A stretch of DNA of 64,000 nt, taken from the IMG/VR virus record IMGVR_UViG_3300046820_000635; one strand, 5' to 3'. This DNA comes from a virus (Duplodnaviria > Heunggongvirae > Uroviricota > Caudoviricetes). The position numbers and the translations under genes are program-made. The notes beneath the pieces were generated by a model. The model had not been told where the DNA came from and did no database searches. It saw only the letters and a program-made list of their open reading frames with translations. Below, one piece after another: positions 1 through 64,000 of this stretch (positions within the stretch are counted from its first letter, which is position 1; each line of letters starts with the position of its first letter).

Positions 1-735
1 CGCGGCCTCAAGTACGGTGATGCAGACGCTCTCGCAGAAGTTAAGACTTGGCAAGAACATCAATCGTTCTATCTCACAGAGATGTCAGTTGAGTTGGCAA
101 AAGAGCGTGGTAAGTGTTTAGGTTCAGATCAAACACGTTATGGTCAAGGTAAGTTTCCGTGGGAGCTACGTGCCAAGGGTGTTAATGAACTAACAGACTT
201 TACCCCAGAACTAGACTGGGAAACATTAAGAGCACAGATGATTCAATACGGTGTTCGTAATGCTACTAATGGTGCTATTGCTCCTGTTGAGTCCAGCTCA
301 GTTGTTATTGGTTCAACCAACGGTATTGAAATGCCGATGAGTTTGATCAGTACCAAAGAATCGAAGGCCGGCTCGTTCACGCAGGTCGTACCTGAGTATC
401 ACAATGCCAAGGTTCGTAAGAACTATCAACTGATGTGGGAACAGACAGACTGCGAAGGTTATCTAAAGACTAGTGCTGTGTTAGCTGCCTATACTGATCA
501 GAGCATTAGTACTAATACATTCTACAATCCGGCAAACTATCCTGATCGAAAAGTACCAACGACACTGATTGCTAAGAATTTAATGCAGGCACACATGTGG
601 GGTATTAAGACATTCTACTATAGCTTGATCAATAAGGCAGGTAGCAAACAGACTGCCGAAGAAGCACCGTCTCAAACTCCGTTAGCAGTCATTGATTATG
701 ATGATACAGAAGATTGTGAGGCCTGTAAGCTATGA
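1..735 (+). CDS. nrdA: Ribonucleoside-diphosphate reductase alpha subunit, C-terminal part (5' end lies outside the window)
   Basis: Frame 1 is open from base 1. C-terminal tail ...DYDDTEDCEACKL carries the CxxC redox pair typical of class Ia NrdA. Immediately followed by nrdB and a glutaredoxin. Confidence 0.8.
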   Translation, partial: RGLKYGDADALAEVKTWQEHQSFYLTEMSVELAKERGKCLGSDQTRYGQGKFPWELRAKGVNELTDFTPELDWETLRAQMIQYGVRNATNGAIAPVESSSVVIGSTNGIEMPMSLISTKESKAGSFTQVVPEYHNAKVRKNYQLMWEQTDCEGYLKTSAVLAAYTDQSISTNTFYNPANYPDRKVPTTLIAKNLMQAHMWGIKTFYYSLINKAGSKQTAEEAPSQTPLAVIDYDDTEDCEACKL

Positions 736-1280
736 CCTTTAGTTTCTTAAGAAATGTCCTAAAGGAAGGTAGAGAGCATAAGTTAGAAATTTATGCACTA
801 CCTTACGAATCTGATGAGTTGAATCCTGCAATTTCTAAAGACACAATCGACTACCATTATGGCAAGTTGGCCAAGGCCTATGCAGAGCGCTATAATAATA
901 ACGAAGGTGATGCAGGATTTAATGAAGCAGGAGTATTCTTGCATAATATCTTGTTTCAACAATATCAAACTCCTAAGAGTTCAAACAAACCCACGGGCGG
1001 TATTGAAGATTTTATCATCGACCACTATGTGACTTTTGATTTGTTTAAAGATGAGTTTGCTAAAGTAGCAATGAGCATACAAGGTAGCGGTTGGGTTTAT
1101 CTAGCCAAAGATGGCAAGATTAAAACTATCAAAAATCACGAGATTAAGAAAGACATTGTATTATTGATCGACTGGTGGGAACATGCAATGTACGATTATA
1201 AATGGGACAAAAAATCATACCTCACTAACCAATGGAAAATCATCAACTGGGATCATATAAATGTTAGAAACAATATGTGA
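732..1280 (+). CDS. sod: Fe/Mn superoxide dismutase
   Basis: LPYESDELNPAISKDTIDYHYGK (N-terminal His ligand), FLHNILF (second His), IDWWEHAMYDYKWD...NWDHIN (Asp/His ligand motif D-x-W-E-H). 182 aa. Confidence 0.8.
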   Translation: MTFSFLRNVLKEGREHKLEIYALPYESDELNPAISKDTIDYHYGKLAKAYAERYNNNEGDAGFNEAGVFLHNILFQQYQTPKSSNKPTGGIEDFIIDHYVTFDLFKDEFAKVAMSIQGSGWVYLAKDGKIKTIKNHEIKKDIVLLIDWWEHAMYDYKWDKKSYLTNQWKIINWDHINVRNNM

Positions 1281-1881
1281 TATTATGGTAGACGCTTATA
1301 AGCGTAACTGGATTACTAGTCGTGATGGCAATGTAAGTATTCGTCACCACGACCGTGATCACTTTTACATTACACCTAGTGGTGTGCGTAAGCAAACTCT
1401 ACAACCTGATCAGTTTAAGAAAATCAGTATTCATGGCTTACTATGGCAAGAAGAATTCTATTCTGATATTAGTGCTAACTTAAAGCCTAGTGGTGAGATA
1501 CCATTACACTTTGGATTACAACGAGCAATGGGTCAACATAGTAATGATGTTCGAGTAGTAGTTCACGTACATCCTACTTATTGCATTGCGGCCATGCACG
1601 CCGGTATCAACCTTAGTACTATCAGCGATGCATTTCCGGAACTCAATCGCTATACAAAAGTTGCACCCAATGTCGGTGATGTACCTCCTATCAGTCAAGC
1701 ACTTGCTGACCAGTGCCATAAGAACTTACAGTTAGACAGCAACGGAAATATTGCCTACGACATAGTAGGTATCAAAGGTCATGGCGTGGTTGCCATTGAT
1801 ACTAGTCCATGGCGTGCTTACGAGCACATTGAAAGACTAGAACACATCTGCAAGATAGTACTTGCTTCGGGAAAATATTAA
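1261..1881 (+). CDS. Class II aldolase/adducin-family protein (ribulose-5-P 4-epimerase / fuculose-P aldolase-like)
   Basis: GNVSIR...FYITPSGV and VVVHVHPTYCIAA motifs. Start may be the ATG at 1285. Confidence 0.6.
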   Translation: MLETICDIMVDAYKRNWITSRDGNVSIRHHDRDHFYITPSGVRKQTLQPDQFKKISIHGLLWQEEFYSDISANLKPSGEIPLHFGLQRAMGQHSNDVRVVVHVHPTYCIAAMHAGINLSTISDAFPELNRYTKVAPNVGDVPPISQALADQCHKNLQLDSNGNIAYDIVGIKGHGVVAIDTSPWRAYEHIERLEHICKIVLASGKY

Positions 1882-1882
1882 A

Positions 1883-2983
1883 ATGTCAAAACAACAATAC
1901 AATCTAACAACAAAAACAGACTATCTTAATCGCAAGATGTTTCTAGATCCAGCAGGACCGGTTACTATCCAACGTTTTGAAGAAGTAAAGTACAAGAAGA
2001 TTGCAGACTTTGAAACAACAGCACGTGGTTTCTTTTGGGTACCGGAAGAAGTTTCACTGACAAAAGACAGTCAAGATTTTAAAGATGCTAGTGATGCAGT
2101 CAAGCACATCTTCACTAGCAACCTTCTAAGACAAACAGCACTAGATAGTTTACAAGGTCGCGGCCCAAGTCAAATCTTTACTCCGGTTGTTAGTCTGCCA
2201 GAGCTAGAAAGTCTAATGTTCAACTGGAGCTTCTTCGAAACTAACATTCATAGTCGTTCATACAGCCATATCATCCGCAACATCTACAACGTGCCCAAGG
2301 AAGTGTTCAACACTATCCACGATACTACAGAGATTGTATCCATGGCATCTAGTGTAGGCAAGTATTATGATGATCTACATTTAATCAACTGCCGTAAAGA
2401 AATCGGCGAAGTGATTACAGAGCACGAACACATCAAGGCAATCTGGTTAGCACTAAATGCCAGCTATGCACTAGAAGCATTCCGCTTTATGGTATCGTTT
2501 GCTACATCGTTGGCCATGGTCGAGAACAAGATCTTTATTGGTAACGGTAACATCATCAGTTTAATCCTTCAGGACGAGTTGTTGCACAAAGGGTGGACTG
2601 CTTACCTAATCAATCAAGTAGTTAAAGAAGACCCGCGCTTTGCTAAAATGAAGATTGAGTGCGAAGCAGAAGTCTATGCATTGTACATGGATGTTATCCG
2701 TGAAGAAAAAGAGTGGGCAGAATATCTGTTCAAGAAAGGTCCTGTGATTGGTCTTAATGCAAACATTTTGAAAGAGTTCGTTGACTATACTGCCCGCGAT
2801 GCTCTGCATCAGATTGGTATTAAGTATCTTGCACCTAGTCCAAAGTCAACTCCTATTCCTTGGTTCAACAAGCATAGCGATACCAGCAAGAAACAAACAG
2901 CACTACAAGAAAATGAAAGTACTAACTATGTCATCGGTGTAATGAGTGAAAAGTTAGATTACGATGAACTGCCAGCTATTTAA
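1883..2983 (+). CDS. nrdB: Ribonucleotide reductase beta subunit (diiron/tyrosyl radical)
   Basis: MSKQQYN start. NWSFFETNIHSRSYSHIIRNIY ferritin-like diiron motif. Acidic C-terminal tail for alpha-subunit binding. The ORF track starts at 1862, but the ATG at 1883 is more likely. Confidence 0.85.
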   Translation: MSKQQYNLTTKTDYLNRKMFLDPAGPVTIQRFEEVKYKKIADFETTARGFFWVPEEVSLTKDSQDFKDASDAVKHIFTSNLLRQTALDSLQGRGPSQIFTPVVSLPELESLMFNWSFFETNIHSRSYSHIIRNIYNVPKEVFNTIHDTTEIVSMASSVGKYYDDLHLINCRKEIGEVITEHEHIKAIWLALNASYALEAFRFMVSFATSLAMVENKIFIGNGNIISLILQDELLHKGWTAYLINQVVKEDPRFAKMKIECEAEVYALYMDVIREEKEWAEYLFKKGPVIGLNANILKEFVDYTARDALHQIGIKYLAPSPKSTPIPWFNKHSDTSKKQTALQENESTNYVIGVMSEKLDYDELPAI

Positions 2984-3002
2984 AATTTATTAAGGAAGAA
3001 AA

Positions 3003-3227
3003 ATGAAAGCTATCGTTTGGTCTAAGTACCACTGCCCATTTTGCGATCAAGCAAAGGCATTATTAACACAGAAAGGTATTACCTTCGAAGAACGAAAGAT
3101 CGGAGACGGATATTCAAAAGAAGATCTATTAGAAGCTGTACCGACAGCAAGAACTGTTCCGCAGATTTTTATCGGCGAACAGCACATCGGCGGATTTACA
3201 GAACTTAAAGCACACCTACAAGGATAA
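3003..3227 (+). CDS. Glutaredoxin (RNR-associated hydrogen donor)
   Basis: 74 aa. CPFC active site at the N-terminus (WSKYHCPFCDQAKALL). Adjacent to nrdAB. Confidence 0.8.
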   Translation: MKAIVWSKYHCPFCDQAKALLTQKGITFEERKIGDGYSKEDLLEAVPTARTVPQIFIGEQHIGGFTELKAHLQG

Positions 3228-3228
3228 T

Positions 3229-3519
3229 ATGTTAATCGATAAAGGCGCAACAGAAGGCGAAGTAGTAACGCTAAAACTTACTAGCGGAGAAGAACTGGTA
3301 GCAAAGTTAGTAGAAGATGGACCTATGTTTTACAAACTAGGAAGACCTATGGTATTAACTATGGCACAACAAGGACTAGGAATGGTTCCTTACCTGTTTA
3401 CTGTAAATCCAGATAAGGATGTTAAATTGTTTAAATCTACAGTAACAGTTATTGAAGCAACCGATAAGTCGTTTGCCGATGCTTACATTCAGCAGACCAC
3501 TGGTATCAAGTTGGTGTAA
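3229..3519 (+). CDS. hypothetical protein
   Basis: 96 aa ORF, ATGA-coupled to the glutaredoxin gene. Confidence 0.4.
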   Translation: MLIDKGATEGEVVTLKLTSGEELVAKLVEDGPMFYKLGRPMVLTMAQQGLGMVPYLFTVNPDKDVKLFKSTVTVIEATDKSFADAYIQQTTGIKLV

Positions 3520-3529
3520 ATAAAAGATA

Positions 3530-4519
3530 ATGACATCCCCTACTATCAACCCGTCCAACTCGCCCTCTACTTCGGTAGGCGGGCACTTTTTAGTCCCGCA
3601 CACACATAACTTTACATCTGTTGTGGGCCTACGGTTTGGGCCCGATGGTAGAGTTGAGCCTGTGTACGATTCTGCTGACGTCAAGGCAAATAATCAAGTT
3701 ATTGCTCTCTATAACGCAGCCACACCTAAATCGGCTTTTAGTCAAAGTACTGTTCCTCCAGTTACAGTTATACAGGCTGTGCAGAACGAAGATGGAGAAG
3801 ATACTACTCGTGGTAAAGCCGAAGCTGATCGATTCCTTGCTGAAGGAAAAATCACTAAGAAAGAATACGAAGAAATCACTAAAGAAGTTAAACCTGCTGG
3901 AACAGGAACGCCACCTAGTGCCGTAACAGTTAGAGGACAGGATATCACTCCTGTGAGTGAAGGTGACTTTAAGATGTCTACAGTGTTAACACCTAACGGC
4001 ACAACACTGGGCGATATGATTTCCAAGGTAACATTTCCTAGAACAATCCCTCAACTCAGCGAAGGATTTCCGGGAATGACCCCCGCACAGATTGTCAACA
4101 ATCTTGCTGCTCTAGCTCTCAATATTGTTGAACCAGTCAAGCGTCAATATCCAAAAGCATTTCTTACTAATAGTTTCCGCCATGGCGCAAGTATTGGTGG
4201 CGGGCAGCATGGCACCGGACAGGCCTGTGATATACAAATTCGAGGATTGGCAGCACACGACTACTACGATGTTGCATTGTGGATGAGCAAGAATCTACCA
4301 TATGATCAATTATTGTTAGAGTATATGCCCGGAAAGACAGTGTGGATACATATAAGCTATGCAATACCTAATCTACCATACGGTGGAAAATGGATATCTC
4401 AAACTAAACCTCAAAATAAACTAGCAACATTAAGTGCTGCCGCCGGGGGAAAGTTTTTACCGAATCTGCATTCTGATGTAGTTGTGGCAGCAGTACCAAA
4501 TAGAGTAGTAGCAGCATAA
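3530..4519 (+). CDS. Protein with C-terminal peptidase M15-like (zinc D-Ala-D-Ala carboxypeptidase fold) domain
   Basis: FRHGASIGGGQHGTGQACDIQI fits the R..GG...H..G.A.D zinc-site signature of M15/DUF882. A later WIHISY supplies the second His. The N-terminus is Ser/Pro/Thr-rich. Confidence 0.55.
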   Translation: MTSPTINPSNSPSTSVGGHFLVPHTHNFTSVVGLRFGPDGRVEPVYDSADVKANNQVIALYNAATPKSAFSQSTVPPVTVIQAVQNEDGEDTTRGKAEADRFLAEGKITKKEYEEITKEVKPAGTGTPPSAVTVRGQDITPVSEGDFKMSTVLTPNGTTLGDMISKVTFPRTIPQLSEGFPGMTPAQIVNNLAALALNIVEPVKRQYPKAFLTNSFRHGASIGGGQHGTGQACDIQIRGLAAHDYYDVALWMSKNLPYDQLLLEYMPGKTVWIHISYAIPNLPYGGKWISQTKPQNKLATLSAAAGGKFLPNLHSDVVVAAVPNRVVAA

Positions 4520-4929
4520 TGAAAAAGTTTTTATGGAACGTATTAGGTTTCCTGTGTTTAGGTTTAGCCTACTTGGGAGTTATTACTCCCGGATTACCTT
4601 ATAGCATTTGGGTAGTGGCAGCAGCCTATTGTTTCAGCAAGGGCAGCGAACGTATGCACAACTGGATTATGAATCACAAGTTGTTTGGCCCATTCTTACG
4701 TAATTGGGGAGAGAAACGTGTTTTCCCTCAGAAGATGAAATACTTCATGTTGGGTATGATGAGTTTAAGTCTAGTTCTCATGTACTTGGGCGGAGTTAAA
4801 CTTATTGGTATAATCAGTACCGCAGTCTTTATGGCCATTGTTGCTATCTGGGCATGGAGATATCCTTCCTCTGTTGAGGAGCACGACCGTAGAAAAGAAA
4901 CAGGAGAGAAGATAGGATGGCTAAAATAA
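4519..4929 (+). CDS. YbaN/DUF454-family inner membrane protein
   Basis: LGFLCLGLAYLGVITPGLPYSIWVVAAAYCFSKGSERMHNWIMNHKLFGPFLRNW closely matches the YbaN pattern. 136 aa. ATGA-coupled. Confidence 0.6.
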   Translation: MKKFLWNVLGFLCLGLAYLGVITPGLPYSIWVVAAAYCFSKGSERMHNWIMNHKLFGPFLRNWGEKRVFPQKMKYFMLGMMSLSLVLMYLGGVKLIGIISTAVFMAIVAIWAWRYPSSVEEHDRRKETGEKIGWLK

Positions 4930-5165
4930 CTATCGACGAGTTGGTTGAACTGGCATTTGCTGTAGAAGAAGGAGATCCTTTTGATTGGAGCACATTCAAA
5001 CAGGGCAAAGAACAGGCAATGCGTATGATTGCTGCAAGTATAATAGAACAGTTTGACAAAGACGATGTCAATGATCAAGATCAAATTATTATGTTGGCAA
5101 CTATCACTAAGTTAGTTACTGAAAATATGATTCTACATGCACAACTAATGCAGGCAAAGAAATGA
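4917..5165 (+). CDS. hypothetical protein
   Basis: 82 aa acidic ORF, overlapping start and stop. Confidence 0.35.
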   Translation: MAKITIDELVELAFAVEEGDPFDWSTFKQGKEQAMRMIAASIIEQFDKDDVNDQDQIIMLATITKLVTENMILHAQLMQAKK

Positions 5166-5464
5166 AATGCGAAAAGGGCGATTTAGCCAAAATCATTCAC
5201 AGTATACGCCCTACTAACATAGGTAAAACTGTGTTAGTTGAAGAGTATATTGGGCATCTTAAAGAAGGCGAAGTATTTCAGTTTCGTGGTATTTTATGCA
5301 AGGCAATAATTACAGATCATTATTGGTGGATAGAAACTGAATATGGTCTCCAAAATATGCTAGGCGATACGCCAAAAGCATATATTCCAGACACTTGGTT
5401 AGATCCAATACGTCCGGAAAAACAAGTCCAAAAAGAAAAAGTAGATATTGACATCTTTGCCTAA
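5162..5464 (+). CDS. hypothetical protein
   Basis: 100 aa ORF, ATGA-coupled. Confidence 0.35.
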   Translation: MKCEKGDLAKIIHSIRPTNIGKTVLVEEYIGHLKEGEVFQFRGILCKAIITDHYWWIETEYGLQNMLGDTPKAYIPDTWLDPIRPEKQVQKEKVDIDIFA

Positions 5465-5466
5465 AG

Positions 5467-6342
5467 ATGTTTAAATATAAGTTATTGCTGTATGAAGCGA
5501 TGAGAAATAAGTTCAAGACGCGGGGCCGAATAGGCAGCATCGAAGTATCGTCCAGCATAAATACATTTATGTATTACTATGTCTATCAAATAACAAACTT
5601 GTTAAACGGTAAGATTTATGTTGGGAAACATAAATCTTCCAAACATCCTTCTGAAAATCAATACTACGGTTCAGGAAAGCAAATCACTGCCGCTATTAAA
5701 AAATACGGCGTAGAAAACTTCAAGAAAGAAGTCTTGCATTATTGTTCTTCTTTAGAAGAAATGGCAGACAAAGAAGCAGAAGTTGTCACAGAAGATTTTG
5801 TAAAAAGACCCGATACATATAACATGCACAAAGGCGGCCCGGGAGGTTGGGACCACTACAACGGCAGCAAAGAGCACAGTGAAAATTCCCGCAAAGGCGG
5901 GAAAAAAGGTGCCAAGCGATTGAATGACTTTATAGCAGAACAAAAAGCCAACAACACAGAATGGTGGCAAAATTGGTATGCTACAGTTGTCGAACAAAAT
6001 CGTGCCAAGAATTCCAATGGCTGGAGCAATTTTACTCCCGACGAATATGAGCAGAGACGAGCACAAGCAAGTAAGTTAGCAACCGGAGAGGGCAATAGTC
6101 AATACGGTAAGATTTGGATCTCAAATGTATTGACTAAAGAAGTAAAACGTATTACAATCAATGATACTATTCCACAAGGATGGGTCAGAGGAAAGAAAGG
6201 GCACGTTCCTACAAAACTTTGGGTAAATAATGGTGTTAAGGAACATTATATCTTACTTGAAAAGAAACAAGAATATGTCCTTAAAGGTTTTAGTAGTGGC
6301 AGACTTAAATCAAGTATGTTACGAACGAGTATAGTAGTTTAA
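5467..6342 (+). CDS. GIY-YIG homing endonuclease (Seg-like)
   Basis: YYYVYQITNLLNGKIYVGKH (GIY-YIG core), later YYGSG and NFKKEV. Basic C-terminal DNA-binding half. The true start may be the ATG at 5569. Confidence 0.75.
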   Translation: MFKYKLLLYEAMRNKFKTRGRIGSIEVSSSINTFMYYYVYQITNLLNGKIYVGKHKSSKHPSENQYYGSGKQITAAIKKYGVENFKKEVLHYCSSLEEMADKEAEVVTEDFVKRPDTYNMHKGGPGGWDHYNGSKEHSENSRKGGKKGAKRLNDFIAEQKANNTEWWQNWYATVVEQNRAKNSNGWSNFTPDEYEQRRAQASKLATGEGNSQYGKIWISNVLTKEVKRITINDTIPQGWVRGKKGHVPTKLWVNNGVKEHYILLEKKQEYVLKGFSSGRLKSSMLRTSIVV

Positions 6343-6360
6343 TGCTTCGATAGAAAGAAG

Positions 6361-6397
6361 TTCTGGACCCGGCTATCGTATGCCGGCAGGTCCACCA
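6361..6397 (+). ncRNA. ssrA: Putative tmRNA acceptor piece (T-arm-like hairpin plus 3' acceptor strand CAGGUCC-ACCA) of a permuted ssrA gene
   Basis: CAGGTCCACCA (6387-6397) is exactly complementary to GGGCCTG at 6539-6545, giving a G3:U70 pair (Ala identity) plus an ACCA tail. It is preceded by the hairpin CCGGC-tatcgtat-GCCGG. Confidence 0.5.
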
Positions 6398-6538
6398 AAA
6401 GAAAATATATGATTGATAAACCATTACCACCAGCAACAAAATATTGGTGTGACGCATGTGGAACTTTAGAAAGTCCAGATAAACACAAAAATATTTTTTG
6501 TAAGTTGTTTAAATGGTTAGATAGTGTTTTCTTTTGAT

Positions 6539-6750
6539 GGGCCTGAAAGGTTTCGACAGGGCAACAAGTATTGACAAGATCTACTCGGCAATGTAGAAGC
6601 CGTTAGGATTGGGGTCTCCCGGTCGAAGAAGCAAAACAAAGTAAACGCAAACGACTCACAGTTCGCATTAGCTGCCTAAACTCAGCTTAGGGTAAGACAT
6701 ACCTCGTAACAGAAACTCAAGAAGGCTACTTCGGTAGCCTTTCTCTTGAT
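6539..6750 (+). ncRNA. ssrA: Putative tmRNA coding piece: 5' acceptor strand GGGCCUG, UUCGAC D-analog, tag reading frame AND SQF ALAA ending in stop
   Basis: GGGCCTGAAAGGTTTCGACAGGG resembles the E. coli tmRNA 5' end GGGGCUGAUUCUGGAUUCGACGGG. gcaaacgactcacagttcgcattagctgcctaa (6647-6679) encodes ANDSQFALAA*. No downstream T-arm or CCA, so a two-piece arrangement is implied. The hairpin GGCTACttcgGTAGCC at 6725-6740 may end the transcript. Confidence 0.6.
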
Positions 6751-6810
6751 CGTGTAAGAAAACTATTATACAATATCAATGTAACTATATAGGTTACTTC
6801 AGTTTATATT

Positions 6811-7113
6811 ATGATAGGTATTGATATTACTAAAATATCAAGGTTTGAAAAGATGATACATTTTCCAGCCTTTCTTAAAAGATTTAATGTCGAAGGCGAT
6901 GATGCTATCTCTGCGGCTAAGACATGGTCCTGTCTTGAGGCTATAGTAAAAGCAGAAGGTCGGTCATTTGCCTACAATAAAATAAAGATTAGATTTCCTG
7001 CAAATAGTTCTCCGGTAGTAGAAGACCCAGAAGGTATCTTACAAGGATCCTATGCACTGTCACTAAGTCATGACGATGACATATTAGTAGCAGTTGCCCT
7101 GCGGCTCATTTAA
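6811..7113 (+). CDS. Holo-ACP synthase-like 4'-phosphopantetheinyl transferase (AcpS family)
   Basis: MIGIDITKISRFEKMI...FLKRFNVEGDDA...AAKTWSCLEAIVKAEG...LSLSHDDDILVAVALR aligns with the bacterial AcpS motifs GIGTDIVEI...KEAAAKA...SLSHEgdyAiA. 100 aa, shorter than typical AcpS. Confidence 0.55.
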   Translation: MIGIDITKISRFEKMIHFPAFLKRFNVEGDDAISAAKTWSCLEAIVKAEGRSFAYNKIKIRFPANSSPVVEDPEGILQGSYALSLSHDDDILVAVALRLI

Positions 7114-7249
7114 AAAAACTATTGCTGCCATAAAAATATATTAGATAAAATCTATTAAAAACGCTTGGTCTATAGCGTAAATAAAAGTATAATATTAAAC
7201 ATAGAACAACAAGTTCTTAATTTTCATTTCACACACAAAGGAGAAACAG

Positions 7250-7789
7250 ATGAAAACAATCGGCGATAAACTAACAGCATTTGCAGTAACAGGTGTTAAG
7301 CCAGGACAACCAGAAGATGCATATTTCACAATCACAGACCAAAGCTTCGAAGGCAAGTGGAAAGTGATTGTGTTCTATCCAAAAGACTTTACATTTGTAT
7401 GTCCAACAGAAATTGTAGCATACGATAAGTTAAACAGTGACTTTGCTGATCGCGATGCTGTATTGCTAACAGGAAGCACAGACAATGAGTTTTGCAAAAC
7501 AGCTTGGCAAAAAGCACACTCGGATCTACAGAAAATCACTCACACTCAGTTTGCCGATACACAGCGTGGTGAGTTGAGCTTAGTTGAACAGCTAGGCGTG
7601 TTCTACGCACCTGCCGGTGCTGCACTTCGTGCAACATTTATTGTTGACCCACAAAACGTTATCCAGCACGTTACAGTGAACAACCTAGATGTTGGTCGTA
7701 GCCCAGAAGAAACACTGCGTATTCTTGACGCATTGCAAACTGGCGAGCTGTGTGCTTGCAACCGTACTATCGGCGGCGAAACACTTTAA
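7250..7789 (+). CDS. 2-Cys peroxiredoxin (AhpC/Prx1 family)
   Basis: VIVFYPKDFTFVCPTEI peroxidatic Cys motif. C-terminal GELCACN resolving Cys region. 179 aa. Confidence 0.85.
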   Translation: MKTIGDKLTAFAVTGVKPGQPEDAYFTITDQSFEGKWKVIVFYPKDFTFVCPTEIVAYDKLNSDFADRDAVLLTGSTDNEFCKTAWQKAHSDLQKITHTQFADTQRGELSLVEQLGVFYAPAGAALRATFIVDPQNVIQHVTVNNLDVGRSPEETLRILDALQTGELCACNRTIGGETL

Positions 7790-7800
7790 TCGGGACTAAC

Positions 7801-8202
7801 ATGTTGGATTGCTTGATCATCGGAGATAGTATTGCTGTAGGAACTAAAATGTTCCGTCCAGAGTGTGTAGATTATGCACAGGGCGGAATTACCAGTCATG
7901 GTTGGAATAAGAAGTACGGCAATAATAATCTATCAGCTAAATCTGTAATCATTAGTCTAAGCACAAATGATTGGGAAAAAGCAGACACTTACGGTATGTT
8001 GATGAACATACGAACAAAAGTAACAGCTGATAGAGTCTTCTGGGTATTGCCTAATGAAGAATCTAAACCTGATGCTGTTAGGCATGTCCAACGTGTTGCG
8101 GCTCAGTTTAACGACACTGTTATTCCCACCACACGTTGGCAGAAAGATAAAATCCATCCTAGTTGGGCCGGTTACAAAAACATTGCGGAGAAAACAAAAT
8201 GA
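7801..8202 (+). CDS. SGNH/GDSL-type hydrolase
   Basis: MLDCLIIGDSIAVG: GDS block at the N-terminus. 133 aa. Start at 7801 preferred over the track start at 7750. Confidence 0.5.
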   Translation: MLDCLIIGDSIAVGTKMFRPECVDYAQGGITSHGWNKKYGNNNLSAKSVIISLSTNDWEKADTYGMLMNIRTKVTADRVFWVLPNEESKPDAVRHVQRVAAQFNDTVIPTTRWQKDKIHPSWAGYKNIAEKTK

Positions 8203-8717
8203 CAGCATGGGTAGACGCTCTTAAAGAGTCAAGCATTCCTGAGTATGCTAAAGACACAAAACTCAACATTGATGCAGTTATCAAACGTTCAACACTGCCT
8301 GTTGAAGAAGCTGAAGCTGTTGCATTAGCGGCAGCATTTGCAACAGGCAATAGCAAGTTATGGACTTGGGTCCATAGTCAACTTGCAGATCGTAAAGAAG
8401 CAGATGCCGCCTTGACAGCCGCTAGCATTATGGCACAAAACAACGTCTGGTATCCCTACGTTGAAATGGCCGATGATGAACAGCTAAAAGGCTTGCCAGC
8501 ACAGTTGCGCATGAATGCTATCGCAAGCCACGGCGGAACTACAAAGGCTCGTTTCGAAGCATACAGTTTGGCAGCTAGTATTGTGGGCAAGTGTCACTTC
8601 TGTGTTAAGGCACACTACGAAACACTCAAGAAGGAAGGTTACACTGTAGAACAACTTCGTGACATCGGACGTATTGCCGCAGTAATGACCAGTGTTTCTA
8701 GAGTAGTAGCTAACTGA
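8199..8717 (+). CDS. AhpD-like alkylhydroperoxidase / carboxymuconolactone decarboxylase family protein
   Basis: GKCHFCVKAHYETLKKEG CxxC-H motif characteristic of AhpD. ATGA overlap with the upstream gene. GGAG RBS. Confidence 0.7.
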   Translation: MTAWVDALKESSIPEYAKDTKLNIDAVIKRSTLPVEEAEAVALAAAFATGNSKLWTWVHSQLADRKEADAALTAASIMAQNNVWYPYVEMADDEQLKGLPAQLRMNAIASHGGTTKARFEAYSLAASIVGKCHFCVKAHYETLKKEGYTVEQLRDIGRIAAVMTSVSRVVAN

Positions 8718-8722
8718 TAGAC

Positions 8723-8751
8723 TTGACAACCTCCAAACTTTCTGTTATACT
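8723..8751 (+). promoter_or_regulatory. sigma70-type promoter TTGACA-N17-TATACT lying in the loop of an 11-bp hairpin
   Basis: TTGACA at 8723-8728, TATACT at 8746-8751. Flanking inverted repeat CCTCCAAACTT (8730-8740) / AAGTTTGGAGG (8768-8778) contains the GGAGG RBS of the 8785 gene. Confidence 0.6.
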
Positions 8752-8784
8752 AGTCCTATAGTTTAACAAGTTTGGAGGTTTCTT

Positions 8785-9165
8785 TTGAGTATGCATTTAG
8801 AAGGCCCGTGGCTCAGCACTATCGGCAAGAAAAAAGGCAAGAAGAAATTTACTTCTGCCGAATCTAAACGAAAGTTTGAAGAACAGGCAGCAAGTTGGCA
8901 AGCTATCCTAGACAAATACGACAACAAGAAAGTTGTCAAAGAAATAAAGAAAACACTAAAAGATGTATACAAGTTGGATGTACCTCCTGGTCGTAGCAGT
9001 CGCCACATTCCTAGCCGTGACACAGGTATGGTTCCGTGTGTAAAAGCCCCAGATAAAATCTACACCGGAGACAAGATTAAAGGCATTGGCACAATGCACA
9101 AGAGCAATGCAGTGCCGGTGTTTAGCGATGAAGAAGCTCAAGATATTGCCAAAATGCGTCGATAA
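8785..9165 (+). CDS. hypothetical Lys-rich protein
   Basis: 126 aa. GGAGG RBS 7 nt upstream. Confidence 0.45.
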   Translation: MSMHLEGPWLSTIGKKKGKKKFTSAESKRKFEEQAASWQAILDKYDNKKVVKEIKKTLKDVYKLDVPPGRSSRHIPSRDTGMVPCVKAPDKIYTGDKIKGIGTMHKSNAVPVFSDEEAQDIAKMRR

Positions 9166-9463
9166 TCACCGGTTTCGCCCTGTGATATTGGATTATGAGG
9201 TATATATTACTACGTTTCGCAAAGAAACTAAGATAGTTGGTTTGATTTAATGGGATTCATTTTATTAAACCCGCGGGTCTTGGCCAATGAGAAACCCGTA
9301 TTTTCGGGAAGCCAAGGGTCGCCAAAGGCACACAAGTTATGAGATTGTGCGTCCAATGGAGACAACTACACGAAAGTAGGGTTCTTTCAGAGCCTCGTGA
9401 AGTTAACTCCCTTTATGTAATGTGATTTGAAGTTTTGAATCACACCAAGTCAAAGGAGGACTT

Positions 9464-10024
9464 ATGGAAAAAGCATTAAGGCTTACTGCCTTTATTTTAG
9501 GTATTATTTTGGTATCGTTTCTTGTAATGAAAGTAACAGATACTAAGTTCAATAACCTTCGTGAACGAAATGGTTACTACAGCCAAGATGTCGTTACAAT
9601 CAAAACCAGAGAAAGACAACTAGATTGTCTTGCCCTTAATATCTATAGAGAAGCAGGACATGAAAGCTTCGAAGGTAAAGTTGCTGTCGCACAGGTTACT
9701 ATGAATCGTGCGGCACACCCAGACTTTCCAAAAGATATCTGCGGTGTCATTTATCAGAAAAGTGTTATAATGGAAAAAGTCGTATGCCAGTTCTCATGGT
9801 ACTGCGAATCAGGATCCAAAGTAGCACCTTTACAAAATGCTGCCTATAAAGAAAGCTATGAAGTTGCCAAGAAGGTGCTATTGGAAGGATTCAAACTTGA
9901 CGTTCTAAAAGAAGCACTGTACTATCATGCGAACTATGTCAATCCTAAATGGAACTTAGACAAAATCGGAAGTATCGGTAATCACATTTTCTACAAACCC
10001 AAAGACAAAGGAACTAAAAAATGA
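9464..10024 (+). CDS. Cell-wall hydrolase, SleB/Hydrolase_2 family, with N-terminal signal-anchor (endolysin candidate)
   Basis: LDCLALNIYREAGHESFEGKVAVAQVTMNRAAH...QFSWYCESG matches the SleB/CwlJ catalytic-domain signature. N-terminal TM LTAFILGIILVSFLV. AAAGGAGG RBS. Confidence 0.75.
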   Translation: MEKALRLTAFILGIILVSFLVMKVTDTKFNNLRERNGYYSQDVVTIKTRERQLDCLALNIYREAGHESFEGKVAVAQVTMNRAAHPDFPKDICGVIYQKSVIMEKVVCQFSWYCESGSKVAPLQNAAYKESYEVAKKVLLEGFKLDVLKEALYYHANYVNPKWNLDKIGSIGNHIFYKPKDKGTKK

Positions 10025-10326
10025 CAGACTTTAATCTTCAACTGTTCAAAGAATCTATCCTTGCTAAGTTCTCTTCAGTCTCTGCAGAAACATTTGGGTG
10101 GTTAGCAGTGTTGGTATTACATGCCGCAACTGTTCCTAGTTTGCTCGCAGTAATGAGTGGACTCACAGATCGATTGCCTGGTGTAGACCTAGTATTGCTA
10201 GTTTGGTCTGGTCTTACACTGTTGTTTATCAAGGCAGCAGTACAGAAAGACATGCTTAATATCATTACAATCGGTTTGGGCTTCATCATCCAAGCCGTAA
10301 TGATGGCACTGATTTTCTTCAAATAA
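10021..10326 (+). CDS. Small multi-TM membrane protein (holin candidate)
   Basis: 101 aa with 2-3 hydrophobic helices. ATGA-coupled directly after the hydrolase gene. Confidence 0.45.
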   Translation: MTDFNLQLFKESILAKFSSVSAETFGWLAVLVLHAATVPSLLAVMSGLTDRLPGVDLVLLVWSGLTLLFIKAAVQKDMLNIITIGLGFIIQAVMMALIFFK

Positions 10327-10347
10327 CCAATTTGAATACCAAAACAC

Positions 10348-10376
10348 TTGACACCGCCTTTGAGCGGTGTTATACT
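10348..10376 (+). promoter_or_regulatory. sigma70-type promoter TTGACA-N17-TATACT with a terminator hairpin in the spacer
   Basis: TTGACA at 10348-10353, TATACT at 10371-10376. ACACCGC...GCGGTGT 7-bp hairpin followed by a T-run. Confidence 0.55.
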
Positions 10377-10410
10377 TTTAATACTGAAAACACACACAGA
10401 AAGGTCAGTT

Positions 10411-10548
10411 ATGATTCGTTACAAGTATCGTGTATACCTACAAGGTCGTACGTTTGATACAGTTTTTGAATGTGCTACTGCTAGCGAAGGCGAAGCAGCT
10501 CTTAAAGCACAATACGGCTGTAATGTAGCATGGCTCGGTCGAGCTTAA
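10411..10548 (+). CDS. hypothetical small protein (46 aa)
   Basis: AAAGG RBS then ATG at 10411, downstream of the 10348 promoter. Confidence 0.35.
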   Translation: MIRYKYRVYLQGRTFDTVFECATASEGEAALKAQYGCNVAWLGRA

Positions 10549-10571
10549 TCTTAACTCACAGAAAGACACAC

Positions 10572-11054
10572 ATGAAAAAGATTCTATTCCTCATTCCATT
10601 CATTGCTCTAATGACTGCATGTTCTTCTATGAAAGAAATCGAAGAACGTAAAACCTATGCACAGCCCGATTGGTATCAAGAGTGTCAACAAGCTGGTGTT
10701 AAAGGTTACTTCTGGTGGAAGAAAGAGTTCGCTTATGCTTGCGGCGGCGGCGAATCTATTCACGCACAGGCAGCAGAAGAACAGATGTATGCTATTGCAA
10801 TGAACAACTTTGCAAAACGCATTAACTCAGAAGTCAACAGTGAAACAACTCTTGATTTTGTCAATGACAAAAAGAACACACGAACAAAGATTTCGTATGT
10901 TGTCAAGAGTACAACTATTCGTGAACACCTAAAAACTGAAACAGCACAGTTTACCATGAAAGGACGTCACTATACATTTGTTCGTCTAGAAATGCCCAAG
11001 GCCGTATTTGATCAACTGATCGCAGAAGCTAAGGCATCGAAAGCAGAACAATGA
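10572..11054 (+). CDS. Lipoprotein (spanin-like candidate)
   Basis: MKKILFLIPFIALMTACSS lipobox. Confidence 0.55.
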   Translation: MKKILFLIPFIALMTACSSMKEIEERKTYAQPDWYQECQQAGVKGYFWWKKEFAYACGGGESIHAQAAEEQMYAIAMNNFAKRINSEVNSETTLDFVNDKKNTRTKISYVVKSTTIREHLKTETAQFTMKGRHYTFVRLEMPKAVFDQLIAEAKASKAEQ

Positions 11055-11371
11055 AATATCTGTTAGTTCTGGCGATAATAGCCTTAGCAGGATGTTCGTC
11101 ATCTCCAAAAGTTGTTGCAGAAAAACCACAGTACTGTTATACCAGTCAAAAAATTGTTAGTGAAGACAAAGAAGTAGTTAGCAGTCGTACTGAAGTTGAC
11201 TGTACAGATGATCAAATCAAACGTCTAGCAGTTGCTAGGATAGGCATGGCTCCTAACTGTGGCGAGTTTACCTATTGGATGAATATCGGAGGAAGCAATG
11301 TTCAACGCAAAGGCATCAGTTGTCAAAAGCTGGATGGTAGTTGGGAAGTTGTTAATACTTCTGGCCGGTAA
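11051..11371 (+). CDS. Lipoprotein, Cys-containing (outer-membrane spanin-like candidate)
   Basis: MKYLLVLAIIALAGCSS lipobox. 106 aa. Several Cys. ATGA overlap. Confidence 0.55.
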   Translation: MKYLLVLAIIALAGCSSSPKVVAEKPQYCYTSQKIVSEDKEVVSSRTEVDCTDDQIKRLAVARIGMAPNCGEFTYWMNIGGSNVQRKGISCQKLDGSWEVVNTSGR

Positions 11372-11726
11372 CGCCCACGCCGATAATATTGGCAATCCGA
11401 GGTTCTTCGAGTACCAAGCTAGTAATATTGCCAATAGACTTTTAGAACTCAGCTTCGGTTGGTATAAGACTCTTGACTTAGATCAAAAAGCCGCGTACTA
11501 TCAAAGTATAACACATGCTTTGATGTATGCAGAAAACGGAGAGGCAGTAAGTTGGTATGAAAGAGATGCTAGTGGGCTGTCTGTCCCTGTTATGACCTGG
11601 CCTACAGGTTCTGGATACTGTCGAAGGCTGCATATTAAGGCCATTGCCTACAATACAGAAAAAAACATTACACGCACTGCCTGTTTTGAAAATGCTAGTA
11701 GTAAATGGCAATGGCTGAGGGAATAA
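11298..11726 (+). CDS. Secreted hypothetical protein
   Basis: Signal peptide MVVGKLLILLAGNAHA. The true start may be about 11337. Confidence 0.4.
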   Translation: MFNAKASVVKSWMVVGKLLILLAGNAHADNIGNPRFFEYQASNIANRLLELSFGWYKTLDLDQKAAYYQSITHALMYAENGEAVSWYERDASGLSVPVMTWPTGSGYCRRLHIKAIAYNTEKNITRTACFENASSKWQWLRE

Positions 11727-11730
11727 ATAT

Positions 11731-13041
11731 TTGTTCATGAAAATAAATCTTGGTGATCGTATAATAGCCTATTTGGCTTTAATCAGTGGTTTGACAATTT
11801 CGGCAGTGGCCGTTTGGTACTCTGTTGCTGGTTTGGTGTCTATCTTTGCCGCAGCCGCAGTGCCTATCATTGTCATGGGGGTGACCTTAGAAATCAGTAA
11901 ACTTATAGCTACTGTATGGCTGAAGCTAAACTGGAATCGCGCCCCGCAACTTATCAAAATATATCTATGCGCAGCCATCGCAATACTGATGGTTATTACC
12001 AGTATGGGTATCTTTGGCTTCCTTTCAAAAGCACACAGTGATCAAAGCCTGGTGTCAGGTGACGTGCAAAGTAAGATAGCAGTCTACGACGAAAAGATTA
12101 AAATAGCAAAGGAAAATATAGATGCTAACCGCAAGGCGCTTAAACAGATGGATGAAGCTGTGGACCAAGTCATGGCAAGGAGCAGTTCAGAAACGGGTGC
12201 CGACAAAGCTGTTGGGATTAGACGCTCACAACAAAAAGAACGTGCCCGCCTTCAGTCTGACATCCAAGCCGAACAGAAAACTATTACTGCCCTTAGCGAA
12301 GAACGGGCGCCCATTGCCGCTGAGGTTCGAAAGGTTGAAGCAGAAGTTGGTCCGATAAAATATATCGCAGCCTTTGTCTACGGTGATAACCCAGATGCTA
12401 ACGTATTAGAAAAAGCAGTCACATGGGTAATCATTATCATTGTATCAGTGTTTGATCCACTAGCAGTTATTCTATTGTTAGCCAGTCAGTATAGCTTCCA
12501 ATGGTTTAGACAAGCTCGTGAAGAAGAAACCACGGAGGGTGACAGCCCTGAAAAGGAATCTGACGTAGTCAGCACAGCCACTGTCACTGAACAAGCGCCT
12601 ATCATAATAGAAAAGATTGAACCACAGCCAGTTTCTATTGTTGTTCCGGTAATACCTGAGCCTATAGTAGAACCAGATCCGACACCAGAACCAGAACCGA
12701 TAGTAGAATCTGCTCCTGTTGATGATGACATCGAAGAAATCGAATCGGCTCAACCTTCCGAAAAAGAAGCAATGAAAAAGTGGAAGGCTGAAAATCCTAA
12801 CGACTCATTGAAGCATCAAAAGAAGTTGTTAGAAAGAGGAATGATTTCTAGGCTACCCTGGGAAGACTATCTAAAGGCACAGCCAGATGTGTCAGACGCC
12901 GAGGCAGCAGAAGAAGCAGCCAAGTGGGCAATGGAACAACTAGAACGACCAGGTGATTATCTCACATCGTCTGAAAAAGGCTATGTGCAGAACAGTGAAC
13001 AGAACAAGTCTACTCTTTGGCAGAAAATACATAAAACATGA
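11731..13041 (+). CDS. Membrane protein with coiled-coil and Pro/Glu-rich repeats (PEPIVEPDPTPEPEPIVE)
   Basis: 436 aa. About 4 N-terminal TM helices, a central coiled-coil, another TM, then an acidic Pro-rich tail. Confidence 0.5.
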   Translation: MFMKINLGDRIIAYLALISGLTISAVAVWYSVAGLVSIFAAAAVPIIVMGVTLEISKLIATVWLKLNWNRAPQLIKIYLCAAIAILMVITSMGIFGFLSKAHSDQSLVSGDVQSKIAVYDEKIKIAKENIDANRKALKQMDEAVDQVMARSSSETGADKAVGIRRSQQKERARLQSDIQAEQKTITALSEERAPIAAEVRKVEAEVGPIKYIAAFVYGDNPDANVLEKAVTWVIIIIVSVFDPLAVILLLASQYSFQWFRQAREEETTEGDSPEKESDVVSTATVTEQAPIIIEKIEPQPVSIVVPVIPEPIVEPDPTPEPEPIVESAPVDDDIEEIESAQPSEKEAMKKWKAENPNDSLKHQKKLLERGMISRLPWEDYLKAQPDVSDAEAAEEAAKWAMEQLERPGDYLTSSEKGYVQNSEQNKSTLWQKIHKT

Positions 13042-13439
13042 CCGAAAAGATTCTTCTAGTAACTAGTCCAGATGATGTTCAGCAACAAGGGCTAAGAATA
13101 CTTTTTGTAGATCTTAGTGACGATCAAACCCAACTAATATCGCAATCTCTCAATCTCATTGAAGATTTTCCTACAATCATTTCATACATATGGAAAGTTG
13201 GAGAAGATGTCGATTGGTTGATTGATAAAAAATATAAAGCCGATTTAATAATATTCAACGCAGAAAGTATTAATCAAACTGTTGTCGGTTATATGGCCGG
13301 TCAGTATAACGCATATTATTTTGGTAACTTAAAATCGTTATCAGCAGTAAACACATCTGCATTATATTCCCTAGAAGAATGTAAACAGTTGCTCGACAAA
13401 TATATAGAAAAGAAAACTTCTTTTAAACTTACACATTAA
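13038..13439 (+). CDS. hypothetical protein
   Basis: 133 aa, ATGA-coupled. Confidence 0.4.
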   Translation: MTEKILLVTSPDDVQQQGLRILFVDLSDDQTQLISQSLNLIEDFPTIISYIWKVGEDVDWLIDKKYKADLIIFNAESINQTVVGYMAGQYNAYYFGNLKSLSAVNTSALYSLEECKQLLDKYIEKKTSFKLTH

Positions 13440-13497
13440 TCTTGCATTTTTATAAAAGAAGATGCTAAACTAATATTTTAAGAAAGACTATACAACA

Positions 13498-14079
13498 ATG
13501 CTAACTGATATTATGATCGACATGGAGACACTCGATGTACTCCCTACTGCAACTATTCTTACTATTGGAGCAGTAAAGTTTGACCCGTTTGGCGATGATG
13601 TAAAAGATCCAAAATGTGAAAAGTTTTATGTTCGTGTAGATGTTGATAGTTGCGATGCTATTGGTTGTACTGTAAGTCCTGCTACTTTAGAATGGTGGAG
13701 TAAACAAGATCAAGCAGCACAAGACGAAGCATTTGATCCTGCAAATCGTATCAAGATTGAAGATGCTATGGCACAGCTTTATAAGTTTTGCTGGGGAGCA
13801 AAACGAGTATGGAGTCACGGTGCAGGATTTGATGTTATTATCTGCGAACACTTATTTAGAAAGCTGGGCCGAGCAGTTCCTTGGAGCTTCTGGGAGGTAC
13901 GTGATACTCGTACACTATTTGATATCGGTATTAATCCTAACCGCCCTCCTGTTTTAAAGCATCATGCTTTAGAAGATGCGTGGAATCAAGCAGTAGGTGT
14001 CCAGAACGTTTACAAAGCGCTACGATCTTCTACAATGCTTGACGGAACTTATATTAGTCCTCTGGCATCTCAGAGATAA
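13498..14079 (+). CDS. DEDDh 3'-5' exonuclease (DnaQ-like)
   Basis: MIDMETLD (Exo I), SHGAGFDV (Exo II), HHALEDA (Exo III). Confidence 0.7.
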   Translation: MLTDIMIDMETLDVLPTATILTIGAVKFDPFGDDVKDPKCEKFYVRVDVDSCDAIGCTVSPATLEWWSKQDQAAQDEAFDPANRIKIEDAMAQLYKFCWGAKRVWSHGAGFDVIICEHLFRKLGRAVPWSFWEVRDTRTLFDIGINPNRPPVLKHHALEDAWNQAVGVQNVYKALRSSTMLDGTYISPLASQR

Positions 14080-14133
14080 ATATTTTTTGTTAGCACCTGA
14101 TGGGCTAACATCGGGCATAATGCCCAAATTAGA

Positions 14134-14150
14134 TCTTACTTTATAAGGAG
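14134..14150 (+). promoter_or_regulatory. Conserved 18-nt element TCTTACTTTATAAGGAGA upstream of dnaK
   Basis: Identical copy sits upstream of the hsp20 gene at 16073-16090. Confidence 0.4.
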
Positions 14151-14157
14151 ATAGACA

Positions 14158-16041
14158 ATGTCTAAGATCATCGGTATTGACCTCGGCACCACCAATTCAT
14201 GCGTGGCTGTTATCGAGAATGGAACTTCCAAAGTTATTGAAAATGCAGAAGGTGCAAGAACAACACCTAGTATCGTCGCCTATGCAAATGACGAAATCCT
14301 AGTTGGTGCATCAGCAAAGCGTCAAGCAGTTACAAATCCCAAAAATACAATCTATGCAGCCAAGCGTTTAATCGGACGTAAGTTTAAAGAACAGGCTGTA
14401 CAAAAAGATCTCGGTCTAATGCCATATGAAATCTACGAAGCAGGCAACGGTGATGCATGGGTTCGTGCTCAAGGCAAAGAACTAGCACCACCACAGATTA
14501 GCGCAGAAGTCTTGCGCAAAATGAAAAAAACAGCAGAGGATTATCTAGGTGAAGAAGTTACTCAAGCGGTTATCACAGTTCCCGCATATTTTAATGACAG
14601 CCAAAGACAGGCTACAAAGGACGCTGGAAAGATCGCAGGCTTGGAAGTACTCCGTATTATTAACGAGCCTACTGCGGCAGCTCTTAGTTATGGCGTTGAT
14701 AAAACTGACAAAGCTGATCGCAAGATTGCTGTTTACGACCTTGGTGGCGGTACATTCGACGTATCAATCATTGAAATCGCGAATGTTGACGGTGACAAAC
14801 AAATCGAAGTACTAAGTACTAACGGCGACACTTTCTTGGGTGGCGAAGACTTTGATCAGCGTATTATGGATTTTCTGGTTGATACATTCAAACAGGAACA
14901 GGGCATTGATCTAACTAAAGATATGCTGGCCCTACAGCGGTTAAAAGAAGCCGCTGAAAAGGCTAAGATTGAGCTGTCTAGTTCTGCACAAACAGACGTT
15001 AACTTGCCCTACATTACAGCAGATGCAACAGGTCCTAAGCACATGAATGTCAAGTTGACTCGTGCTAAACTAGAAAGTCTTGTTGACGAACTAATCCAAC
15101 GTAGTATTGCACCATGTAAAACTGCTATGCAAGATGCTGGCGTAACCGCTAGCGATATTGACGAAGTTATTCTTGTTGGCGGTATGACACGTATGCCAAA
15201 GGTACAAGAAGCTGTTGAGAAGTTGTTTGGTAAGGCTCCTCGAAAGGATGTCAATCCGGACGAAGCAGTTGCTGTCGGCGCTGCTATTCAAGGTGCTGTG
15301 CTAGGTGGTGATCGTAAAGACGTTCTATTGCTAGACGTTACTCCATTGAGCCTAGGTATCGAAACACTAGGCGGTGTAATGAGCAAGTTGATTCAAAAGA
15401 ATACGACTATTCCGACTAAGTCTAGTCAAACATTCTCAACAGCTGAAGACAATCAACCTGCCGTAACTATCAAGGCCTACCAAGGTGAACGTGAACTATG
15501 CCAACACAACAAACTGTTAGGAGAGTTTAATCTCGAAGGTATTGCACCAGCTCGTCGTGGACAACCGCAGATCGAAGTTACCTTTGATATCGATGCTAAT
15601 GGTATCATGCATATCTCTGCCAAAGACAAGAGTACAGGTAAAGAAAATAAAATCACTATCAAGTCTAACAGCGGATTGAGTGACGATGAAGTTCAACGTA
15701 TGATTCGAGAAGCAGAAGAAAATGCCGAAGCCGATAAAAAGGCACGTACTCTTATTGAGACACGAAATCAAGCAGAAGCTATGGTGCATGAACTCAAGAA
15801 AGATACAGAAGATCTAAAAGACGAGCTTACTGACACACAACGTAGCGATGCCGAAGCTGCTATCCAAGCAGTGGCAGACGCAGGCAATGACGTAGATGCT
15901 ATCAAATCAGCAATCGAGAAACTGACTACAGTAGCGGTTTCTTTTGCACAGAAAAAACAGCTTAAAGAATCTGGTACAACACCGGACCAAGCTGCACAGG
16001 ATGATGTAGTTGATGCTACTTTTACTGAGAGCAAAAACTAA
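14158..16041 (+). CDS. dnaK: Hsp70 chaperone (DnaK-like)
   Basis: [26 protein letters not shown], complete 627 aa. AAGGAG RBS. Confidence 0.9.
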
Positions 16042-16072
16042 TCATAAAGAGTACCGTAATGGACTCTATTGA

Positions 16073-16090
16073 TTCTTACTTTATAAGGAG
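16073..16090 (+). promoter_or_regulatory. Conserved 18-nt element TCTTACTTTATAAGGAGA upstream of hsp20
   Basis: Identical to the element at 14134-14150 upstream of dnaK. Confidence 0.4.
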
Positions 16091-16096
16091 AAACAT

Positions 16097-16528
16097 ATGA
16101 ATCAACTAGCAAGAATAGACGCTTTAAACAGAGCATTGATTGGATTCGACACCATGTTCGATCAAATGGAACGCCGTTTCGCAAACAGCGTATCAAATAA
16201 CTATCCACCTCATAATATCATCAAGGTCGGAGAAAATAACTACAAGATTCAGTTGGCAGTAACAGGATTTAACAAATCCGAAGTTAGCGTAACTGTAGAA
16301 AACAATGTGCTGATTGTCAAGGGCGAAAGTATGACAACAGAGTGGCCTTCCGAAGCTTACCTCTATCGTGGTCTTGCTACCCGCGATTTTGTCAAAGAGT
16401 TTCCTCTTGCCGAACATATCGAAGTAGTTGGAGCACAAATCGAAAACGGCCTTTTGATCATTAGTTTGATTCGCAACATTCCAGAATCTGCGAAGCCTAA
16501 AGTGATTGACATCGTCGAGATTAAGTAA
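16097..16528 (+). CDS. Small heat shock protein (Hsp20/alpha-crystallin, IbpA-like)
   Basis: NYKIQLAVTGFNKSEVSVTVENNVLIVKGE alpha-crystallin domain. 143 aa. Confidence 0.8.
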   Translation: MNQLARIDALNRALIGFDTMFDQMERRFANSVSNNYPPHNIIKVGENNYKIQLAVTGFNKSEVSVTVENNVLIVKGESMTTEWPSEAYLYRGLATRDFVKEFPLAEHIEVVGAQIENGLLIISLIRNIPESAKPKVIDIVEIK

Positions 16529-16577
16529 TATAATAAAGGGGAAGGAAACTTCCCCTGTAACATAACCCGGAGAAAAC

Positions 16578-16880
16578 ATGGCCGTAGACACACAAATTGA
16601 CGAGAAGGTATCGATCAAAGTAGAACCACCAAAGATGTGGAAAGTAGTATTTTTAAACGATGACCATACTCCGATGGAATTTGTAATCGAACTGCTGGTA
16701 AGTATCTTTAGACATACTGAAAGCAAAGCTAAAGATCTTACTTTAGAAATTCATAATTCTGGTAGTGCAGTCGCGGGCATTTACAGTCACGAGATTGCAG
16801 AACAACGTGGGATGGAAGCAACACATCTCTCAAGAGCAAATGGATTCCCACTTCAGGTCCAACTAGAACAAGATTCCTAA
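16578..16880 (+). CDS. clpS: ClpS-like ATP-dependent Clp protease adaptor
   Basis: PKMWKVVFLNDDHTPMEFVIELLVSIFRHTESKA matches the ClpS core (YKVILLNDDYTPMEFV...). Confidence 0.8.
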   Translation: MAVDTQIDEKVSIKVEPPKMWKVVFLNDDHTPMEFVIELLVSIFRHTESKAKDLTLEIHNSGSAVAGIYSHEIAEQRGMEATHLSRANGFPLQVQLEQDS

Positions 16881-16881
16881 C

Positions 16882-17148
16882 ATGATTCATGGCGAGGACT
16901 TTAAATTTTTAAAGTATAAAAATGTAGGCACTCGCCAATTTTCTTACTGGCTAACATTTCTTGATACAAGACCTAGCAATAGGCGATATGGTAAACGATC
17001 AAGAAAAGAATTAATAAACTTTTGGTCTTATAGTTTGGGCAAACTAGGAGATCGTTGGGAATATAGCGCACCCGGTAATGGAGAGTTTATTATCAAAATC
17101 CATCAAGAAAGTGATATCACAATAATGCTCTTGAAGTATCACAGATAG
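16882..17148 (+). CDS. hypothetical protein
   Basis: 88 aa ORF. Confidence 0.35.
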   Translation: MIHGEDFKFLKYKNVGTRQFSYWLTFLDTRPSNRRYGKRSRKELINFWSYSLGKLGDRWEYSAPGNGEFIIKIHQESDITIMLLKYHR

Positions 17149-17162
17149 TAAATAATCACACT

Positions 17163-17708
17163 ATGAGTCTAAAAGATATTACCAAAGACCTCCACCATGA
17201 GGCAGAAACAACAAAGTTCGCTAAGATGCTGCTTAGTGGCAAGATTGGCAAAGAAGACTACAGAAACTATCTGTATAACTTAATGGCAGTATACGATCCA
17301 ATCGAATGGTACTGTCAGCGTCAAGGATTCCTTGTCGCAATGCCAGACTTACCTCGTCTAAAATCAATCTATGCAGATTTCATGGAGCTAGACGACGGAT
17401 CTTACTGTTACCTAACTCCAGCAACACTTGAATACCAAGCATACTTACACAAACTAGGTAACGATGAACAACGTAAACACCTTGTTAAAGCGCATCTATA
17501 TTGCCGCCATATGGGCGACTTATTCGGTGGCCAAATCATTAAGAAGCAGGTAGCACATATTTCAAGCGGTAAGTTCTACGACTTTGAAAATGCTGATGCT
17601 ATGAAGATGGCTATTCGCGTAACGCTTACCGACGACTTAGGTGACGAAGCTCGTGTAGCATTTGAATACGCTATTAAGATGATGCGAGATTTGTATAATG
17701 GAGAGTAA
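17163..17708 (+). CDS. Heme oxygenase (HO-1 family)
   Basis: LKDITKDLHHEAETTKF...YRNYLYNLMAVYDPIEW and AHLYCRHMGDLFGGQIIKK match the proximal-His and GDLSGGQ helix motifs of heme oxygenase. Confidence 0.7.
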   Translation: MSLKDITKDLHHEAETTKFAKMLLSGKIGKEDYRNYLYNLMAVYDPIEWYCQRQGFLVAMPDLPRLKSIYADFMELDDGSYCYLTPATLEYQAYLHKLGNDEQRKHLVKAHLYCRHMGDLFGGQIIKKQVAHISSGKFYDFENADAMKMAIRVTLTDDLGDEARVAFEYAIKMMRDLYNGE

Positions 17709-18381
17709 AGTTTGGGACTCACTGATTGCTGTACAACAGTACTTTGAAGAGTCATTTAATAATACAGGAAAGGAAGTCTATGAGACGGGTATGGATCGCT
17801 TTAACAGCCCTGGTTGGGTTAACCGTGTTTGGACCAGTGGGTCTTATCGTCGTGCTCACGTTGATGTTGTGGATGCTAGGAAAACAAAAGGACTGTGGAT
17901 GATGCACTGCTGTGTGTTTCCTCATACACACAATCCGGCACCAATCTTTGGTTTTGATGTTATTGCAGGCAAGAATAAAATCACAGGTTGTTTTTATGAC
18001 TACAGCCCTGCAGGCGATCCCGAACACCCTATGCTTGACTGGTTCGCAGACGAAGCACAACAACTAGAATGGGTTAAGACACGCAAGTTACCCGAGTGGG
18101 CTGAACGTATCTTTAGTACCAGTATGGTAGCTGCTGCTAATGTTAGTGACGAGACCGAACTTGCACAGATTGTAGACATGGCCTATCGTGGAATCGATAC
18201 TTACCTGCAATCAGTAGGCAATACCAACAATACAGCACATGACACAACAGACGCACAAAACTTCTATTGCGAAAATCAAAAGATGAATCCGCATACACCA
18301 AAAGTTATGGTCAGTCTTGGACTTAGCGAAGAAGACGTAAAGGTCTTTATTCAGGATTGTCTGTTTCCTGAAATCAAATAA
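17698..18381 (+). CDS. Ferredoxin-dependent bilin reductase (PebS/PcyA/PcyX family)
   Basis: RRAHVDVVDARKTKGLWMMHCCVFPHTHNPAPIFGFDVIAG matches the FDBR core (R.AH.D......L...H.V.FP......P.FG.D...). Overlaps and follows the heme oxygenase gene. Confidence 0.7.
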   Translation: MESKVWDSLIAVQQYFEESFNNTGKEVYETGMDRFNSPGWVNRVWTSGSYRRAHVDVVDARKTKGLWMMHCCVFPHTHNPAPIFGFDVIAGKNKITGCFYDYSPAGDPEHPMLDWFADEAQQLEWVKTRKLPEWAERIFSTSMVAAANVSDETELAQIVDMAYRGIDTYLQSVGNTNNTAHDTTDAQNFYCENQKMNPHTPKVMVSLGLSEEDVKVFIQDCLFPEIK

Positions 18382-18389
18382 ATACTTGC

Positions 18390-18671
18390 ATGAGAGCAAG
18401 TGATTTTGATAGAATAAAGAAAGACAAGTTTAAACCTAAACTGGTCGCAAGATGGTGGGGTGGTTACAACGGTAACAGTATCCCGCCTGATGTAAAGCCT
18501 CTATTTCAAAAACACGTTAAAACAGCCGCTAACGGCAAACAATACATTAATCAATATGACGATCGTTGGTATTATAGTGTATTCAAAAACTACCCACATA
18601 TTACAGACTGGGACAGTTTCTTTGACGTAATCAAACCCTACTTTACCGTACAAAGAAAACAAGATATTTAA
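18390..18671 (+). CDS. hypothetical protein
   Basis: 93 aa ORF. Confidence 0.35.
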   Translation: MRASDFDRIKKDKFKPKLVARWWGGYNGNSIPPDVKPLFQKHVKTAANGKQYINQYDDRWYYSVFKNYPHITDWDSFFDVIKPYFTVQRKQDI

Positions 18672-18755
18672 GGTTTTCTTGCTCTAGATTAAACTCAGCG
18701 TTTAATTGCTGCCCCCGTGTATCTAAATACTATACCGATTACCGGGAGCGAATCA

Positions 18756-19247
18756 ATGAAAAGAACAATAGTAGGATTGGGGATTACTCTGGCCGTATAC
18801 ACGACATACGCAGCAGAAATCCAACATAGCTTTAATAGTCCGTCATTTAGTGGTGTAGGATATAGCAGCCATGTTCTTACACTTAAACAACTAGAAGATC
18901 AGCAGAAAGATAAAAACAAAGCTGCGATCGACGCATTAAAAGCTGCTGCTGAAAGAGAAGCAGCAAATACTCCACAGGCTAGATTTAAAGCCAGCATGGA
19001 AACAAGAGTCTACAGCGAGTTAGCTAAACGTATTAGCGATAGCCTATTCGGTAGCACAACTACAGCACCTACCTGCAATGGCGGTGGATCTAGTTCTTCT
19101 AGCAGCCCTTGCGCTGCTATTGAGTTAGTAGGACAAAACATTTCTTGGTGGATTACAGGATCTAACATTATTGTTAGAATTCAGGATGCTAATGATCCTA
19201 ACACATACACAGAAATGACCATGCCATATGCGGCATTTAGCATCTAA
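18756..19247 (+). CDS. CsgF-like curli assembly component (secreted)
   Basis: Signal peptide MKRTIVGLGITLAVYTTYA. Mature N-terminus EIQHSFNSPSFSGVGYSSHVLTLKQ parallels CsgF [29 protein letters not shown]. GGGAG RBS. Confidence 0.6.
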   Translation: MKRTIVGLGITLAVYTTYAAEIQHSFNSPSFSGVGYSSHVLTLKQLEDQQKDKNKAAIDALKAAAEREAANTPQARFKASMETRVYSELAKRISDSLFGSTTTAPTCNGGGSSSSSSPCAAIELVGQNISWWITGSNIIVRIQDANDPNTYTEMTMPYAAFSI

Positions 19248-19258
19248 GGATTAGAAAC

Positions 19259-20215
19259 ATGACAAAAACAATTATATCCTTAGCAATCATTGCATTATTG
19301 AGCGGATGTGCAACAAGTTCAGCTATACATGAAAAAGTCACAGGCAAACAATTTGATGAGCCAGTAGTTGAACAGAGTACATACTTAAAGAAAGATACAA
19401 ACAAGTTAAAGCCGCCAGCAACTGGTCCCATTCCTATTGCCGTATACGGATTTCAGGACAAGACTGGACAACGTAAGAGCATTCCGAACATTGCTAGTTT
19501 GAGTTCGGCAGTAACACAAGGTGCAGACAGCTATTTGATTAAAGCATTACAAGATGTAGGTGACCAGCGTTGGTTTACTGTTCTTGAAAGAGTTGGTTTA
19601 GAAAACCTAATCAAAGAGCGTCAAATGATTCGACAGATGCGTGAGCAGTATCAAGGTAAGGATGCAAAGCCTTTACCTCCTATGATGTTTGCTGGCGTAA
19701 TAGTTGAAGGTGGTATTATAGGCTATGATTCAAATACTCTAACTGGTGGTAGCGGAGTTAGATTTTTAGGAGTCGGAGCAACTACACAATACCAAAGCGA
19801 TACTGTAACTGTTAATCTACGCACAGTTAGCGTAAGCACAGGAGAAGTATTAACCAGTGTTACTATCACAAAAACTGTGTTAAGTTACATGGACAAGTTC
19901 GGAGTTCTGAAGTTTGTTGAGCAAGGTACACAAAGTATCGAAGCAGAAACAGGCGGCAGTATCAACGAAAGTATCAACAAAGCTGTGAATCTAGCAGTTC
20001 AAGCAGCCGTTGTTGGTACTATACATGAAGGTGCAAGGAAAGGGCATTGGAACTTTAAGGAGGAGAAAAAAGATGAGTTGGTTCAATCACAAACCTCGCC
20101 GCAAAGAGCCGCCGAAACTGTACCCTCACAACCACAGCCCAGCGACAAAGAAAGCGCTGGATCAGGCAAAGCAGTTGAGTCCGACAAAACAAACGGACAA
20201 AAAGAAGTAAAATAA
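19259..20215 (+). CDS. CsgG-like outer-membrane lipoprotein secretion channel
   Basis: Lipobox LLSGCATSS. IAVYGFQDKTGQ...RWFTVLERVGLENLIKERQMIRQ...AGVIVEGGIIGYDSNTLTGGSGVRFLGVGATTQYQSDTVTVNLRTVSVSTGEVLTSV aligns along the whole E. coli CsgG sequence. Confidence 0.85.
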   Translation: MTKTIISLAIIALLSGCATSSAIHEKVTGKQFDEPVVEQSTYLKKDTNKLKPPATGPIPIAVYGFQDKTGQRKSIPNIASLSSAVTQGADSYLIKALQDVGDQRWFTVLERVGLENLIKERQMIRQMREQYQGKDAKPLPPMMFAGVIVEGGIIGYDSNTLTGGSGVRFLGVGATTQYQSDTVTVNLRTVSVSTGEVLTSVTITKTVLSYMDKFGVLKFVEQGTQSIEAETGGSINESINKAVNLAVQAAVVGTIHEGARKGHWNFKEEKKDELVQSQTSPQRAAETVPSQPQPSDKESAGSGKAVESDKTNGQKEVK

Positions 20216-20228
20216 CAGGGAGCTCACT

Positions 20229-21065
20229 GTGTTACAAGCCGCAGTGAAAATAAAAATGAAATTAGGACAAACAAATACAATTAAAAATATAGTCCTGGTA
20301 ACGGCATTGGCAATGGCTAGCATCACAAATGCTCAGTCAACAGTTGCTACAGGCCCAAACAAGGTCTATATCGAACAAGTCGGTAATAGCAATACAGTTA
20401 CCATTCAGCAAGTTGGCGGAACTAACGACGTTGGCGGAACAGCCGTTACAGCATCATCAGTTGCAGCCAATGGAGTAACCACATTAACTCCAACAGCACC
20501 TAGTTCTTCGAACTATGCTACTATCACAGGTAGTTCGAATACTGTTACTCTAAATCAAACAGGTAACGGCAACAGTGCGCAGTACAATATTCAAGGTAAC
20601 GACAATGTCTATACCAGCAACGTTACAGGACACGGTAATCAAACTAGGTTAACTGTGGGCGATGTTAACAATGCTAGTAATCTACGTAATGTTATTACAG
20701 AAACAATCGTTGGCGACACAAACTTGATTATACAAGATATTGTTGGTAGTGATATTACCAGTATTACAGGTATTACAGGCAACTCAAACCAAGTTACAAA
20801 AAGTTTGTTAAGCTCAAACGGTACTAGCGACATTAGTATTTCTGGTAATAGTAACGTTCTAAACATTCAGCAAACAGACGCTGCTGGTGCAAACGGGCAT
20901 TATCTAAAACAAGTTATAGCAGGTGACTACAACAGCATCACTACTCAACAGCAAGGTACTAATGATACCACTGTTGATATCCGTGCTACAGGTAGCCACA
21001 ATACTATTACTGTAAGAACTAGTAGTTCAGCTATCGTTAATCCTGCAACAGCAATCGTGAGGTAA
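20229..21065 (+). CDS. Curlin-repeat secreted protein (CsgA/CsgB-like amyloid subunit candidate)
   Basis: Signal peptide, then degenerate repeats of the S-x5-Q-x-G-x-G-N-x-A-x3-Q type: NSNTVTIQQVGGTNDVGG, SSNTVTLNQTGNGNSAQYNIQG, GHGNQTRLTVGDVNNASNLRNVI and others. Confidence 0.6.
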   Translation: MLQAAVKIKMKLGQTNTIKNIVLVTALAMASITNAQSTVATGPNKVYIEQVGNSNTVTIQQVGGTNDVGGTAVTASSVAANGVTTLTPTAPSSSNYATITGSSNTVTLNQTGNGNSAQYNIQGNDNVYTSNVTGHGNQTRLTVGDVNNASNLRNVITETIVGDTNLIIQDIVGSDITSITGITGNSNQVTKSLLSSNGTSDISISGNSNVLNIQQTDAAGANGHYLKQVIAGDYNSITTQQQGTNDTTVDIRATGSHNTITVRTSSSAIVNPATAIVR

Positions 21066-21068
21066 GAC

Positions 21069-22172
21069 ATGCGAGTCCTTTTGTTAGCTCTACTGCTAAC
21101 ATTTTCTGTGGCTTCAAATGCCAATGGCAATATTGGCAAAGTCACAGAAAATAAAGGAAATGCCTGTGAAGTTGAAAGGAACAAGAAGAAGATGTCCGGC
21201 ATTAAAGGTGCCGACATTGAATCTTTGGATACCTATATAACACAGGCATGCGTAAGCACCTTGACATTTACCGATGATACCAAAGTCAAAGTTACAGAAA
21301 ACAGCCGTCTGCTTATTGACGATTTTGTTTTCGATCCTAAGAAAAGCGATGCAGGCAAGCTCGCTCTCAAAGTGGGTATGGGAACCGTTAGATACGCTAG
21401 CGGGCAGATTGCTAAGAACAATCCACAACAAGTCGCAATAAAAACCCCTTCGGCAACTATCGCAGTTCGCGGTACTGATTTCTCTATGACTGTGGACGAA
21501 GCAGGACAGAGTCTTGTGGTCCTACTGCCCAGCTGCAAAGAAGAAAAAGACATGAAGCAGTATGAGCTGGAAGAGAATCGCTGTAAAGTTGGTAAGATTG
21601 AAGTTAGTACAGATGCGGGTAAGGTAGTGTTGGATCAAGCATTTCATGCTACCTATGTTACCAGTACAAACATAATGCCGACTCCGGCTACAGTTATCAA
21701 CACCATCGAGGCCAAAATCAACAACAACCTAATATTGGTTAAGCCTATGGAAGTATCTACTGCTATCCGTGAACATGCCAAGACTAAGCAGGATCGAGAA
21801 CTAGAGGAAATCGAAGCAGAAGCTTCACGCAGACTTGCCGCAAGAGTTAAAGAAGCAGCAGAAGAAATAGAAAGAGCTAGACTGTTGGCACTAGCAGTTG
21901 CCTTGGGTACGGCTAGCTGTAATGCCAGTACCAGTATCTGTGTAAACTGGGAAAACACCGATGCCAGCACTATTCAAACCAAAGGCAAAGGCACTGCTTT
22001 TCGTACCAACGAGGATCACTATGCTGAAGTTAAGACACAGGGCTATAGTTCAAATACAAGCATTACAATAATACACAACGATGCATCGGCAACAGAAGTT
22101 ATCGGTGACGGAAGCGCAGGCGGAAATATGATTTATATCAAACAGAATGCAGGAGTGCTAAGAAGAAGATGA
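21069..22172 (+). CDS. Secreted FecR-domain protein with C-terminal coiled coil
   Basis: Signal peptide MRVLLLALLLTFSVASNA. IAIKTPSATIAVRGTDFSMTV matches the FecR beta-motif. Confidence 0.5.
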   Translation: MRVLLLALLLTFSVASNANGNIGKVTENKGNACEVERNKKKMSGIKGADIESLDTYITQACVSTLTFTDDTKVKVTENSRLLIDDFVFDPKKSDAGKLALKVGMGTVRYASGQIAKNNPQQVAIKTPSATIAVRGTDFSMTVDEAGQSLVVLLPSCKEEKDMKQYELEENRCKVGKIEVSTDAGKVVLDQAFHATYVTSTNIMPTPATVINTIEAKINNNLILVKPMEVSTAIREHAKTKQDRELEEIEAEASRRLAARVKEAAEEIERARLLALAVALGTASCNASTSICVNWENTDASTIQTKGKGTAFRTNEDHYAEVKTQGYSSNTSITIIHNDASATEVIGDGSAGGNMIYIKQNAGVLRRR

Positions 22173-24064
22173 TGACACGCATATTACAGTTCTTGGCATT
22201 GTTGGTACTTTCTGTCAGTGCGCAGAGTCAAACATATTACAATGCTATTGCTACTGCCTATGTTACAACAACTATCAGTCAGCATGTTGTATTTGATGCA
22301 AATATGCAAGCAGGTGGAACATTTACCTTTAGTGTATTAGCACACAATGGCGGTGGACGTGCCGGGCAAAGCGACACAGCCAACGTAAAGATAGAATTCT
22401 ACAACAGTAGTGGCGGATTAGTGTCGCAGGTAAACACATCGCACTCTGCTAACTTACCAAACCCTAACGCTGTGTGTGGTAATCCTTGTATCGATACAAG
22501 CGTTCCTTGGACAACACTGACTGTTAGTAAAACACTATCTGCGGCGGAAGCTGGAACAGTGGCCTATGCCCGAGTTAGTATGTATGGTATTGATGGAAGC
22601 TATTGGGCAGGTGATTACGGTCCGTGGTATCGTGCTCCTACTCTGCAACTTAACAGTGGTGGCAACTTATTGTATAACCCAGAGTTTGGTCCTTACAACA
22701 ACATAACAGCACAGGGTTGGACCAGTAATCCAGGGTTCGGTGCTTGTCAAGGTGCATGGGGTGGTAGTAATGCCTGTATCGTTAACAGCGATGGTGTACC
22801 TGGTTCTAGTACAGTTGGTTTAGTTGCTAACCAGAATGGTGGAGGCCCTAGTGCAACAGGTGGTACAACTAGCGGTACTGCTGGCGGATATAATAACACT
22901 ATGACAGTAACCAACGCAGGTACCGGTGCAACAGCTGGTGGTCCTCCCCCACCAGCCCCAACAGTTATTACCGGGTCATCACCGACAGTTTATATAACAA
23001 ACTACTATCCCACAAGTAATAACAGTCCTGTAAGTGAAGGAGCATCCAATGCTTTTGATGGTAATCCGAATACCAAATATCTAAACTTCGATAAACTAAA
23101 TGCAGGTGTAACTATTAAATTAAATTCGGGTCGAGTAGTTACAGGATTTAAACTTACTACAGCTAACGATTTTAGTGGGAGAGATCCTACTAGTTATAAA
23201 CTCTACGGAAGTAATAACGGAAGTACCTGGACTCTGATTCAGGAAGGTGCATTATCACTTAGCGAAAATCGACTTACAGTTAGTTCTGAGATTACTGTAA
23301 CTAATACTAATGCCTATGTTTACTATTATATTTTCTTTCCAACTACAAAAGCAGGTACAGGTTGTGGATTAGATTGTGATAGTATGCAGATTGCCGAAAT
23401 CACATACATCTATGATGCTAATAATACAACAACATCTACAGCTACAGGTTCATCAGTTTCTAACCCAGGAAGTTTATGCTGCGGAGGAAATGCTTCTTCG
23501 TTTAATGCTAATACTTCTAACTCTGCAAAAGTTTTATTATTCACTAATAGAACAACAGCAGATAGTCAAGTTTATATTGAACAAATCGGTATTGGTAATA
23601 ATATAGAAGTATTTCAATCCGGCACTAGACAAAACTATGCAAAATATTACGGCAATGGATCAAACAATGATGTAACTATTATACAGACAGGAAATGCCTC
23701 TACTTCTGTGAACTATACAGATTTGTCAATAACAGGCAATTCAAATAATGTTAATGTTACACAACAAAGCAGCGGAGGCGGCAAAGGAGCGTTTGTTACT
23801 ATATCTAATAACTCGAATATTGTTAATGTTACGCAAAAAGATTCTGGAAGCCATTATTTAGATCTAGCACTATCCGGTGGAAATAAAACTGTAGGTGTAC
23901 TACAACAGGGATCCGCTAGTCATATGGCTACTATTAATCTAAGTGGAAATCCTACCAGTTTAAATCTAACTCAAAGCGGAAGTACACAAAACTTTTATTC
24001 TATTACTCACAACTGTGCAACAGCAGGTGGGTGTGCTCCTATTACAGTGACACAAGGCAACTAA
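22169..24064 (+). CDS. Large secreted protein: N-terminal beta-rich domain, Gly/Thr/Pro linker, F5/8-type-C (discoidin-like) domain, C-terminal curlin-like repeats
   Basis: Signal peptide. NAFDGNPNTKYLNFDK...TGFKLTTANDFSGRDPTSYKLYGSNNGSTW discoidin-like. C-terminal repeats SQVYIEQIGIGNNIEVFQSG, SNNDVTIIQTGNAS, NSNNVNVTQQSSGGGKGA, NKTVGVLQQGSASHMA. Confidence 0.55.
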   Translation: MMTRILQFLALLVLSVSAQSQTYYNAIATAYVTTTISQHVVFDANMQAGGTFTFSVLAHNGGGRAGQSDTANVKIEFYNSSGGLVSQVNTSHSANLPNPNAVCGNPCIDTSVPWTTLTVSKTLSAAEAGTVAYARVSMYGIDGSYWAGDYGPWYRAPTLQLNSGGNLLYNPEFGPYNNITAQGWTSNPGFGACQGAWGGSNACIVNSDGVPGSSTVGLVANQNGGGPSATGGTTSGTAGGYNNTMTVTNAGTGATAGGPPPPAPTVITGSSPTVYITNYYPTSNNSPVSEGASNAFDGNPNTKYLNFDKLNAGVTIKLNSGRVVTGFKLTTANDFSGRDPTSYKLYGSNNGSTWTLIQEGALSLSENRLTVSSEITVTNTNAYVYYYIFFPTTKAGTGCGLDCDSMQIAEITYIYDANNTTTSTATGSSVSNPGSLCCGGNASSFNANTSNSAKVLLFTNRTTADSQVYIEQIGIGNNIEVFQSGTRQNYAKYYGNGSNNDVTIIQTGNASTSVNYTDLSITGNSNNVNVTQQSSGGGKGAFVTISNNSNIVNVTQKDSGSHYLDLALSGGNKTVGVLQQGSASHMATINLSGNPTSLNLTQSGSTQNFYSITHNCATAGGCAPITVTQGN

Positions 24065-24080
24065 TACAGCAAATAAATAG

Positions 24081-26135
24081 TTGATGCAAATCAAACTAAA
24101 ATCTTTGCTGTTAAGCCCGTGGACAGCAGTAATCACACTGGCACTAGTACTAGGTATCCGCGTTAGCGATCCAGCGTTTGTAGAAAGCGTTAGACTACGT
24201 TATTTTGACACACTAATCACTGCTAAAGAACCTACACAAAATAATATTGTTACGGTTAACATTGACGAAGAATCTTTAGATAAACTAGGACAATGGCCTT
24301 TACCGAGGGCAGAGTATGCTAAAATTATTAAAGACTTGTATGATAGGGGCGCTGGCCTTGTTGTTCTCAACGTGCTTATGGCTGAGCCTGATCGCACTGG
24401 TGGTGACTCAGCTCTTGCCCAGGCTCTTTCTCAATATCCAGTAGTTCTAGGTAGTGTACCTAGCGACAAAACAAAAAACATTCCACGCAATCCGGGCAGT
24501 GCTGTTCTGGGACCAGAGTTTCTTGATCAAATCATAACCTATCCCGGAATCATTGCCAATATACCTCCTCTAGAAAAATCAGCAGCAGGGATTGGTATTG
24601 TAAATACTCTACCAGAAGTTGATGGTGTAAATCGCCGATTACCTTTGATTGCCGGTGTTGACGGCAAACTATACCCAAGCATAGCTATGGAGACACTGCG
24701 AGTAGCAGCAGGCGATTCAACCTTTCAAGTAAAGCTCAACGAGAATGGCGTTGAGAAAATGCGTATTCCAAAGTTTGGCCCTATTACTACGGACAACTTT
24801 GGACGCATCTGGGTCGATTGGAGCCAGGAGAATCAAAGTGTAAGTCTAACTAACTTGCCCAAAGATCTCGCTGGCGCTATCGTTATTGTTGGACCTACCG
24901 CAGCAGGGGTGAGCAATCCAGTACCGACTGCTAAGGGTGCAGTATGGCCGCATGATGTTCAAGCCGCAGTTATTGGTACAATGGTCAATGGCGTTGTTAT
25001 ACAGAGGCCTGACTATGCAGACGGTCTAGAAATACTTGCTATTGCATTAGCAGGATTAATTTTATTATTTTTAACAAGGTGGACTTATGTTGGATTGGGT
25101 GCAACTATTGTTATTGCTGTGGGCGGCTACGTTGCTAGTAGCTACGCTTTCAGTAACTTTCTATTCTTATTTGATACTACTGCCTTTACAGCTGGCACAG
25201 TCTTGGTCGCTTTGCATGCCTATGGTGTCAAGTTTGTAAGTGAGTTTTTACAGAAGCAGGCAATCAAGAAACAGTTTGCTGGCTACTGCTCAAAAGAAGT
25301 AGTAGAGATGCTACAGAAAGATCCAGACTTAATCAAGCGTGGTGTGCGTAAAGACGTGTCAGTTATGTTTAGTGACTTGCGTGGATTTACTCCTATTGGT
25401 GAACATTACGGTGATGATGTAGGCGGACTAGGCAAGTACATGAACGGCTACATGGATGCTATTAGTCGTCCTATTATGGACAACAAGGGTATGGTTATCA
25501 AGTATGTAGGTGATGCGTCAATGCACATCCATGGAGCTCCTATTGAAGATCCTAACCACGCTAGAACTATTGTTGCTGTTGGCCTACAGATGTTAGATGC
25601 TGTTGATGCCTATACAAAAGAAATGGAAGCACAAGGATTACCACCAGCCGCAATGGGTTGGGGTTGTAACACAGGTATTGGCTTCATTGGCGAGATGGGT
25701 TCAACTGATAGGCACAGCTATGACATCTTAGGCGACATGGTTTCAACTGCGGCTCGCTTAGAAGCACGTTGCAAGGCTTATGGCGTACTATGTATTATTG
25801 GTGCTGAAACATACAACCGCACTAAAGATGATTTCTTCTACTTGTGTATCGATAACTTACAACCCAAGGGCAAGTCAGTAGCAGACTTAATATATACAGC
25901 ACTACGCCCCAACGGTGAGGACTGGAGTAAAGACCTAGTTAAGTACAACGAAATGCAAGCCCTGTACAAGGCTAAGAAGTTTGACGAAGCTGCTGCTATG
26001 TGCTCTAAGATGAAAGGTACATTCGGTGGACAAATGGACAAGTATTATAAGATTTGGATTGAACGTTGTGACTTCATGAAACAGCAAGATCTAGGCCCAG
26101 ATTGGCAGGGAGAGTTTATAGCGAATGAAAAATAA
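24081..26135 (+). CDS. CHASE2 sensor domain - multi-TM - class III adenylate/guanylate cyclase
   Basis: N-terminal TM plus an extracytoplasmic CHASE2-like region, about 4 TM helices, then VSVMFSDLRGFTPIGEHY...GDASMHIHGAP (cyclase metal-binding Asp and transition-state residues). Confidence 0.75.
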   Translation: MMQIKLKSLLLSPWTAVITLALVLGIRVSDPAFVESVRLRYFDTLITAKEPTQNNIVTVNIDEESLDKLGQWPLPRAEYAKIIKDLYDRGAGLVVLNVLMAEPDRTGGDSALAQALSQYPVVLGSVPSDKTKNIPRNPGSAVLGPEFLDQIITYPGIIANIPPLEKSAAGIGIVNTLPEVDGVNRRLPLIAGVDGKLYPSIAMETLRVAAGDSTFQVKLNENGVEKMRIPKFGPITTDNFGRIWVDWSQENQSVSLTNLPKDLAGAIVIVGPTAAGVSNPVPTAKGAVWPHDVQAAVIGTMVNGVVIQRPDYADGLEILAIALAGLILLFLTRWTYVGLGATIVIAVGGYVASSYAFSNFLFLFDTTAFTAGTVLVALHAYGVKFVSEFLQKQAIKKQFAGYCSKEVVEMLQKDPDLIKRGVRKDVSVMFSDLRGFTPIGEHYGDDVGGLGKYMNGYMDAISRPIMDNKGMVIKYVGDASMHIHGAPIEDPNHARTIVAVGLQMLDAVDAYTKEMEAQGLPPAAMGWGCNTGIGFIGEMGSTDRHSYDILGDMVSTAARLEARCKAYGVLCIIGAETYNRTKDDFFYLCIDNLQPKGKSVADLIYTALRPNGEDWSKDLVKYNEMQALYKAKKFDEAAAMCSKMKGTFGGQMDKYYKIWIERCDFMKQQDLGPDWQGEFIANEK

Positions 26136-26298
26136 TTTCTACACTCCACTAGACTGGTGGGTTGAATATTCTGTATGGATAATGCTACAGTACAAGTTTA
26201 TGTTGCCGGCAATGATGATTGCTCGTAACAATGAAACAGAACAGTTTATCAAACAGTTTACACTTAACGGTATTAAGATTCCTACTATTTGCAGGCCA

Positions 26299-26327
26299 TA
26301 AAAAAAGCACCCTATGGGTGCTTTTTA
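26299..26327. terminator. Bidirectional rho-independent terminator
   Basis: AAAAAAAGCACCC-tat-GGGTGCTTTTT between convergent gene blocks. Confidence 0.75.
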
Positions 26328-26654
26328 ACTACTTCCACTTTTGGCTTCTTTATCATCGTCGCCAACTTTATTAATTTCTTTTTCAGCTTCAACACGCTCG
26401 TATTCAATAGTCTTGCCACGCAGGTGTAAGACTGTGTTGACCTTTTGATTTAAACGAATCAAATCGTTATCTAGCATACGGATACGATCAATAAGTGCAA
26501 TCAAAACGGTATTGGCATCACTGATAACTGGTTTAACTTCTTTAGTAGCCCATTCCCAAACGTATTTGATAATGAAGCCCATTCCAACTGCCATGACAAT
26601 TGGAAAACCATACTTATTGACTAACTCAACTACATCCATTCTCGTCTCCAACAT
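26325..26654 (-). CDS. Small membrane protein, paralog A
   Basis: N-terminal TM. ALIDRIRMLDNDLIRLNQKVNTVLHLRG parallels the motif in the 26835..27116 ORF. Confidence 0.5.
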   Translation of the reverse strand: MLETRMDVVELVNKYGFPIVMAVGMGFIIKYVWEWATKEVKPVISDANTVLIALIDRIRMLDNDLIRLNQKVNTVLHLRGKTIEYERVEAEKEINKVGDDDKEAKSGSS

Positions 26655-26838
26655 TTACTGTGTATCCTCTTACGAATGCTTCTAACGGATCCACTTTAAC
26701 TAACATTTGGCGCCCATTCACATTGGTAAATCTAAATAGATCACCGTGTTTGTATCCTAGCTTATCTGTGTTAAGTTCTTCATCTAAAAGAATTCTATTA
26801 GGATTTAGATCCCAGGAGTAATCGAAATGTAGCATCAA
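26626..26838 (-). CDS. hypothetical protein
   Basis: 70 aa ORF between the two paralogs on the minus strand. Confidence 0.35.
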   Translation of the reverse strand: MMLHFDYSWDLNPNRILLDEELNTDKLGYKHGDLFRFTNVNGRQMLVKVDPLEAFVRGYTVNVGDENGCS

Positions 26839-27116
26839 TCTCTCCTAGCATCATTCTTACCGTCTGCTCGAGCAATACGGTCAACGTCCGGACGGAGTCC
26901 TAATGCATTGGATACAATAGTGTCGATGCGGACAACATCGTGATTCATGGTCTTTACACGATTGTCCAAGGCTGTAATAATACCAGCCATACCTTTAATA
27001 CTGCCCAAAACTCCCTGTAACAACAGTTTGATCGTGAGATACACAAAGTATCCGCCGGCTAAGGCTGCTGCTACTGGCATACCTAAATCGCCAATAATCT
27101 TGAAAATATCGCCCAT
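26835..27116 (-). CDS. Small membrane protein, paralog B
   Basis: Two TM segments then ALDNRVKTMNHDVVRIDTIVSNALGLRP. Confidence 0.5.
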   Translation of the reverse strand: MGDIFKIIGDLGMPVAAALAGGYFVYLTIKLLLQGVLGSIKGMAGIITALDNRVKTMNHDVVRIDTIVSNALGLRPDVDRIARADGKNDARRD

Positions 27117-27153
27117 CGTTTCGCTCCCGGGTTATGTACTACTATTTAACCAT

Positions 27154-27182
27154 TTGACAAACTTTTAAACTGGTGCTATAAT
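27154..27182 (+). promoter_or_regulatory. Consensus extended -10 promoter TTGACA-N17-TGcTATAAT
   Basis: The 19-mer GGTGCTATAATATACACAT is repeated verbatim at 40738-40756. Confidence 0.65.
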
Positions 27183-27209
27183 ATACACATATATTATCTA
27201 GAGGCCTTT

Positions 27210-28025
27210 ATGAAGATTAAGTTAGTATCAGATCTACACTTAGAGTTCAGCGATTACAACGTTAAAAACGATGACGGGTGTGATGTGTTAATTCTCAGTG
27301 GCGATATCATGGTTGCTGAAAAGGTTCTAAAACCCGAAAGTGAGTATGGTATTAGATTCCGAGACTTTTTAAAACGTGTAAGTTTCCAGTTTCCTCATGT
27401 TATCTATGTGGCAGGTAATCATGAGTTTTACGGAGGATATTGGGTCAAAAGTCTTAACGAGCTGCGTATGGCCTGTGGTGTGCATGACAATGTCTACTTC
27501 CTAGAACGTGAAATCAAGAAGATCGACGATGTGACTTTTATCGGGGGTACACTATGGACCGACATGAACAAGTTCGATCCTATTACACTACATGCCGTTC
27601 GTGATATGATGAACGATTACCGAAGTATCCGTAACGATCAGGCAGGCTATACAAACTTAAAACCTGCAGATACGTGCCAACGACACAAACTAACGCTTGA
27701 CTATATTAAGAGTGTGGTAGCAGAACGCCCAGACGAAAAGTTTGTTGTTGTTGGACATCATAGCCCTAGCTTCCAAAGTGTACACGAACAGTATAAAGGC
27801 GAGTTCTTAATGAACGGTGCTTATCACAGCAGCCTTGAAGAGTTTATTATAGATCGTCCACAGATTAAACTTTGGACACACGGTCACACTCATCACCCAT
27901 TTGATTATCAAATTGGGGAAACTCGTATAGTATGCAATCCCCGTGGCTACGAGTCGATTAGGGGTAACGGATCTTTCTGGGGTGAAGATACTGGTTGGAA
28001 TCCTAACATAGTATTAGAAGTATGA
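27210..28025 (+). CDS. Calcineurin-like metallophosphoesterase
   Basis: VSDLHLE, GDIM, GNHEF, GHHS motifs. Confidence 0.7.
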   Translation: MKIKLVSDLHLEFSDYNVKNDDGCDVLILSGDIMVAEKVLKPESEYGIRFRDFLKRVSFQFPHVIYVAGNHEFYGGYWVKSLNELRMACGVHDNVYFLEREIKKIDDVTFIGGTLWTDMNKFDPITLHAVRDMMNDYRSIRNDQAGYTNLKPADTCQRHKLTLDYIKSVVAERPDEKFVVVGHHSPSFQSVHEQYKGEFLMNGAYHSSLEEFIIDRPQIKLWTHGHTHHPFDYQIGETRIVCNPRGYESIRGNGSFWGEDTGWNPNIVLEV

Positions 28026-28504
28026 AAAAAATCTTTTATGAAAAAGTCGGTCGTAGGTATACTCCAGTCAGCGAGTACGACAGTGATTTTCTAGATAGTT
28101 TTCGCAAGGGTACCCATCTTATAATGTGTTACCCGGGCGGAAGCAGTCGCCGTTTTGACATTGATCCCAACTATGCGGCTATGATTGCCGCTGGTCGAGT
28201 TGCAGAAGATGCTATCTCTAAGAAGATCATGGATGTTACAGAGATTCGTAGACAACAAAAGAATCGTAATACTCCTCTGACTCCTAGTCAGAAGGCTGCT
28301 TGGGAAAAACTTGTAGAAGAGTTTGGTCCTGATGCTAAACAATTAGAATGGCCAAGTGCTAGAGAAGCCGCAGAAGAGGCTGTTAAAGCTATGCAGGCAG
28401 AAGCAGATAAACTTATGCAACACGAAAGTGTACGTAAGGCCTATGATCATTTTCAACTAATGTGTAAACTGGTAAAACAAAATGAACTGGAACAATCCTT
28501 TTAA
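28022..28504 (+). CDS. hypothetical protein
   Basis: 160 aa, ATGA-coupled. Confidence 0.4.
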   Translation: MKKIFYEKVGRRYTPVSEYDSDFLDSFRKGTHLIMCYPGGSSRRFDIDPNYAAMIAAGRVAEDAISKKIMDVTEIRRQQKNRNTPLTPSQKAAWEKLVEEFGPDAKQLEWPSAREAAEEAVKAMQAEADKLMQHESVRKAYDHFQLMCKLVKQNELEQSF

Positions 28505-28721
28505 AACCGTTGCAATCAAAACTATCAAGCCCAGTGATAAGATGTTCAAGATCAACACTGGATTTATGACTGCTGATCGAGCCAGCATTGAGATTGATCG
28601 AGCCTGTCCTTCGAAGTACGCCGATATTATTGCACAGTGCTATAGTAATGGTTGGATCAAACCTGTAGCACACGTTACAGAAAAAGAATACATGCTAATG
28701 GGATTATCAAACAATGGGTAA
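28482..28721 (+). CDS. hypothetical protein
   Basis: 79 aa ORF. Confidence 0.3.
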   Translation: MNWNNPFKTVAIKTIKPSDKMFKINTGFMTADRASIEIDRACPSKYADIIAQCYSNGWIKPVAHVTEKEYMLMGLSNNG

Positions 28722-28953
28722 CCAAACAGACTACTTTAATCGCATTGGTTACAAGCCAAAGTATTTTATCGGTGATCGAATTATAGGCAAGTGGAATAAG
28801 ATTCCTTTTGTAGGCACTGTAGGCAATGATCGAAAAATTAACGACACCGACGGTCCGGAAATCACAGTTCATCTCGATTTGCCTATCAAGTTTCAGGGCA
28901 AAGTTTATAACTTCATCATTGTTAAGCACAAGGACGTATCGGCGTATAAATGA
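28714..28953 (+). CDS. hypothetical protein
   Basis: 79 aa ORF. Confidence 0.3.
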   Translation: MGNQTDYFNRIGYKPKYFIGDRIIGKWNKIPFVGTVGNDRKINDTDGPEITVHLDLPIKFQGKVYNFIIVKHKDVSAYK

Positions 28954-29213
28954 ACATCTATAATAAAAATACCACATGGGAAACAATCGTAAGAGATATC
29001 GAGGATTTCCAGAACCGTCGACCAAAAGTTAACATACCTGAAGAGACTAGTAATATTACCTGTGTTGCGGGAGATGTTGAAATGTTGAAAGTATCAAAAG
29101 ATGGATTTTATGTGCGTGGCGTAAAAGTTCCCGCAGATGATAAAGAAGCAGAGACTGTTTATAATGCCTTCAAGAGTTTTTTAATGTGGGCTGAACTTAA
29201 CAAGAGGCAATAA
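28950..29213 (+). CDS. hypothetical protein
   Basis: 87 aa ORF, ATGA-coupled. Confidence 0.35.
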   Translation: MNIYNKNTTWETIVRDIEDFQNRRPKVNIPEETSNITCVAGDVEMLKVSKDGFYVRGVKVPADDKEAETVYNAFKSFLMWAELNKRQ

Positions 29214-29881
29214 TGGGGTTATTAGATATTTTTACAGAAATAACTGAAGCTACAGGAAAATATGAGGAAGGTGGAAAGAAGTCTGTCCCATATACAATAT
29301 ATCGGACTGTAAACATTGTTGATAACGAACCTGTAGCTGTAATCGAGCCAGACTTTGATAGGGGGCCTTGGATAGCAGGAGGTGCTTGTCTTCGTTGGTA
29401 TCAAGGACAGCCAGTAGGCGATAGCGACATTGATGTATTCTGTGCCAACGCTAAACAGGCTGCTGATGTTATTGCTCGCATTAAAAGCTACGGACGTTAT
29501 ACAGTCAAGTTTGAAAGCGAAAATGCTGTAACATTGCAATACCGTAGCGAACACTACGGCAACTGCATAGGAGTAGATCACTGGATCATTCAAGTAATCA
29601 CCAAACGTTATTACACCAGTGTTCGAGAGATTGTTGATAACTTCGATGTGAGTGTATGTCAACTAGGTACAGCAGGATTTGATTGGGCTCTAGGTGAACA
29701 TACTGCTCGAGATATTCGCGAAAAAAATCTAAGAATGAATATTCCTTTACAACCAGATGCTGTTAAGCGTTTGTCAAAGTACTGGACTTACGGATACCGT
29801 CCGGTACCAAATCTGCTAGATGCCATTATCAATAATCCTACAGGTAAATGGGAGTTTGAATCATCGGAGGATTACTCATGA
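29213..29881 (+). CDS. Nucleotidyltransferase-fold protein (minimal pol-beta-type NTase)
   Basis: GGACLRWYQGQPVGDSDIDVF fits the hG[GS]x9-13DhD signature. Confidence 0.5.
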   Translation: MGLLDIFTEITEATGKYEEGGKKSVPYTIYRTVNIVDNEPVAVIEPDFDRGPWIAGGACLRWYQGQPVGDSDIDVFCANAKQAADVIARIKSYGRYTVKFESENAVTLQYRSEHYGNCIGVDHWIIQVITKRYYTSVREIVDNFDVSVCQLGTAGFDWALGEHTARDIREKNLRMNIPLQPDAVKRLSKYWTYGYRPVPNLLDAIINNPTGKWEFESSEDYS

Positions 29882-30249
29882 GAGATGAACGTACATGGAG
29901 TTTGCTAGATCCTAAACCAGTATTGCTTTATCTTAAAAAGCATGACGAGTACATTGTCTATTGGAACGGCATAGCCATGACTCACAGTCAGGCACTGAAT
30001 ATGACATTGGAGTACTGTGGCATTTATCCAACACCTGAAATGAAAGTTGCTATGCGATTGACTTTTAATAAGTTATACTATGCAGAAGCATTTAAAACTC
30101 GATCTTGGGATCATCAGGTAGACTGTGGTGACATTTACGGATCTCAGAAAAAATGGATGCGTGAGCATCTAACGGCACATGTTAAAGACAAAGATCCCAA
30201 AGAAGTTCTAAAGTGGTTTGATTATGCAAGAGCAAGAACAGAAGAATGA
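29878..30249 (+). CDS. hypothetical protein
   Basis: 123 aa. Confidence 0.4.
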   Translation: MRDERTWSLLDPKPVLLYLKKHDEYIVYWNGIAMTHSQALNMTLEYCGIYPTPEMKVAMRLTFNKLYYAEAFKTRSWDHQVDCGDIYGSQKKWMREHLTAHVKDKDPKEVLKWFDYARARTEE

Positions 30250-30481
30250 ACTGTGTTTCGAAGGTTGGTCTACAGAAAACGGTAACAGCAGTGGACGATG
30301 TTGCTGTAACTGTATGTACCAAAAGAAGATCACAGGGCATCCTTGGAATAAAAATGTAGCCTACAGAAGTAGGATTGTTGATGTTATAGGATATGCCTGC
30401 ACTGTGCCGGAACTTCCTCATATAACATTTTTTGAAAGTAAACATGGAATGTGCGAAATGCACGATTGGAGAAAGATATGA
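30218..30481 (+). CDS. hypothetical Cys-rich protein
   Basis: 87 aa, 9 Cys. Confidence 0.3.
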   Translation: MIMQEQEQKNELCFEGWSTENGNSSGRCCCNCMYQKKITGHPWNKNVAYRSRIVDVIGYACTVPELPHITFFESKHGMCEMHDWRKI

Positions 30482-30654
30482 TTAGACTTTGGTTAACATT
30501 TATTATTTTTGCAGGGCTGATTCACTTGAGCATCACATCTTGGCGTGCTCTAAGTGGAAAAGAAAAATGGGGCTTGACAAAGACTGCAATCTATAGTATA
30601 GTTATTGCAATGTTAGCAGCAGCTGGCATGATTTTATTGGTATTTCTTTTTTAA
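30451..30654 (+). CDS. small membrane protein
   Basis: 67 aa, two hydrophobic helices. Confidence 0.35.
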   Translation: MRNARLEKDMIRLWLTFIIFAGLIHLSITSWRALSGKEKWGLTKTAIYSIVIAMLAAAGMILLVFLF

Positions 30655-30666
30655 GGACACACAGAC

Positions 30667-31086
30667 ATGAAACGTATTTTGATTGCATCCTCAGTAGTAG
30701 CCGCAGCCTTGCTCACAGCATGTGGTCAGCCTGCACATGAAGTTTCTTTTGCTTCTCTAGAAGAAGCTAAAGGCACTGCCCGCGAGAACGCAATGTTCAA
30801 CGCACAAATGTATCGCCAAAGTAACATCTTGTTCAAAGGCTGGGACATTATTGGCCGCGGCGACTCAACACAGTCTAACTCTTGCCCACAAGGCGACGGT
30901 TGGGCTACAATGGAATTTGTGAACCCAGAAAAGACTCGATTGGTTAAAGCTAAGTGCTCTACAGTGTCAGGTAACACTGGTTGTTTGGACGATGCTGATT
31001 TTAAAACCAAACATTTTGCTGCTGAAGACGGTGTTTGCGCTCCGTTGAATCGTGTTCCATACCCACTGCCTAAAATTGCAAAATGA
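30667..31086 (+). CDS. Lipoprotein
   Basis: MKRILIASSVVAAALLTACGQ lipobox. Confidence 0.5.
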   Translation: MKRILIASSVVAAALLTACGQPAHEVSFASLEEAKGTARENAMFNAQMYRQSNILFKGWDIIGRGDSTQSNSCPQGDGWATMEFVNPEKTRLVKAKCSTVSGNTGCLDDADFKTKHFAAEDGVCAPLNRVPYPLPKIAK

Positions 31087-31258
31087 TTATCATTGAGGCA
31101 TTAATTATTATCGGCATTATCTGCGTAATCGGCCTGGCCTTTTACGCAGGTCGAAAATCAAAGGATACAGAATGATTAACGATGTTTGGCTCCGCCCCCT
31201 GTACTTTGTACTGGGATTCGTAGTGTGTTTCTTTCTTACGGTAAAAGGATTTATCTAA

Positions 31259-31600
31259 ATGAAACGTATTCTATTAGCCGCAACTATTGCTCTTCTTTCA
31301 GCACAGGTACAGGCCATGTGCTACAGTGAAGGTATCCGTACCGGCACTGTTCAGAAGTTCAGTAAGAAGGGAATGTTAATCAAGAGCTGGGAAGGCGAAC
31401 TTGTAATGGAAGGCAACAAGTTCAACATGCAATCGGGCGGAAATGTTTGGAAGTTCAGCGTAAAAGATCCTACTGTTGCTACAAACATTGAAACTGCAAC
31501 TATGAACGGTAAGCCAGTTAGTTTAAAGTATTGTCAAGTCTACATGACTTTCAATATGACCGACACTGACTATCAAATCACTGAATCTGTAACTCACTAA
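31259..31600 (+). CDS. Secreted protein
   Basis: Signal peptide MKRILLAATIALLSAQVQA. Confidence 0.45.
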   Translation: MKRILLAATIALLSAQVQAMCYSEGIRTGTVQKFSKKGMLIKSWEGELVMEGNKFNMQSGGNVWKFSVKDPTVATNIETATMNGKPVSLKYCQVYMTFNMTDTDYQITESVTH

Positions 31601-31609
31601 GGAAATCAA

Positions 31610-32404
31610 ATGAAACGTATTTTTATTCTCGGTACTATGCTGGCAGCAGTTTTGATGACTGGCTGCACTCGAATTGAAACTGGCGAGGTTGGCGTCCGCG
31701 TTGGCTTTGACAAACAGGTACAGCAAGGCGAACTATTGCCTGGTTCATTTAATCAGGTCTTAATCGGTGATGTACTTACATTTCCAATCAAAGATGTTAA
31801 CGTTAAGTTGGAAGACATGACTCCAGTTGCTAAAGACAACAGTACCATGAAAGATTTTGATGCTGTAGTTATCTATAACATCAATCAAGCACAGGTTGCT
31901 GAACTCTACAGTCAAAAGAGTCAGGCATTTCATGCCCGTCACAATGGTGACATCTATTTGATGTATAACTACATTGTCCAAACTACTCGTAATGCTATCT
32001 ATAAAGAAGCACGTAAGTACGAAGCGTTGGACATGGCAGACAATCGTCAGCTTATGGAACAGAGTATTAAAGAGCAAATCCAAAAGTCATTGGCCGAAGA
32101 AAAACTAGATGGTAGTTTGATTATCGGTCAGGTATTGATTCGTAATGTTGTGCCCGCAGATAGTGTTGTAGAATCCGCTAACGCTCTTGTACGTGCCAAG
32201 AACGAATACAAGCAGAAAGAAGTTGAAGTGCAGACTGCCAAAAAAGAAGCAGAGCGTATGGCAGCACTGGCTAATAACTCAGCAAGTTCTATTGCATTCA
32301 TGAATGCTCAGGCATCACTGAATATTTCCGAAGGTATTAAGAACGGTCGGGTCCAGACTATTGTTGTGCCAAGCAACATGACTGGTTTGATGATTAACAA
32401 GTAA
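31610..32404 (+). CDS. SPFH/band-7 (flotillin/YqiK-like) domain lipoprotein
   Basis: Lipobox LMTGCTR. ETGEVGVRVGFDKQV...VLTFPIKDVNVKLEDMTPVAKDNSTMKDFDAVVIYNI...IIGQVLIRNVVPADSVVESANALVRAKNE follows the SPFH-domain pattern. Confidence 0.55.
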   Translation: MKRIFILGTMLAAVLMTGCTRIETGEVGVRVGFDKQVQQGELLPGSFNQVLIGDVLTFPIKDVNVKLEDMTPVAKDNSTMKDFDAVVIYNINQAQVAELYSQKSQAFHARHNGDIYLMYNYIVQTTRNAIYKEARKYEALDMADNRQLMEQSIKEQIQKSLAEEKLDGSLIIGQVLIRNVVPADSVVESANALVRAKNEYKQKEVEVQTAKKEAERMAALANNSASSIAFMNAQASLNISEGIKNGRVQTIVVPSNMTGLMINK

Positions 32405-32741
32405 TCAAGGATAGGGCAGGCAACTGCCCTATTTTCAAAATGAATCTATTTAAGCGTGGTATCGATGCACTTCGCCAGCCAGATCGTAATCCACGATGCT
32501 ACGAAATGACTGAAGATGAACGACTAGAGAAAATCAAAGAGTGGAATAATCGTAACGTATGGAACGATCCTAAACTGTCCGATGACGACCAAATGAACTT
32601 TTATCACGGAGAATAATATGAACTGGATTATGGAAAATTTTGAAGTAGTAGCAGCCGCAATGGTTCCACTTACAGTGATTGCAGTGTTAGTTGGTATCTT
32701 GGTTAAGGCTCAAGTTACACAGGTTTTCGAATAAGTCATAT

Positions 32742-33236
32742 ATGAAGTTATTTGACCGTACTGGCGGATACTGGATATTTTATACCAGTGCCATTTACCT
32801 TATCGGTAGCATGTGGAGTTGGATTGTTGGAGTACCTGCAATATGGTTGGCACCTGCTTATGTGATATGTTTGGCGATGCCCTTTTGGTTTCCTCCATTA
32901 GGGCGTTCAATGAATTTACTTGTAGATTGGGATCTTAGAATGTTTAACTGGTTTAAAAACTACAGAAAATCAGAAGGCTCTGTTGCAGAAGATATGGACA
33001 AAGTTATGAATGATTTAAACAATGTTGTCAAGTTTCCAGAACTCAAGGCAGCACCTCCTCCCATGCCAGAAGTTGAACAGCCTGCTAAGATTTTTTATAG
33101 GCTGGGACTAACTGATAACAATCGTCTTGCATTCAGTATGGGTTATAGTGAAATCACTATGAACAAGCAGGGTGTTCAAAATATGATCGATCAACTTGCG
33201 TTCTTTCAAAGTCAACTAGTGGATGATGAAGAATGA
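32742..33236 (+). CDS. Membrane protein
   Basis: Three hydrophobic helices after MKLFDRTGGYWIF. Preceded by a 38-aa TM micro-ORF at 32618-32734 with a GGAG RBS. Confidence 0.4.
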   Translation: MKLFDRTGGYWIFYTSAIYLIGSMWSWIVGVPAIWLAPAYVICLAMPFWFPPLGRSMNLLVDWDLRMFNWFKNYRKSEGSVAEDMDKVMNDLNNVVKFPELKAAPPPMPEVEQPAKIFYRLGLTDNNRLAFSMGYSEITMNKQGVQNMIDQLAFFQSQLVDDEE

Positions 33237-33739
33237 CTAAGTTAACGATATATTTGGATATGGATGATGTAGTAGCAGACTGGCAGGGTCATGTTGAGCA
33301 AATGCTAGACTATAAGTTTGCCAAAGATGAACGCTTGCCAGATGGTAAGTGGCGTCGTCTCAAAGACAATCAACGATTGTATAGTGAACTGCCCTTACGA
33401 AAAGGTGCTTTGGAACTAGTGGAATGGGTTACTAACTATGCGGACAGTACAGGCGGACATGTTTTTTTTCTAAGTGCAATCCCTAAAGGTAATGATATGC
33501 CCTGGGCGCCTCAGGATAAAGTATTCTGGGCACAGCGTTACTTTCCACGTATCCCGGTATTTCTTGGACCCTATGCAACCCAAAAGTATATGCACTGTCG
33601 TAATCCCGGAGACATTCTAATCGATGATCGTGGCAGTAACTGCGAAGAATGGCGTGCTGCTGGTGGCCGTGCTCATCAATACAAAGAATGGCCCGAATGT
33701 AAACTTTGGCTAGAAGAAACTCTAGGAGAAAGAAAATGA
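33233..33739 (+). CDS. HAD-family 5'(3')-deoxyribonucleotidase
   Basis: IYLDMDDVVADW (DxDxV motif I), later D/K motifs. Typical of T4-like phages. Confidence 0.65.
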   Translation: MTKLTIYLDMDDVVADWQGHVEQMLDYKFAKDERLPDGKWRRLKDNQRLYSELPLRKGALELVEWVTNYADSTGGHVFFLSAIPKGNDMPWAPQDKVFWAQRYFPRIPVFLGPYATQKYMHCRNPGDILIDDRGSNCEEWRAAGGRAHQYKEWPECKLWLEETLGERK

Positions 33740-33930
33740 GTGGACGTGGCGTAATAATGCAAGAGCCCGAACAGTTCTGCGAAATGTGCGGCAAGCTAGA
33801 CGAATGCCGACCTTATGGTCCTAACAACGAGCAGATCTGTTTTGATTGTGCAATGAAGGATGACGAATCCAAAGCAATCGCAGAAAAGAAAATGGCAGCA
33901 TATATCTTCGGTGAAGAAAGCGGTAATTAA
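33736..33930 (+). CDS. Zinc-ribbon small protein
   Basis: CEMCG...CFDC, 64 aa, ATGA overlap. Confidence 0.4.
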   Translation: MSGRGVIMQEPEQFCEMCGKLDECRPYGPNNEQICFDCAMKDDESKAIAEKKMAAYIFGEESGN

Positions 33931-33933
33931 TCG

Positions 33934-33962
33934 TTGACAAACTAAAGGTATGGTTGTACAAT
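33934..33962 (+). promoter_or_regulatory. sigma70-type promoter TTGACA-N17-TACAAT driving the CUA-anticodon tRNA
   Basis: Consensus -35, 17-nt spacer, TACAAT ending 9 nt before the tRNA. Confidence 0.65.
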
Positions 33963-33971
33963 AAAAACATC

Positions 33972-34046
33972 GCGCTATTAGCTAAGTGGCATAGCAGGAG
34001 CCTCTAAAACTCCGTAGCGTGGGTTCGATTCCCACATAGCGCACCA
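33972..34046 (+). tRNA. tRNA with CUA anticodon (amber-reading suppressor-type tRNA), CCA encoded
   Basis: Perfect 7-bp acceptor GCGCTAT/ATAGCGC, D arm GCTA-AGTGGCA-TAGC, anticodon arm GGAGC-CTCTAAA-ACTCC (U33, A37), T arm GTGGG-TTCGATT-CCCAC, discriminator A, CCA. Confidence 0.65.
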
Positions 34047-34429
34047 GATCAATGTAGTAAAGGACAGCGCGGTAAGAGTGGCGCCCGTGGCAAAGGGTAA
34101 CTTGGATTCTCGTAGAGATGAGCGACATTAAATTGTGCCCAAGGTAGAGTATGCCTAAGTTACGATCACTCCTTCCGACAGTCGGGAAAAAGCGCAAACG
34201 CGAAAGCGGTCAGCAAAGGTTGGCAATGTATGATGTCTTGAAAAACACATACGAAACCGTTGTAAAGCTGGCAAGTGAGGAACCCTCGGGCCGCCCAAGA
34301 CTGTTACTACAAAGAGCAGCGAGACTACTACAACCTCAGCGGTGTGCTATCGCAGCGAGCAATAACGCAACCTTGTAGTTGGCTTCCAGGAACTAGACTG
34401 GACATAGATTAACACACAGAAAGCAGTAA

Positions 34430-34579
34430 ATGGACAAGTACAAACAAATCGGTAAGTTGGCAGAAGCAGCAGCATTGATCCAGGAAGTAATGAATGTCTG
34501 CGATCCAGAGTTTCATGACGCTCTTGAAGACATGCCGGATCGACTTGCAGATATCAGTGACGCAATCGAGGTGGCCTAA
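34430..34579 (+). CDS. hypothetical small acidic protein (49 aa)
   Basis: Unlisted ORF MDKYKQIGKLAEAAALIQEV.... TAATATG coupling to the next gene. Confidence 0.4.
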   Translation: MDKYKQIGKLAEAAALIQEVMNVCDPEFHDALEDMPDRLADISDAIEVA

Positions 34580-34580
34580 T

Positions 34581-35525
34581 ATGGGATGCTGGAATAAAAC
34601 CTGCGGATTGAGTAACCTGTTTATCAACAGCGGCACTCCTGTATATGTATTCGTACTTGAGCGTAATAAAAAAGTCGATAGTCTTTGCTACTCTACTCCT
34701 TTCTACAGCCCATTGCTATTGCCTTTCGAAAGCGAGTACAACGACTACGGTGGTGGTGAAAATAGCAGTGGCCCAGCAATGACATTGATCATGGAAGCTA
34801 TTAAAGAACAGCTGGTCGAAGTAGAAGTAGGTGATAATCAATATCACGACATTGCTGTTAAAAAGGCAGACTTCGACGAAGAATTATTCTTCGAAGCTAT
34901 TCACGAAGATCGTTTAAAAGTACAACAACACTCTATGGCCGAACCTACTGATGTTGGCTTTGTAATGTTCCGCAAGGACGTTGTTGACGATATCATTGCA
35001 AACTGGAAGCGTGAAGAATATGTAGGTGACGGTAAAGGTACTACTGGTTGGGATAACAACTATATTATCTATGGCTTCAAAGACATTGTTGCAGACTTAC
35101 CCGAATTTCTCGACAAGCTAGAAGAAAATCTAAGTGAAGATGAAGACGGTGGGTTGAACATGCGATTCTTTGGCGGCATCAAGGATCTCTTTAAGTATGG
35201 TGATCCTAACAAGGTTGGCAAATGGATGAGGGGTGATCATTATCGTTACTCAAAGATTCTAGACATTAGCGATGTTATTGTTAGTCTAATGCAAGAGGGT
35301 AAGCGTAAAGATGCACAGCTACTCTTGATTGAGCATTTGAAGGCCAAGTACATTGATGGATTTATGCACAGTACTCGTCGTGTTTGGATCCCAGGCGGTC
35401 ACGAAGGCAGTCAAGATCAAGAGCATCACGGTTATCGCATAATGAACGCTGCTATTGCTAAAGTACTTGATGCTAAGAAAGCAGAGTTTGAACTAGAGAA
35501 CGACGAAGAGTTTTCGGAGTTTTAA
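34581..35525 (+). CDS. hypothetical protein
   Basis: 314 aa. GAGGTGG RBS. Start at 34581 preferred over the track start at 34494. Confidence 0.5.
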   Translation: MGCWNKTCGLSNLFINSGTPVYVFVLERNKKVDSLCYSTPFYSPLLLPFESEYNDYGGGENSSGPAMTLIMEAIKEQLVEVEVGDNQYHDIAVKKADFDEELFFEAIHEDRLKVQQHSMAEPTDVGFVMFRKDVVDDIIANWKREEYVGDGKGTTGWDNNYIIYGFKDIVADLPEFLDKLEENLSEDEDGGLNMRFFGGIKDLFKYGDPNKVGKWMRGDHYRYSKILDISDVIVSLMQEGKRKDAQLLLIEHLKAKYIDGFMHSTRRVWIPGGHEGSQDQEHHGYRIMNAAIAKVLDAKKAEFELENDEEFSEF

Positions 35526-35526
35526 A

Positions 35527-35694
35527 ATGTCCAAAGAAAAAGAATTATTTAAACTTTGCAAAAAGTTCATCGAAGAGCAAAACATTCACTGTGCAGAAAC
35601 AGTTTATCAAAGTGATCGCGTTATTGAAAACGCATACGAGTTTATCGAAGACATCTGCAATATTGTAGGTTATAATGAGGAAGAGGAAGAATGA
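35527..35694 (+). CDS. hypothetical small protein (55 aa)
   Basis: Unlisted ORF MSKEKELFKLCKKFIEEQNIHCAETVY..., ATGA-coupled to the next gene. Confidence 0.35.
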   Translation: MSKEKELFKLCKKFIEEQNIHCAETVYQSDRVIENAYEFIEDICNIVGYNEEEEE

Positions 35695-36020
35695 GAGTTC
35701 ACTTGATTTTGCCTTTTATTGGTTTTCTTCTGAAGAAAGTATTTTCGGGAGTGTTCAGGATCCATAGGAGATATCGTGAAACTATGGAGGATAGCCCAGG
35801 GCTGGCTATGTTTGCCGGAACTATGTGCAGCGTAGGTTTTGTGATGGTTACAACATTTATCAGCATGATGGCTTTTCAAGAAATATCTCCTATCAAATAT
35901 ACTATTGTAACATCAGCAGTTGTTGCTTTTTCCTACGTCTGCTATATGTTTTTTAGTATGCAGTTCAAAAACTTCTTAGATGAAAGAAAAGAACTATTTG
36001 ATATTATCAAGGATCGATAA
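35691..36020 (+). CDS. membrane protein
   Basis: 109 aa, 3 hydrophobic helices. Confidence 0.4.
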   Translation: MRVHLILPFIGFLLKKVFSGVFRIHRRYRETMEDSPGLAMFAGTMCSVGFVMVTTFISMMAFQEISPIKYTIVTSAVVAFSYVCYMFFSMQFKNFLDERKELFDIIKDR

Positions 36021-36250
36021 TGAGTTGCAAACACGAAAGAACTGTTAGTCGCTATGTTGAAGAAGAAAACTGGTACACAGGCGAAACAGAAGGTAATTGG
36101 GAATATACAACCGAAAACACCTATGTAGATATTGACCTACACAGATACAAGTGTACAATGTGTAATGAAGTATTTTATTACTCAGGACGTGCTCGAGACT
36201 ACTATGAAAAAGGTATCAAGAGCGAATGGATTACAGGACTAGACAAATGA
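36020..36250 (+). CDS. hypothetical protein (Cys-pair zinc-finger-like)
   Basis: 76 aa, C..HE...CTMC. Confidence 0.35.
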   Translation: MSCKHERTVSRYVEEENWYTGETEGNWEYTTENTYVDIDLHRYKCTMCNEVFYYSGRARDYYEKGIKSEWITGLDK

Positions 36251-36630
36251 GATTAGAAGGAAGAAATGTTATGCGTGATGTAAAAATGGACAAAGCTGAA
36301 TTGCTAAACATTGTTCGAGAGAACAAAGAAAAGCATATTCGTGAATACAACGAAGCTGTTGAGGACTATAAGAAAGCTGCTGTTAAGCTAGCTCAAGAAA
36401 ATCTTGAACTTGCTAACACAGGCGACCTTGATAAGATTTCGAAGATCAAGTCTCTGCCTAGTAAGCCAACTAGTTACGAAGACAGCTATACTCGTGCTAT
36501 TCGAATGTTGGAACTGAGTGTTGAATCAATTATTGAAATTGAAGAGCAAATCTTCAACCAACTAGTACTCGATGAGTGGCAATGGAAACATAACTTTGCA
36601 GTAGCATCTGCATTGTACAAAACAATTTAA
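36226..36630 (+). CDS. hypothetical protein
   Basis: 134 aa. Confidence 0.4.
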   Translation: MDYRTRQMRLEGRNVMRDVKMDKAELLNIVRENKEKHIREYNEAVEDYKKAAVKLAQENLELANTGDLDKISKIKSLPSKPTSYEDSYTRAIRMLELSVESIIEIEEQIFNQLVLDEWQWKHNFAVASALYKTI

Positions 36631-36690
36631 AGATTTTAGTCATTTGACTAAAAAACCCGCCGTAAGGCATTATTATAAAGGCAATTTACA

Positions 36691-37167
36691 ATGACGGTAC
36701 TTAAACTTAAAGACTTGACAACTGCATCTCGGTCTACACTTTGGCGTCGAGCTAATCCAGCTCGATATCAGTTTCATCTGCGTTCGGCACAAGCTGATCG
36801 TAAAATTCATAACTTACCAAAAGCAGTTCGTACTGCACTCATGATATGTTTCCATAGTGCAAAGAAAAGTGCAACGGTTGATAATCGAGAGTTTAAGTTG
36901 ACTAAAGACTTTTTGCAACGTCAATGGATTTTGCAAGAAGGTAAATGCAAAGTCAGTGGCATTCCTATGCAAACAGAATCTGGAACAGTTAAAGAGCGTA
37001 ATAATCTGCGTGTAAGTATTGATCGAATTGATAATACCAAAGGTTATACTAAAAATAACATCCACTTAGTTATTTGGCAGGTGAATAATGCCAAGGGCGC
37101 AGATACTATGCAGTCAGTGTTTGATCTTGCAGTCGCAATTGTTAAGAACAATAATCTGACAGTATAA
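36691..37167 (+). CDS. HNH endonuclease
   Basis: SIDRIDNTKGYTKNNIHLVIWQVNNAKG (HNH core), upstream Cys. Confidence 0.6.
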   Translation: MTVLKLKDLTTASRSTLWRRANPARYQFHLRSAQADRKIHNLPKAVRTALMICFHSAKKSATVDNREFKLTKDFLQRQWILQEGKCKVSGIPMQTESGTVKERNNLRVSIDRIDNTKGYTKNNIHLVIWQVNNAKGADTMQSVFDLAVAIVKNNNLTV

Positions 37168-37171
37168 ATAG

Positions 37172-37196
37172 ATTGAGGGGGAAGGTCCCCCTCAAT
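37172..37196 (+). terminator. Stable hairpin ATTGAGGGGG-aaggt-CCCCCTCAAT
   Basis: 10-bp GC-rich stem directly after the HNH gene. Confidence 0.5.
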
Positions 37197-37253
37197 CACC
37201 AACACTCTTTAAAAACTATGCGTCTAGAGTGTACGCAGTAAAAAGGAGATACC

Positions 37254-38153
37254 ATGATGTATCAATCAAAACTCGTTGCGAGTCTAAAAGCTAACGGCAA
37301 AATTCTTCGCGAATTTAAAGACACAATCTATATCCCCTTCGGCGCGGAATATAGCTTTCTAATCAAGAACTTAAACACAACTCGAGCACTGGTCAATATT
37401 TTTATTGATGGCGAAGATGTGATTGAAGGTGGACTTGTACTCAGTGCAGGACAAGAAGTTGATCTTGAGCGTTATGTAAAGAACGGCAACCTGTCAGCAG
37501 GTAATCGTTTTAAGTTCATTGAACGTACACAGGCAATCGAAGATGGTCCACGCGGTGCAAAGTTAGAGGACGGATTAGTTCGTATTGAGTTTCAATATGA
37601 AAAGCCTCGGCCTGTTATCAACGTCAACTCTATCTTCAATAACGATGGTATGATTTATCCACAAGGCGTTCGTACACCTTGGTACAGCACTAACGCTACT
37701 ACTACAGGTGTTAGCGGCAGCTTGGGTAAAGATCGTTTCTCTGTAACCGCCAGTGGTGCTACTTACTCTGCTAACGTTGGCGGTGTGATGCGTGGTGTTG
37801 ATTTTAGTAACGGCGAAGCAACTAGAGCCGCAGCCGCAGCCGCTATCGATACAATAGCCCCTCAGTCAATGAATGCACACGATGGTTCTGCTACAATGGA
37901 CTGGAACGATGTAGGCATTACTGTTCCGGGAAGTAAGAGCACACAAAAGTTTACAACTGTAACTATGGGCGAAATGGAGGCTGAAAAGCATACCATTGTT
38001 CTAAAGCTATTGGGCGAAACTCCTGATAACAAACCTGTAATGAAACCAGTTACTGTTGAGCGTAAACCAAAATGTGTTACCTGCGGCAAGCAAAATAAAG
38101 CTCATGCTAAGTTTTGTGTCGAATGTGGCACAGCACTAGAGATTTTTGCATAA
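37254..38153 (+). CDS. hypothetical protein with C-terminal zinc ribbon
   Basis: 299 aa. AAAAGGAG RBS. KCVTCGK...CVECG. Confidence 0.5.
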   Translation: MMYQSKLVASLKANGKILREFKDTIYIPFGAEYSFLIKNLNTTRALVNIFIDGEDVIEGGLVLSAGQEVDLERYVKNGNLSAGNRFKFIERTQAIEDGPRGAKLEDGLVRIEFQYEKPRPVINVNSIFNNDGMIYPQGVRTPWYSTNATTTGVSGSLGKDRFSVTASGATYSANVGGVMRGVDFSNGEATRAAAAAAIDTIAPQSMNAHDGSATMDWNDVGITVPGSKSTQKFTTVTMGEMEAEKHTIVLKLLGETPDNKPVMKPVTVERKPKCVTCGKQNKAHAKFCVECGTALEIFA

Positions 38154-38476
38154 TGGACTATATCCTCCGATACGAACTAACACCAGAAGACATCGAGTTT
38201 CTCAACACAACTTCGATGGATTATGAGTTGCACACTCCCGACAAGTTTTGTGTAGCTGATAGCGGATGGTGCGATTACAGTACCGGAGGATATATCGTTA
38301 GAAAAAACGACAGGGCAATCTTTAAGGACGTTAGTGATAGCAATCTAACGTTCCTAACTTTAAAGTTTGGTAACCGTCTAAAAGAGATGCATGACGGAAT
38401 GAGAGAAATCTACAATGTGGCAGAACAACACAATGTAGGTCCTCTGACTGTAATAGACAGCGAAAGCGTGATTTAA
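38152..38476 (+). CDS. hypothetical protein
   Basis: Start MDYILRYE by TAATGG coupling. Confidence 0.4.
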
Positions 38477-38483
38477 AATGGAC

Positions 38484-38517
38484 AAATAATCACTTTACAA
38501 GGTGATTATTTTTCTGT
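38484..38517 (+). terminator. Rho-independent terminator
   Basis: AAATAATCAC-tttacaag-GTGATTATTT then TTTT. Confidence 0.7.
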
Positions 38518-38575
38518 ATAATAAATACATAGCAAGGAGATAGACTCCAAGCACATTTATACAAAGGATTTTTGT

Positions 38576-38935
38576 ATGTCACAAAAAACATTCACCATCG
38601 ACAAGTTCTATGTCTTGTCAGCAATCAACAAAGCAGGAAAGCGTGTCTACTACGACACTGATTCACATTCGGGCGGTTATCCCTACTGGAGCACTTTTAC
38701 GGCTCACGCATGTTCTAAAAAGTTCGTTAAACTAGACGACATTCCTACATTCTCAAGCACTGACTATATGCGTCGTGATGTTAACAGCATCGAAGTACTA
38801 GAAGTCAAAATACAGGCCAAAGTAGTACAAACTACTGAAATCGTTTCAGAAGCCCGTGCAAAGGCCGAGGCAGAAATTGCTAAGATTCAAAAAGAACTAG
38901 CACAAAAAATCGCAAGACTGGAGAATGTAAAATGA
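38576..38935 (+). CDS. hypothetical protein
   Basis: 119 aa, C-terminal coiled coil. Confidence 0.4.
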   Translation: MSQKTFTIDKFYVLSAINKAGKRVYYDTDSHSGGYPYWSTFTAHACSKKFVKLDDIPTFSSTDYMRRDVNSIEVLEVKIQAKVVQTTEIVSEARAKAEAEIAKIQKELAQKIARLENVK

Positions 38936-39948
38936 AAAAATACGATACACTTGTCCTCATCGGACGCTTTCAGCCAATCCATAATGCTCATCTAGAGATT
39001 ATCAAACGTAGCACAGCATTGTGCAACAAATTGATTATCATCATAGGTTCAGCTAATCAACCACGCACTTACAAGAATCCATTTGTAGTTGAAGAACGAG
39101 CACGTATGATTCGTGCTGCAACTAGTGGACTTGCATTACAAGTTACCATTGAAGCCAACACAGATACCATTTATAATGATCAAGCATGGGCGGTGCGTAT
39201 CCAATCCATTGTGAACAAGCACACTCTTCCGGGTGAAAAGATTGCTGTCATTGGCCACAAGAAAGATGACAGCTCATTCTACTTGGACATGTTCCCCCAA
39301 TGGGGTTACGAAAATGTGGAGGAAATCGAGCCACTGAGCGCGGTTAACATTCGTGACCTGTACTTCAAACGTGACTGCAATATGAAGTTCATTAAGGCTG
39401 TGGTTCCTGAAACTACTTATGACTTCCTTAACGAATTCAAAGACACTGCCGAATACGAACAAATCATTCGTGAGCGTGAGTTCTTGATTGAACACAATAA
39501 ACAGTATGCCAGCTTGAAGTATCCTCCGATCTTCAGCACTGCTGATGCTGTGGTTATTTGCTCTGCTCACGTGTTGATGATCAAACGCCGTGCCGAGCCA
39601 GGTCGAGGCTTGTGGGCACTGCCAGGTGGTTATGTAAATGCTAATACTGACAAGAGTGTTGAAGACGCTGCTATTCGCGAACTCCGCGAAGAAACGATGA
39701 TCAAAGTTCCTGCTCCAGTATTGCGTGGCAACATTGTTCGTAGTAAAGTATTTGATGCTATTGATCGTAGTCCGAGAGGGCGTATCATCACTCATGCGTT
39801 TTACATTCAATTACCCGACGGCGAACTGCCTAAAGTGAAAGGCAGCGACGATGCAGAGAAAGCACGTTGGGTCCCTATTGCAGAGGTCGAGAGCGAAGAG
39901 TGCTTCGAAGATCATTACGAAATTCTGAGTTCATTCCTCGGTGCTTGA
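38932..39948 (+). CDS. nadM: Bifunctional NMN adenylyltransferase / Nudix ADP-ribose pyrophosphatase (NadM-like)
   Basis: LVLIGRFQPIHNAH (nucleotidyltransferase H-x-x-H). Nudix box GGYVNANTDKSVEDAAIRELREETMI. Confidence 0.8.
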   Translation: MKKYDTLVLIGRFQPIHNAHLEIIKRSTALCNKLIIIIGSANQPRTYKNPFVVEERARMIRAATSGLALQVTIEANTDTIYNDQAWAVRIQSIVNKHTLPGEKIAVIGHKKDDSSFYLDMFPQWGYENVEEIEPLSAVNIRDLYFKRDCNMKFIKAVVPETTYDFLNEFKDTAEYEQIIREREFLIEHNKQYASLKYPPIFSTADAVVICSAHVLMIKRRAEPGRGLWALPGGYVNANTDKSVEDAAIRELREETMIKVPAPVLRGNIVRSKVFDAIDRSPRGRIITHAFYIQLPDGELPKVKGSDDAEKARWVPIAEVESEECFEDHYEILSSFLGA

Positions 39949-40677
39949 TAGAATCATAAATCCAGTCTTCTTATGTGGGGCTTTGTTAGTAATCGTATTT
40001 CTCAAGGATGAATAGTTGATGTTATTTTCTACACACCATAGTTTCAAACAATCAGTAGTAGTAATACCGCTGGGCGTTTGTATGGTGTATATGATGCCGT
40101 GGCCTTTGCCGGCTCTGGCTTTAGACATAGCATCCTTTGTTTCTTTACTTGCTGTTCTACCCTTGTTAGCATCGCCCATTCTTTTAGCCTTCAGTTTAGA
40201 GGCTTCGGATTGTTTTTCTGTGCGAGGCATTTTTCCAACACGAGACATATTGGATCGCATCTTTTCTGTTGCGGGTCGTTCTGCTCCAAGTTTCTTTAAC
40301 TTCTCAATGTGTTCAGGAGAGTGCCTTTTGCCCGCCCAACCGTTAAATCCTTTGAAGGAACCTCCGTCTAATCCTGATTCTGGCTTGAAGTTCAACCAAT
40401 CAGTTGATCCTGTTATATCCATTATGTCTGACATTACTACGGCAGTTTCTACCAAAGTTTCAATGTCAGTGAATAAACAATACCATAGTGTCAAAACTTT
40501 GTCTTTACCGTGGGCAGTGATATGACGACCCCAATGTATTCCGGACCCTGTGTATCGTTCAACATTCTTTTGGGTAGTTTTGCCAAAATAAAGTTTGCCC
40601 GTTTCTGTATGCTGTTTGATATACAGGTAAGTGGGCTTAAAGTTGTCTTTATGGAGTTGGGTAATAGTGTTCTTCAT
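39931..40677 (-). CDS. Degenerate GIY-YIG-type (Seg-like) homing endonuclease
   Basis: TYLYIKQHTETGKLYFGKTTQ...YTGSG; repeated basic ...H..KLKKLG... modules. The only sizeable minus-strand gene, inserted between the NAD-salvage genes nadM and NAMPT. Confidence 0.5.
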   Translation of the reverse strand: MKNTITQLHKDNFKPTYLYIKQHTETGKLYFGKTTQKNVERYTGSGIHWGRHITAHGKDKVLTLWYCLFTDIETLVETAVVMSDIMDITGSTDWLNFKPESGLDGGSFKGFNGWAGKRHSPEHIEKLKKLGAERPATEKMRSNMSRVGKMPRTEKQSEASKLKAKRMGDANKGRTASKETKDAMSKARAGKGHGIIYTIQTPSGITTTDCLKLWCVENNINYSSLRNTITNKAPHKKTGFMILSSTEE

Positions 40678-40723
40678 ACATTTATTTATCCAATCACTAC
40701 GATATTATACAACATTTGTAGTA

Positions 40724-40752
40724 TTGACAGAATGGTAAAACGGTGCTATAAT
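40724..40752 (+). promoter_or_regulatory. Consensus promoter TTGACA-N17-TGcTATAAT (repeat of the 27154 element)
   Basis: GGTGCTATAATATACACAT is identical to 27173-27191. Confidence 0.65.
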
Positions 40753-40778
40753 ATACACATCAACAAAGAAAGTATCGT

Positions 40779-41054
40779 ATGAACGAACGAATTAAACAAC
40801 TTGCTGAACAGGCTACTATCAGGGGAGAAGAATATCTTCCTGGCAATGACGGTCATCCCACTCCAACATTTTACTTTGATAAAGAAAAGTTCGCCGAGTT
40901 GATTGTGCGGGAATGTTTGGGCATTGTTAAGTCAAATACTTACGGTCCAGCAGGAGAATACGATTATAGTTATTCGGATAAAAGTGCAGCAGCTGATGAA
41001 CGAGCAGAAACCATTCATGAAGAGATCGCATATCATTTCGGAGTTGAAGAATGA
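40779..41054 (+). CDS. hypothetical protein
   Basis: 91 aa. Confidence 0.4.
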   Translation: MNERIKQLAEQATIRGEEYLPGNDGHPTPTFYFDKEKFAELIVRECLGIVKSNTYGPAGEYDYSYSDKSAAADERAETIHEEIAYHFGVEE

Positions 41055-41302
41055 AAATAATCAAATGCTGGGACATTCAAGTTTGGGATGGCGGTGATCG
41101 CCACAATCACAAATACTATGTCAAGACTAAAGAAGCCGCAGAGGCTTGGAAAGAAACAAACAAGTATGATGAAATCTACGAAAAAGAATTTGTCATCCTT
41201 GATGACTTAACCGAAGTCGAAGCATTTAAGAACGGCGAACTTCGTAAGCAAGCGTTAGCCAAACTTACTGATGCTGAAAAGGTTGTATTGGGCTTAAAAT
41301 AA
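41051..41302 (+). CDS. hypothetical protein
   Basis: 83 aa, ATGA-coupled. Confidence 0.4.
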   Translation: MKIIKCWDIQVWDGGDRHNHKYYVKTKEAAEAWKETNKYDEIYEKEFVILDDLTEVEAFKNGELRKQALAKLTDAEKVVLGLK

Positions 41303-41313
41303 CCCAAAACAAG

Positions 41314-41342
41314 TTGACGTTTACGGGTGTAGACGTTATACT
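41314..41342 (+). promoter_or_regulatory. Promoter TTGACG-N17-TATACT
   Basis: Upstream of the NAMPT gene. Confidence 0.55.
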
Positions 41343-41395
41343 ATAAACAAGTCCAAGCGATAGACGCCTGGCATAACAAGTAAAGGAACTTTACC

Positions 41396-42796
41396 ATGAA
41401 ACTCGCAAAAAACATTATTCTCAACACCGACTCATATAAAGTGTCGATGTTCAAACAATACCCAGTAGGAACTACAGGTGTATATTCTTACATTGAATCC
41501 CGAGGCGGACGTTACGATCAGACTGTATTCTTCGGACTGCAAGCGTTCATTAAAGAGTACTTACTCGAGCCCATCACACAACAAGACATTGATGTGGCTG
41601 ATGAAATCCTTACCCTACACGGTGAGCCTTTCAACCGAGCAGGATGGCAGTACATTCTTGACAAGCACAATGGATACCTCCCAGTTGTTATCCGAGCCGT
41701 CCCCGAAGGAACAGTTGTACCTGTCAAGCAGGTGCTTGCAACAATTGAAAACACAGATCCAGAATGCTTCTGGTTGACTACTTGGTTAGAAACGGCCCTG
41801 CTTCGTGCTGTATGGTATCCAACTACCGTAGCCTCACAAAGTGCAACTATCCGCAAAGTAATTCTTGACGCATTGGAGAAAACTGGTGATCCATCTACTA
41901 TTGATTTCAAACTTCACGATTTCGGTGCTCGCGGCGTATCTTCTATGGAATCCGCCGGCATCGGTGGTGCGGCGCATCTCGTCAACTTCATGGGCACTGA
42001 CACTATCACTGGTGTTCTGTATGCTCGTGAGTATTACAATGCTGGTATCGCAGGTTTCTCAATCCCAGCCGCAGAACACTCAACAATCACAAGTTGGGGT
42101 CGTGAAGGTGAAGTAGATGCTTACAGAAATATGCTCAATCAATTCGCCAAACCTGGTTCCATTGTTGCTATTGTCAGCGACAGTTATGACATTTATAATG
42201 CCGTTGACAATCTTTGGGGTGAACAACTTCGTCAACAGGTTATTGATAGTGGTGCAACTGTTGTTATTCGCCCTGACAGTGGTGATCCTGATGTCGTGTG
42301 CCGCCAACTAGTCCAAAAGCTGGATGCCAAGTTTGGATCTACTGTGAACAGCAAAGGATTCAAAGTTCTCAACAATGTTCGCCTGATCCAAGGTGACGGT
42401 GTTAACGAAAACACTATCCGTACAATCTTGGGATCCTTCCAAGCATACGGATACTCAGCAGACAATATTGCATTTGGTATGGGTGGCGCACTGCTACAAC
42501 AAGTCGATCGAGATACACAACGTTTTGCAATGAAGTGTTCTAGCATTGTAGTTAACGGCGAAAATCGTGATGTGCAAAAAGATCCTATCACTGACAGTGG
42601 TAAGAAGTCTAAGGCTGGTCGTGTTAAGCTGTGGACTAACAGTGGCAGAGAGTTTGCATCCGGTGTCACTGCTCCTACTGGCTGGACAGACAAGGGCATC
42701 GGTGGATGGACTGAAGCATTGCAAATCGTTTATCAAAACGGTGCATTGTTTAACGAAATCACATTCGACCAAGTTCGAGCTAATGCTCGCAAATAA
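41396..42796 (+). CDS. Nicotinamide phosphoribosyltransferase (NAMPT/NadV-like)
   Basis: 466 aa. Start MKLAKNIILNTDSYKVSMFKQYP, then ...HDFGARG...GTDTITG.... Confidence 0.85.
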   Translation: MKLAKNIILNTDSYKVSMFKQYPVGTTGVYSYIESRGGRYDQTVFFGLQAFIKEYLLEPITQQDIDVADEILTLHGEPFNRAGWQYILDKHNGYLPVVIRAVPEGTVVPVKQVLATIENTDPECFWLTTWLETALLRAVWYPTTVASQSATIRKVILDALEKTGDPSTIDFKLHDFGARGVSSMESAGIGGAAHLVNFMGTDTITGVLYAREYYNAGIAGFSIPAAEHSTITSWGREGEVDAYRNMLNQFAKPGSIVAIVSDSYDIYNAVDNLWGEQLRQQVIDSGATVVIRPDSGDPDVVCRQLVQKLDAKFGSTVNSKGFKVLNNVRLIQGDGVNENTIRTILGSFQAYGYSADNIAFGMGGALLQQVDRDTQRFAMKCSSIVVNGENRDVQKDPITDSGKKSKAGRVKLWTNSGREFASGVTAPTGWTDKGIGGWTEALQIVYQNGALFNEITFDQVRANARK

Positions 42797-42803
42797 ATGA
42801 ATA

Positions 42804-42839
42804 AAGGGTCTTGACAGGCCCTTTATTCTACAGTATACT
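42804..42839 (+). promoter_or_regulatory. Terminator hairpin AAAGGG...CCCTTT whose loop carries the -35 of the promoter TTGACA-N17-TATACT
   Basis: TTGACA at 42811-42816, TATACT at 42834-42839. Confidence 0.55.
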
Positions 42840-42878
42840 AATAGCTCAACAACACTTTGTATTTTAAAGGCTCAAACA

Positions 42879-43955
42879 ATGTCTTACTTTCTGAAATCAG
42901 GCAACACTTTTAAGGTTTCTAACAAGGCCGCAATGGATCTGCATGATAAATTGCCAGTCGGCACTTACACTGTAGGTTTCGATAAAATGTCTGGTACGTT
43001 TTATCTAGAGCAAATCGAATCGTTCGAGTTGTCCGGCAAAATCTACGGTAATGCTACACGCCATGCAGATCGTATCCTACGTACATTCTTGTCACGTCCC
43101 AACGCTACTGGTGTAATGCTTACAGGCGAAAAGGGTTCTGGTAAGACATTGCTTACTAAGAAAATCGCAGTCGATGCGGCGGCACAAGATATCCCTACTA
43201 TCGTTATTAATCAGCCTTGGGCAGGTGAAGGCTTCAATGCGTTCATGCAAATGATTGATCAACCTACTGTGATTATCTTTGATGAGTTCGAGAAAGTCTA
43301 CGATCGCGAAACGCAAGAACAGATGTTGACATTACTTGACGGTGTTTACCCAAGCAAGAAACTGTTCATGTTGACCTGTAACGACAAGTGGCGTGTTGAC
43401 TCTCATATGCGTAACCGTCCAGGTCGTATCTTTTATATGATCGACTTCAAGGGCTTGGATGCAGAGTTCATTCGTGAGTACTGCATGGATAACTTGAACG
43501 CTAAAGAGTTTATCGAGAAAATTTGTCAGATTGCTGCTCTGTTCAGCGAGTTCAACTTCGACATGCTGAAAGCAATGGTTGAAGAAATGAATCGTTACAA
43601 CGAGTCTCCAACTGATGTACTGAAGCTGTTGAACGCTAAACCAGAGTTCAGCGATGAGTCTAAGTACAAGGTCGAACTGCAAATCGACGGTATCGAGATC
43701 GACGGCGAAAAAGTTGAACAAACCGAATGGCACGGTAATCCGTTAACAAAAGGTGTTCACATCGACTACAAGGTCTTCGAGAAAGACGACGATGGAGAAG
43801 AAGACTGGAACTGGGAAGGTGTGCGTTTTACCGCGCAAGATCTCAAGAAAGTTGATTCTACACACGGTAAGTTCATCTTTATGAATGAAACTGGCGCACG
43901 TTTGGTCCTGACCAAAGTCAAGGAAAAGACCTACTATCACTACGATGCACTGTGA
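42879..43955 (+). CDS. AAA+ ATPase
   Basis: Walker A LTGEKGSGKTLL; Walker B VIIFDEFEK. Confidence 0.65.
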   Translation: MSYFLKSGNTFKVSNKAAMDLHDKLPVGTYTVGFDKMSGTFYLEQIESFELSGKIYGNATRHADRILRTFLSRPNATGVMLTGEKGSGKTLLTKKIAVDAAAQDIPTIVINQPWAGEGFNAFMQMIDQPTVIIFDEFEKVYDRETQEQMLTLLDGVYPSKKLFMLTCNDKWRVDSHMRNRPGRIFYMIDFKGLDAEFIREYCMDNLNAKEFIEKICQIAALFSEFNFDMLKAMVEEMNRYNESPTDVLKLLNAKPEFSDESKYKVELQIDGIEIDGEKVEQTEWHGNPLTKGVHIDYKVFEKDDDGEEDWNWEGVRFTAQDLKKVDSTHGKFIFMNETGARLVLTKVKEKTYYHYDAL

Positions 43956-43981
43956 TCAGTCTCATGTAGATAAATATCTAC

Positions 43982-44281
43982 ATGAAAATCAGTGAAGTAT
44001 TAACAGAACTAACGTTCCATGGCAGCAAGTGTACCAAGGACTGTAGCGGACACAGTGCAGGGTATGCTTGGGCCATGCAACACAAAAGTTCTGCAGGGTG
44101 TAACTCTACTAGCCCGAGTTTCAACAAAGGCTGCGAAATAGCAGCTGATCAGCAGAAAACCGGTGTAGTTCGTCGTCCTAAGATACGTGATGTTCGTGGA
44201 AAGTTTGCTCCTAAACCAGTAGCAAAACCAGCAGTAAAGCCCGCACCTACTACACCAATTAAGCCTGTAGCACCAAGATAG
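43982..44281 (+). CDS. hypothetical Cys-rich, Pro/Lys-tailed protein (ends in TAG)
   Basis: 99 aa. C-terminus KPVAKPAVKPAPTTPIKPVAPR. Amber stop. Confidence 0.4.
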   Translation: MKISEVLTELTFHGSKCTKDCSGHSAGYAWAMQHKSSAGCNSTSPSFNKGCEIAADQQKTGVVRRPKIRDVRGKFAPKPVAKPAVKPAPTTPIKPVAPR

Positions 44282-44284
44282 ATC

Positions 44285-44312
44285 TTGACAAATCCTGTTA
44301 AGACTATATACT
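44285..44312 (+). promoter_or_regulatory. Promoter TTGACA-N16-TATACT
   Basis: Upstream of the 44343/44376 gene. Confidence 0.5.
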
Positions 44313-44375
44313 AAACAATAGACATTAACAAAGGAGATTAACATGTCGTAGATTGAATATGCTTGCAAGGACGTA

Positions 44376-44930
44376 GTGTTCCATTTTAACAAAAAACACT
44401 TAGAAGATCAGACCATTCCAATGTGGGTCATTAAAACACATGGAGAAAGTTTTTACGTACATCACGTAAGTTGCGAATTACCTTGGAGCACCAAGGAAAC
44501 ACCGGACAATTCGCATACTAAAGGTAGCATCAAAGTTAAAGATTGTTTATTAACAATCAATGACGACAACGAAGCTGCTATTTCCAAACTCACTATTTTT
44601 GATAAAGTTCGTCTGCGTAATCAGCGACTGGGTATCACTCGCGTTATGTGGAGTAACGGACACATGCCCGACATTCTTAAAAACGAAGGTATCAAGCACA
44701 GCCCTTTTAAAACTATTCACGGTGCCTGTTCCACTGCCTACACTGTTTGTGATTTGTTAGACAAACAGCAGGTAACCTTGCTTGCGTTAAAGTACAGCAA
44801 TAAGTTTCGTATCCTTATGCCCAACGAAACACAATATCGTGCCTATGACGATAAGAAACTATGGGAAAAGTTGCAACGTGATTATGACACTGCGGAGTAC
44901 GACGATGAAGATGAAGATTCCGATGAATAA
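44376..44930 (+). CDS. hypothetical protein (possible amber-containing alternative start at 44343)
   Basis: GTG at 44376 sits 4 nt after an AAGGA RBS. Alternatively, ATG at 44343 sits 7 nt after a perfect AAGGAG, but its codon 3 is TAG in frame. Confidence 0.5.
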   Translation: MFHFNKKHLEDQTIPMWVIKTHGESFYVHHVSCELPWSTKETPDNSHTKGSIKVKDCLLTINDDNEAAISKLTIFDKVRLRNQRLGITRVMWSNGHMPDILKNEGIKHSPFKTIHGACSTAYTVCDLLDKQQVTLLALKYSNKFRILMPNETQYRAYDDKKLWEKLQRDYDTAEYDDEDEDSDE

Positions 44931-45072
44931 GATTATTGATTTTATCAATGACATTAAACGGCTCAATATTCGCCATAAGCCGTTTAGTGCTTGGGTTCCT
45001 CACGGATACTACGAGATTGAACTTTATCCAAATCCAAACAACGATCTGTTGTATCTAAAATACTGTACTTGA
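44923..45072 (+). CDS. small protein (49 aa) ending ...DLLYLKYCT, related to the downstream paralog family
   Basis: ATGA-type coupling. C-terminus resembles the family motif. Confidence 0.35.
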   Translation: MNKIIDFINDIKRLNIRHKPFSAWVPHGYYEIELYPNPNNDLLYLKYCT

Positions 45073-45123
45073 CTTTGCTTGGATTTGGTGCTATACTTTA
45101 TCTAAAGCTGAAGAAAGGTTAGT

Positions 45124-45309
45124 ATGCTGTTGATCACTATCGTTATTGGTTTTGTTCTTGTCTTTATGAGTGGAGTACATTTTTGTGCCTACAAAGTAGA
45201 CAAGTTGGAAGGCCGGGCACGAGCTACTAACTCTCTCATGTGGAGTCTGTTGTCTGGAATCATTGGACTCTACCATATTATTGCTCTTATAGGAATGTCT
45301 GCAAAATGA
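45124..45309 (+). CDS. small membrane protein
   Basis: 61 aa, two helices. Confidence 0.35.
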   Translation: MLLITIVIGFVLVFMSGVHFCAYKVDKLEGRARATNSLMWSLLSGIIGLYHIIALIGMSAK

Positions 45310-45830
45310 TTACATTGAAACAATGGATGGAAGTTGTTGAGTATCGTGTTACCGAAGGTAGCGAATACTACTGGAAGTGCTACGGATATGACGCTTATGC
45401 GTTAGATTCTTGGAACGGTGACAATGAAGGTCACAGCTTTACAGTTATTTTTGATACCAAAACTCAAGTGGTCTACGAAGTGCAGGCACACGACTATAAA
45501 AATAATCGTGCCTATCGCATGATTAATCCAGAGTTCATAGAGGCTAATCGTACAGAAGCTGAACAGAAAAATGTAAGTCGTACAGAAGCTTGGGAAAATA
45601 CTTCCTATGTCGATCTAGATCTAGAAGAAGACTTTTTAGAAAAAGCAAAGGCCATTGCCAATGGTGAAGATTACGATACTCGAGTGCGTATTCCTCTCGA
45701 CTTCACTGACGAAGAGCTGTTAACCTACATGACTATGGCTCATGAACGTGACATGACATTCAACGCATTTATCGAAGAAGCATTGCGACATGCTATTGAC
45801 AAATATAAACTGACTGAAAACAATGAATAA
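45306..45830 (+). CDS. hypothetical protein
   Basis: Start MITLKQW by ATGA coupling. Confidence 0.45.
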   Translation: MITLKQWMEVVEYRVTEGSEYYWKCYGYDAYALDSWNGDNEGHSFTVIFDTKTQVVYEVQAHDYKNNRAYRMINPEFIEANRTEAEQKNVSRTEAWENTSYVDLDLEEDFLEKAKAIANGEDYDTRVRIPLDFTDEELLTYMTMAHERDMTFNAFIEEALRHAIDKYKLTENNE

Positions 45831-46146
45831 GCAAAAGTTCTTTGACGAGATCAAAGGTATTCAGAGAATCGTCATTAATGACTGCTACGGTGGCTTTGGC
45901 CTGAGCAGTCGTGCTGAAACTGAATATAAGAAACTTGCTGGTATTCCTGCAGATGATCAATGGAGTCACTATGATATTCCCCGTGACGATCCTTATCTTG
46001 TTAAGGTAGTAAGAGAGTTGGGCATGGCAGCAAATGGTGCTCATGCTAATCTTAAGATCGTTGAAGTGCCCGGGGATGTCCTGTGGGATATTGCAGAGTA
46101 CGATGGTGTAGAATGGGTTGCTGAAAAGCATCGCACATGGTCATGA
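45823..46146 (+). CDS. hypothetical protein ending ...HRTWS (tggtcatga junction, like the paralog family)
   Basis: 107 aa. Confidence 0.45.
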   Translation: MNKQKFFDEIKGIQRIVINDCYGGFGLSSRAETEYKKLAGIPADDQWSHYDIPRDDPYLVKVVRELGMAANGAHANLKIVEVPGDVLWDIAEYDGVEWVAEKHRTWS

Positions 46147-46340
46147 AAGTAGAACCCACAAGCTATCCCGGTTGGTCAGACCATCCTACTTATCTTGTTC
46201 GCACATTCAAAGACTACGAAGAAGTTTGTATGTGGATGTACAAAAATCAAGTAGAACATTTCTTGTTAAGTTCTGGATCCAACGGGTACACGTTTCAAGT
46301 TAGAGGTAAGAAGGAATGGTTTGAACTAAAATGGGGTTAA
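46143..46340 (+). CDS. paralog-family small protein 1 (C-term ...FELKWG)
   Basis: ATGA coupling. C-terminal family motif. Confidence 0.5.
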   Translation: MKVEPTSYPGWSDHPTYLVRTFKDYEEVCMWMYKNQVEHFLLSSGSNGYTFQVRGKKEWFELKWG

Positions 46341-46630
46341 TAGCAGTAAAAGGTGGTTGGGTAGCTATGCGTACAACATCAGTTAATCATTGGCAGTTTT
46401 ATGACGGAGTAACTCCGATTAATCCAGGTAATATATTTGGAGAGATAGTTCCGCCACGTGGATGGACCTGTTGGGTATATCCCGAAAACGATCAAGCATT
46501 TGAGGATTGGATGGCTACAAACTGTCCTACAGCAGAATGTACACATCGTTTTAACAGTGGAGATCCTATGTATACTGTTAATATTACAGACGACAAAGAG
46601 GCAACTATGTTTCAGCTGAAGTGGCTATGA
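46331..46630 (+). CDS. paralog-family small protein 2 (…DDKEATMFQLKWL)
   Basis: C-terminal E.DA..F.LKW motif. Confidence 0.5.
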   Translation: MGLIAVKGGWVAMRTTSVNHWQFYDGVTPINPGNIFGEIVPPRGWTCWVYPENDQAFEDWMATNCPTAECTHRFNSGDPMYTVNITDDKEATMFQLKWL

Positions 46631-46881
46631 AACCAATCATCCTTTCGAAACCTCAGTGGTATTCACTCAAGGAAAAGGTTAACCAAGATTATCCTCCTAG
46701 TGTAAGTCTTGTTCGAGAGAAGATGAAACGTGTGCTAGGCTTTACTCCTAGATTGCACGAAACGTGGGATGCACGTACAGGCTATAACATAGAAATGCAC
46801 TTAGATTTTTTCGACGATCAAAAACGAACAATGTTTCTTTTAAAGTATAGTGAATATGTCTCACAAAATCGCAACACTTGA
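46627..46881 (+). CDS. paralog-family small protein 3 (…DDQKRTMFLLKYS…)
   Basis: ATGA coupling. Motif present, with an 11-aa extension after it. Confidence 0.5.
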   Translation: MKPIILSKPQWYSLKEKVNQDYPPSVSLVREKMKRVLGFTPRLHETWDARTGYNIEMHLDFFDDQKRTMFLLKYSEYVSQNRNT

Positions 46882-47089
46882 CGAAATAATGTCCACTCGT
46901 GTTAAACAACAGTGGATGTATCGTGTTGACGTTACTGTCAACTCTGCAGAGATGGATAAGATGACTGCCTGGTGTGAAACCAATGCTAGAGGAGCATGGC
47001 GAGTTAATACTAAATTTATTGAATATTTTCAGTTTGAAAAAGACAGTGATGCTATGATGTTTATGTTAAAGTTTGGCGGTTCTCAATGA
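46850..47089 (+). CDS. paralog-family small protein 4 (…EKDSDAMMFMLKFGGSQ)
   Basis: C-terminal motif. Confidence 0.5.
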   Translation: MNMSHKIATLDEIMSTRVKQQWMYRVDVTVNSAEMDKMTAWCETNARGAWRVNTKFIEYFQFEKDSDAMMFMLKFGGSQ

Positions 47090-47448
47090 AACCCTGCATC
47101 TGGTATCATACCGCTGATAAAAATCCGGGCAGTAGTGGATTTTATCTCAGCCTTCGAGGTTGGGGTATTGCTGGTAAAGCAGACTACGATAGCGACTATG
47201 GTTATCTCTACTACGATAAAAAAAGAAATCAATGGAGAGAATACGACTCCATTAACAGTCACAGTGCTATTGTATATTACTGGACTGAGGCAGATCCGGG
47301 CAAATGGGTGGACAACGATCCTCCGGTAACTCATCGTAAGAGCATAACCACTGAGGCAAATGCTTCACTGAAGAGTGCTTGGGAAAATGTTGAAAAAGCA
47401 GTTGAACAATATAATCTAATTAAGGCACTATCAAATGATGTTGAATAA
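47086..47448 (+). CDS. array gene 5, no C-terminal motif
   Basis: 120 aa, W-rich, ATGA-coupled. Confidence 0.4.
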   Translation: MKPCIWYHTADKNPGSSGFYLSLRGWGIAGKADYDSDYGYLYYDKKRNQWREYDSINSHSAIVYYWTEADPGKWVDNDPPVTHRKSITTEANASLKSAWENVEKAVEQYNLIKALSNDVE

Positions 47449-47872
47449 TCTAACCGATAAAGAACTTATCAATCACGTTATCAAGTTTGATAATGACCCT
47501 ATTCGTATCCGTCTTGCTACGGCGAACGAAAGAACTACGGGAGCTATCTGGGACGATCTAGTTGATGTGGGTATGGACGAAACCTACTGCACGTTTACCA
47601 GCGAATGGGGTAGTAATATGCACGTTGGGCGTTACATTCAACATCTTCGCGAAGAGCTTGAAATTCGTGATGATGAGCTTCATAACCTACGCGAAGAGCT
47701 TGAAGAACAAAAAGCTCGCACTATTGCTGATTTGATTAACGAACTTAATCAACAGATTACTACAGAACGTTACATAGCAAAAGAAGCTCGTATGGATCTA
47801 GACAAAGCACGTCAAGAAGCAGCCGATGCCAAAGAAAAACTTAAAATGTGGAATCACTTGCGGACACCGTGA
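47435..47872 (+). CDS. array gene 6, coiled-coil protein, no motif
   Basis: 145 aa. Confidence 0.4.
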   Translation: MMLNNLTDKELINHVIKFDNDPIRIRLATANERTTGAIWDDLVDVGMDETYCTFTSEWGSNMHVGRYIQHLREELEIRDDELHNLREELEEQKARTIADLINELNQQITTERYIAKEARMDLDKARQEAADAKEKLKMWNHLRTP

Positions 47873-48129
47873 TGGAAATCTTTAACAGAGAGCAAGACGG
47901 ATATCCGGCTACAGCTGATCCTAAGGCGGTTAAAAGCTCGTCTGCTTTCTGGTTGCACCTAAGGTGGGTGGGCAGTGACGGAGTGAGCCGCTACAAGATC
48001 GAAGCCAATCAGGAAGTAATAGATTGGTTAACACGATCTGACCCTAATCGTAAGAATTGGTGGCCCATTAACGGCAAGATAAATGTCAACGAAGTGTTGT
48101 ATTTGCCTCTTGTGCTAAAGTTCAAATGA
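47848..48129 (+). CDS. array gene 7 (…LPLVLKFK)
   Basis: Weak motif. Confidence 0.4.
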   Translation: MESLADTVMEIFNREQDGYPATADPKAVKSSSAFWLHLRWVGSDGVSRYKIEANQEVIDWLTRSDPNRKNWWPINGKINVNEVLYLPLVLKFK

Positions 48130-48146
48130 CTGTATAATTCTTTCCT

Positions 48147-48488
48147 ATGCAACTTCAACCCTGGCAACAAGACATGTTAACAAAACTAGACGGCGTTAAA
48201 CCCAGTGAGCTGATGGTTATTAGTTCTGGTCGTCAGATAGGGAAGAGTTACTTAAACGCCTTTATGAAAGAATTGTATTACATGGCAACACCTTACCGAT
48301 ACATCAGCGAAGCAACGGTGGACGGAGAGAAGTGGTACACAGTTACGGGTCAGAAACCCGTATGTGCATGGATTCGTACACAGGATAATAAGTTCTGGCA
48401 CGAACACATCGACAGCACTTGGCACATTAGTTACAATACATTTGACATCCACGAAAAGATTTACACAATGTTGGGGATGAAGTTCTAA
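48147..48488 (+). CDS. array gene 8 (…TMLGMKF)
   Basis: 113 aa, weak motif. Confidence 0.4.
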   Translation: MQLQPWQQDMLTKLDGVKPSELMVISSGRQIGKSYLNAFMKELYYMATPYRYISEATVDGEKWYTVTGQKPVCAWIRTQDNKFWHEHIDSTWHISYNTFDIHEKIYTMLGMKF

Positions 48489-48733
48489 TGGTAACTACTC
48501 GACCTTATCGTAAAACTAACCCTCGTTCAATCCGTGGTGCTCGTAAACAGGGCTGGCATATTGTTAAGGTGCCTGGAAACACTATGGAACGATTTAACAC
48601 CAGTTGGCTAGGACTGGTAATGTGGACTACACATAAAACTCGTGGAAACTTTGTTAACAACTTTGTTCTAAGAGAGTTTGCCTTTGAGACTATTGAAGAT
48701 GCTAGTTGGTTTACTATGAAATGGTGCATATGA
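48488..48733 (+). CDS. paralog-family small protein 9 (…TIEDASWFTMKWCI)
   Basis: TAATG coupling, motif present. Confidence 0.5.
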   Translation: MVTTRPYRKTNPRSIRGARKQGWHIVKVPGNTMERFNTSWLGLVMWTTHKTRGNFVNNFVLREFAFETIEDASWFTMKWCI

Positions 48734-48999
48734 AAAGACTCATTCATAATAACATGACTGTTAGTGAGCAGTTTGCTCACATGAAGCAGTTTGAGGAAGT
48801 AACTGATCAAGCATGGCGTGTTCACGCACCTGTTGGATCCTACAGCAATGCTGATCTAAAACGTGATTTTGTTGAAGAAAGATTTGGCATTAGATGTAAA
48901 GTACTAATAACAGATTCTGTTCTTCATCAAGGTCGACTAGTTGAACCTAGGGTCGTAGACGAAAAGAAATGTTTATTTTATTTGATTAAAAGCCAATGA
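48730..48999 (+). CDS. array gene 10 (…LFYLIKSQ)
   Basis: ATGA coupling. Confidence 0.45.
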   Translation: MKRLIHNNMTVSEQFAHMKQFEEVTDQAWRVHAPVGSYSNADLKRDFVEERFGIRCKVLITDSVLHQGRLVEPRVVDEKKCLFYLIKSQ

Positions 49000-49295
49000 C
49001 AAAAATAGTTCGAACCATTGATCGTCGTAATGCTTTATATGGCAAATACAAGTATCAGGTTAAATCTGGTGCTATTGTTGGCGGAGCAGCCGAACCTAGA
49101 AAATGGTGCCGAGAAAAATGGGGGCCTCCAATACAATGGGTTGAACATAAAATCAGCGAAACCAGTTGGCAGTGTTGGAATGAAAAGAATCCGCGCTGGA
49201 CGGAAGTTAAGCGCCCAGGATTTAGTTCTCCTTTCATCTACATTCGTGATGAAGCTGATGCTGTAATGTTCGGACTTGTTTGGTCCACAAAATGA
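48996..49295 (+). CDS. paralog-family small protein 11 (…RDEADAVMFGLVWSTK)
   Basis: Motif present. Confidence 0.5.
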   Translation: MTKIVRTIDRRNALYGKYKYQVKSGAIVGGAAEPRKWCREKWGPPIQWVEHKISETSWQCWNEKNPRWTEVKRPGFSSPFIYIRDEADAVMFGLVWSTK

Positions 49296-49495
49296 CCAGT
49301 GCAAAGTTTTGGTGTAAACATTTTGTAGCTTTACCACACCTTGAAGTCGGTGTACGTCGAGAAGCTGCCGAATGGGCATTATCAAGATTCGGCTCACAGC
49401 AAGTTGATATATTTCATAATAACCCTACAGGACGACCGGGCTTTTACTTCGAACACGAAAAAGATGCTATACTGTTTGCACTAAGATGGAGTTAA
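49292..49495 (+). CDS. paralog-family small protein 12 (…FEHEKDAILFALRWS)
   Basis: ATGA coupling, canonical motif. Confidence 0.55.
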   Translation: MTSAKFWCKHFVALPHLEVGVRREAAEWALSRFGSQQVDIFHNNPTGRPGFYFEHEKDAILFALRWS

Positions 49496-49499
49496 TGCT

Positions 49500-49754
49500 G
49501 TGTGGACCACGCCTAGAGTTGTAAACAAGATCGAAATCGGTTACGCACCGGAATATGATCAACCTTATTGGGTTGAACTAAATCTCCGTGGCTCACAGAC
49601 ATATCTCCAATACGAAGAGGTTCATCGCTGGGTTAACGAAAAGTTTGGCGAAAAAACAGCAGCTTGGAATAATCCACGTTGGAGTGCCAGTAATCGCAAA
49701 TATTGGTTTAAGTATGAAAAAGATCGAACACTTTTTGTATTGAGGTGGGTATGA
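49500..49754 (+). CDS. paralog-family small protein 13 (…YEKDRTLFVLRWV)
   Basis: GTG start. Motif present. Confidence 0.5.
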   Translation: MWTTPRVVNKIEIGYAPEYDQPYWVELNLRGSQTYLQYEEVHRWVNEKFGEKTAAWNNPRWSASNRKYWFKYEKDRTLFVLRWV

Positions 49755-49963
49755 CAGCACAATACAGCCGCAGCCAAGAGCTTGTGCATCGTGTGGAAGT
49801 GCCACATTCAGGTGGATGGATTTGGGGTAAAGATCAGAGATTCGAATGGTGCGAACGGCACTGTCAAGACAACTATCGTGGCGCCATGTTTCGTCGAGAT
49901 CGAACTGTATGGCATTTTAAATCCCAGCAGGATGCTCTATTGTTTGCGTTGAAGTGGTCATGA
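49751..49963 (+). CDS. paralog-family small protein 14 (…SQQDALLFALKWS)
   Basis: ATGA coupling. Confidence 0.55.
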   Translation: MTAQYSRSQELVHRVEVPHSGGWIWGKDQRFEWCERHCQDNYRGAMFRRDRTVWHFKSQQDALLFALKWS

Positions 49964-50322
49964 AACAAGACGATATACAAAGAACAATCAATATGCTCAG
50001 GCATACTATTCCTGTGAGCATAGCACAGTCCATTGTAGGTGTACAACCAATAGATGCTGGCTCTTTCTTTGCTCCCCACATTCCAAAAGTTACATCTAAA
50101 TCGAAATATCAATTCAGCCGTGCTAAATGGCACACAGTTGATATCGGCGATGGTGTCTGGCGTCTAAGCCGTGAGTATAACGAAATCATCAAATGGTGTA
50201 CTGAACATTTTGGAAAACATCCAAACAAACCAGATGCATGGAGTCGTTGGTGGGTTGGTTTAGGAGTTATTAACTTCCGCGACGAAAAAGATTTTGTGTT
50301 TTATCAGTTGAAGTGGTCATGA
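49960..50322 (+). CDS. paralog-family small protein 15 (…RDEKDFVFYQLKWS)
   Basis: ATGA coupling. Confidence 0.55.
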   Translation: MKQDDIQRTINMLRHTIPVSIAQSIVGVQPIDAGSFFAPHIPKVTSKSKYQFSRAKWHTVDIGDGVWRLSREYNEIIKWCTEHFGKHPNKPDAWSRWWVGLGVINFRDEKDFVFYQLKWS

Positions 50323-50555
50323 GGGTAGAGTTTTATCAAGGTGTGCCCGAAGGTTGTACTGAATGGCTAAACAAACATGTAGGCAAAGGTAATATAACTG
50401 GGTTTGTTGACGATGACGATTATGCTTGGTTTTATGAGCGTATTAAGAAGCCTGTTCGTCTGGAAACAGTTTATGATGACCCGTGGCGATATGTACCCAC
50501 TATCACAGTGAAAGATGAAAAGAAAGCAATATTGTTTGTTATGAGGTGGTCATGA
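50319..50555 (+). CDS. paralog-family small protein 16 (…KDEKKAILFVMRWS)
   Basis: ATGA coupling; GAGGTGGTCATGA junction. Confidence 0.55.
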   Translation: MRVEFYQGVPEGCTEWLNKHVGKGNITGFVDDDDYAWFYERIKKPVRLETVYDDPWRYVPTITVKDEKKAILFVMRWS

Positions 50556-50773
50556 GAGTAGATATAAAACCGCAGTGGAAGAAACTAGCAAACTGGTATT
50601 GGGATAATGCCGGTGGCTACGAAGGCGTTGGCATGAGTATCTGGGACATGTTACAACGCGACTACGGTGCTTTTAAAGTGTTTAACATTAACAGTGTAAG
50701 AGACGATCGTAAAATGTGGGTTCGATTTCCTGATGAAAAAATGTATATGTTGTTTTTATTGAGGTGGTCATGA
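50552..50773 (+). CDS. paralog-family small protein 17 (…PDEKMYMLFLLRWS)
   Basis: ATGA coupling; GAGGTGGTCATGA junction. Confidence 0.55.
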   Translation: MRVDIKPQWKKLANWYWDNAGGYEGVGMSIWDMLQRDYGAFKVFNINSVRDDRKMWVRFPDEKMYMLFLLRWS

Positions 50774-50994
50774 ATCACTTGCCTAGAAAAGGACAGTACG
50801 AACTGTTTAGTCATGGTATGAAAACACATTGCTTCGACGATTTAGATCTCGAAGCTGTTAAATCAACTCCGGAAATGTTCGAATGGTTGCGTAGTCAAGA
50901 TCCGGAACTGTGTCGTCCAATGGACGATACAAATGTTGCATTTTATCTCGATCCTAAACTTTATTTGTTATGGAAGTTAAAATGGGCCTCGTAA
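50770..50994 (+). CDS. paralog-family small protein 18 (…LYLLWKLKWAS)
   Basis: ATGA coupling. Confidence 0.5.
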   Translation: MNHLPRKGQYELFSHGMKTHCFDDLDLEAVKSTPEMFEWLRSQDPELCRPMDDTNVAFYLDPKLYLLWKLKWAS

Positions 50995-51338
50995 AAATAC
51001 AGGGAAAGAAAACATTTTATGATGGACAAACAGTCTACATCATTGGCGGTATAACTCCTCACAAATTTCACAAATTTTATAAAGACACAGAGAGTGATGC
51101 GTTTGTTATGAACTGGTGTGATCAAGAACGTGCGCATCATGCGCTGCGTAGGGCGATCAGGCATCATCTTCCTGGGATAACTGAGTGGTTGTCTACAAAC
51201 AATGCCGAAACTACATGTTGGGTTGATCCGGATATTTTTAGATCAATAACTACTGATATGTTTACTGACTATCCTTGGGGTATTGGTTTTAAGAAAGACG
51301 ATCCGTTAGAATCTTGGTTTGTTATGAGGTGGTCATGA
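50970..51338 (+). CDS. paralog-family small protein 19 (…DDPLESWFVMRWS)
   Basis: 122 aa. Confidence 0.5.
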   Translation: MEVKMGLVKIQGKKTFYDGQTVYIIGGITPHKFHKFYKDTESDAFVMNWCDQERAHHALRRAIRHHLPGITEWLSTNNAETTCWVDPDIFRSITTDMFTDYPWGIGFKKDDPLESWFVMRWS

Positions 51339-51577
51339 AACCTTGTGAACTGCAACCAATATTAGCAAGAGCTGTAGAAACCGTTGGACCGAAAAATTAC
51401 TGGGAACTTCCGCCGGATTCACTAATAATCACTGGCAATCCAAAATATGATGCACAACTTCATTATGTGTTAGTTGAGTTCGGAGTAGATGTAAAGTTAG
51501 ATAAGAATCACGGCATGGAAGATTATCATATAGTCGATGATCAAAAGTTCATGATGTTTTTGTTGAGGTGGTTATGA
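51335..51577 (+). CDS. paralog-family small protein 20 (…DDQKFMMFLLRWL)
   Basis: ATGA coupling. Confidence 0.55.
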   Translation: MKPCELQPILARAVETVGPKNYWELPPDSLIITGNPKYDAQLHYVLVEFGVDVKLDKNHGMEDYHIVDDQKFMMFLLRWL

Positions 51578-51846
51578 AAGTCAAAAACACATTAAGCATA
51601 GATAAAGTCTGGTATACCTTGCCGGACAAGATGGAGAACTTTACTGGGAGCAGGGTAGACGATGTAGAGGCACGGCGGTATATTCGAAATAACTTTCCCC
51701 AGCAACAATACACTGGTATAGACAAGTTTGACAATGTAATAATCTGGTGCCACGCACACTTGGGCAACAACTTTGTTTGGGACTGGGAAACTTTTTATTT
51801 CAAGACCGAGCAAGATCGGGTGTTCTTTTTGTTGAAGTGGTCATGA
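51574..51846 (+). CDS. paralog-family small protein 21 (…KTEQDRVFFLLKWS)
   Basis: ATGA coupling. Confidence 0.55.
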   Translation: MKVKNTLSIDKVWYTLPDKMENFTGSRVDDVEARRYIRNNFPQQQYTGIDKFDNVIIWCHAHLGNNFVWDWETFYFKTEQDRVFFLLKWS

Positions 51847-52043
51847 TCAAAAAGCAATACCGTAGAGGCCAAAGAGGTTATTTTAATAACTTTATCATAT
51901 CTCACGATGGCAATGAGATAATAGAAGAAAAGTTAAAAGCCTTTAATGCCACTCTGGGCAAAAGTAAAAATAAACATGCTATAATGAATGTTAAATGGCA
52001 CGATAAAAATCTGTATGTAATGTTTGTATTGAGATGGACATGA
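51843..52043 (+). CDS. paralog-family small protein 22 (…HDKNLYVMFVLRWT)
   Basis: ATGA coupling. Confidence 0.55.
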   Translation: MIKKQYRRGQRGYFNNFIISHDGNEIIEEKLKAFNATLGKSKNKHAIMNVKWHDKNLYVMFVLRWT

Positions 52044-52246
52044 AATATTGGAACAAGGATAAAAAGGTTCGGCAATCTCATTGGTACAAAGTTTCAATGA
52101 AAGATCGACAAGGATGGAACTATCATACAATCAAACGTGAGTTGCAACTAACACACAGTAGCGGCAAGTTCTATTTGTATTACGGTAGCACGGCTATTTG
52201 GTTTGAGCGTGAACAAGATGCCATGTGGTGGATATTAAAGTCATGA
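52040..52246 (+). CDS. paralog-family small protein 23 (…EREQDAMWWILKS)
   Basis: ATGA coupling. Confidence 0.5.
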   Translation: MKYWNKDKKVRQSHWYKVSMKDRQGWNYHTIKRELQLTHSSGKFYLYYGSTAIWFEREQDAMWWILKS

Positions 52247-52446
52247 AAAAATACGGTCTTGTAGTCGAACATTGGGATTGGAAATACAAAACGGACGTGC
52301 GACTATGGTTGCAGGAGAACTTCGGCCCGGGTGGCGTAGGTGGTCCTAACTGCAATAAGCGATGGGGCGAAGAATATGATTACGGTCTTGAAAATCTCTA
52401 CATGGACGAAGATATTTTTGTAATGTATAACTTGAGGTGGTCATAA
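52243..52446 (+). CDS. paralog-family small protein 24 (…DEDIFVMYNLRWS)
   Basis: ATGA coupling. Confidence 0.55.
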   Translation: MKKYGLVVEHWDWKYKTDVRLWLQENFGPGGVGGPNCNKRWGEEYDYGLENLYMDEDIFVMYNLRWS

Positions 52447-52766
52447 TGGCAATCAAACCTAACGATTGTGTGATTAGAATTGAAGATCTAATTATTGGTA
52501 CAAAGGAAGTTGTTGACAGTTGGAATGGTCGTATGGTAGAAGTTGATCGGTATGAGCAGTATTGGGAAAATTTTCAAGAACACATAAATGAAGTTTCAAA
52601 AAGTATCACGCAAACAACGTGGAATCAATCTCCATATGACATAGCATTTGAGCAGGAACTTAATAAGCATGGCGGATCACTCAAGCAAACTAAAAATTGG
52701 AATAATCGATATATTAAGTTTAAGAGCCATTCTCATCTAACAATGTTTGTATTGAGGTTTTCGTGA
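52446..52766 (+). CDS. paralog-family small protein 25 (…SHSHLTMFVLRFS)
   Basis: TAATG coupling. Confidence 0.5.
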   Translation: MAIKPNDCVIRIEDLIIGTKEVVDSWNGRMVEVDRYEQYWENFQEHINEVSKSITQTTWNQSPYDIAFEQELNKHGGSLKQTKNWNNRYIKFKSHSHLTMFVLRFS

Positions 52767-52954
52767 GTAATCCTTATAAGTATCGTGTAGAGTTTCGACG
52801 AACAGGGGATTGGTACGACAGTGGAGGCATGTGGTATCAAATCTCTTCTTGGTGTAATCGAACATTTGGTGCCGGTAACTGGGATTATTTTTACGATGGA
52901 TTTGTTTTTGAAAAGGAAAGCGACTATATGTTGTTTAAACTAAAATGGCTGTAA
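52763..52954 (+). CDS. paralog-family small protein 26 (…EKESDYMLFKLKWL)
   Basis: GTGA overlap start. Confidence 0.5.
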   Translation: MSNPYKYRVEFRRTGDWYDSGGMWYQISSWCNRTFGAGNWDYFYDGFVFEKESDYMLFKLKWL

Positions 52955-53277
52955 TGCATATAAACAACACCGGCCGTCCTATTCGATATAGAACATGGAT
53001 GACTCGCGCTTCTCTAGTTACTTCAAATCATTTTGTGGTACTTAAAAGTCACAACATTCCGGCGAGATATTTGTTAGATTCGGATGTGCTAACAGCACCT
53101 AATGGATCTCACTACAGGTATTCTAATAGCGACCCTAGGGCCGAGTTTGAAACCACTTGCGACGAACAAGATGTTGTGTTACAATTACTATACGGTAAAG
53201 ACCTTATTCTACTAATGGAAGAAGTAGTCTTGCCTAACACATATTCTGTCTGTACACTTTCTACAATGAACATCTAA
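52945..53277 (+). CDS. array gene 27, no motif
   Basis: 110 aa. Confidence 0.4.
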   Translation: MAVMHINNTGRPIRYRTWMTRASLVTSNHFVVLKSHNIPARYLLDSDVLTAPNGSHYRYSNSDPRAEFETTCDEQDVVLQLLYGKDLILLMEEVVLPNTYSVCTLSTMNI

Positions 53278-53561
53278 TGACCCGATACTCGTTTAATCCA
53301 ATTGAACAAAACTTTCAAGAATGGGATACTGAACAGCGGCGACGACGAAACGAGTATTGGAAAAAGTTACACATGGCAAGGGCTGATTTCTTCAACAGCA
53401 CTGTTGAAAAAGAACATCCTACTACTTCTTCATTTTACTACTATATGCAGAATAAATGGGGTGTAAAAATGATGCTTGACGATAATCAGAATATTACAAG
53501 AGAATATAAAATCGTAGATGAATCAAAGTACCTAATGTTTTTAATGAAATATGGCAGTTAG
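53277..53561 (+). CDS. paralog-family small protein 28 (…DESKYLMFLMKYGS)
   Basis: TAATGA coupling. Confidence 0.5.
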   Translation: MTRYSFNPIEQNFQEWDTEQRRRRNEYWKKLHMARADFFNSTVEKEHPTTSSFYYYMQNKWGVKMMLDDNQNITREYKIVDESKYLMFLMKYGS

Positions 53562-53928
53562 AACTCTAAAGCGTAAAGTACTGATCCGTGAGTACGATTA
53601 CAAAAAAGTTAAAGCCCAGGCATTTACGTCGGTGGGTATTTCCACATTATATGATCGTGCTAGTTTTACTCCAGTGTCGTTTAGCGATATTGAAAAGCAT
53701 CAGATGCTGGAGATTTTAAAAGGCAAAACAGAAACTACCTGGCGAGACTTAGAACAGCCCGCACTTGCCCTATACTCTGTAAGAGATTATCTATATGATG
53801 TTCGTTATTATGATTGGCGAGTAACTTTTGACGAAGAAGGATATCTATGTGTACAGGCAAGAAAGAATACACCATTAAGTCGGATTGGTTGGGGGATCTT
53901 CGAAAAGGATCTCTTGGCGAGAATATGA
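53551..53928 (+). CDS. array gene 29, no motif
   Basis: 125 aa. Confidence 0.4.
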   Translation: MAVRTLKRKVLIREYDYKKVKAQAFTSVGISTLYDRASFTPVSFSDIEKHQMLEILKGKTETTWRDLEQPALALYSVRDYLYDVRYYDWRVTFDEEGYLCVQARKNTPLSRIGWGIFEKDLLARI

Positions 53929-54200
53929 CAGCTACACAAATATTAGAACAGAATTACATTGATGAAGCTGTCAAGCGCTCAGCTAAAGAACTTCACGACG
54001 AAATAGATTTTAGCATATTGGCAGATTTATATAAAAAGAATGGATGGACTGAAGTTGATTTTAATCCGTATCGACGGCATGAAGCTATTAAAGAATGGCT
54101 GAAGAATAATTGCAAAGGACATCGTATAAGTCGAGGTCGCCGCTTTTTGTTTCAAGATCAAAGTGATGCTATTAATTTTGTACTAAGATGGTCAGAATAA
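53925..54200 (+). CDS. paralog-family small protein 30 (…QDQSDAINFVLRWSE)
   Basis: ATGA coupling. Confidence 0.5.
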   Translation: MTATQILEQNYIDEAVKRSAKELHDEIDFSILADLYKKNGWTEVDFNPYRRHEAIKEWLKNNCKGHRISRGRRFLFQDQSDAINFVLRWSE

Positions 54201-54589
54201 AAGATTACATTGTAGACAAGTATCTCACTTGGCGTACAGGCAAGGACAAACTTCAGCGTGATTGGGAAGCCTGGTATGATGTAAATGTTGTCTATCGTGC
54301 CAGTACTATCGAAAATATGTTTATGCACTTTAAACATATCATCATTGTAGACTCTAATAGATTTATGGTAGAAGATCCGTTTGTGTGGAGGCCGTGTGAG
54401 GATGCTCGACAATATTTTTATCCTGCTCGCAGATTAGGAGAAAATTGTGTTTGGCGTTTTGAGCGAGTTAGAAAAGATCAATGGGACGGTCGTTGGCACA
54501 TCGACGAAATGGGTGGGAGCGATTATGTATTTGTAGCAACAAATTGTGAAAAAGATGCTATAATGATATCGTTAAAATATGCAGGTTGA
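54188..54589 (+). CDS. paralog-family small protein 31 (…CEKDAIMISLKYAG)
   Basis: 133 aa. Confidence 0.5.
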   Translation: MVRIKDYIVDKYLTWRTGKDKLQRDWEAWYDVNVVYRASTIENMFMHFKHIIIVDSNRFMVEDPFVWRPCEDARQYFYPARRLGENCVWRFERVRKDQWDGRWHIDEMGGSDYVFVATNCEKDAIMISLKYAG

Positions 54590-54595
54590 CAATAA

Positions 54596-54835
54596 ATGGC
54601 ACTTATCAATCACATTGACCAAGATCATGATTATAGGGTAGCGATCCCTTGGAATAAAGTTTGGACGAACTTAGCTGCTAGAGAACAGCAGTGGAATGAT
54701 GTGGCTGCTTATGCTCTCGAACATTTTGGTTTGCCCGGAGAAAGATACACCTGTCGTCCTACTACAAAAAATTTAGAGTTTTGGTTTCGTGCTGAGCTAG
54801 ATGCCCTTATGTTTCAAATACGATGGAGTTCATAA
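54596..54835 (+). CDS. paralog-family small protein 32 (…RAELDALMFQIRWSS)
   Basis: Motif present. Confidence 0.5.
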   Translation: MALINHIDQDHDYRVAIPWNKVWTNLAAREQQWNDVAAYALEHFGLPGERYTCRPTTKNLEFWFRAELDALMFQIRWSS

Positions 54836-55047
54836 TGGGACAGAAAATCTTTAAGGAAAAAGGTGGCTTGTCCTTTCGCAGTGACGAACGTGATATCGCT
54901 GTTCCTTATTCTATGAGACAGGCAGTTTACGAATGGTGTGGAGCAAATAAGATTACTGTTGAGTATCAGGGCACGTTAGGTGGAACTGATGTTTGGCGTG
55001 TTAGAGATGAACAACAACGTGCTTGGTTTACTATGAGGTGGTCATGA
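54835..55047 (+). CDS. paralog-family small protein 33 (…RDEQQRAWFTMRWS)
   Basis: TAATG coupling. Confidence 0.5.
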   Translation: MGQKIFKEKGGLSFRSDERDIAVPYSMRQAVYEWCGANKITVEYQGTLGGTDVWRVRDEQQRAWFTMRWS

Positions 55048-55271
55048 TTCAAGCCAGCGTTAGATTAAATCAGCCCTTGGCTCCAAATCGATTCATTGAT
55101 GAAAGTCCTATCAATATATGGTTGTTGGCTAATATAGGTCAGTGTGCCAAGTTTCGAGACTCGATAACCAAAGAACATCCGTGGCATGTTGATCATCGAT
55201 ATGGATATCTTGTGTACAGTTTTGCTCGAGAGCAGGATGCTGTTATGTTTGCATTAAGATGGAGTAAATGA
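55044..55271 (+). CDS. paralog-family small protein 34 (…AREQDAVMFALRWSK)
   Basis: ATGA coupling. Confidence 0.55.
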   Translation: MIQASVRLNQPLAPNRFIDESPINIWLLANIGQCAKFRDSITKEHPWHVDHRYGYLVYSFAREQDAVMFALRWSK

Positions 55272-55570
55272 TGGAATATTTTTATGGCGGTGGTGGAAAT
55301 AATCGCCCGGACTTTACCTACAGATTCTTAGTTACTAGAGTCACAGAAGAAATGTTCCACTGGTGTGAACGCTATCCACTAACAGGTCCCTTTGAACGCT
55401 GGCACGTAATCTATAACTACAGGGATCACGGATACAGAAAAGGCAAACCGGAAGCAGATATCGTTGAGATTCCGCTTATACAGTTCGAAAACAAACAGGC
55501 TGCTTTTATGTTTAGTCTTGCTTTCAGTGAATACATAGTAGAAGACAAAACTTTTAGCTTTGCCAAATGA
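55268..55570 (+). CDS. paralog-family small protein 35 (…ENKQAAFMFSLAFSEY…)
   Basis: ATGA coupling. Motif present, followed by a 14-aa extension. Confidence 0.5.
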   Translation: MMEYFYGGGGNNRPDFTYRFLVTRVTEEMFHWCERYPLTGPFERWHVIYNYRDHGYRKGKPEADIVEIPLIQFENKQAAFMFSLAFSEYIVEDKTFSFAK

Positions 55571-55905
55571 AAATAGTCTGGGGAAGAAGTTTAGGATGGA
55601 ACATAGAACTGCACAAGGCACGTATGAGTTATAACGGCGCGGCAAAATGGAATCCCAGTCCGGGAAAAGTATACATGGAATACACTATTATTACAGACGG
55701 ATGCGATTGTTATCCTTGGCACGAAGTGTTCATTTGGTGGCCGGTTAAAACTATTACCGGAAAACGAGTTTGGGGTACCAAACTCTATAAGCGTAAAGTT
55801 TGGGTAGTGTGGGGCACAGGTTTTCACATGGAACCTGAAACACAGTACGCAACATTATTTGAGATGATAGAGCATGGCGATACTAAGAAAATATCAGTGG
55901 CCTAA
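55567..55905 (+). CDS. array gene 36, W-rich, no motif
   Basis: 112 aa. Confidence 0.4.
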   Translation: MKIVWGRSLGWNIELHKARMSYNGAAKWNPSPGKVYMEYTIITDGCDCYPWHEVFIWWPVKTITGKRVWGTKLYKRKVWVVWGTGFHMEPETQYATLFEMIEHGDTKKISVA

Positions 55906-56281
55906 TGTGCCTGACAGAACAGCAGACATCAATCAGATACTTGCTGACCAGTTCTTTGAGTATCACAATCCTTATACTCATAGACCTGTACGTAATAAGT
56001 ACAATGTTATCAAAGACGGGGAGACTCAAAGAGTGGAAGAATGTCGCGAAATGGTTGTACATGAATTTAAACTAGGTGATGTAGACGATCCGGATCTATA
56101 CGCTGCTCAACCGTTATATGAATGGCAGAGTACAGAGTTTGGTCAATGGGTTATGAAAAATGCGGCCGACACACCTACATGGCAGAGGTATGCAGACCCT
56201 ACGTCCTACGGTTACCAATATAGAATCACAGCAAAGTTTATGGGGCCTGCTCTAACTGAAATGCTGCTCAGGAAAGGTTAA
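55874..56281 (+). CDS. array gene 37, no motif
   Basis: 135 aa. Confidence 0.4.
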   Translation: MAILRKYQWPNVPDRTADINQILADQFFEYHNPYTHRPVRNKYNVIKDGETQRVEECREMVVHEFKLGDVDDPDLYAAQPLYEWQSTEFGQWVMKNAADTPTWQRYADPTSYGYQYRITAKFMGPALTEMLLRKG

Positions 56282-56532
56282 TGGGCGCAACAGTTCCTCG
56301 GATTACTGGAAACATTCGTCGACAGCCCCAACTTGTTGACGACAAACTATTAGAAGCATTAAAAGATTATCACATCGTTCGACTCTATTCCGATGCTGAT
56401 TATAACGATAAACTCACTTGGTGTTTGGAAAACTGCCAAAATAAGTTTAGAGATTTTAAAGAGTCAAATCAACGTGCTTGGTACTTTAAAGAAGAACAAG
56501 ATGCACTGATGTTTGCTATGAAATGGAGTTGA
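56281..56532 (+). CDS. paralog-family small protein 38 (…KEEQDALMFAMKWS)
   Basis: TAATG coupling. Canonical motif. Last array member. Confidence 0.55.
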   Translation: MGATVPRITGNIRRQPQLVDDKLLEALKDYHIVRLYSDADYNDKLTWCLENCQNKFRDFKESNQRAWYFKEEQDALMFAMKWS

Positions 56533-56588
56533 CCTTTTGGAATATAGATGCTATACTATATTTTTAATCAACTACTTTAAAGTCAATC

Positions 56589-57050
56589 ATGGCACGTGAA
56601 AGAGCAAAACTTACCGATAAAGAAGAAAAGATTTTGATTCAAGCTCAGCTGATGGGTTTGAGTACTGCTTCTATGGTTAAGATCGGTAATCGATTAAAGG
56701 CACTCGAACACGAACGTGAGCTCAAAGCCAGGGTTGACAACATAACAAGTAAGTATACTTTTTCTCCGATTGAAGGCGGCTGGCGTATCGTTGATAAAAA
56801 CGGTCTGCACTACGACTTTACCAATCGAATAATCAGCTACGGCAATCGTATAAGTTGGGGTAGTAGAAAAGAAATCTGCTGGGATGTTAAGATTAACAAG
56901 CCCGGAACACGATACGTAGAACGTGTAGGCAAGCGACAGGTGATTCATACGGGTGACGAGTATCCTGCACGCCTTTGCCCAGAAAAGAATAAAGAGCTGC
57001 TTGGAATGATGCGTGTTATTGAACGCGGAACTTTGGATAAAATAAAATGA
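56589..57050 (+). CDS. hypothetical protein
   Basis: 153 aa. Confidence 0.4.
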   Translation: MARERAKLTDKEEKILIQAQLMGLSTASMVKIGNRLKALEHERELKARVDNITSKYTFSPIEGGWRIVDKNGLHYDFTNRIISYGNRISWGSRKEICWDVKINKPGTRYVERVGKRQVIHTGDEYPARLCPEKNKELLGMMRVIERGTLDKIK

Positions 57051-57448
57051 AAATTGGATTCAGCCTTGGACGTTGTATACGTGATATTGTCAACGGTGAA
57101 GTTTCTATTGACGATGTTGCATTTATTATTGCAGCCACCCATATTAAAGAAGCAGAGCAGTTAGATCAAGTGATCGAAATGTATGGCTATGAGCGTGGCT
57201 ATCTGTTAGGTCTTGATTTAGAAAAATCTAAAGAAGTAGCAAGACAACTTTGGGATAGCAGTAAAATTTTACAGCCCCGACGAGAAGGAATGAGTCGTCA
57301 CATGCAGCCCGAAAACTCTATTTGGGTAGACATGTTTCCAACAGTTTTGAGCGAAAACGAATCAGTCAAGAAAGCCTGGGATGGGTATCGTTTTATGCTA
57401 CATATGGTAGAGAACGTAGACACTGAGGCTACGGAAATTTTTCGGTAA
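57047..57448 (+). CDS. hypothetical protein
   Basis: 133 aa, ATGA-coupled. Confidence 0.4.
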   Translation: MKIGFSLGRCIRDIVNGEVSIDDVAFIIAATHIKEAEQLDQVIEMYGYERGYLLGLDLEKSKEVARQLWDSSKILQPRREGMSRHMQPENSIWVDMFPTVLSENESVKKAWDGYRFMLHMVENVDTEATEIFR

Positions 57449-57453
57449 ACAAT

Positions 57454-57636
57454 ATGAACATTAAAGAAGGCAGTCGCTGGCATGCAGGCGATAGTAAAAA
57501 ATTCGTCGTATTACATCTTGTAGAACAGGGCGAACAGACCTGGGTACACTATCGAGACGAAAAGGGTAATCCTCCTAGAGAGTATAGCTGTTATAAAGAA
57601 AGTTTTCTTCAACGATTTTCGGAACTGCCATCATGA
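57454..57636 (+). CDS. hypothetical protein
   Basis: 60 aa. Confidence 0.3.
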   Translation: MNIKEGSRWHAGDSKKFVVLHLVEQGEQTWVHYRDEKGNPPREYSCYKESFLQRFSELPS

Positions 57637-57923
57637 TTGCTTTTAGTTTTGATTTTTCGCCTCTGACACGTGAGTTTAAAAACTACTGGTGCAAATATTA
57701 TGCAACACCTTTTAAGCACAAGTTTGTTGAGTTAGAGTTGCACACTACAGAAGCATTAGTTGGCTTTAACTTTCTTTGGACTACCCGGCGAGATCATGCA
57801 GGACTAGACATGCAGTTGTCATTGTTTGGACTGTGTTTTCATTTTAACTTCTATGATAATCGTCATTGGAATCATGAAGAAGAACGTTGGATGATCTATA
57901 CCGAAGAAGAAGGACTGCACTGA
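57633..57923 (+). CDS. hypothetical protein
   Basis: 96 aa, ATGA-coupled. Confidence 0.4.
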   Translation: MIAFSFDFSPLTREFKNYWCKYYATPFKHKFVELELHTTEALVGFNFLWTTRRDHAGLDMQLSLFGLCFHFNFYDNRHWNHEEERWMIYTEEEGLH

Positions 57924-58318
57924 TGCTCGATAATATTACAGAAGCACAGGCCGTTGTGCTGTTACTGACCTTTTTAGCACTCAAGCACTTTGTTGTTGAC
58001 TTCCTGCTACAGCAAAAGTATCAGTATTCTAACAAAGGCACATATGGACATCCCGGGGGCCTGCTACACGCTGGTCTACATGGACTAGGAACAATAGCTG
58101 CTCTTTGGTTATTTGGTGATATTGAATGGGTGATTTTAATGGCAGTTTTTGATAGTGTTGTACACTATCATGTAGATTGGTTAAAAACCAATGTAAACGC
58201 TAAAATGGGTTGGGGTCCGTCAACTCATGAAGAATTTTGGTGGTTGTTGGGCGCAGATCAACTACTTCACTCTTTAACATATATTGTGATTATTGGTTGG
58301 ACAATCGGAGCTTTTTGA
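57923..58318 (+). CDS. His-rich multi-TM membrane protein
   Basis: Start MLDNITEAQAV by TGATG coupling. 4 hydrophobic helices. HPGGLLHAGLHG, HYHVDW. Confidence 0.45.
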   Translation: MLDNITEAQAVVLLLTFLALKHFVVDFLLQQKYQYSNKGTYGHPGGLLHAGLHGLGTIAALWLFGDIEWVILMAVFDSVVHYHVDWLKTNVNAKMGWGPSTHEEFWWLLGADQLLHSLTYIVIIGWTIGAF

Positions 58319-58332
58319 GATTCATTTGTTAG

Positions 58333-58926
58333 ATGATAAGTAATAGTGAATCCATAGGAGCAAAAGTGAAGAAAATCGACGATTTCAACGCCGAGGATCG
58401 CATTAGTGTAAAACTGCTAGAGAATTCGATACATTTTCTATCAGGTGATATAGACGAAGAATCTATCGCATCATGTATCCGCTGGATAACCTACGAAAAC
58501 CTAACTCATAAAGAAGGTAAAACCTTAACTTTATATGTCAACAGCTCGGGCGGAGATCTGTATCAAGCATTTGCCCTTGTTGATATCATGCGTAACAGTG
58601 TACATCCTATAAGAACTATAGGCATCGGAAATGTTATGAGTGCCGCATTTCTAATTTTTGTCAGCGGTACTCGTGGGGAAAGATATATAGCTGAGAACAC
58701 AGGAATAATGTGTCATCAATACAGCGATAGTCCGGAAGGAAAACATCACGATCTCAGAGCCTCAATGAAAGAGGGCGAGAACTGCAATGCCAGGATGTTA
58801 GAAATATTAAAATCAGCAACCGGACTTGCTGCTTCAAAAATAAAAGCCAAACTACTACCGGCCAGCGATGTTTATATTACTGCTGCCGAGGCAATAGACT
58901 TGGGCGTAGCCGATTATATCTTATAA
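58333..58926 (+). CDS. clpP: ClpP-family serine peptidase (S14)
   Basis: LYVNSSGG (YINSPGG), GNVMSAAFL (GQAASMG, catalytic Ser), GIMCHQYS (MIHQP, catalytic His), ASDVYITAAEAIDLGVADYIL C-terminal helix. Confidence 0.7.
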   Translation: MISNSESIGAKVKKIDDFNAEDRISVKLLENSIHFLSGDIDEESIASCIRWITYENLTHKEGKTLTLYVNSSGGDLYQAFALVDIMRNSVHPIRTIGIGNVMSAAFLIFVSGTRGERYIAENTGIMCHQYSDSPEGKHHDLRASMKEGENCNARMLEILKSATGLAASKIKAKLLPASDVYITAAEAIDLGVADYIL

Positions 58927-58936
58927 GGAAAACAAT

Positions 58937-59185
58937 ATGAAAACCGATATGAAAGTCATCAGCATCAATGGTAAAGAAGAGTTTGATGCAAAACGTAGAC
59001 AAGACTTGTTAGATGTGTTAGACTCAATGAGACTTATGGTGCAAAGCGGAGAGATATCTGAGTTCGTTGCCTGTAGTGTTGACGAAGATGGTATTGCTCA
59101 GATTCACGTATGTGCTATGGACTTACCTGGCAGTGTCGGACTCTTCGAGATCGGCAAACATATGTTGATTGCACAAGAAAGTTAA
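58937..59185 (+). CDS. hypothetical protein
   Basis: 82 aa. AAGGAAAA RBS. Confidence 0.4.
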   Translation: MKTDMKVISINGKEEFDAKRRQDLLDVLDSMRLMVQSGEISEFVACSVDEDGIAQIHVCAMDLPGSVGLFEIGKHMLIAQES

Positions 59186-59224
59186 AATGTTACAAAAAAG
59201 CCACATTATCTGGTACTTTTTTAG

Positions 59225-59253
59225 TTGACAACTAAATAAAAAGGTCATACAAT
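59225..59253 (+). promoter_or_regulatory. Promoter TTGACA-N17-TACAAT
   Basis: Consensus hexamers. Confidence 0.5.
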
Positions 59254-59308
59254 AAGAACATGGTTAGGAAAGTTGCAAAAAATATTTTGCCAGAAATGCA
59301 AATAGTGG

Positions 59309-59337
59309 TTGACAACAGAACTAAATAAATGTATACT
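59309..59337 (+). promoter_or_regulatory. Promoter TTGACA-N17-TATACT
   Basis: Consensus hexamers. Precedes a roughly 270-nt unit that ends at the terminator at 59571. Confidence 0.5.
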
Positions 59338-59570
59338 TAAACACATGCACTAGAAATAGTGCTTGTGTAAATTTTTCAAAGGTAAAGAAACGCAAATGAA
59401 AACGTCATCATTACATAGACAATGTAAATCGATAGCCCAGGTGGGAGGCATTATGCCCTCTTATTGGCTTGCGATTGAGAGTCTATCTAATAATGATCGC
59501 ACACCAGAATTTACCTCGGGGTCCGAAGGAGCAGGTTACGCTTAACTAGCAAAGTAACTTAAACTCAAAA

Positions 59571-59603
59571 GGACCCCAGGATTAAAAACCCTGGGGTTTT
59601 TGT
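59571..59603 (+). terminator. Rho-independent terminator
   Basis: GGACCCCAGG-attaaaaa-CCCTGGGG then TTTTTGTTTG. Confidence 0.8.
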
Positions 59604-59618
59604 TTGCTAAAAGGCAAA

Positions 59619-59780
59619 ATGGTTAGTGATAAGAAAGTGGTTGACGCAGAGTTTACAAGACAGTATACTTTAAGTCCAGAGGCATTCAACAAGTTGATTG
59701 CTGATAAGATTAAAAGATACTCAATGTATAACAAAGCAGATACAAAGCAGCGAGAAAGGCAGGTTAAACAACTTGCATAG
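59619..59780 (+). CDS. hypothetical small basic protein (53 aa, TAG stop)
   Basis: Unlisted ORF MVSDKKVVDAEFTRQ... AAAGG RBS. Confidence 0.35.
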   Translation: MVSDKKVVDAEFTRQYTLSPEAFNKLIADKIKRYSMYNKADTKQRERQVKQLA

Positions 59781-59998
59781 TATTGCAAAAGTGGAATAGA
59801 TTACGGTAACGAGGACCGGACTGCCCACTCTAAACATGCAGTAAACGGGCGGCCTAGTCGATGAAACTCCTTTTGTGGAGGGAAAAACACTAGCGTATTA
59901 AAACAAATTGGTTCCCACCACTTTTGACGTGGACCGTGGCTGCATAGCAGGACAGTTTGTTTTAATACACACATTCTTAAGAGTGTGTTACAATTTAT

Positions 59999-60084
59999 GG
60001 AGTCGTAGGAAAATTGGTAACCCCAGTGGACTGTAAATCCGCCGCCCTTGTGCATTACTGGTTCAAGTCCAGTCGGCTCCACCA
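59999..60084 (+). tRNA. tRNA-Tyr (GUA), type II
   Basis: Anticodon arm GTGGA-CTGTAAA-TCCGC, long variable arm, T arm ACTGG-TTCAAGT-CCAGT, CCA encoded. Confidence 0.7.
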
Positions 60085-60089
60085 TATAT

Positions 60090-60165
60090 GCTTCGTTAGC
60101 TCAATTGGGAGAGCGCGACACTGTCACTGTCGAGGTAAGGGGATCGAAACCCCTACGAGGCGCCA
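60090..60165 (+). tRNA. tRNA-Asp (GUC)
   Basis: GCTTCGT/ACGAGGC acceptor, CGACA-CTGTCAC-TGTCG, GCCA end. Confidence 0.75.
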
Positions 60166-60172
60166 AGTTTAT

Positions 60173-60246
60173 GTATCCCTAATGTAATGGCAGCATCACA
60201 GTCTCCAAAACTGTTCGTCGGAGTTCGAGTCTCTGGGGGTACGCCA
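60173..60246 (+). tRNA. tRNA-Trp (CCA)
   Basis: ACAGT-CTCCAAA-ACTGT anticodon arm, as in E. coli tRNA-Trp. CGGAG-TTCGAGT-CTCTG T arm. Confidence 0.7.
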
Positions 60247-60262
60247 AGTTTCAATAATATAT

Positions 60263-60337
60263 GGACCGTTCGTCTATCGGTCAGGACATTAGGTTTTCAT
60301 CCTAAGAAGAGGGGTTCGATTCCCCTACGGTCTTCCA
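60263..60337 (+). tRNA. tRNA-Glu (UUC), copy 1
   Basis: D arm TTCGTCTA..GG.CAGGACA as in E. coli tRNA-Glu. TTAGG-TTTTCAT-CCTAA. AGGGG-TTCGATT-CCCCT. Confidence 0.7.
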
Positions 60338-60343
60338 TATAAT

Positions 60344-60417
60344 GCGGGTATGATGTAAAGGTAACCTGAAACCTTGCCAAGGTTTATTTGCGAGTTCGAT
60401 TCTCGCTACCCGCTCCA
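60344..60417 (+). tRNA. tRNA-Gly (GCC)
   Basis: GCGGGTA/TACCCGC acceptor, AAACC-TTGCCAA-GGTTT, GCGAGTTCGATTCTCGC, U73-CCA. Confidence 0.75.
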
Positions 60418-60422
60418 ACAAT

Positions 60423-60500
60423 GCACACGTGGCAGAGAGGCCCAATGCAACTGATTGCAAACCAGTAAAACCGCAGGTTCAAATCCTGCCGTGTGCTCCA
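60423..60500 (+). tRNA. tRNA-Cys (GCA)
   Basis: GCACACG/CGTGTGC acceptor, loop TTGCAAA, U73-CCA. Confidence 0.7.
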
Positions 60501-60627
60501 ATATACAAATGGCAAAAAGTTTCAACGTAGTTGAGATGGCTGAGAAGAGAAGTGCCTTGATAAGGAATAACACGACGAACTTTAAATAGTGGGATACAAA
60601 ACGCACCACTCCATATTGTACTCATTT

Positions 60628-60704
60628 ACCCCAGTGGCGCAACTGGTAGACGTGCTTCTCTCAAAAGGAAGATGCTGAAGGTTCGAATCCTTCCTGGGGT
60701 ACCA
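60628..60704 (+). tRNA. Leu-like tRNA, anticodon CAA, but type I (short variable arm)
   Basis: ACCCCAG/CTGGGGT acceptor, A73-CCA, D loop AACTGGTAGAC, anticodon arm CTTCT-CTCAAAA-GGAAG, T arm GAAGG-TTCGAAT-CCTTC. Confidence 0.5.
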
Positions 60705-60710
60705 AACAAT

Positions 60711-60802
60711 GGAAAGTAATGCAGCTGGGATGGTCCGGCGACTAGCCTTGAAAACTAGGTTCTCAGAAATGGGATGGGGTTCGACTCCTCTGCTTTCCGC
60801 CA
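60711..60802 (+). tRNA. tRNA-Ser (UGA), type II
   Basis: GGAAAGT/GCTTTCC acceptor, loop CTTGAAA, long variable arm, G73-CCA. Confidence 0.7.
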
Positions 60803-60807
60803 AATAT

Positions 60808-60881
60808 TCCTCTATAGTTAAATGGTATAACAATCGGCTGATAACCGGTCATTCCACGTTCAATTCGTGGTGGAGGAACCA
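60808..60881 (+). tRNA. tRNA-Ile (GAU)
   Basis: ATCGG-CTGATAA-CCGGT, CCACG-TTCAATT-CGTGG, A73-CCA. Confidence 0.7.
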
Positions 60882-61112
60882 AGTTTTGTAAGTGTCAGCA
60901 AGTACAGTCACGCTATCTAGGTAAGTTCGAACTACCGAAATAGTAAAAGGGGACGGGTTCAACTCCCGGCTGCTCGGAAGAGCGGTGCAGATTGGTTGCT
61001 AACTGGACAGGTACCCAAGTGATATCCATCGTGCTCGAGGTCAGGCTAGGCGGCCGGTAGGTCCTGAATAAATCTACGATAAACGTTGACGTAGGCTTAC
61101 AAATTCAATTAT

Positions 61113-61186
61113 CTGGGTGTAGGATAATGGTAGTCGACGAAGCTTGGATCTTCGAGGCGCAGGTTCGATTCCTGCCACCCAGACCA
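61113..61186 (+). tRNA. tRNA-Pro (UGG)
   Basis: CTGGGTG/CACCCAG acceptor, CGAAG-CTTGGAT-CTTCG, GCAGG-TTCGATT-CCTGC, A73-CCA. Confidence 0.7.
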
Positions 61187-61389
61187 TTTATGTCATGGTG
61201 TAATGAGAATGCACAGGATCGCCATTATAAAATCCTTCGGGTGATGGAACAAGGTTCAGGTACGGTAAGAACCCGTAACGACAATATTTTCTGCAGAAAG
61301 AACAGAGACACGGTGGTCCTAAAGGTGTGGGGACTATAAAAGCCGAGCAACGTCTGGGGTACAACTCCATACGCACCGACAAATTCTAT

Positions 61390-61468
61390 TCCGTGAAATC
61401 CAAGCAGGGTGCAAGGACTTGACTGTTAATCAATGATTAGGTGGGTTCGATCCCCACACACGGAGCCA
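61390..61468 (+). tRNA. tRNA-Asn (GUU)
   Basis: TCCGTGA/ACACGGA acceptor, loop CTGTTAA, GTGGG-TTCGATC-CCCAC, G73-CCA. Confidence 0.65.
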
Positions 61469-61484
61469 AATAAAGGAGAATGCA

Positions 61485-61697
61485 ATGAGCATCAAAGAAA
61501 TGGTGGCAGGTAAGTCAGTTAAGTTTGTTAGATACCAACGTAAAGAGTTGTGGTATGTAACTGAATGCGGATTTGAATTTCCTGTACCAATCGAAGATAC
61601 TGGTGATGCTGCATTTAACGACAGCGACAAGGCTATGTTGTTTATGAGATGGATTCGTAAGCACAAAGAGATGTTAGCTGAAGCAGTAACAGAATAA
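61485..61697 (+). CDS. small protein (70 aa) carrying the paralog-family motif internally (…FNDSDKAMLFMRWIRKH…)
   Basis: AAGGAG RBS. Sits between tRNA genes. Confidence 0.5.
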   Translation: MSIKEMVAGKSVKFVRYQRKELWYVTECGFEFPVPIEDTGDAAFNDSDKAMLFMRWIRKHKEMLAEAVTE

Positions 61698-61699
61698 TG

Positions 61700-61773
61700 G
61701 GGGGAGCCGAGGGCGGCGGCGTTGCTTTGCAAGCATCGTGACTACAAGGGTTCGATACCCTGGTCCTCCACCA
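61700..61773 (+). tRNA. Atypical tRNA, possibly tRNA-Ala (UGC)
   Basis: GGGGGAG/GTCCTCC acceptor with G3:U70, A73-CCA, loop TTTGCAA, T arm AGGG-TTCGATA-CCCT. The D arm is truncated and the variable region is long. Confidence 0.4.
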
Positions 61774-62009
61774 AGAATGTCTGGGTCTGACATGGTGTTT
61801 CTGAAGAGGTTGATCACTCTGAGGAGAATGTGGTTCGATACCACGCCCGGCGCCAACTTTCGAAGATAGACGTACTGCTTGAGTCCCAAGTAACTGGCGC
61901 TAAGAGCGCAATGGTTTGACAGTGAAGTATGGTTTGTTAAAACTCGCGGATACGAGACAATCTAGTGAGTCCTCCCAGGAGGATAGTTAGGCTCTTCGAA
62001 AACCTTTAT

Positions 62010-62085
62010 ATCGCGTTGGACTTCTGGGTTAGGTCATCACCCTTTCAAGGTGACTAGACGGGTTCGATTCCCGTACGCGATACCA
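62010..62085 (+). tRNA. tRNA with UUC anticodon (Glu), copy 2, A73
   Basis: ATCGCGT/ACGCGAT acceptor, TCACC-CTTTCAA-GGTGA, ACGGG-TTCGATT-CCCGT. Confidence 0.65.
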
Positions 62086-62089
62086 ATAT

Positions 62090-62165
62090 GCCCCTGAAAC
62101 CTTTAATGGATGAGGTCCTGTTTTGTAAGCAGGAGAAGTCGGTTCGATTCCGGACTGGGGCACCA
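62090..62165 (+). tRNA. tRNA-Thr (UGU)
   Basis: CCTGT-TTTGTAA-GCAGG, GGGCACCA end. Confidence 0.65.
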
Positions 62166-62178
62166 ATACAAGGAGATT

Positions 62179-62244
62179 ATGATGGCAATAGTTGTTGTAG
62201 TAATAATCTTCGTTACATTATATATTTTTATAAGGAAACTTTGA
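62179..62244 (+). CDS. 21-aa hydrophobic micro-protein MMAIVVVVIIFVTLYIFIRKL
   Basis: Perfect AAGGAG RBS 6 nt upstream. Lies between tRNA genes. Confidence 0.35.
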   Translation: MMAIVVVVIIFVTLYIFIRKL

Positions 62245-62332
62245 CATGAAACGTACTGACAAACGATAGTGTCATTCTAGACCCCCGTATGGTCCTGGAT
62301 GGCACGTAAAAGAAAATCTAATACGATTCCAT

Positions 62333-62408
62333 CCCTTGTTAGCGTTAACGGTAGCGCACTTGACTCTTAATCAATGAGGTCTCGGTTCGAATCCGAGGCA
62401 AGGGACCA
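62333..62408 (+). tRNA. tRNA-Lys (CUU)
   Basis: CCCTTGT/GCAAGGG acceptor, loop CTCTTAA, TCTCG-GTTCGAA-TCCGAG, A73-CCA. Confidence 0.65.
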
Positions 62409-62411
62409 TAT

Positions 62412-62485
62412 GGGGGTGAAGCTTTAAGGTGAAGCAACGAGCTTTTAACTCGTAGAACAGGGGTCAGTACCCTGTACCCCTACCA
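62412..62485 (+). tRNA. tRNA-Lys (UUU)
   Basis: ACGAG-CTTTTAA-CTCGT, D arm GCTT-TAAGGTG-AAGC, A73-CCA. Confidence 0.65.
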
Positions 62486-62945
62486 TATAAAAGACAATTG
62501 ACAGCGAACACAGGTACAAGGGCCCTTGTAGCCTAGTAACTGGCAGTTAACAATGCCAAGTGGAGAGGAAAGGTTTTCGCGACCAACGCCGTGCCAGCAA
62601 CATTGTTTTCGCAGTTGTCTTCTATATGGTAAATGTTATCTGCAGGTAACATCCATATTGGGGAGTAATTAACCTCAAGAACTCGCGGTGATGGAATGGT
62701 AGACATAGGCCCATTATGGGGTCAGTGGAAATAAACGCCACATGCAGGTTCGAGTCCTGCCCGCAATGAGTTTGCAACAAACAAGTCGGCATGTGTGTCC
62801 ACCGTGCATTAACCGACGATAAACAAAGCTAGGGCAAGCGCCAGTTAACGGTGGAGCTCATACAAAAACATATTCGAAGACTTGTGCATAGCACCTGGAA
62901 CGGATGGGCACGCCGGAGGACCTGGGCCTGAGTATGTTTCTATAT

Positions 62946-63021
62946 GGTGATGTAGTTCAGTTGGTAGAACACCTCCTTCATACGGAGACTGTCGGCGGTT
63001 CAAATCCGTCCATCACTACCA
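62946..63021 (+). tRNA. tRNA with CAU anticodon (Met; T arm GGCGG-TTCAAAT-CCGTC is initiator-like)
   Basis: GGTGATG/CATCACT acceptor, loop TTCATAC, A73-CCA. Confidence 0.6.
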
Positions 63022-63028
63022 AATTTGT

Positions 63029-63102
63029 TGGTCTATGGTGTAATGGTAACACAACAGACTTTGACTCTGTCGTTCCAGGTTCGAGCCCTGGTAGGCCTGC
63101 CA
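63029..63102 (+). tRNA. tRNA-Gln (UUG)
   Basis: ACAGA-CTTTGAC-TCTGT, CCAGG-TTCGAGC-CCTGG, 1:72 U-U mismatch (E. coli has weak U1-A72), G73-CCA. Confidence 0.65.
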
Positions 63103-63111
63103 ACAATAAAT

Positions 63112-63203
63112 GCCAGCGAGACTTGGTAGTCAGAGAGTCCTTATAAGACTTTTAGCGCCAGATTAGCGTTCTTGAGTGGGTTCGATTCCCACCGCTGGTA
63201 CCA
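63112..63203 (+). tRNA. Type II tRNA with Leu-like acceptor (GCCAGCG, A73) but apparent UAU anticodon
   Basis: 7-bp anticodon stem GAGAGTC/GACTTTT with loop CTTATAA. Long variable arm. GTGGG-TTCGATT-CCCAC. CCA encoded. Confidence 0.5.
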
Positions 63204-63207
63204 ATAT

Positions 63208-63282
63208 CGGTCCTTAGTTCAATGGATAGAATGCCATGCTTCGAACTTGGAGATGTGGGTTCGATTCCTGCAGGACCGGCCA
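63208..63282 (+). tRNA. tRNA-Arg (UCG)
   Basis: CGGTCCT/AGGACCG acceptor, loop CTTCGAA, G73-CCA. Confidence 0.6.
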
Positions 63283-63289
63283 AAGATAT

Positions 63290-63364
63290 GCGTCCGTCGT
63301 ATAGTGGAGAATACACGATCCTACGAAGTTCGGAACGGTGGTTCGATTCCATCCGGGCGCACCA
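63290..63364 (+). tRNA. tRNA-Arg (ACG)
   Basis: GCGTCCG/CGGGCGC acceptor, loop CTACGAA identical to E. coli tRNA-Arg, A73-CCA. Confidence 0.7.
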
Positions 63365-63371
63365 AAGTTAT

Positions 63372-63445
63372 AGCGGGTAGGGCGGTCACCACTCCAGTCT
63401 CATAAGCTCGGAGCATCGGCAGTTCGAATCTGTCACCCGCATCCA
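63372..63445 (+). tRNA. Second CAU-anticodon tRNA (Met or Ile2-lysidine type); boundaries uncertain
   Basis: Loop CTCATAA, GGCAG-TTCGAAT-CTGTC, 1:72 mismatch. The D arm is hard to place. Confidence 0.45.
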
Positions 63446-63451
63446 ATCAAT

Positions 63452-63525
63452 GTTGTTCCTAGTGTAGTGGCTGCACACCTGTCTGTGAAACAGGTAGAGA
63501 GGGTTCGATTCCCCGGTTCAACCCA
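63452..63525 (+). tRNA. tRNA-His (GUG) with encoded G-1
   Basis: CCTGT-CTGTGAA-ACAGG. 8-bp acceptor GTTGTTCC/GGTTCAAC (G-1:C73) containing two U-U mismatches. CCA encoded. Confidence 0.6.
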
Positions 63526-63536
63526 AAGGAAATATT

Positions 63537-63956
63537 ATGGAACAAATGAAAACATACAATACACTAAAAGGTTCTGTAAGAACATTTGACGAACTTTTAG
63601 GTAGAACTCTTTATAAAGTAGAACAAGACGGCGAAACATTGACTTTGTATCTTTCGAACACAAACTATGTAAGATTTTATCACAGCCAGGACTGTTGTGA
63701 ACATGTGTATATTGAAGACATCTGCGGTGATTTGCAAGACTTGGTAGGAGCACCTTTGTTAATAGCAGAGGAAGTATCTGATGAGTTGTACGAAGCAGAA
63801 CATACACCAGAATATTCAGAATCATATACGTGGACATTCTACAAGTTTGCTACACGCAAAGGCTATGTTGATGTTCGTTGGTTTGGTAGTTCAAATGGCT
63901 ATTATTCTGAAAGTGTTAGTGTCGAGTTCGTTGACACAACAGTGACAGAAGACTAG
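63537..63956 (+). CDS. hypothetical protein
   Basis: 139 aa. AAAGGA RBS directly after the tRNA array. Confidence 0.45.
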   Translation: MEQMKTYNTLKGSVRTFDELLGRTLYKVEQDGETLTLYLSNTNYVRFYHSQDCCEHVYIEDICGDLQDLVGAPLLIAEEVSDELYEAEHTPEYSESYTWTFYKFATRKGYVDVRWFGSSNGYYSESVSVEFVDTTVTED

Positions 63957-64000
63957 GATGATTATTTCAGTGGTAGAATAACTCCTCGACACGGAGTCGG

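Follow-up and report, generated by a model that had tools for sequence, protein, structure and literature searches.

A cassette in which a gene for a heme oxygenase (hemO) is followed by a gene for a ferredoxin-dependent bilin reductase (FDBR), pcyX, is known from marine phages through PhiHemO and PcyX_EBK42635 (PDB 5OWG), work of Ledermann et al. 2016 and 2018 as it is cited in PMC11480375 and PMC13446030. The marine cassette, hemO-pcyX(-alaS), is detailed in PMC11480375, where its role in phages of heterotrophs is called enigmatic, and PcyX is described as restricted to viruses (PMC13446030). Adjacent ho1 and pcyX-like genes have also been found in the large freshwater phages TP6_1, BML_S_1, CB_1 and CB_2, with genomes of 159-527 kb and proteobacterial hosts assigned to them (bioRxiv 10.1101/2020.02.13.942896). 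The CB_2 enzyme does not have the Asp of PcyX and is a true PcyA that makes phycocyanobilin (PCB), with alaS alongside (PMC11480375). Cyanophages such as P-SSM2, P-SSM4 and P-HM1 carry a heme oxygenase (HO) and FDBRs as well (ho1, pcyA, pebS), acting on the same substrates as those expected for the pair described here, and pelagimyophages related to Pelagibacter phage Mosig EXVC030M (MT647606) also have, according to the literature, the curli genes csgF and csgG.

The pair of genes that we describe is a further member, in a distinct sub-clade, of this already known phage cassette and does not represent a new enzyme class. It is found in a stretch of 64,000 nucleotides from the IMG/VR record IMGVR_UViG_3300046820_000635, here called the window. 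We put the probability at roughly 80% that it is a phage auxiliary metabolic cassette, a predicted heme-to-phycoerythrobilin pair whose host probably is non-photosynthetic. A preliminary description of this DNA had claimed two open reading frames, a heme oxygenase gene that overlaps an FDBR gene, between a chaperone block and a curli locus. Both were found on the plus strand at the positions claimed (Table 1), they do overlap, and the ORF map and the Pfam matches place them between the two neighbouring blocks. The ATG of pcyX at 17698 is within the 3' end of hemO, whose stop codon TAA occupies 17706-17708 (junction …TATA ATG GAG AGT AA…). The conservation of this overlap among relatives suggests that translation of HemO and PcyX is coupled. 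The reading from heme over biliverdin to a phycobilin also stands, since it is in line with the protein families, with the catalytic residues, with the predicted folds and with the purifying selection on both genes.

Table 1. Positions in the window of the gene pair, its neighbours and candidate expression signals.
Feature	Position	Strand	Remarks
DnaK	14158-16041		upstream of the pair; Pfam
Hsp20	16097-16528		upstream of the pair; Pfam
Candidate sigma-70 consensus promoter, TTGACA-17 nt-TATAAT	16506..16534	+	12/12 match, upstream of ClpS
ClpS (ClpAP N-degron adaptor)	16578..16880	+	Pfam ClpS, E 4.2e-28
88-aa ORF	16882..17148	+	variable insert between ClpS and hemO
hemO	17163..17708	+	181 aa, canonical heme oxygenase, compact; predicted heme to biliverdin IX-alpha, Fe2+ and CO
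hemO/pcyX overlap	17698..17708	+	11 nt, ATGGAGAGTAA, read from sequence
pcyX	17698..18381	+	227 aa, PcyX-class ferredoxin-dependent bilin reductase; predicted biliverdin to 15,16-dihydrobiliverdin to phycoerythrobilin
Candidate weak terminator-like hairpin	18383..18402	+	consensus scan only
CsgF	18717-19247		downstream of the pair; Pfam
CsgG	19259-20215		downstream of the pair; Pfam
Curlin-repeat-like ORF	20229-21065		downstream of the pair
CHASE2-adenylate/guanylate cyclase signalling protein	24081-26135		6 kb downstream of the pair

By its sequence and its predicted structure HemO is a complete HO-1-type heme oxygenase, and the conversion of heme to biliverdin is predicted from characterised members of the family. 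With the Pfam family Heme_oxygenase (PF01126) the protein scores 81.5 bits, well above the cutoff of 23, at E 9.9e-23, and the match spans positions 6-165 of the 204 in the profile. A phmmer search of the PDB sequences gives HO-2, HO-1 and Synechocystis HO-1 at approximately 1e-11. In alignments with HO-1 and HO-2, His11 falls in the column of the proximal heme-ligand His (His25 in human HO-1), and the distal-helix motif G118-D119-L-F-G122-G123 aligns with GDLSGG, that is G139-D140-x-x-G143-G144 of HO-1 with the catalytic Asp. His11, G118, D119, G122 and G123 are invariant across 65 unique relatives, and the catalytic residues remain constant although the identity of the heme oxygenases drops to about 30% among the relatives. 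The AF2 model (pLDDT 88.7) has eight helices, and a Foldseek search with it returns HO-2, HO-1, Synechocystis HO-1 and HmuO with query-normalised TM scores of 0.81-0.85. Since the model superposes on HO-1, HO-2 and HmuO, the protein should be short because its loops are reduced and a C-terminal tail is missing, and not because the core is truncated. The cyanophage heme oxygenases examined are, in contrast, about 230 aa long with a C-terminal extension.

The preliminary description had left the class of the reductase undecided between PebS, PcyA and PcyX. On sequence grounds it is a PcyX, which follows from its match to 5OWG, its Asp/His/Asp/Pro signature and its place in a neighbour-joining (NJ) tree. 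The ORF matches Fe_bilin_red (PF05996) in Pfam with E 5.2e-15 and 56.2 bits against a cutoff of 31, and the best match among all PDB sequences is PcyX_EBK42635, over the full length and with E 6.3e-69. The best PcyA in the same search has E 8.9e-14, and no match at an E of 1 or below was obtained by phmmer for PebS, PebA, PebB or HY2 among all PDB sequences. According to Table 2 of PMC13446030 the signature residues are Glu76/His88/Asp105/Asp220 in PcyA and Asp72/His86/Asp103/Pro216 in PcyX_EBK42635, and PebS has Asn88/Asp105/Asp206, with Asn in the place of PcyA His88. Asp56, His70, Asp87 and Pro198 of the window reductase are in the columns of the four PcyX_EBK42635 residues and are invariant in 67 unique PcyX relatives; a loss of the catalytic Asp and His, which had been named beforehand as evidence against the assignment, is thus not what we see. 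In the column of Asp56, Glu is found in Synechocystis PcyA and in three PcyAs of cyanophages. In the NJ tree the window clade is sister to Mosig and 5OWG, to which the window PcyX is about 50-51% and 48.7% identical, respectively, and the PcyA sequences are outside. The AF2 model of the reductase (pLDDT 78) has 5OWG as its first Foldseek match, followed by PcyA, PebA, PebB and HY2, and matches PebS only with an E of approximately 6e-4 or weaker. We therefore reject an identity as PcyA, because of Asp56 where PcyA has Glu76, the weaker similarity and the position outside PcyA in the tree, as well as one as PebS, because of His70 where PebS has Asn and the lack of a sequence match at an E of 1 or below.

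A change from Glu to Asp at this site has been linked to phycoerythrobilin (PEB) rather than PCB as the product (PMC13446030; PMC11480375). Given the assignment to PcyX and the Asp signature, PEB is the predicted product of the window enzyme, and PCB is not expected, since the position of PcyA Glu76 is occupied by Asp; the product is a prediction because the enzyme shares no more than about 49% identity with the single characterised PcyX. When 1.84 billion cluster representatives were scanned in full, 357 FDBR-like clusters came out with an E no higher than 1e-3, and those nearest to the window share Asp/His/Asp/Pro. In other, PcyX-like clusters with 35-46% identity, the place of the Asp is taken by Ser, Asn, Gln or Lys, and below approximately 35% the Glu type prevails. 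The Asp site thus changes readily in evolution, and it may not be this residue alone that determines the product.

Relatives of both genes are numerous in a search of 5.8 billion proteins, with 5571 for PcyX and 714 for the HO type of the window. The best 120 of the 5571 are 75-87% identical to the window PcyX, some of them on contigs of 332-359 kb, and a JGI contig of 7 kb has an identical PcyX protein, flanked by the same genes as in the window. The PcyX of IMGVR_UViG_3300046779_000619 is 99% identical. In IMG/VR we found 335 loci and retrieved 80 of them, including contigs of 345, 353, 356 and 400 kb, and overall 91 related loci were compared. In every one of the 91, hemO comes immediately before pcyX and the two overlap, mostly by 8-26 nt and in a few loci by 47-62 nt, where the start codon furthest upstream was taken. 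ClpS is upstream of hemO in 84 of the 91 loci, Hsp20 and DnaK are present in 62 and 59, respectively, of the 63 distinct loci with sufficient upstream sequence, and of 43 loci, 31 have CsgG at most 5 kb downstream. Most of the loci belong to an uncultured phage lineage with contigs of up to about 350-400 kb and the block DnaK-Hsp20-ClpS-hemO-pcyX, often followed by curli genes. Pairwise dN/dS against relatives (Nei-Gojobori) is 0.03-0.08 for hemO and 0.02-0.14 for pcyX. Both genes are under strong purifying selection, and these low values together with the invariant catalytic residues indicate that they are functional genes. Two types of hemO, only about 40% identical to each other, adjoin pcyX genes that are 67-92% identical, and this mosaic hemO slot indicates that recombination has taken place in the region.

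Positions 16000-22000 have no nucleotide match among the 50,697 phage records of INPHARED, and the only isolated phage there with a close PcyX is Mosig. Among 185,579 species genomes a relative is carried only by two short contigs of metagenome-assembled genomes, labelled Polynucleobacter and Arcticimaribacter, which may be binning errors, and this near-absence agrees with the published virus-only distribution of PcyX. The phage context of the pair can also be seen in an array of about 20 tRNA genes, in the IMG/VR contigs and in PHROG matches. A tRNA with the anticodon CUA is present and only one of 57 stop codons is TAG, and we therefore examined TAG recoding, which we reject as reading TAG as sense lengthens no plus-strand gene meaningfully.

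In several respects the locus resembles the marine PhiHemO/PcyX_EBK42635 cassette: in its gene order, a short heme oxygenase immediately before the reductase, in the signature, in the FDBR fold and in the distribution restricted to viruses. The window PcyX belongs, however, to a separate sister sub-clade to the EBK42635/Mosig group, and the sub-clade occurs in phages with the large contigs described above and not in T4-like pelagimyophages. The three-gene hemO-pcyA/X-alaS cassette (PMC11480375) contains an alaS, and the Pfam scans gave no aminotransferase-family AlaS among the large window ORFs. In Mosig hemO is also upstream of pcyX and overlaps it, by 14 nt, but this is a 141-kb Kyanoviridae phage with no nucleotide similarity to the window, and its heme oxygenase is only 30% identical to HemO. 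Its cassette does not follow DnaK-Hsp20-ClpS but is flanked by neck genes and, at the opposite end, by four 2OG-Fe(II) oxygenases together with a ferrochelatase. With TP6_1, BML_S_1, CB_1 and CB_2 the window shares the adjoining heme oxygenase and pcyX-type genes, although it differs from CB_2 in having the Asp and in that no alaS was found nearby. As for the cyanophages, their PebS makes PEB, the product also predicted for the window PcyX, but comes from another FDBR lineage, and PCB is the product of their PcyA, in which the key position is a Glu. Unlike those of the window, the heme oxygenase and reductase genes do not overlap as a pair in the cyanophage records that we examined.

The ClpS of the window aligns with those of E. 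coli and Agrobacterium, and the NDD[H/Y]TPMEFV motif and its His are retained. The 88-aa ORF that follows it has no match in Pfam, PHROG or PDB, is present in its slot in only 13 of the 91 loci, and beyond its closest relatives the identity is approximately 30-33%. After pcyX there is a 93-aa ORF with no homologue in Pfam, PHROGs or PDB; many relatives have in its place an ORF of about 480 aa, not present in the window, to which no Pfam family could be assigned. An exonuclease is also encoded upstream of the pair and a FecR-domain protein downstream. Genes for redox and iron functions are also nearby, namely an Fe/Mn-family superoxide dismutase (SOD), an AhpC-type peroxiredoxin, an AhpD-like protein, a glutaredoxin and the subunits of ribonucleotide reductase (RNR). 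The Pfam scans covered about 67 window ORFs, among which there was no phytochrome, GAF, PAS, globin, phycobilisome-family, lyase or ferrochelatase domain, and no photosynthesis gene or phycobiliprotein was found in the ORFs scanned. Motif scans for 2Fe-2S and 4Fe-4S ferredoxins and rubredoxin in six frames of the 64 kb window gave nothing credible.

The perfect sigma-70 consensus upstream of ClpS is not an isolated case. Of 64 distinct upstream regions from relatives, 45 have a promoter with 11 or 12 of the 12 consensus bases and an invariable spacer of 17 nt, either at this place or one gene earlier, ahead of Hsp20. The window has 13 promoters with 11 or 12 matching bases, all on the plus strand, against about 0.4 per strand by our estimate for random sequence. 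This suggests that the region is transcribed by the sigma-70 RNA polymerase of the host, and the arrangement suggests that ClpS, the 88-aa ORF, hemO and pcyX would form one transcription unit from the candidate promoter before ClpS. The terminator-like hairpin immediately 3' of the pcyX stop codon has a 7-bp stem with three GC pairs and overlaps the start of the next ORF.

To judge from the gene order, the pair would be transcribed with ClpS by the host RNA polymerase, probably early in infection. If the two enzymes work as the characterised members of their families do, HemO would open host heme to biliverdin IX-alpha with release of Fe2+ and CO, and PcyX would carry out a four-electron, ferredoxin-dependent reduction of biliverdin over 15,16-dihydrobiliverdin to PEB, with electrons from a ferredoxin of the host or one encoded outside the window. 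Such a cassette would remove free heme, recover iron for the small subunit of RNR and the Fe/Mn-family SOD, and yield a reduced bilin. Most plausibly it would manage heme and iron during the takeover of the cell, and a supply to the light-harvesting antenna is unlikely; it is the gene neighbourhood alone that makes us favour the one over the other. The preliminary description had considered two hosts. A cyanobacterial one has no support in the window, while the non-photosynthetic one is indirectly favoured by the DnaK, which is 72-73% identical to gammaproteobacterial DnaK sequences, by the curli outer-membrane components CsgG and CsgF, and by the SAR11-phage isolate Mosig. A Gram-negative bacterium that does not photosynthesise is the most likely host.

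That PEB would enter the phycobiliproteins of a cyanobacterial host and keep light harvesting going during infection could be argued, as PEB is a chromophore of cyanobacterial antennae and ho1, pebS and pcyA occur in cyanophages, and the original view of the marine cassette ran along similar lines, at least as summarised in PMC11480375. We consider it very improbable for this phage. The search of phage records gave no DNA similarity to any cyanophage, the cyanophage FDBRs and heme oxygenases are only 23-33% identical to those of the window, and the nearest isolate infects SAR11. The window has curli outer-membrane genes and a proteobacteria-like DnaK, and the ORFs scanned include no photosynthesis gene, phycobiliprotein or lyase. 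The genomes of the lineage are also larger, approximately 350 kb against 176-252 kb for the cyanomyophage records matched. Somewhat less remote, but still unlikely, is that the bilin (PEB, possibly PCB) serves as the chromophore of a light or redox sensor, in a phytochrome, a GAF-domain protein or a bilin-biosynthesis-associated globin (BBAG) of the host or the phage. The PcyA of a freshwater phage, encoded in a cassette of this kind, produces PCB with which a functional phytochrome is assembled, and BBAGs have been discussed as partners (PMC11480375). The window does encode the CHASE2-cyclase protein downstream of the pair, but CHASE2 is not a bilin-binding domain, and none of the phytochrome, GAF, PAS, globin or phycobilisome-family domains was found in the ORFs scanned. 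For the 88-aa and 93-aa ORFs beside the pair no homologue was detected, and from the Asp signature PEB is to be expected. PEB has no double bond at 15,16 and for that reason cannot undergo phytochrome-type photoisomerisation.

The mosaic hemO slot and the variability of the small flanking ORFs could also be taken to mean that the two genes are drifting remnants of recombination without a selected function in the phage. The selection and conservation data effectively refute this: dN/dS is 0.02-0.14 over the two genes, all catalytic residues are invariant in spite of heme oxygenases that have diverged to about 30% identity, order and overlap are maintained in all 91 loci, and the metagenomic homologues number in the thousands (5571 PcyX; 714 of the HO type).

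We tentatively consider, as a possibility that is more doubtful than probable, that the bilin pair is not a pigment pathway but the downstream half of an early-expressed operon for proteolysis and heme salvage. The phage ClpS would redirect the ClpAP of the host to degrade host proteins, hemoproteins included, HemO would destroy the toxic heme that is released and free iron for the iron enzymes of the phage, and PcyX, which consumes biliverdin, would drive the reaction onwards and give the reduced bilin. We propose this because ClpS is linked to hemO-pcyX in 84 of the 91 loci, behind a sigma-70 consensus promoter, and because genes for chaperones, SOD, peroxiredoxin, glutaredoxin and RNR surround the pair.

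Aquatic viromes are rich in the hemO-pcyX cassette; the window PcyX has 5571 relatives in the protein search. What is new is a distinct PcyX sub-clade in a fixed, ClpS-linked block of uncultured very large phages, behind a promoter of host type. At only 49% identity to the characterised enzyme, the window PcyX is a candidate for testing whether the Asp signature dictates PEB, and proteostasis together with the economy of heme and iron gives a concrete and testable context for the long-standing question of what role the cassette has.

The heme oxygenase (HO) slot in front of pcyX, the predicted gene for a PcyX-class bilin reductase, is a mosaic. When the window's hemO (17163-17708) was compared with the related loci L004-L091, two main HO types appeared that are only about 40% (35-46%) identical to each other, and the pcyX genes adjoining both types are 67-92% identical. 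Two relatives illustrate this: L013 has a PcyX 83% and an HO 41% identical to those of the window, and in L034 the corresponding values are 74% and 93%. The HO of Pelagibacter phage Mosig, the only isolate with the gene pair, is 46% identical to the other HO type but 31% to that of the window. The pairwise identities of HO and PcyX have a Spearman correlation of 0.18. Because divergent HO types adjoin similar pcyX genes, with poorly correlated identities, the comparison suggests that hemO has been replaced through recombination, with all catalytic residues retained. In one relative, L089 (IMGVR_UViG_3300027679_000366), the best tblastn matches for Hsp20, ClpS and hemO lie on the minus strand at about 18000-19200, some 8 kb downstream of pcyX, and an intact hemO ORF is still found immediately 5' of pcyX. 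The minus-strand matches could reflect either an inverted duplication or an artefact of the assembly.

Variation is also seen in the reductases. Among the PcyX-like cluster representatives P0245-P0303, many of those at 35-46% identity have neither Asp nor Glu at the product-determining position but Ser, Asn, Gln or Lys (giving patterns such as SHDP and NHDP). To our knowledge, the bilin products of these clusters are uncharacterised.

Downstream of pcyX is a curli-type block (see the table), with genes for CsgF, CsgG and a 278-aa curlin-repeat-like protein. After these come genes for a FecR-domain protein, a protein with an F5/8 type C domain and a CHASE2-adenylate/guanylate cyclase of 684 aa. 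CsgG lies within 5 kb downstream of pcyX in 31 of the 43 relatives with enough flanking sequence, and the block is absent from L007 and some other relatives. Phage curli genes have previously been reported from pelagimyophages and from the OM43 phage Melnitz. On the upstream side, the relatives L004 and L007 have a ribosomal protein S21 gene just 5' of the exonuclease-DnaK block (5335-5565 and 5882-6115, respectively), but in the window this slot is filled by an unrelated 133-aa ORF (13038-13439).

Predicted features of the window
Feature	Position	Strand	Remark
RNR large subunit, C-terminal part	82-735	+	
Fe/Mn-family superoxide dismutase	732-1280	+	
Class II aldolase	1261-1881	+	
RNR small subunit	1862-2983	+	
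Glutaredoxin	3003-3227	+	
DUF454		+	within 82-8717, listed between glutaredoxin and GIY-YIG endonuclease
GIY-YIG endonuclease	5467-6342	+	
AhpC/TSA peroxiredoxin	7250-7789	+	
CMD/AhpD-like protein	8163-8717	+	
Curli-type block and following genes	18717-26135	+	
Lone tRNA, anticodon CUA	33972-34046	+	ARAGORN label 'Pyl'; amber-suppressor type
NAD salvage: cytidylyltransferase-like + Nudix protein (NadR-like)	38932-39948	+	
ORF with NUMOD3 motif	39931-40677	-	between the NAD-salvage genes; probably a homing endonuclease
NAD salvage: nicotinamide phosphoribosyltransferase	41396-42796	+	
tRNA array, about 20 genes	59999-63524	+	many specificities
Sigma-70 promoters (starts)	8723, 10348, 16506, 27154, 30574, 33934, 38494, 40724, 42171, 42811, 44285, 59225, 59309	+	

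Redox and nucleotide genes form a run at 82-8717. Its first ORF covers only profile positions 326-522 of the RNR large subunit, and the gene may therefore be split or start before the window.

The lone CUA tRNA has a near-consensus promoter directly 5' of it (33934-33962). Only one of the 57 genes in the window ends in TAG, an 88-aa ORF before hemO in which an in-frame TAA comes after the TAG, and reading TAG as sense does not meaningfully lengthen any plus-strand gene in the window. Recoding could still concern late genes located elsewhere in the genome. In the tRNA array the GC content is raised to 0.45-0.47, and one of its tRNAs (62682-62768) has an odd anticodon loop.

All 13 sigma-70 promoters that match at least 11 of the 12 consensus positions are on the plus strand, none on the minus strand, and the spacer is 17 nt in 12 of them and 16 nt in one. 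In random sequence about 0.4 per strand would be expected. Judging from these motifs, the region looks like one transcribed by the host RNA polymerase, and they speak for a host whose promoters have canonical -35/-10 elements.

Follow-up and report, generated by a model that had tools for sequence, protein, structure and literature searches.

Examination of the 64,000-nucleotide stretch of viral DNA analyzed here (the window) revealed five tightly packed genes on the + strand at 18756-24064, encoding in order a CsgF-like protein, a CsgG-like protein, a curlin-repeat protein, a secreted FecR-domain protein, and a 631-residue curlin-fusion protein. The original prediction had described a five-gene locus, and all five open reading frames are present as claimed, but it had missed a sixth conserved cassette gene at 24081-26135, which encodes a CHASE2 sensor joined to a class III cyclase. 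The intergenic distances across the six genes are 11, 13, 3, -4, and 16 nt, and the layout is operon-like. The genes had also been called translationally coupled, but a true overlap occurs only in the FecR/gene 5 pair, where the start of gene 5 lies over the FecR stop by 4 nt. Pfam matches were obtained for all six proteins, and signal peptides on the five non-cyclase products, as well as the CsgG lipobox L-S-G-C, could be read directly off the translations. The locus is a curli-type (type VIII secretion) cassette in a phage-type genome.

The first gene (18756..19247, + strand) encodes a secreted CsgF-like protein of 163 residues when counted from its ATG. The reading frame itself opens upstream at a GTG (18717), and the start at 18756 matches the M-K-K/R starts of the orthologues. 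The signal peptide is followed by the motif F-N-S-P-S-F-S-G, in which F26, P29, F31, G33, and G35, directly after the signal peptide, are invariant in 28 orthologues. The CsgF-like, FecR, and discoidin-like assignments made in the original prediction were all borne out by Pfam HMM searches, with scores of 27.2 bits for CsgF, 37.6 bits for FecR, and 40.3 bits for F5_F8_type_C, the first of these barely passing its cut-off of 25.8 bits. The best PDB match of the CsgF profile was E. coli CsgF, a weak match (E=0.2) that aligned on F-x-x-P-x-F-x-G.

The adjacent gene (19259..20215, + strand) encodes a CsgG-like outer-membrane lipoprotein channel subunit of 318 residues having the lipobox and a low-complexity C-terminal tail of ~50 residues. 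Similarity to CsgG was predicted to run along the whole protein, and it does: the Pfam score is 175.4 bits over profile positions 3-208 of 210, and E. coli CsgG chains matched residues 7-269 at E=5e-51. The orthologous open reading frames range from 265 to 443 residues because the length of the tail varies. The constriction is not conserved. The constriction residues of E. coli CsgG, Y51, N55, and F56, align to I, S, and L in the protein from the window, with a one-residue insertion.

The third gene (20229..21065, + strand) encodes curlin-repeat protein 1, having 278 residues with a signal peptide and approximately 8-9 units of 21-29 residues each, of the type x-I-x-Q-x-G-x-x-N, in an array broken by one linker of ~30 residues. 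The curlin repeats claimed for this protein and for the gene 5 product were upheld by family profiles, which matched 8c50_A and CsgA, but not by the single proteins, whose Curlin_rpt scores fell under the Pfam cut-off (19.0 bits for gene 3, just under 20.7, and 15.1 bits for gene 5). When a profile of 33 gene 3 orthologues was searched against 177,635 PDB sequences, the sole match was the curlin-repeat protein 8c50_A (E=6e-10). Curlin_rpt was matched by 29 of the 33 orthologues (Pfam, E<=1), and the family has invariant G/N/Q columns with a period of ~22 residues. As judged by these profile comparisons, the curlin assignment is significant at the family level.

Gene 5 (22169..24064, + strand) encodes curlin-repeat protein 2, for which Pfam, profile, and AF2 analyses together indicated a fusion of several modules. 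The protein had been called giant, which at 631 residues is an overstatement. Residues 33-161 (22265..22651) form a beta-sandwich in the AF2 model (pLDDT ~70-90) to which no Pfam family could be assigned. A Gly/Pro-rich disordered linker (residues 188-260) then leads to a CBM32 or F5/8 type C (discoidin) domain at residues 264-430 (22958..23458), which matched PDB 7nsn_A at E=1.5e-15 and had as its top Foldseek matches family 32 carbohydrate-binding modules, with target-normalized TM-scores of 0.66-0.78. The domain is assigned a CBM32-type discoidin beta-sandwich fold and is predicted to be of a carbohydrate-binding type. At the C-terminus, residues 465-630 (23561..24058) form a curlin-repeat beta-solenoid, modeled by AF2 as 14 regular strands in seven strand-turn-strand units (pLDDT ~90) and ending in C-x5-C ... 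T-V-T-Q-G-N. The profile of the C-terminal 190 residues matched only 8c50_A (E=5.5e-23) and E. coli CsgA (8enq_A, E=0.0045) in the PDB, and Curlin_rpt was matched by 31 of 33 family members (Pfam, E<=1). Both repeat modules in the window thus have a single strong PDB relative, 8c50_A, which shares their x-I-x-Q-x-G-x-x-N logic. It is longer than the phage modules (7-9 units), and gene 5 differs further in its conserved terminal C-x5-C and its N-terminal non-curlin domains.

The curlin module is the constant part of gene 5 in all 48 distinct orthologues, whereas the head region is exchanged. Six orthologues have both the N-terminal domain and the discoidin domain, 11 have discoidin only, four have the N-terminal domain only, 21 have other heads, and six consist of the curlin module alone; the beta-sandwich is accordingly found in 10 of the 48. 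A contig from another sample (L022) is collinear with window positions 10044-29834 at 88-94% identity, yet has unrelated sequence in place of the CBM32 segment at 22938-23460. HTVC008M gp018, from a marine phage, combines PA14 with Curlin_rpt. An identical gene 5 protein (100%) was also found on a JGI contig. Gene 5 is modular, with a constant curlin anchor and exchangeable heads (CBM32/discoidin here and PA14 in HTVC008M), and both this modularity and the beta-solenoid prediction for the curlin module are established.

In common with enterobacterial curli (csgBAC / csgDEFG), the window has a full-length CsgG lipoprotein homologue, the N-terminal segment of CsgF, and secreted subunits with curlin repeats, those of the window being predicted beta-solenoids. 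It differs in being a single operon-like unit that lacks CsgE, CsgC, and CsgD and has extra FecR and CHASE2-cyclase genes, in its constriction-loop residues, and in the fusion of one subunit to lectin-type domains. A further difference is that the virus has known relatives whose hosts are devoid of curli genes (PMC9599517). No Pfam match to CsgE, CsgC/CsgH, or CsgD was obtained among the six cassette proteins and an adjacent 93-residue open reading frame.

The genes flanking the cassette include nrd, Hsp20, tRNAs, and NadM/NAMPT, confirming the phage-type flanks of the original prediction, and upstream are genes for heme oxygenase and bilin reductase. The cassette is composed of bacterial-type genes, and no capsid, tail, or terminase genes lie within the window, as might be expected were the segment derived from a host or chimerically assembled onto phage sequence. 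The evidence from related contigs argues strongly otherwise. The cassette was found in 80 independent IMG/VR viral contigs (CsgG 62-98% identical), with the order of genes retained in nearly all. In approximately half of these loci, genes for heme oxygenase and bilin reductase likewise lie upstream, several have a downstream phosphoesterase gene, and several contigs share both flanks. A 351-kb NCBI metagenome contig is syntenic from ribosomal protein S21 past the cyclase, and L022, from its separate sample, is collinear across the cassette. GC content is flat (~0.40-0.45) over both junctions. Finally, in a scan of 185,579 species genomes with a FecR pattern, the cassette was confined to five short MAG contigs whose taxonomy is mutually inconsistent, one of which also has a pelagimyophage neighbor gene. 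A host or chimeric origin is, therefore, very improbable and already effectively refuted. The six family assignments, the kept gene order, and the presence of the cassette on many independent viral contigs are established. We use the label "phage" because the record belongs to IMG/VR, because of the genes present, and because isolated phages have a homologous cassette.

The original prediction was made without knowledge of any curli system described from a phage. This claim to novelty fails because the same six genes are annotated in the same order in Pelagibacter phage HTVC008M (gp014-019) and Methylophilales phage Melnitz (gp99-104). Such cassettes have been discussed in three papers: Zaragoza-Solas 2020 devoted a "Curli operon" section to them and proposed "sibling capture" (PMC7029224), Buchholz 2022 treated that of Melnitz (PMC9004378), and Wittmers 2022 described CsgF, CsgG, CsgA/B, FecR, a second CsgA/B, and adenylate cyclase in podo- and myo-pelagiphages, and reported that the marine cassette is represented by transcripts in metatranscriptomes from the Pacific (PMC9599517). 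The window carries a new lineage of this known system of marine SAR11 and OM43 phages. As in the window, the cassettes of HTVC008M, Melnitz, and HTVC023P-type podophages comprise six families in one order on one strand, tightly packed, and CsgE, CsgC/CsgH, and CsgD are missing from them as well (PMC9599517). Identity between the window and HTVC008M or Melnitz is only 43-47% for CsgG, FecR, and the cyclase, falling to ~30% for CsgF and to 21-38% for the curlin proteins. In the marine phages, which are Kyanoviridae of 141-147 kb, the cassette sits between gp32 and baseplate genes, whereas relatives of the window reach contigs of 351-369 kb, with DnaK, Hsp20, ClpS, heme oxygenase, and bilin reductase beside the cassette. 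The podophage cassette is preceded by a histidine kinase gene, a place taken in the window by heme oxygenase and bilin reductase. For the gene 5 head, the comparison covered the window (beta-sandwich plus CBM32) and HTVC008M (PA14); the Melnitz gene 5 protein is short. New relative to the three papers are this separate lineage, with contigs up to ~350 kb and CsgG only 43-45% identical to the marine phage proteins, the modularity of gene 5 with its constant curlin anchor and exchangeable heads, and the recognition of FecR and CHASE2 as an existing bacterial gene pair.

The function of the marine cassettes has been viewed in different ways. Wittmers 2022 proposed roles in aggregation and superinfection exclusion (PMC9599517), as did the original prediction. 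A pinholin or secretin role was proposed for the Melnitz cassette (PMC9004378), and a role for the pore was also put forward for pelagimyophages (PMC7029224). According to this explanation the CsgG/CsgF channel would time lysis or admit larger solutes, the repeat proteins being accessory or irrelevant. It would fit the lack of an encoded CsgE gate and constriction residues unlike those of E. coli, and Melnitz-infected OM43 cells did not clump in cytograms or TEM (Buchholz 2022, PMC9004378). We nonetheless consider a pore acting by itself unlikely. Two curlin-repeat proteins with signal peptides are ordered with csgG in nearly all of the more than 80 loci, across lineages 43% identical in CsgG, and both are significantly related to solved curlin fibers. 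The assumption of Buchholz 2022 that csgA/B are absent is contradicted by these proteins (PMC9004378), and the swapped lectin-type heads would be left unexplained. A search of the literature turned up no phage curli cassette with Congo red, ThT, or EM data.

The remaining two genes of the cassette encode a putative sensory pair. The fourth gene (21069..22172, + strand) encodes a secreted FecR-domain protein of 367 residues, in which the signal peptide is followed by a FecR beta domain, a long helix, and, at the C-terminus, a beta region with no assigned fold. AF2 modeled the beta domain (residues 23-200) at pLDDT ~80, followed by the helix (227-278) and a C-terminus of low confidence. The protein aligned with HTVC008M gp017 and Melnitz gp102 at 37% identity with many invariant columns, and a search of the metagenome protein collection yielded more than 3600 homologues. 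The sixth gene (24081..26135, + strand) encodes the 684-residue CHASE2 membrane sensor and class III nucleotidyl cyclase (Pfam CHASE2 144 bits, Guanylate_cyc 53 bits), and its position is likewise filled in HTVC008M (gp019), Melnitz (gp104), and most IMG/VR loci. Both metal-binding Asp motifs are retained (FSDLRGFT and KYVGDASM), and these, along with the Lys, Thr, and Arg residues, align with P. aeruginosa CyaB (3r5g). In place of the catalytic Asn stands a Ser (GDMVSTAARLE), as in 19 of 30 phage cyclases; HTVC008M retains Asn. Synthesis of cAMP is an assumption because the canonical catalytic Asn is missing.

The FecR-domain protein and the CHASE2 sensor are a pre-existing bacterial gene pair. 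In the Burkholderia BiofilmReg operon, a LysM-FecR protein adjoins a CHASE2 histidine kinase (PMC5192318), and in two Acidobacteria loci (L088 and L089), a FecR(-OmpA) gene lies directly upstream of a CHASE2-HD gene; in these, as in the window, a signal-peptide FecR-domain protein is encoded with a CHASE2 sensor. The window differs from the bacterial pairs in several ways: its output domain is a class III cyclase where theirs is a histidine kinase or an HD domain, its FecR protein has a long helix and C-terminal beta region and no LysM or OmpA, and the two partners are separated by a curlin-repeat gene, gene 5. Conservation of both genes in the phage cassette would also suit an explanation centered on signaling, in which the main output is the cyclic nucleotide made by the CHASE2 cyclase, reprogramming the host (e.g. 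through CRP), and the FecR and repeat proteins act as an extracellular antenna or ligand instead of an adhesin. Two segments of the FecR protein C-terminus, HYAEVKTQG...ITIIH and GGNMIYIKQ, align weakly to curlin units (hhalign P=0.004 and 0.012), which counts in favor of this explanation, but the hhalign probabilities are just 8% and 3.6%, in the region where the AF2 model has low confidence. Moreover, some podophage cassettes have no cyclase (PMC9599517), the catalytic Asn has become Ser in the lineage of the window, and a full secretion channel with two fiber subunits is neither needed nor explained by signaling. We regard this explanation as doubtful.

The above considerations indicate that the locus is a six-gene phage type VIII cassette, homologous to that of SAR11 and OM43 phages, that probably makes lectin-decorated amyloid fibers on the infected cell with cAMP signaling alongside. 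During infection, the host Sec system would export the five soluble products by their N-terminal signal peptides, with CsgG directed by its lipobox. CsgG would form an oligomeric outer-membrane channel, into which CsgF would plug via its conserved N-terminal F-x-x-P-x-F-x-G segment. Both curlin-repeat proteins would then cross the channel unfolded and form amyloid-like beta-solenoid fibers outside the cell, with curlin-repeat protein 1 as the bulk subunit. Curlin-repeat protein 2 would co-assemble by its constant C-terminal curlin module and display its exchangeable head, here the beta-sandwich and CBM32 lectin-type domain, on the flexible linker; fibers displaying such heads would therefore give the infected cell a glycan-binding coat. 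An envelope-sensing pair made up of the FecR-domain protein and the CHASE2 cyclase would answer a signal in the periplasm or at the surface by producing a cyclic nucleotide. Several points weigh against this mechanism: export of the 631-residue gene 5 product via a ~1-nm channel would require that its two folded domains be kept unfolded in the periplasm, Melnitz-infected cells did not clump, CsgE, CsgC/CsgH, and CsgD are missing, the constriction residues differ from those of E. coli, the CsgF score is marginal, and the cyclase lacks the canonical Asn.

As for the ecological pay-off, we favor the sticking of infected cells to neighboring host cells or particles over shielding from other phages. 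The reason is that near-identical genomes have exchanged the head domain, as would be expected of a part touching variable surface glycans. A further, more tentative possibility is that the fibers are programmable adhesives. The constant curlin anchor would polymerize with the major subunit, the lectin-type head (CBM32, PA14, or others) would set the glycan bound and be swapped among near-identical phages as host surfaces change, and the FecR/CHASE2/cyclase trio would inform the cell of fiber or envelope status. If so, such fibers would amount to a virus-directed shift of host social behavior, shared by marine pelagiphages and a separate phage lineage with contigs up to ~350 kb. Apart from the cassette, the window has a permuted tmRNA gene, as does Melnitz (PMC9004378).

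The curli-type phage cassette in the window is real, complete, and conserved, and is of a kind already described in marine phages. All five open reading frames named in the original prediction proved genuine at their predicted coordinates, and all lie on the + strand. When these were searched against Pfam, the expected families were recovered for CsgF (18756-19247; 27.2 bits, cut-off 25.8), CsgG (19259-20215; 175.4 bits, with nearly the entire model covered), the FecR-domain protein (21069-22172; 37.6 bits), and gene 5 (22169-24064; F5_F8_type_C, 40.3 bits). The exception was the curlin-repeat protein encoded by gene 3 (20229-21065), which scored 19.0 bits against Curlin_rpt and so fell under the cut-off of 20.7. 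A sixth gene (24081-26135), in which a CHASE2 sensor is joined to a class III cyclase domain (Pfam 144 and 53 bits), belongs to the same unit. The six successive genes are separated by 11, 13, 3, -4, and 16 nt.

The alignment of the phage CsgG with its E. coli counterpart spans residues 7-269 (E=5e-51), and the N-terminus of the phage protein is a lipoprotein signal with the sequence L-S-G-C. The constriction of E. coli CsgG is formed by residues Y51, N55, and F56; in the alignment these positions are I, S, and L in the phage protein, accompanied by a one-residue insertion. The C-terminal tail of the protein (20080-20215) is of low complexity and rich in K, E, Q, S, and P, and its length is highly variable among the orthologues at related loci L003-L082, whose ORFs encode 265-443 aa. 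The identity of CsgF holds by a thin margin. PDB searches with the single sequences of CsgF and gene 3 gave only chance matches, and family profiles were needed. The top PDB match of the CsgF family profile was E. coli CsgF (E=0.2), the match falling on the segment F-x-x-P-x-F-x-G, which is invariant among 28 orthologues and immediately follows the signal peptide.

Family profiles were likewise applied to the two repeat proteins, each of which is individually under the Pfam Curlin_rpt cut-off. The sole PDB match of the gene 3 profile was the curlin-repeat protein 8c50_A (E=6e-10), and a profile made from the final 190 residues of the gene 5 protein matched 8c50_A (E=5.5e-23), E. coli CsgA (E=0.0045), and nothing more. 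Curlin_rpt was matched by 29 of the 33 members of the gene 3 family and by 31 of the 33 members of the gene 5 family. Judged by these profiles, both families clearly classify as curlin proteins.

Curli systems in phages, of which the original prediction was unaware, have in fact been described. When CsgG was searched by tblastn against phage records, the Methylophilales phage Melnitz and the Pelagibacter phage HTVC008M were found at 44-45% identity, and both carry annotated cassettes, discussed in three papers. Melnitz gp99-104 are annotated as T8SS CsgF, CsgG, a curlin-associated repeat protein, a FecR domain protein, a second curlin-associated repeat protein, and an adenylate/guanylate cyclase; these genes and HTVC008M gp014-019 are the same six, in the same order, as in the window. 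Zaragoza-Solas et al. (2020) devoted a section to the "Curli operon" and proposed "sibling capture" (PMC7029224). Wittmers et al. (2022) identified CsgA/B, FecR, and the cyclase in pelagiphages of both the podo- and the myo-type, found cassette transcripts in Pacific metatranscriptomes, and discussed aggregation, superinfection exclusion, and import as roles (PMC9599517). Such cassettes are abundant, accounting for about 0.1% of assembled ocean viral proteins by the estimate of that study (PMC9599517) and yielding more than 3600 FecR homologues in the present analysis. Their range is also wider than the 140-kb SAR11 and OM43 myophages and the small podophages, extending to a diverged lineage with contigs of up to ~350 kb. 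Literature searches found no experimental test of a phage curli cassette.

That diverged lineage was evident in IMG/VR, where at least 110 viral contigs encode a CsgG 62-98% identical to that of the window. Eighty of these loci were retrieved, and the cassette order is kept in nearly all of them; several also have a phosphoesterase gene downstream. A viral contig from another sample, L022, is 88-94% identical to the window, and collinear with it, over 10044-29834. In a 351-kb NCBI metagenome contig (JACCDU010065255.1), genes for S21, IMPDH, an Rv2179c-like protein, HSP70, HSP20, ClpS, heme oxygenase, bilin reductase, and a 93-aa ORF precede CsgF, CsgG, a repeat protein, FecR, an F5_F8 protein, and a CHASE2 cyclase, and other carriers of the cassette reach 369 kb. 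The GC content of the window is even over the cassette region. The original prediction had raised the concern of a chimera; with the same layout present in the IMG/VR relatives, in L022, and in the 351-kb contig, all independent assemblies, host DNA or chimeric assembly is, in practice, excluded.

Neither the cassette nor window 1-17000 matched any of 50,697 phage records by megablast, indicating a lineage without a sequenced isolate. The T4-type neighbors of the marine cassettes (gp32, gp59, the baseplate hub, and others) were absent by tblastn from the window and from all loci except one marine MAG contig, so the two groups do not have the cassette at a common place in the genome. Five short GTDB contigs bearing the marine phage cassette (L083-L087) are binned as Rhodobacteraceae, Legionellales, Flavobacteriaceae, Pelagibacter, and Pirellulales MAGs, and are probably mis-binned phage contigs; L083 has a homologue of the gene adjoining the baseplate genes in HTVC008M and Melnitz. 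A FecR-pattern scan of species-representative bacterial genomes, with a sensitivity limited to its two peptide patterns, revealed no bacterium with the whole cassette, only the likely mis-binned contigs and two FecR-CHASE2 gene pairs. Phage curli cassettes would supply a function that the host is without.

Gene 5 combines a constant curlin module with exchangeable heads. An AlphaFold2 model of the 631-aa protein, built on a 59-sequence alignment, has a beta-sandwich (residues 33-161), a disordered Gly/Pro linker (188-260), a confident domain whose Foldseek neighbors are family 32 carbohydrate-binding modules (264-430), and a regular solenoid of 14 strands (465-630; pLDDT ~90). Across 48 distinct orthologues the curlin module remains at the C-terminus, with the conserved ending N-C-A-T-A-G-G-C-x-x-I-T-V-x-Q-G-Q, and the head is variable. 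Six orthologues share the window arrangement of N-terminal domain plus discoidin, 11 have discoidin only, four have the N-terminal domain only, 21 have other sequences (in proteins of 306-471 aa), and the remaining six are the curlin module alone (140-187 aa). The alignment of the window with L022 is broken only once, at 22938-23460, which is exactly the CBM32 domain (22958-23458); in its place L022 has ~900 nt of unrelated sequence. HTVC008M gp018 carries a PA14 domain ahead of its curlin repeats. The words "PA14", "discoidin", and "lectin" are absent from the text of the three cassette papers (PMC7029224, PMC9004378, and PMC9599517), and the modularity of gene 5, which is not in them, is a modest new point. 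Some relatives have an additional large ORF between gene 5 and the cyclase, as in two loci where it is weakly similar to the curlin-repeat protein: a 959-aa ORF without a Pfam match at 14495-17374 of L020, and a 473-aa ORF with SBBP beta-propeller repeats at 13578-14999 of L029.

These observations bear on what the cassette does. Buchholz et al. (2022) modeled the Melnitz CsgGF, stated that csgA/B were missing, and proposed that the complex acts as a pinholin or secretin (PMC9004378). Such a pore-only role is disfavored here, as both curlin subunits are truly present, and the swapping of heads on gene 5, a carrier of exchangeable lectin-type domains, favors adhesion. We adopted fiber secretion as the reading of the cassette, with the caution called for by the negative clumping result with Melnitz (PMC9004378). 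Signal peptides are present on all five soluble proteins. CsgG and CsgF would form an outer-membrane channel through which both curlin proteins would be exported unfolded and then co-polymerize, and gene 5 would decorate the fiber with putative glycan-binding heads on a flexible linker. FecR and the CHASE2 cyclase would convert the state of the envelope into a cyclic-nucleotide signal. The analysis establishes the family assignments, gene order, conservation, and predicted folds, from which export, polymerization, glycan binding, and cyclase activity are inferred, and the heads of gene 5 make the adhesion reading directly testable. A role of the repeat proteins as virion components was rejected, since each of them bears a Sec signal peptide.

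Among proteins of true bacterial origin, the nearest relatives of the FecR protein, from the pattern scan of 185,579 species genomes, are products of genes that immediately precede CHASE2-HD genes in two Acidobacteria. In the BiofilmReg operon of Burkholderia, a periplasmic LysM-FecR protein is paired with a CHASE2 histidine kinase (PMC5192318). By analogy with these bacterial pairs, a role of FecR and CHASE2 as an envelope sensor is better supported than one as an iron regulator. The FecR-CHASE2 link is absent from the three cassette papers and is again a modest new point. The C-terminal FecR motifs HYAEVKTQG... and GGNMIYIKQ matched curlin units with hhalign probabilities of 8% and 3.6%, and AlphaFold2 confidence is low in this region; that the protein ends in curlin-like strands is a weakly supported lead. 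The cyclase retains the two Asp residues that bind metal, together with the Lys/Thr specificity pair and the Arg. In the window protein (25281-26135), however, Ser (GDMVSTAARLE) occupies the position of the catalytic Asn. A comparison that covered L001, L002, and other loci found Ser in Melnitz and in 19 of 30 distinct phage cyclases, and the canonical Asn in the other 11, including that of HTVC008M, indicating two cyclase subfamilies at one cassette position. The predicted enzyme is thus atypical at one catalytic position, a point absent from the three papers.

The source element is best described, on indirect evidence, as a large phage that is uncultivated. Coding sequence on the + strand, in the form of small genes, fills about 87% of the window. 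The gene content includes ribonucleotide reductase subunits, superoxide dismutase, class II aldolase, a SegE-like GIY-YIG endonuclease, NadM-Nudix, and NAMPT. The window yielded no virion gene; when ten of its ORFs at 44-59 kb were scanned against PHROG, the only matches were to a ClpP-like protease and a membrane protein. Directly upstream of the cassette is a heme oxygenase gene (17163-17708 (+)) overlapping that of a ferredoxin-dependent bilin reductase (17698-18381 (+)), which lies between it and the cassette; the pair occupies this position in about half of the related IMG/VR contigs and in the 351-kb contig. The preceding block (13498-16880 (+)) encodes an Rv2179c-like exoribonuclease, DnaK/Hsp70, Hsp20, and a 100-aa ORF where relatives have ClpS, a chaperone set unusual among phages. 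The DnaK is full-length (627 aa) and at most 73% identical to DnaK on phage-collection records, some of them bacterial; DnaK is also known from huge phages, the Lak phages among them. Two ORFs at 29213-29881 (+) and 31610-32404 (+), whose equivalents on the near-identical JGI contig L091 match Pfam Gad2 and Band_7, may be defense- or membrane-related accessory genes.

Two perfect sigma-70 consensus promoters (TTGACA, 17 nt, TATAAT; 12/12 matches), at 16506-16534 (+) and 27154-27182 (+), flank the unit running from the ClpS-like ORF through the cassette. These putative promoters suggest that the host RNA polymerase transcribes the unit in its unmodified form, and expression would then be early. 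A permuted two-piece tmRNA gene at 6333-6679 (+) (Rfam RF04321, 91.6 bits; gathering score 47) is a second rare feature shared with the Melnitz phage group, as Melnitz also encodes a two-piece ssrA (PMC9004378), and may point to a host with a permuted tmRNA. The window has 21 tRNAs, about 20 of which are clustered at 59999-63524 (+); one member of the cluster has an odd anticodon loop (62682-62768), and another is a tRNA-Ile(UAU) of 92 nt (63112-63203). A tRNA at 33972-34046 (+) has the amber suppressor anticodon CUA (labeled Pyl by ARAGORN; Rfam tRNA, 62.7 bits). Among 116 approximated + strand ORFs, five end in TAG, 59 in TAA, and 52 in TGA, and the CUA tRNA together with the rarity of TAG may reflect recoding or read-through of TAG in other parts of the genome.

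Follow-up and report, generated by a model that had tools for sequence, protein, structure and literature searches.

Curli gene cassettes of phages occur widely in the ocean, and what they do is a recognised puzzle (PMC7029224, PMC9004378, PMC9599517). A viral curli cluster that contains FecR and an adenylate cyclase was reported in 2022 and is expressed in metatranscriptomes (PMC9599517). The CHASE2 cyclases CyaD1, CyaD2 and CyaK of S. meliloti produce cAMP on a signal sensed via outer-membrane NsrA, and a CyaD1 construct without CHASE2 produces cAMP constitutively (PMC13001267, PMC5498481). The Burkholderia 'BiofilmReg' operon encodes a response regulator, a LysM-FecR protein and a CHASE2 histidine kinase (PMC5192318).

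The window analysed here, the whole 64,000-nucleotide stretch of the virus record IMGVR_UViG_3300046820_000635, has a six-gene cassette in the order csgF, csgG, curlin-like, FecR, lectin plus curlin-like and, as the last gene, a cyclase. Both the cyclase family and its association with curli genes in phages are already published, and the window gene is a further member. The favoured reading, which we consider somewhat likely to be correct, is a phage-made inner-membrane receptor adenylate cyclase with FecR as co-sensor, acting as a curli-linked outside-in relay that raises cAMP. The cassette and the genes beside it are as follows.

18717..19247, + strand: CsgF-like curli secretion cap protein (Pfam CsgF E=6e-6, above cut-off; phrog_35372)
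19259..20215, + strand: CsgG outer-membrane curli channel lipoprotein, lipobox LSGC (Pfam CsgG E=1.2e-51)
20229..21065, + strand: secreted curlin-repeat-like protein, candidate fibre subunit (Pfam Curlin_rpt E=0.0014, below cut-off)
21069..22172, + strand: secreted FecR-domain protein (Pfam FecR E=3e-9; phrog_37870 E=1.3e-71; signal peptide)
22169..24064, + strand: secreted F5/8 type C (CBM32-like lectin) protein with C-terminal curlin-like repeats (Pfam F5_F8_type_C E=4.2e-10)
24081..26135, + strand: predicted CHASE2 receptor-type class III adenylate cyclase (likely start 24084)
26300..26326, no strand: bidirectional intrinsic terminator A7-GCACCC-TAT-GGGTGC-T5 that closes the cassette (read from the sequence)
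26325..26654, - strand: small single-pass membrane protein, 109 aa (phrog_18771 E=1.8e-29)
26835..27116, - strand: second member of the small membrane protein family, 93 aa (phrog_18771 E=1.1e-29; no Pfam match)

The six cassette genes are spaced by 16 bases or fewer, or overlap, and all five products upstream of the cyclase have signal peptides. There is no enrichment of T4-type late promoters (TATAAATA), with one site vs ~4 expected, and sigma-70-like sites occur at chance level. The CsgF-like protein likely has its true start at Met14, which is followed by the signal peptide, and is 32-33% identical to the CsgF of Melnitz and HTVC008M. CsgG is 43% identical to its phage orthologues, and its NCBIfam CsgG match of 188 bits is under the equivalog cut-off. 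The CsgF and CsgG matches make the curli neighbourhood proposed by the sequence-only reading a real one. The 20229..21065 product contains four x6-Q-x-G-x2-N repeats vs 0.65 expected from shuffles, and its gene is syntenic with that of the Melnitz 'curlin associated repeat protein'. The 22169..24064 product contains five curlin-type repeats; in the PDB it matches the carbohydrate-binding region of 7nsn (E=1.5e-15) and the curlin-repeat protein 8c50 (E=0.014). The curlin matches of both secreted repeat proteins are sub-threshold, and the two may be described as curlin-like.

A megablast of 18-28 kb against sequenced phages gave no match; therefore, comparisons were made at the protein level. 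The match of the cyclase to phrog_35576 covers the full length (E=6.6e-190), and relatives are encoded on more than 566 IMG/VR contigs. HTVC008M gp019 and Melnitz gp104 are full-length orthologues with 47% and 36% identity, respectively. Pelagimyophage HTVC008M and methylophage Melnitz both have a syntenic cassette, as do at least 64 of 67 informative IMG/VR contigs, and the FecR gene adjoins the cyclase in 64 of 67 viral loci. HTVC008M, Melnitz and the pelagiphage clusters of PMC9599517 share the order csgF-csgG-curlin-FecR-curlin-AC. The coupling of the cyclase to the curli genes that had been suggested from their position thus holds in evolutionary terms, since synteny is kept across phages that are only 36-47% identical. 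The lineage of the window includes contigs up to 373 kb with a GC content of ~41%, and differs from that of HTVC008M and Melnitz in having much larger genomes. DnaK as a taxonomic marker gave scattered matches only. It is extremely improbable that the gene is cellular and belongs to a mis-binned or contaminating bacterial fragment. Several cyclase relatives do occur in bacterial MAG bins, but they are on short contigs that carry the phage cassette. The gene is also present in cultured phages, and the window contains a 20-tRNA array, a permuted tmRNA, homing endonucleases and PHROG families. A viral origin of the cyclase gene is supported.

The two small membrane proteins are homologous to those encoded upstream of csgF in Melnitz and HTVC008M; the pair is the same, but in the window it is downstream of the cassette on the opposite strand. 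We infer that these genes are the 'histidine kinases' of the PMC9599517 cluster. Each of the 93- and 109-aa proteins has one transmembrane helix, and no Pfam kinase domain was found in either, which is a new observation. Such genes accompany the cassette in 68-70 of 80 viral loci (the 109-aa type in 70 of 80) and in none of the bacterial loci. This association bears on a role in lysis timing or superinfection detection, in which the CsgG/F pore and the small membrane proteins would be lytic and the cyclase would report envelope status. Phage CsgGF has been proposed to time lysis (Buchholz et al., PMC9004378), and one of the small membrane proteins has a faint holin match. However, the holin match (E=0.0036) is not significant, there is no lysin or spanin within the cassette, and the secreted lectin-curlin and curlin-like proteins are a better fit for fibre display. 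A lytic role is therefore considered distinctly unlikely. It would be a downstream role that is compatible with cAMP synthesis.

The cyclase ORF spans 24081..26135 on the + strand and encodes 684 aa from a TTG start, which confirms the boundaries described earlier. The second codon is an ATG at 24084 and would give a product of 683 aa. Since the Melnitz orthologue is likewise 683 aa, 24084 is the likelier start. The parts of the protein are listed below.

24135..25061, + strand: periplasmic CHASE2 sensor domain, aa 19-327, with TM1 at aa ~8-28 (Pfam, hydropathy)
25017..25220, + strand: three transmembrane helices, aa ~313-380 (hydropathy)
25224..25349, + strand: helical linker from membrane to cyclase, aa 382-423 (near-invariant)
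25350..25859, + strand: class III cyclase catalytic domain, aa 424-593 (Pfam, PDB alignments, model)
25860..26132, + strand: conserved helical C-terminal extension, aa 594-684 (homologue coverage, model)

The architecture given by the sequence-only reading, a CHASE2 domain with a membrane anchor and a cyclase domain, is borne out by Pfam and hydropathy, and the motifs that it cited were found (FSDLRGFT at 430 and KYVGD at 474). Residues 19-327 match Pfam CHASE2 with E=6.2e-42 (144 bits vs a cut-off of 26.3) and residues 424-593 match Guanylate_cyc (PF00211) with E=3e-14 (53.4 bits vs a cut-off of 21.9). Hydropathy places TM1 at ~8-28 and three further helices at ~313-380. The protein has the layout of CHASE2 sensors (PF05226), with one transmembrane helix before the domain, three after it and a cytoplasmic output domain. 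Among viral loci the three-helix region is the least conserved part (median 54% identity), the CHASE2 domain has a median of 76%, and the linker has a median of 95% and is frequently 98-100% identical. Conservation is 89-100% in the linker and catalytic domain but ~54% in the transmembrane helices, so the enzyme is under selection. Purifying selection on the cyclase is strong. The sensor half and the catalytic half of the cyclase are mosaic, which is a new observation. The C-terminal extension is found in bacterial homologues (coverage up to residues 678-683) and is missing from HTVC008M. The full-length AlphaFold model, built on a shallow alignment, had a pLDDT of 37.6 and was unusable, so only the model of aa 382-684 (pLDDT 92.4) was used. 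Foldseek matched this model to CyaC, CyaB and Cya2 with E=1e-16 and a TM to target of 0.84-0.88. The linker is helical in the confident model and aligns with that of 6fht; we propose that it is the signal-transducing helix.

The PDB alignments assign D432, K474, D478, R544, D548, S555 and R559 as catalytic-domain residues, and a phmmer search of the PDB with the cyclase gave E=4.5e-20 to 6fht and 5.9e-18 to CyaB. Loss of both catalytic Asp residues had been set beforehand as a refutation; on alignment, both are retained, since D432 and D478 correspond to the metal pair of CyaB and Cya2, and neither varies among 82 homologues. In class III cyclases a specificity pair of Lys with Asp, Thr or Ser denotes ATP, and Glu with Cys or Gly denotes GTP. 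The pair K474 and D548 is of the ATP type, so ATP is the predicted substrate and cAMP the predicted product. The claim of a cAMP/cGMP synthase is thus narrowed by the specificity residues, with cAMP predicted and cGMP not. We infer from the sequence that cAMP is the probable product.

Of the transition-state Asn-Arg pair, R559 is kept and the Asn is replaced by S555, as in the rest of the clade and in Melnitz. The coupled pocket change, from Ser/Thr to Asp548 and from Asn to Ser555, occurs in 9 of 82 sequences, all from viral or viral-like contigs. The Asp548/Ser555 pocket is present in 75 of 79 viral loci and, among 150 family representatives, in only the 10 closest. Cellular homologues all have Ser/Thr at the 548 position and all but one keep the Asn. 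The Asp/Ser pocket is therefore characteristic of most phage copies and absent from the cellular ones, which is a new observation. The transition-state Asn of class III cyclases holds the ribose in position, and mutating this Asn in mammalian cyclase reportedly cost most of kcat in the 1997 work of Yan et al. (cited in PMC4215837). Ser555 could lower turnover. The confinement of the coupled change to phage-type copies raises the alternative that the altered pocket makes the protein a very slow or non-catalytic scaffold, or one that uses another nucleotide or makes a product other than cAMP. This is considered fairly unlikely. The metal, phosphate and Lys/Asp adenine-specifying residues are all canonical, and a catalytic domain that hardly varies speaks for a functional active site. 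Moreover, Ma1120 of M. avium is a Lys/Asp adenylate cyclase that is active with Ala at the Asn position and less active when the Asn is restored (PMC4215837).

Interference with cyclic-nucleotide-based defence had also been suggested. A defence or anti-defence cyclase acting on cyclic-nucleotide immune signalling such as Pycsar or CBASS is very improbable on the evidence of the catalytic domain and its surroundings. PADLOC PycC models do match the domain (E=3.6e-13), and putative anti-defence genes are present elsewhere in the window (NAMPT and NMNAT-Nudix; a precomputed Gad2 match). However, the PycC match is generic, with 47 bits compared with 75 bits for 6fht, a Cya2-derived cyclase chimera, and 68 bits for CyaB. 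Since the scores to ordinary cyclases are higher, the match reflects the shared fold only. No effector gene is close by, neither the membrane sensor architecture nor the FecR/curli linkage resembles any Pycsar system, and CHASE2 cyclases of housekeeping type are the nearest cellular relatives.

The FecR gene is the likely partner of the cyclase in the favoured relay. FecR is found within 10 kb of a CHASE2 cyclase in 43 of 68 cellular loci, which cover several phyla and three FecR architectures, and CsgG/F is near the CHASE2 cyclase in none of these 43. FecR with a CHASE2 cyclase is thus an ancestral bacterial pairing, which is a new observation. Because the pairing is ancestral in bacteria, FecR is probably the periplasmic co-sensor of the CHASE2 cyclase, an interaction to which gene linkage points. 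Co-variation of FecR and CHASE2 identity (rho 0.29, p 0.016) is weak and confounded by phylogeny, and was set aside as an interaction test. A further search for homologues that started from Bradyrhizobium yielded Bradyrhizobium orthologues only. The sequence-only reading overlooked FecR as the likely partner, as well as Ser555 and the prior publication (PMC9599517).

In the proposed mechanism, the cyclase would be made during infection, with CHASE2 facing the periplasm and connected through four helices and the linker to the cytoplasmic catalytic domain. The catalytic domain presumably dimerises and would convert ATP to 3',5'-cAMP. The co-transcribed secreted FecR protein would act as periplasmic co-sensor, and the FecR/CHASE2-cyclase pair would have been inherited as a unit from (alpha)proteobacteria. 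In phages the pair would have been joined to a curli-type secretion set, namely the CsgG/CsgF channel and the curlin-like and lectin-curlin proteins. A surface or periplasmic event such as fibre secretion, assembly or ligand binding would relieve CHASE2 inhibition and raise cAMP in the infected cell. CsgG/CsgF are candidates for the outer-membrane signal receivers by position only. No cNMP-binding receptor was found among the ~58 larger ORFs scanned in the 64-kb window, and no dedicated cAMP phosphodiesterase was found in the window. The Metallophos gene at 27210-28025 was considered for the role of cAMP phosphodiesterase and rejected, since its product is a phage phosphoesterase of generic type (phrog_1649) with no PDB relative, and since the 373-kb contig has no such gene beside the cyclase. 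Related phages with known hosts infect streamlined cells, and the literature on cAMP signalling in SAR11 gave nothing useful. It is plausible that the phage cyclase rewires host catabolite or biofilm signalling, as had been suggested. A bolder extension, which we regard as unlikely, is a trans-envelope sensor in which a lectin-tipped curli-like fibre, exported through CsgG/F, would signal via FecR to CHASE2, and the phage-specific Asp548/Ser555 cyclase would give a nucleotide signal that tunes infection. Such a device might sense contact with other cells, particles or competing phages, and lysis timing or aggregation are examples of outputs it might tune. If true, this would be a virus with its own environmental sense organ in hosts without the whole pathway.

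The 'AC' of the viral cluster is a CHASE2 receptor, and its 'iron regulator FecR' is more likely an inherited co-sensor. The curli cluster may then be recast as a device for signalling whose output, cAMP, can be measured. This idea is directly testable in cultured HTVC008M/SAR11 and Melnitz/OM43, and the phage-specific active-site change offers a simple mutational handle. The module is not confined to pelagiphages, since the window adds a third lineage that is very abundant and has much larger genomes.

Compared with known systems, the cyclase of HTVC008M has no C-terminal extension and retains the Ser/Asn pocket of bacterial copies, whereas the window cyclase has Asp/Ser and the closest cellular homologues examined have Ser/Thr with Asn. 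CyaB (3r5g, P. aeruginosa), CyaC (1wc0, Spirulina) and Cya2 (2w01, Synechocystis) have the same fold as the phage cyclase and share its catalytic residues save one (Asn vs Ser555), but their sensor domains differ. Ma1120 is the only documented active exception to the Asn (PMC4215837). The CyaD-type cyclases of S. meliloti, likened here by description and not by sequence, have the same combination of CHASE2 and class III cyclase and an alphaproteobacterial affinity. Their signal comes through an outer-membrane protein and their regulon includes the FecR-domain gene smc02177 (PMC5498481, PMC13001267); however, that pathway uses a Clr/CRP regulator and the phage window is without a Clr/CRP gene. 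The output of the Burkholderia BiofilmReg operon is a histidine kinase and response regulator, not a cyclase, and the operon is without curli secretion genes, but its secreted FecR gene adjoins a CHASE2 membrane sensor with a biofilm/surface link, like the phage pair (PMC5192318).

The CHASE2 cyclase is the final gene of a tight same-strand run, in which neighbouring genes overlap or are separated by at most 16 bases:

18717-19247 (+): CsgF, profile match
19259-20215 (+): CsgG with a lipobox, profile match
20229-21065 (+): curlin-like secreted protein, sub-threshold Pfam match and repeats
21069-22172 (+): FecR-domain secreted protein, Pfam match
22169-24064 (+): secreted protein with an F5/8 type C lectin domain and a curlin-like C-terminus
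24081-26135 (+): CHASE2 cyclase, Pfam match

A bidirectional terminator (26300-26326) lies 3' of the cyclase. All five upstream products carry signal peptides; the cyclase domain is thus the cassette's only cytoplasmic output. CsgF and CsgG in the same run confirm the curli locus that the sequence-only reading had placed beside the cyclase. The six-gene order is shared with the cultured methylophage Melnitz and the cultured pelagimyophage HTVC008M, whose cyclase orthologues are 47% (full length) and 36% identical, respectively. A heme oxygenase and a ferredoxin-dependent bilin reductase (17163-17708 and 17698-18381, +) directly precede the cassette; there is no sign of a cyanobacterial host for the phage carrying this pigment-pathway pair.

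The reading frame at 24081-26135 (+) exists as first reported. A TTG start directly precedes an ATG at 24084, which is the likelier start judging from length, since it gives 683 aa, as in the Melnitz orthologue. Pfam matches far above the curated cut-offs identify CHASE2 (residues 19-327, E=6.2e-42) and Guanylate_cyc (residues 424-593, E=3e-14). Hydropathy gives a single N-terminal transmembrane segment (about 8-28) followed by three more (about 313-380), which predicts a periplasmic CHASE2 and a cytoplasmic cyclase domain. Both results agree with the proposed architecture of CHASE2, membrane anchor and C-terminal cyclase.

Active-site residues were assigned by alignment to P. aeruginosa CyaB and Synechocystis Cya2, together with a table of 82 homologues. 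The two catalytic Asp residues, whose possible loss had been a concern, are both kept (D432 and D478, metal binding). Phosphate binding is assigned to R544 and the transition-state Arg is R559. The adenine-specifying pair is K474 and D548, and with Lys and Asp at these positions the predicted substrate is ATP, not GTP; of the cAMP/cGMP synthase suggested earlier, the prediction favours the cAMP side. Ser555 stands in place of the transition-state Asn. Asp548 and Ser555 occur together in 9 of the 82 sequences, every one of them viral or on a viral-like contig; they come from the window, from its own clade and from that of Melnitz. The other 73, which are bacterial homologues and HTVC008M-type phage contigs, carry Ser or Thr at 548, and residue 555 is Asn in 72 of them. 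The Asp/Ser pocket is found in 75 of 79 readable copies from the best 80 of more than 566 IMG/VR loci (Thr/Asn in four), and across 150 representatives of the whole family it is confined to 10 clusters, all among the 33 best matches. Because the changes to Asp548 and Ser555 are coupled, the latter is not decay. The M. avium adenylate cyclase Ma1120, also of the Lys/Asp type, is active with Ala in place of the Asn, and putting Asn back drastically lowered its activity (PMC4215837). By this precedent, Ser555 is compatible with the predicted cyclase activity. An altered or weak catalytic function through the Asp/Ser pocket is considered unlikely.

The full-length structure model failed (pLDDT 37.6). 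The model of aa 382-684, with a diverse alignment as input, is confident (pLDDT 92.4, pTM 0.90) and matches class III cyclases in Foldseek (E=1e-16, TM-score to target 0.84-0.88). It begins with a long linker helix and has at its C-terminus a helical extension (aa 594-684), which is kept down to Bradyrhizobium and is absent from HTVC008M.

Median identity to the window over the best 80 of more than 566 IMG/VR loci is 95% for the linker, 89% for the catalytic domain, 76% for CHASE2, 69% for the C-terminal extension, 54% for the transmembrane segments and 51% for the N-terminal part of FecR. The cytoplasmic signalling core is thus far more strongly constrained than the envelope-exposed parts. 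The two halves are decoupled in locus L124 (CHASE2 83% versus catalytic domain 63%) and in L129 (56% versus 94%), which indicates recombination between sensor and catalytic halves in some contigs. Across IMG/VR loci L085-L164, identity separates CsgG and FecR into types at about 75% and about 50%; for the cyclase it remains close to 80%.

At nucleotide level the window matches no sequenced phage. Apart from one 1.5-kb unannotated fragment, CsgG is confined among sequenced phages to the genomes with the cyclase orthologues, Melnitz and HTVC008M. The protein database holds thousands of cyclase relatives (the best 120 at 81-100% identity), on contigs of up to 373 kb, and more than 566 IMG/VR viral contigs encode one. 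One 373-kb contig has the same neighbourhood, with Hsp70, Hsp20, ClpS, heme oxygenase and bilin reductase followed by the cassette. In 62 of the 67 IMG/VR loci whose upstream sequence spans 5.5 kb or more, FecR precedes the cyclase on the same strand; the cassette is inverted downstream in two further loci and FecR is absent from three. Full-length cellular homologues (Bradyrhizobium, Methyloligellaceae, Erythrobacter, Arcobacteraceae, Elusimicrobia and others) are 27-32% identical. That the window gene is a cellular artefact is scarcely credible.

The full-length PHROGs families of the cyclase (phrog_35576) and FecR (phrog_37870) are both labelled 'unknown function', and part of the literature on the phage 'curli operon' never names the cyclase. 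A viral T8SS cluster including FecR and an adenylate cyclase is explicitly reported in PMC9599517, with an inferred alphaproteobacterial origin and expression in metatranscriptomes. CHASE and transmembrane segments go unmentioned there, and the active site is not analysed in the passages on the adenylate cyclase. The gene was correctly identified from sequence. Its family has been published before, as has the linkage of that family to curli genes; what the window contributes is a new lineage.

The window also encodes two related small single-pass membrane proteins (phrog_18771, 93-109 aa):

26325-26654 (-): phrog_18771 membrane protein
26835-27116 (-): phrog_18771 membrane protein

Melnitz and HTVC008M have homologues of the pair, as the two genes that precede csgF; in the window the pair is downstream and convergent. 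These proteins occur in 68-70 of the best 80 IMG/VR viral loci and in no cellular loci. They probably correspond to the short 'histidine kinases' of PMC9599517, although a Pfam scan of the pair gave no domain of any kind, a kinase domain included.

The cyclase is fairly probably a working receptor adenylate cyclase, with CHASE2 and the secreted FecR protein coupling a surface event to cAMP synthesis. Periplasmic CHASE2 and FecR would register an envelope or surface event tied to the phage curli-like apparatus, and their signal would prompt the cyclase to make cAMP inside the infected cell. No cNMP-binding receptor was found among about 58 window ORFs scanned, and the window gave no convincing candidate for a cAMP phosphodiesterase. 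A calcineurin-like metallophosphoesterase (27210-28025, +; phrog_1649; PADLOC PDC-S10, E=8.8e-12) lies about 1 kb downstream; its place next to the cyclase is not conserved in the 373-kb relative, and the PDB contains no homologue. If the main role were in lysis timing, it would be a downstream one, compatible with cAMP synthesis; this reading is quite improbable. Interference with cyclic-nucleotide defence had also been suggested, but no specific defence-system link was found and the PycC matches reflect the shared fold only; an anti-defence role is very unlikely.

Other window genes may bear on defence and stress. A NAD salvage pair, bifunctional NMN adenylyltransferase/Nudix and nicotinamide phosphoribosyltransferase (38932-39948 and 41396-42796, +), resembles phage NAD-reconstitution pathways countering NAD-depleting defence. 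The gene at 29213-29881 (+) is identical to one on a JGI contig with a precomputed Pfam Gad2 annotation (PF26128, anti-Gabija family), at odds with the local Pfam scan, which gave nothing at E<=0.001. A protein quality control set (13498-16528 and 58333-58926, +) comprises a full-length Hsp70/DnaK (857 bits), Hsp20, a ClpS-like region assigned by similarity to the relative L003, and ClpP, and an Rv2179c-like 3'-5' exoribonuclease is listed with it. Oxidative-stress genes for Fe/Mn superoxide dismutase, AhpC-type peroxiredoxin and a CMD (AhpD-like) protein (732-1280, 7250-7789 and 8163-8717, +) adjoin ribonucleotide reductase subunit genes.

The window also has several RNA genes. A permuted (two-piece) tmRNA (6333-6679, +; RF04321, 91.6 bits) is immediately preceded by a GIY-YIG homing-endonuclease-like ORF (5467-6342); in Melnitz, too, a tmRNA precedes the cassette. 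Twenty tRNA genes are densely arrayed at 59999-63524 (+), among them tRNA-Ile with anticodon TAT and one member (62682-62768) called with an undetermined anticodon. Away from the array stands a single tRNA with anticodon CTA (33972-34046, +; ARAGORN tRNA-Pyl; Rfam tRNA, 62.7 bits), a putative amber suppressor. Of 74 plus-strand ORFs with 100 aa or more, 1 ends in TAG, 45 in TAA and 28 in TGA; the rare TAG and the CTA tRNA may mean that amber codons are suppressed or recoded in other parts of the genome.

At least 43 of 68 cellular cyclase loci have a FecR-domain gene in their 10-kb flanks, a lower bound because the phage FecR served as query; neither CsgG nor CsgF was found in these flanks. 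The cellular FecR partners come in three architectures. In Bradyrhizobium the partner, encoded directly upstream, is a protein of 1924 aa with FecR, Ig/cadherin and RTX parts, and in an alphaproteobacterium it is a divergently transcribed TPR-FecR protein. The partner on an Arcobacteraceae chromosome (L052, 12775-15708) combines FecR with a TbpB-type beta-barrel lipoprotein and adjoins a Slam-like (TPR_Slam) translocon protein, which suggests that some partners are displayed on the cell surface. We infer that FecR and the CHASE2 cyclase form an ancestral sensory unit that phages joined to a curli secretion set. The FecR-CHASE2 pairing, phage-specific pocket, domain mosaicism and re-reading of the 'histidine kinases' make phage curli function more directly testable.

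Two known systems resemble this unit. A Burkholderia biofilm operon pairs a LysM-FecR protein with a CHASE2 kinase (PMC5192318); the FecR-domain protein is likewise paired with a CHASE2 sensor, but the output there is a kinase and here a cyclase. The S. meliloti CHASE2 cyclases CyaD1, CyaD2 and CyaK synthesise cAMP in response to a protein signal perceived through the outer-membrane protein NsrA, and a CyaD1 construct without CHASE2 makes cAMP constitutively (PMC5498481, PMC13001267). As in the window, these CHASE2 cyclases are accompanied by a FecR-domain gene, smc02177, which is in the same regulon (PMC5498481, PMC13001267).
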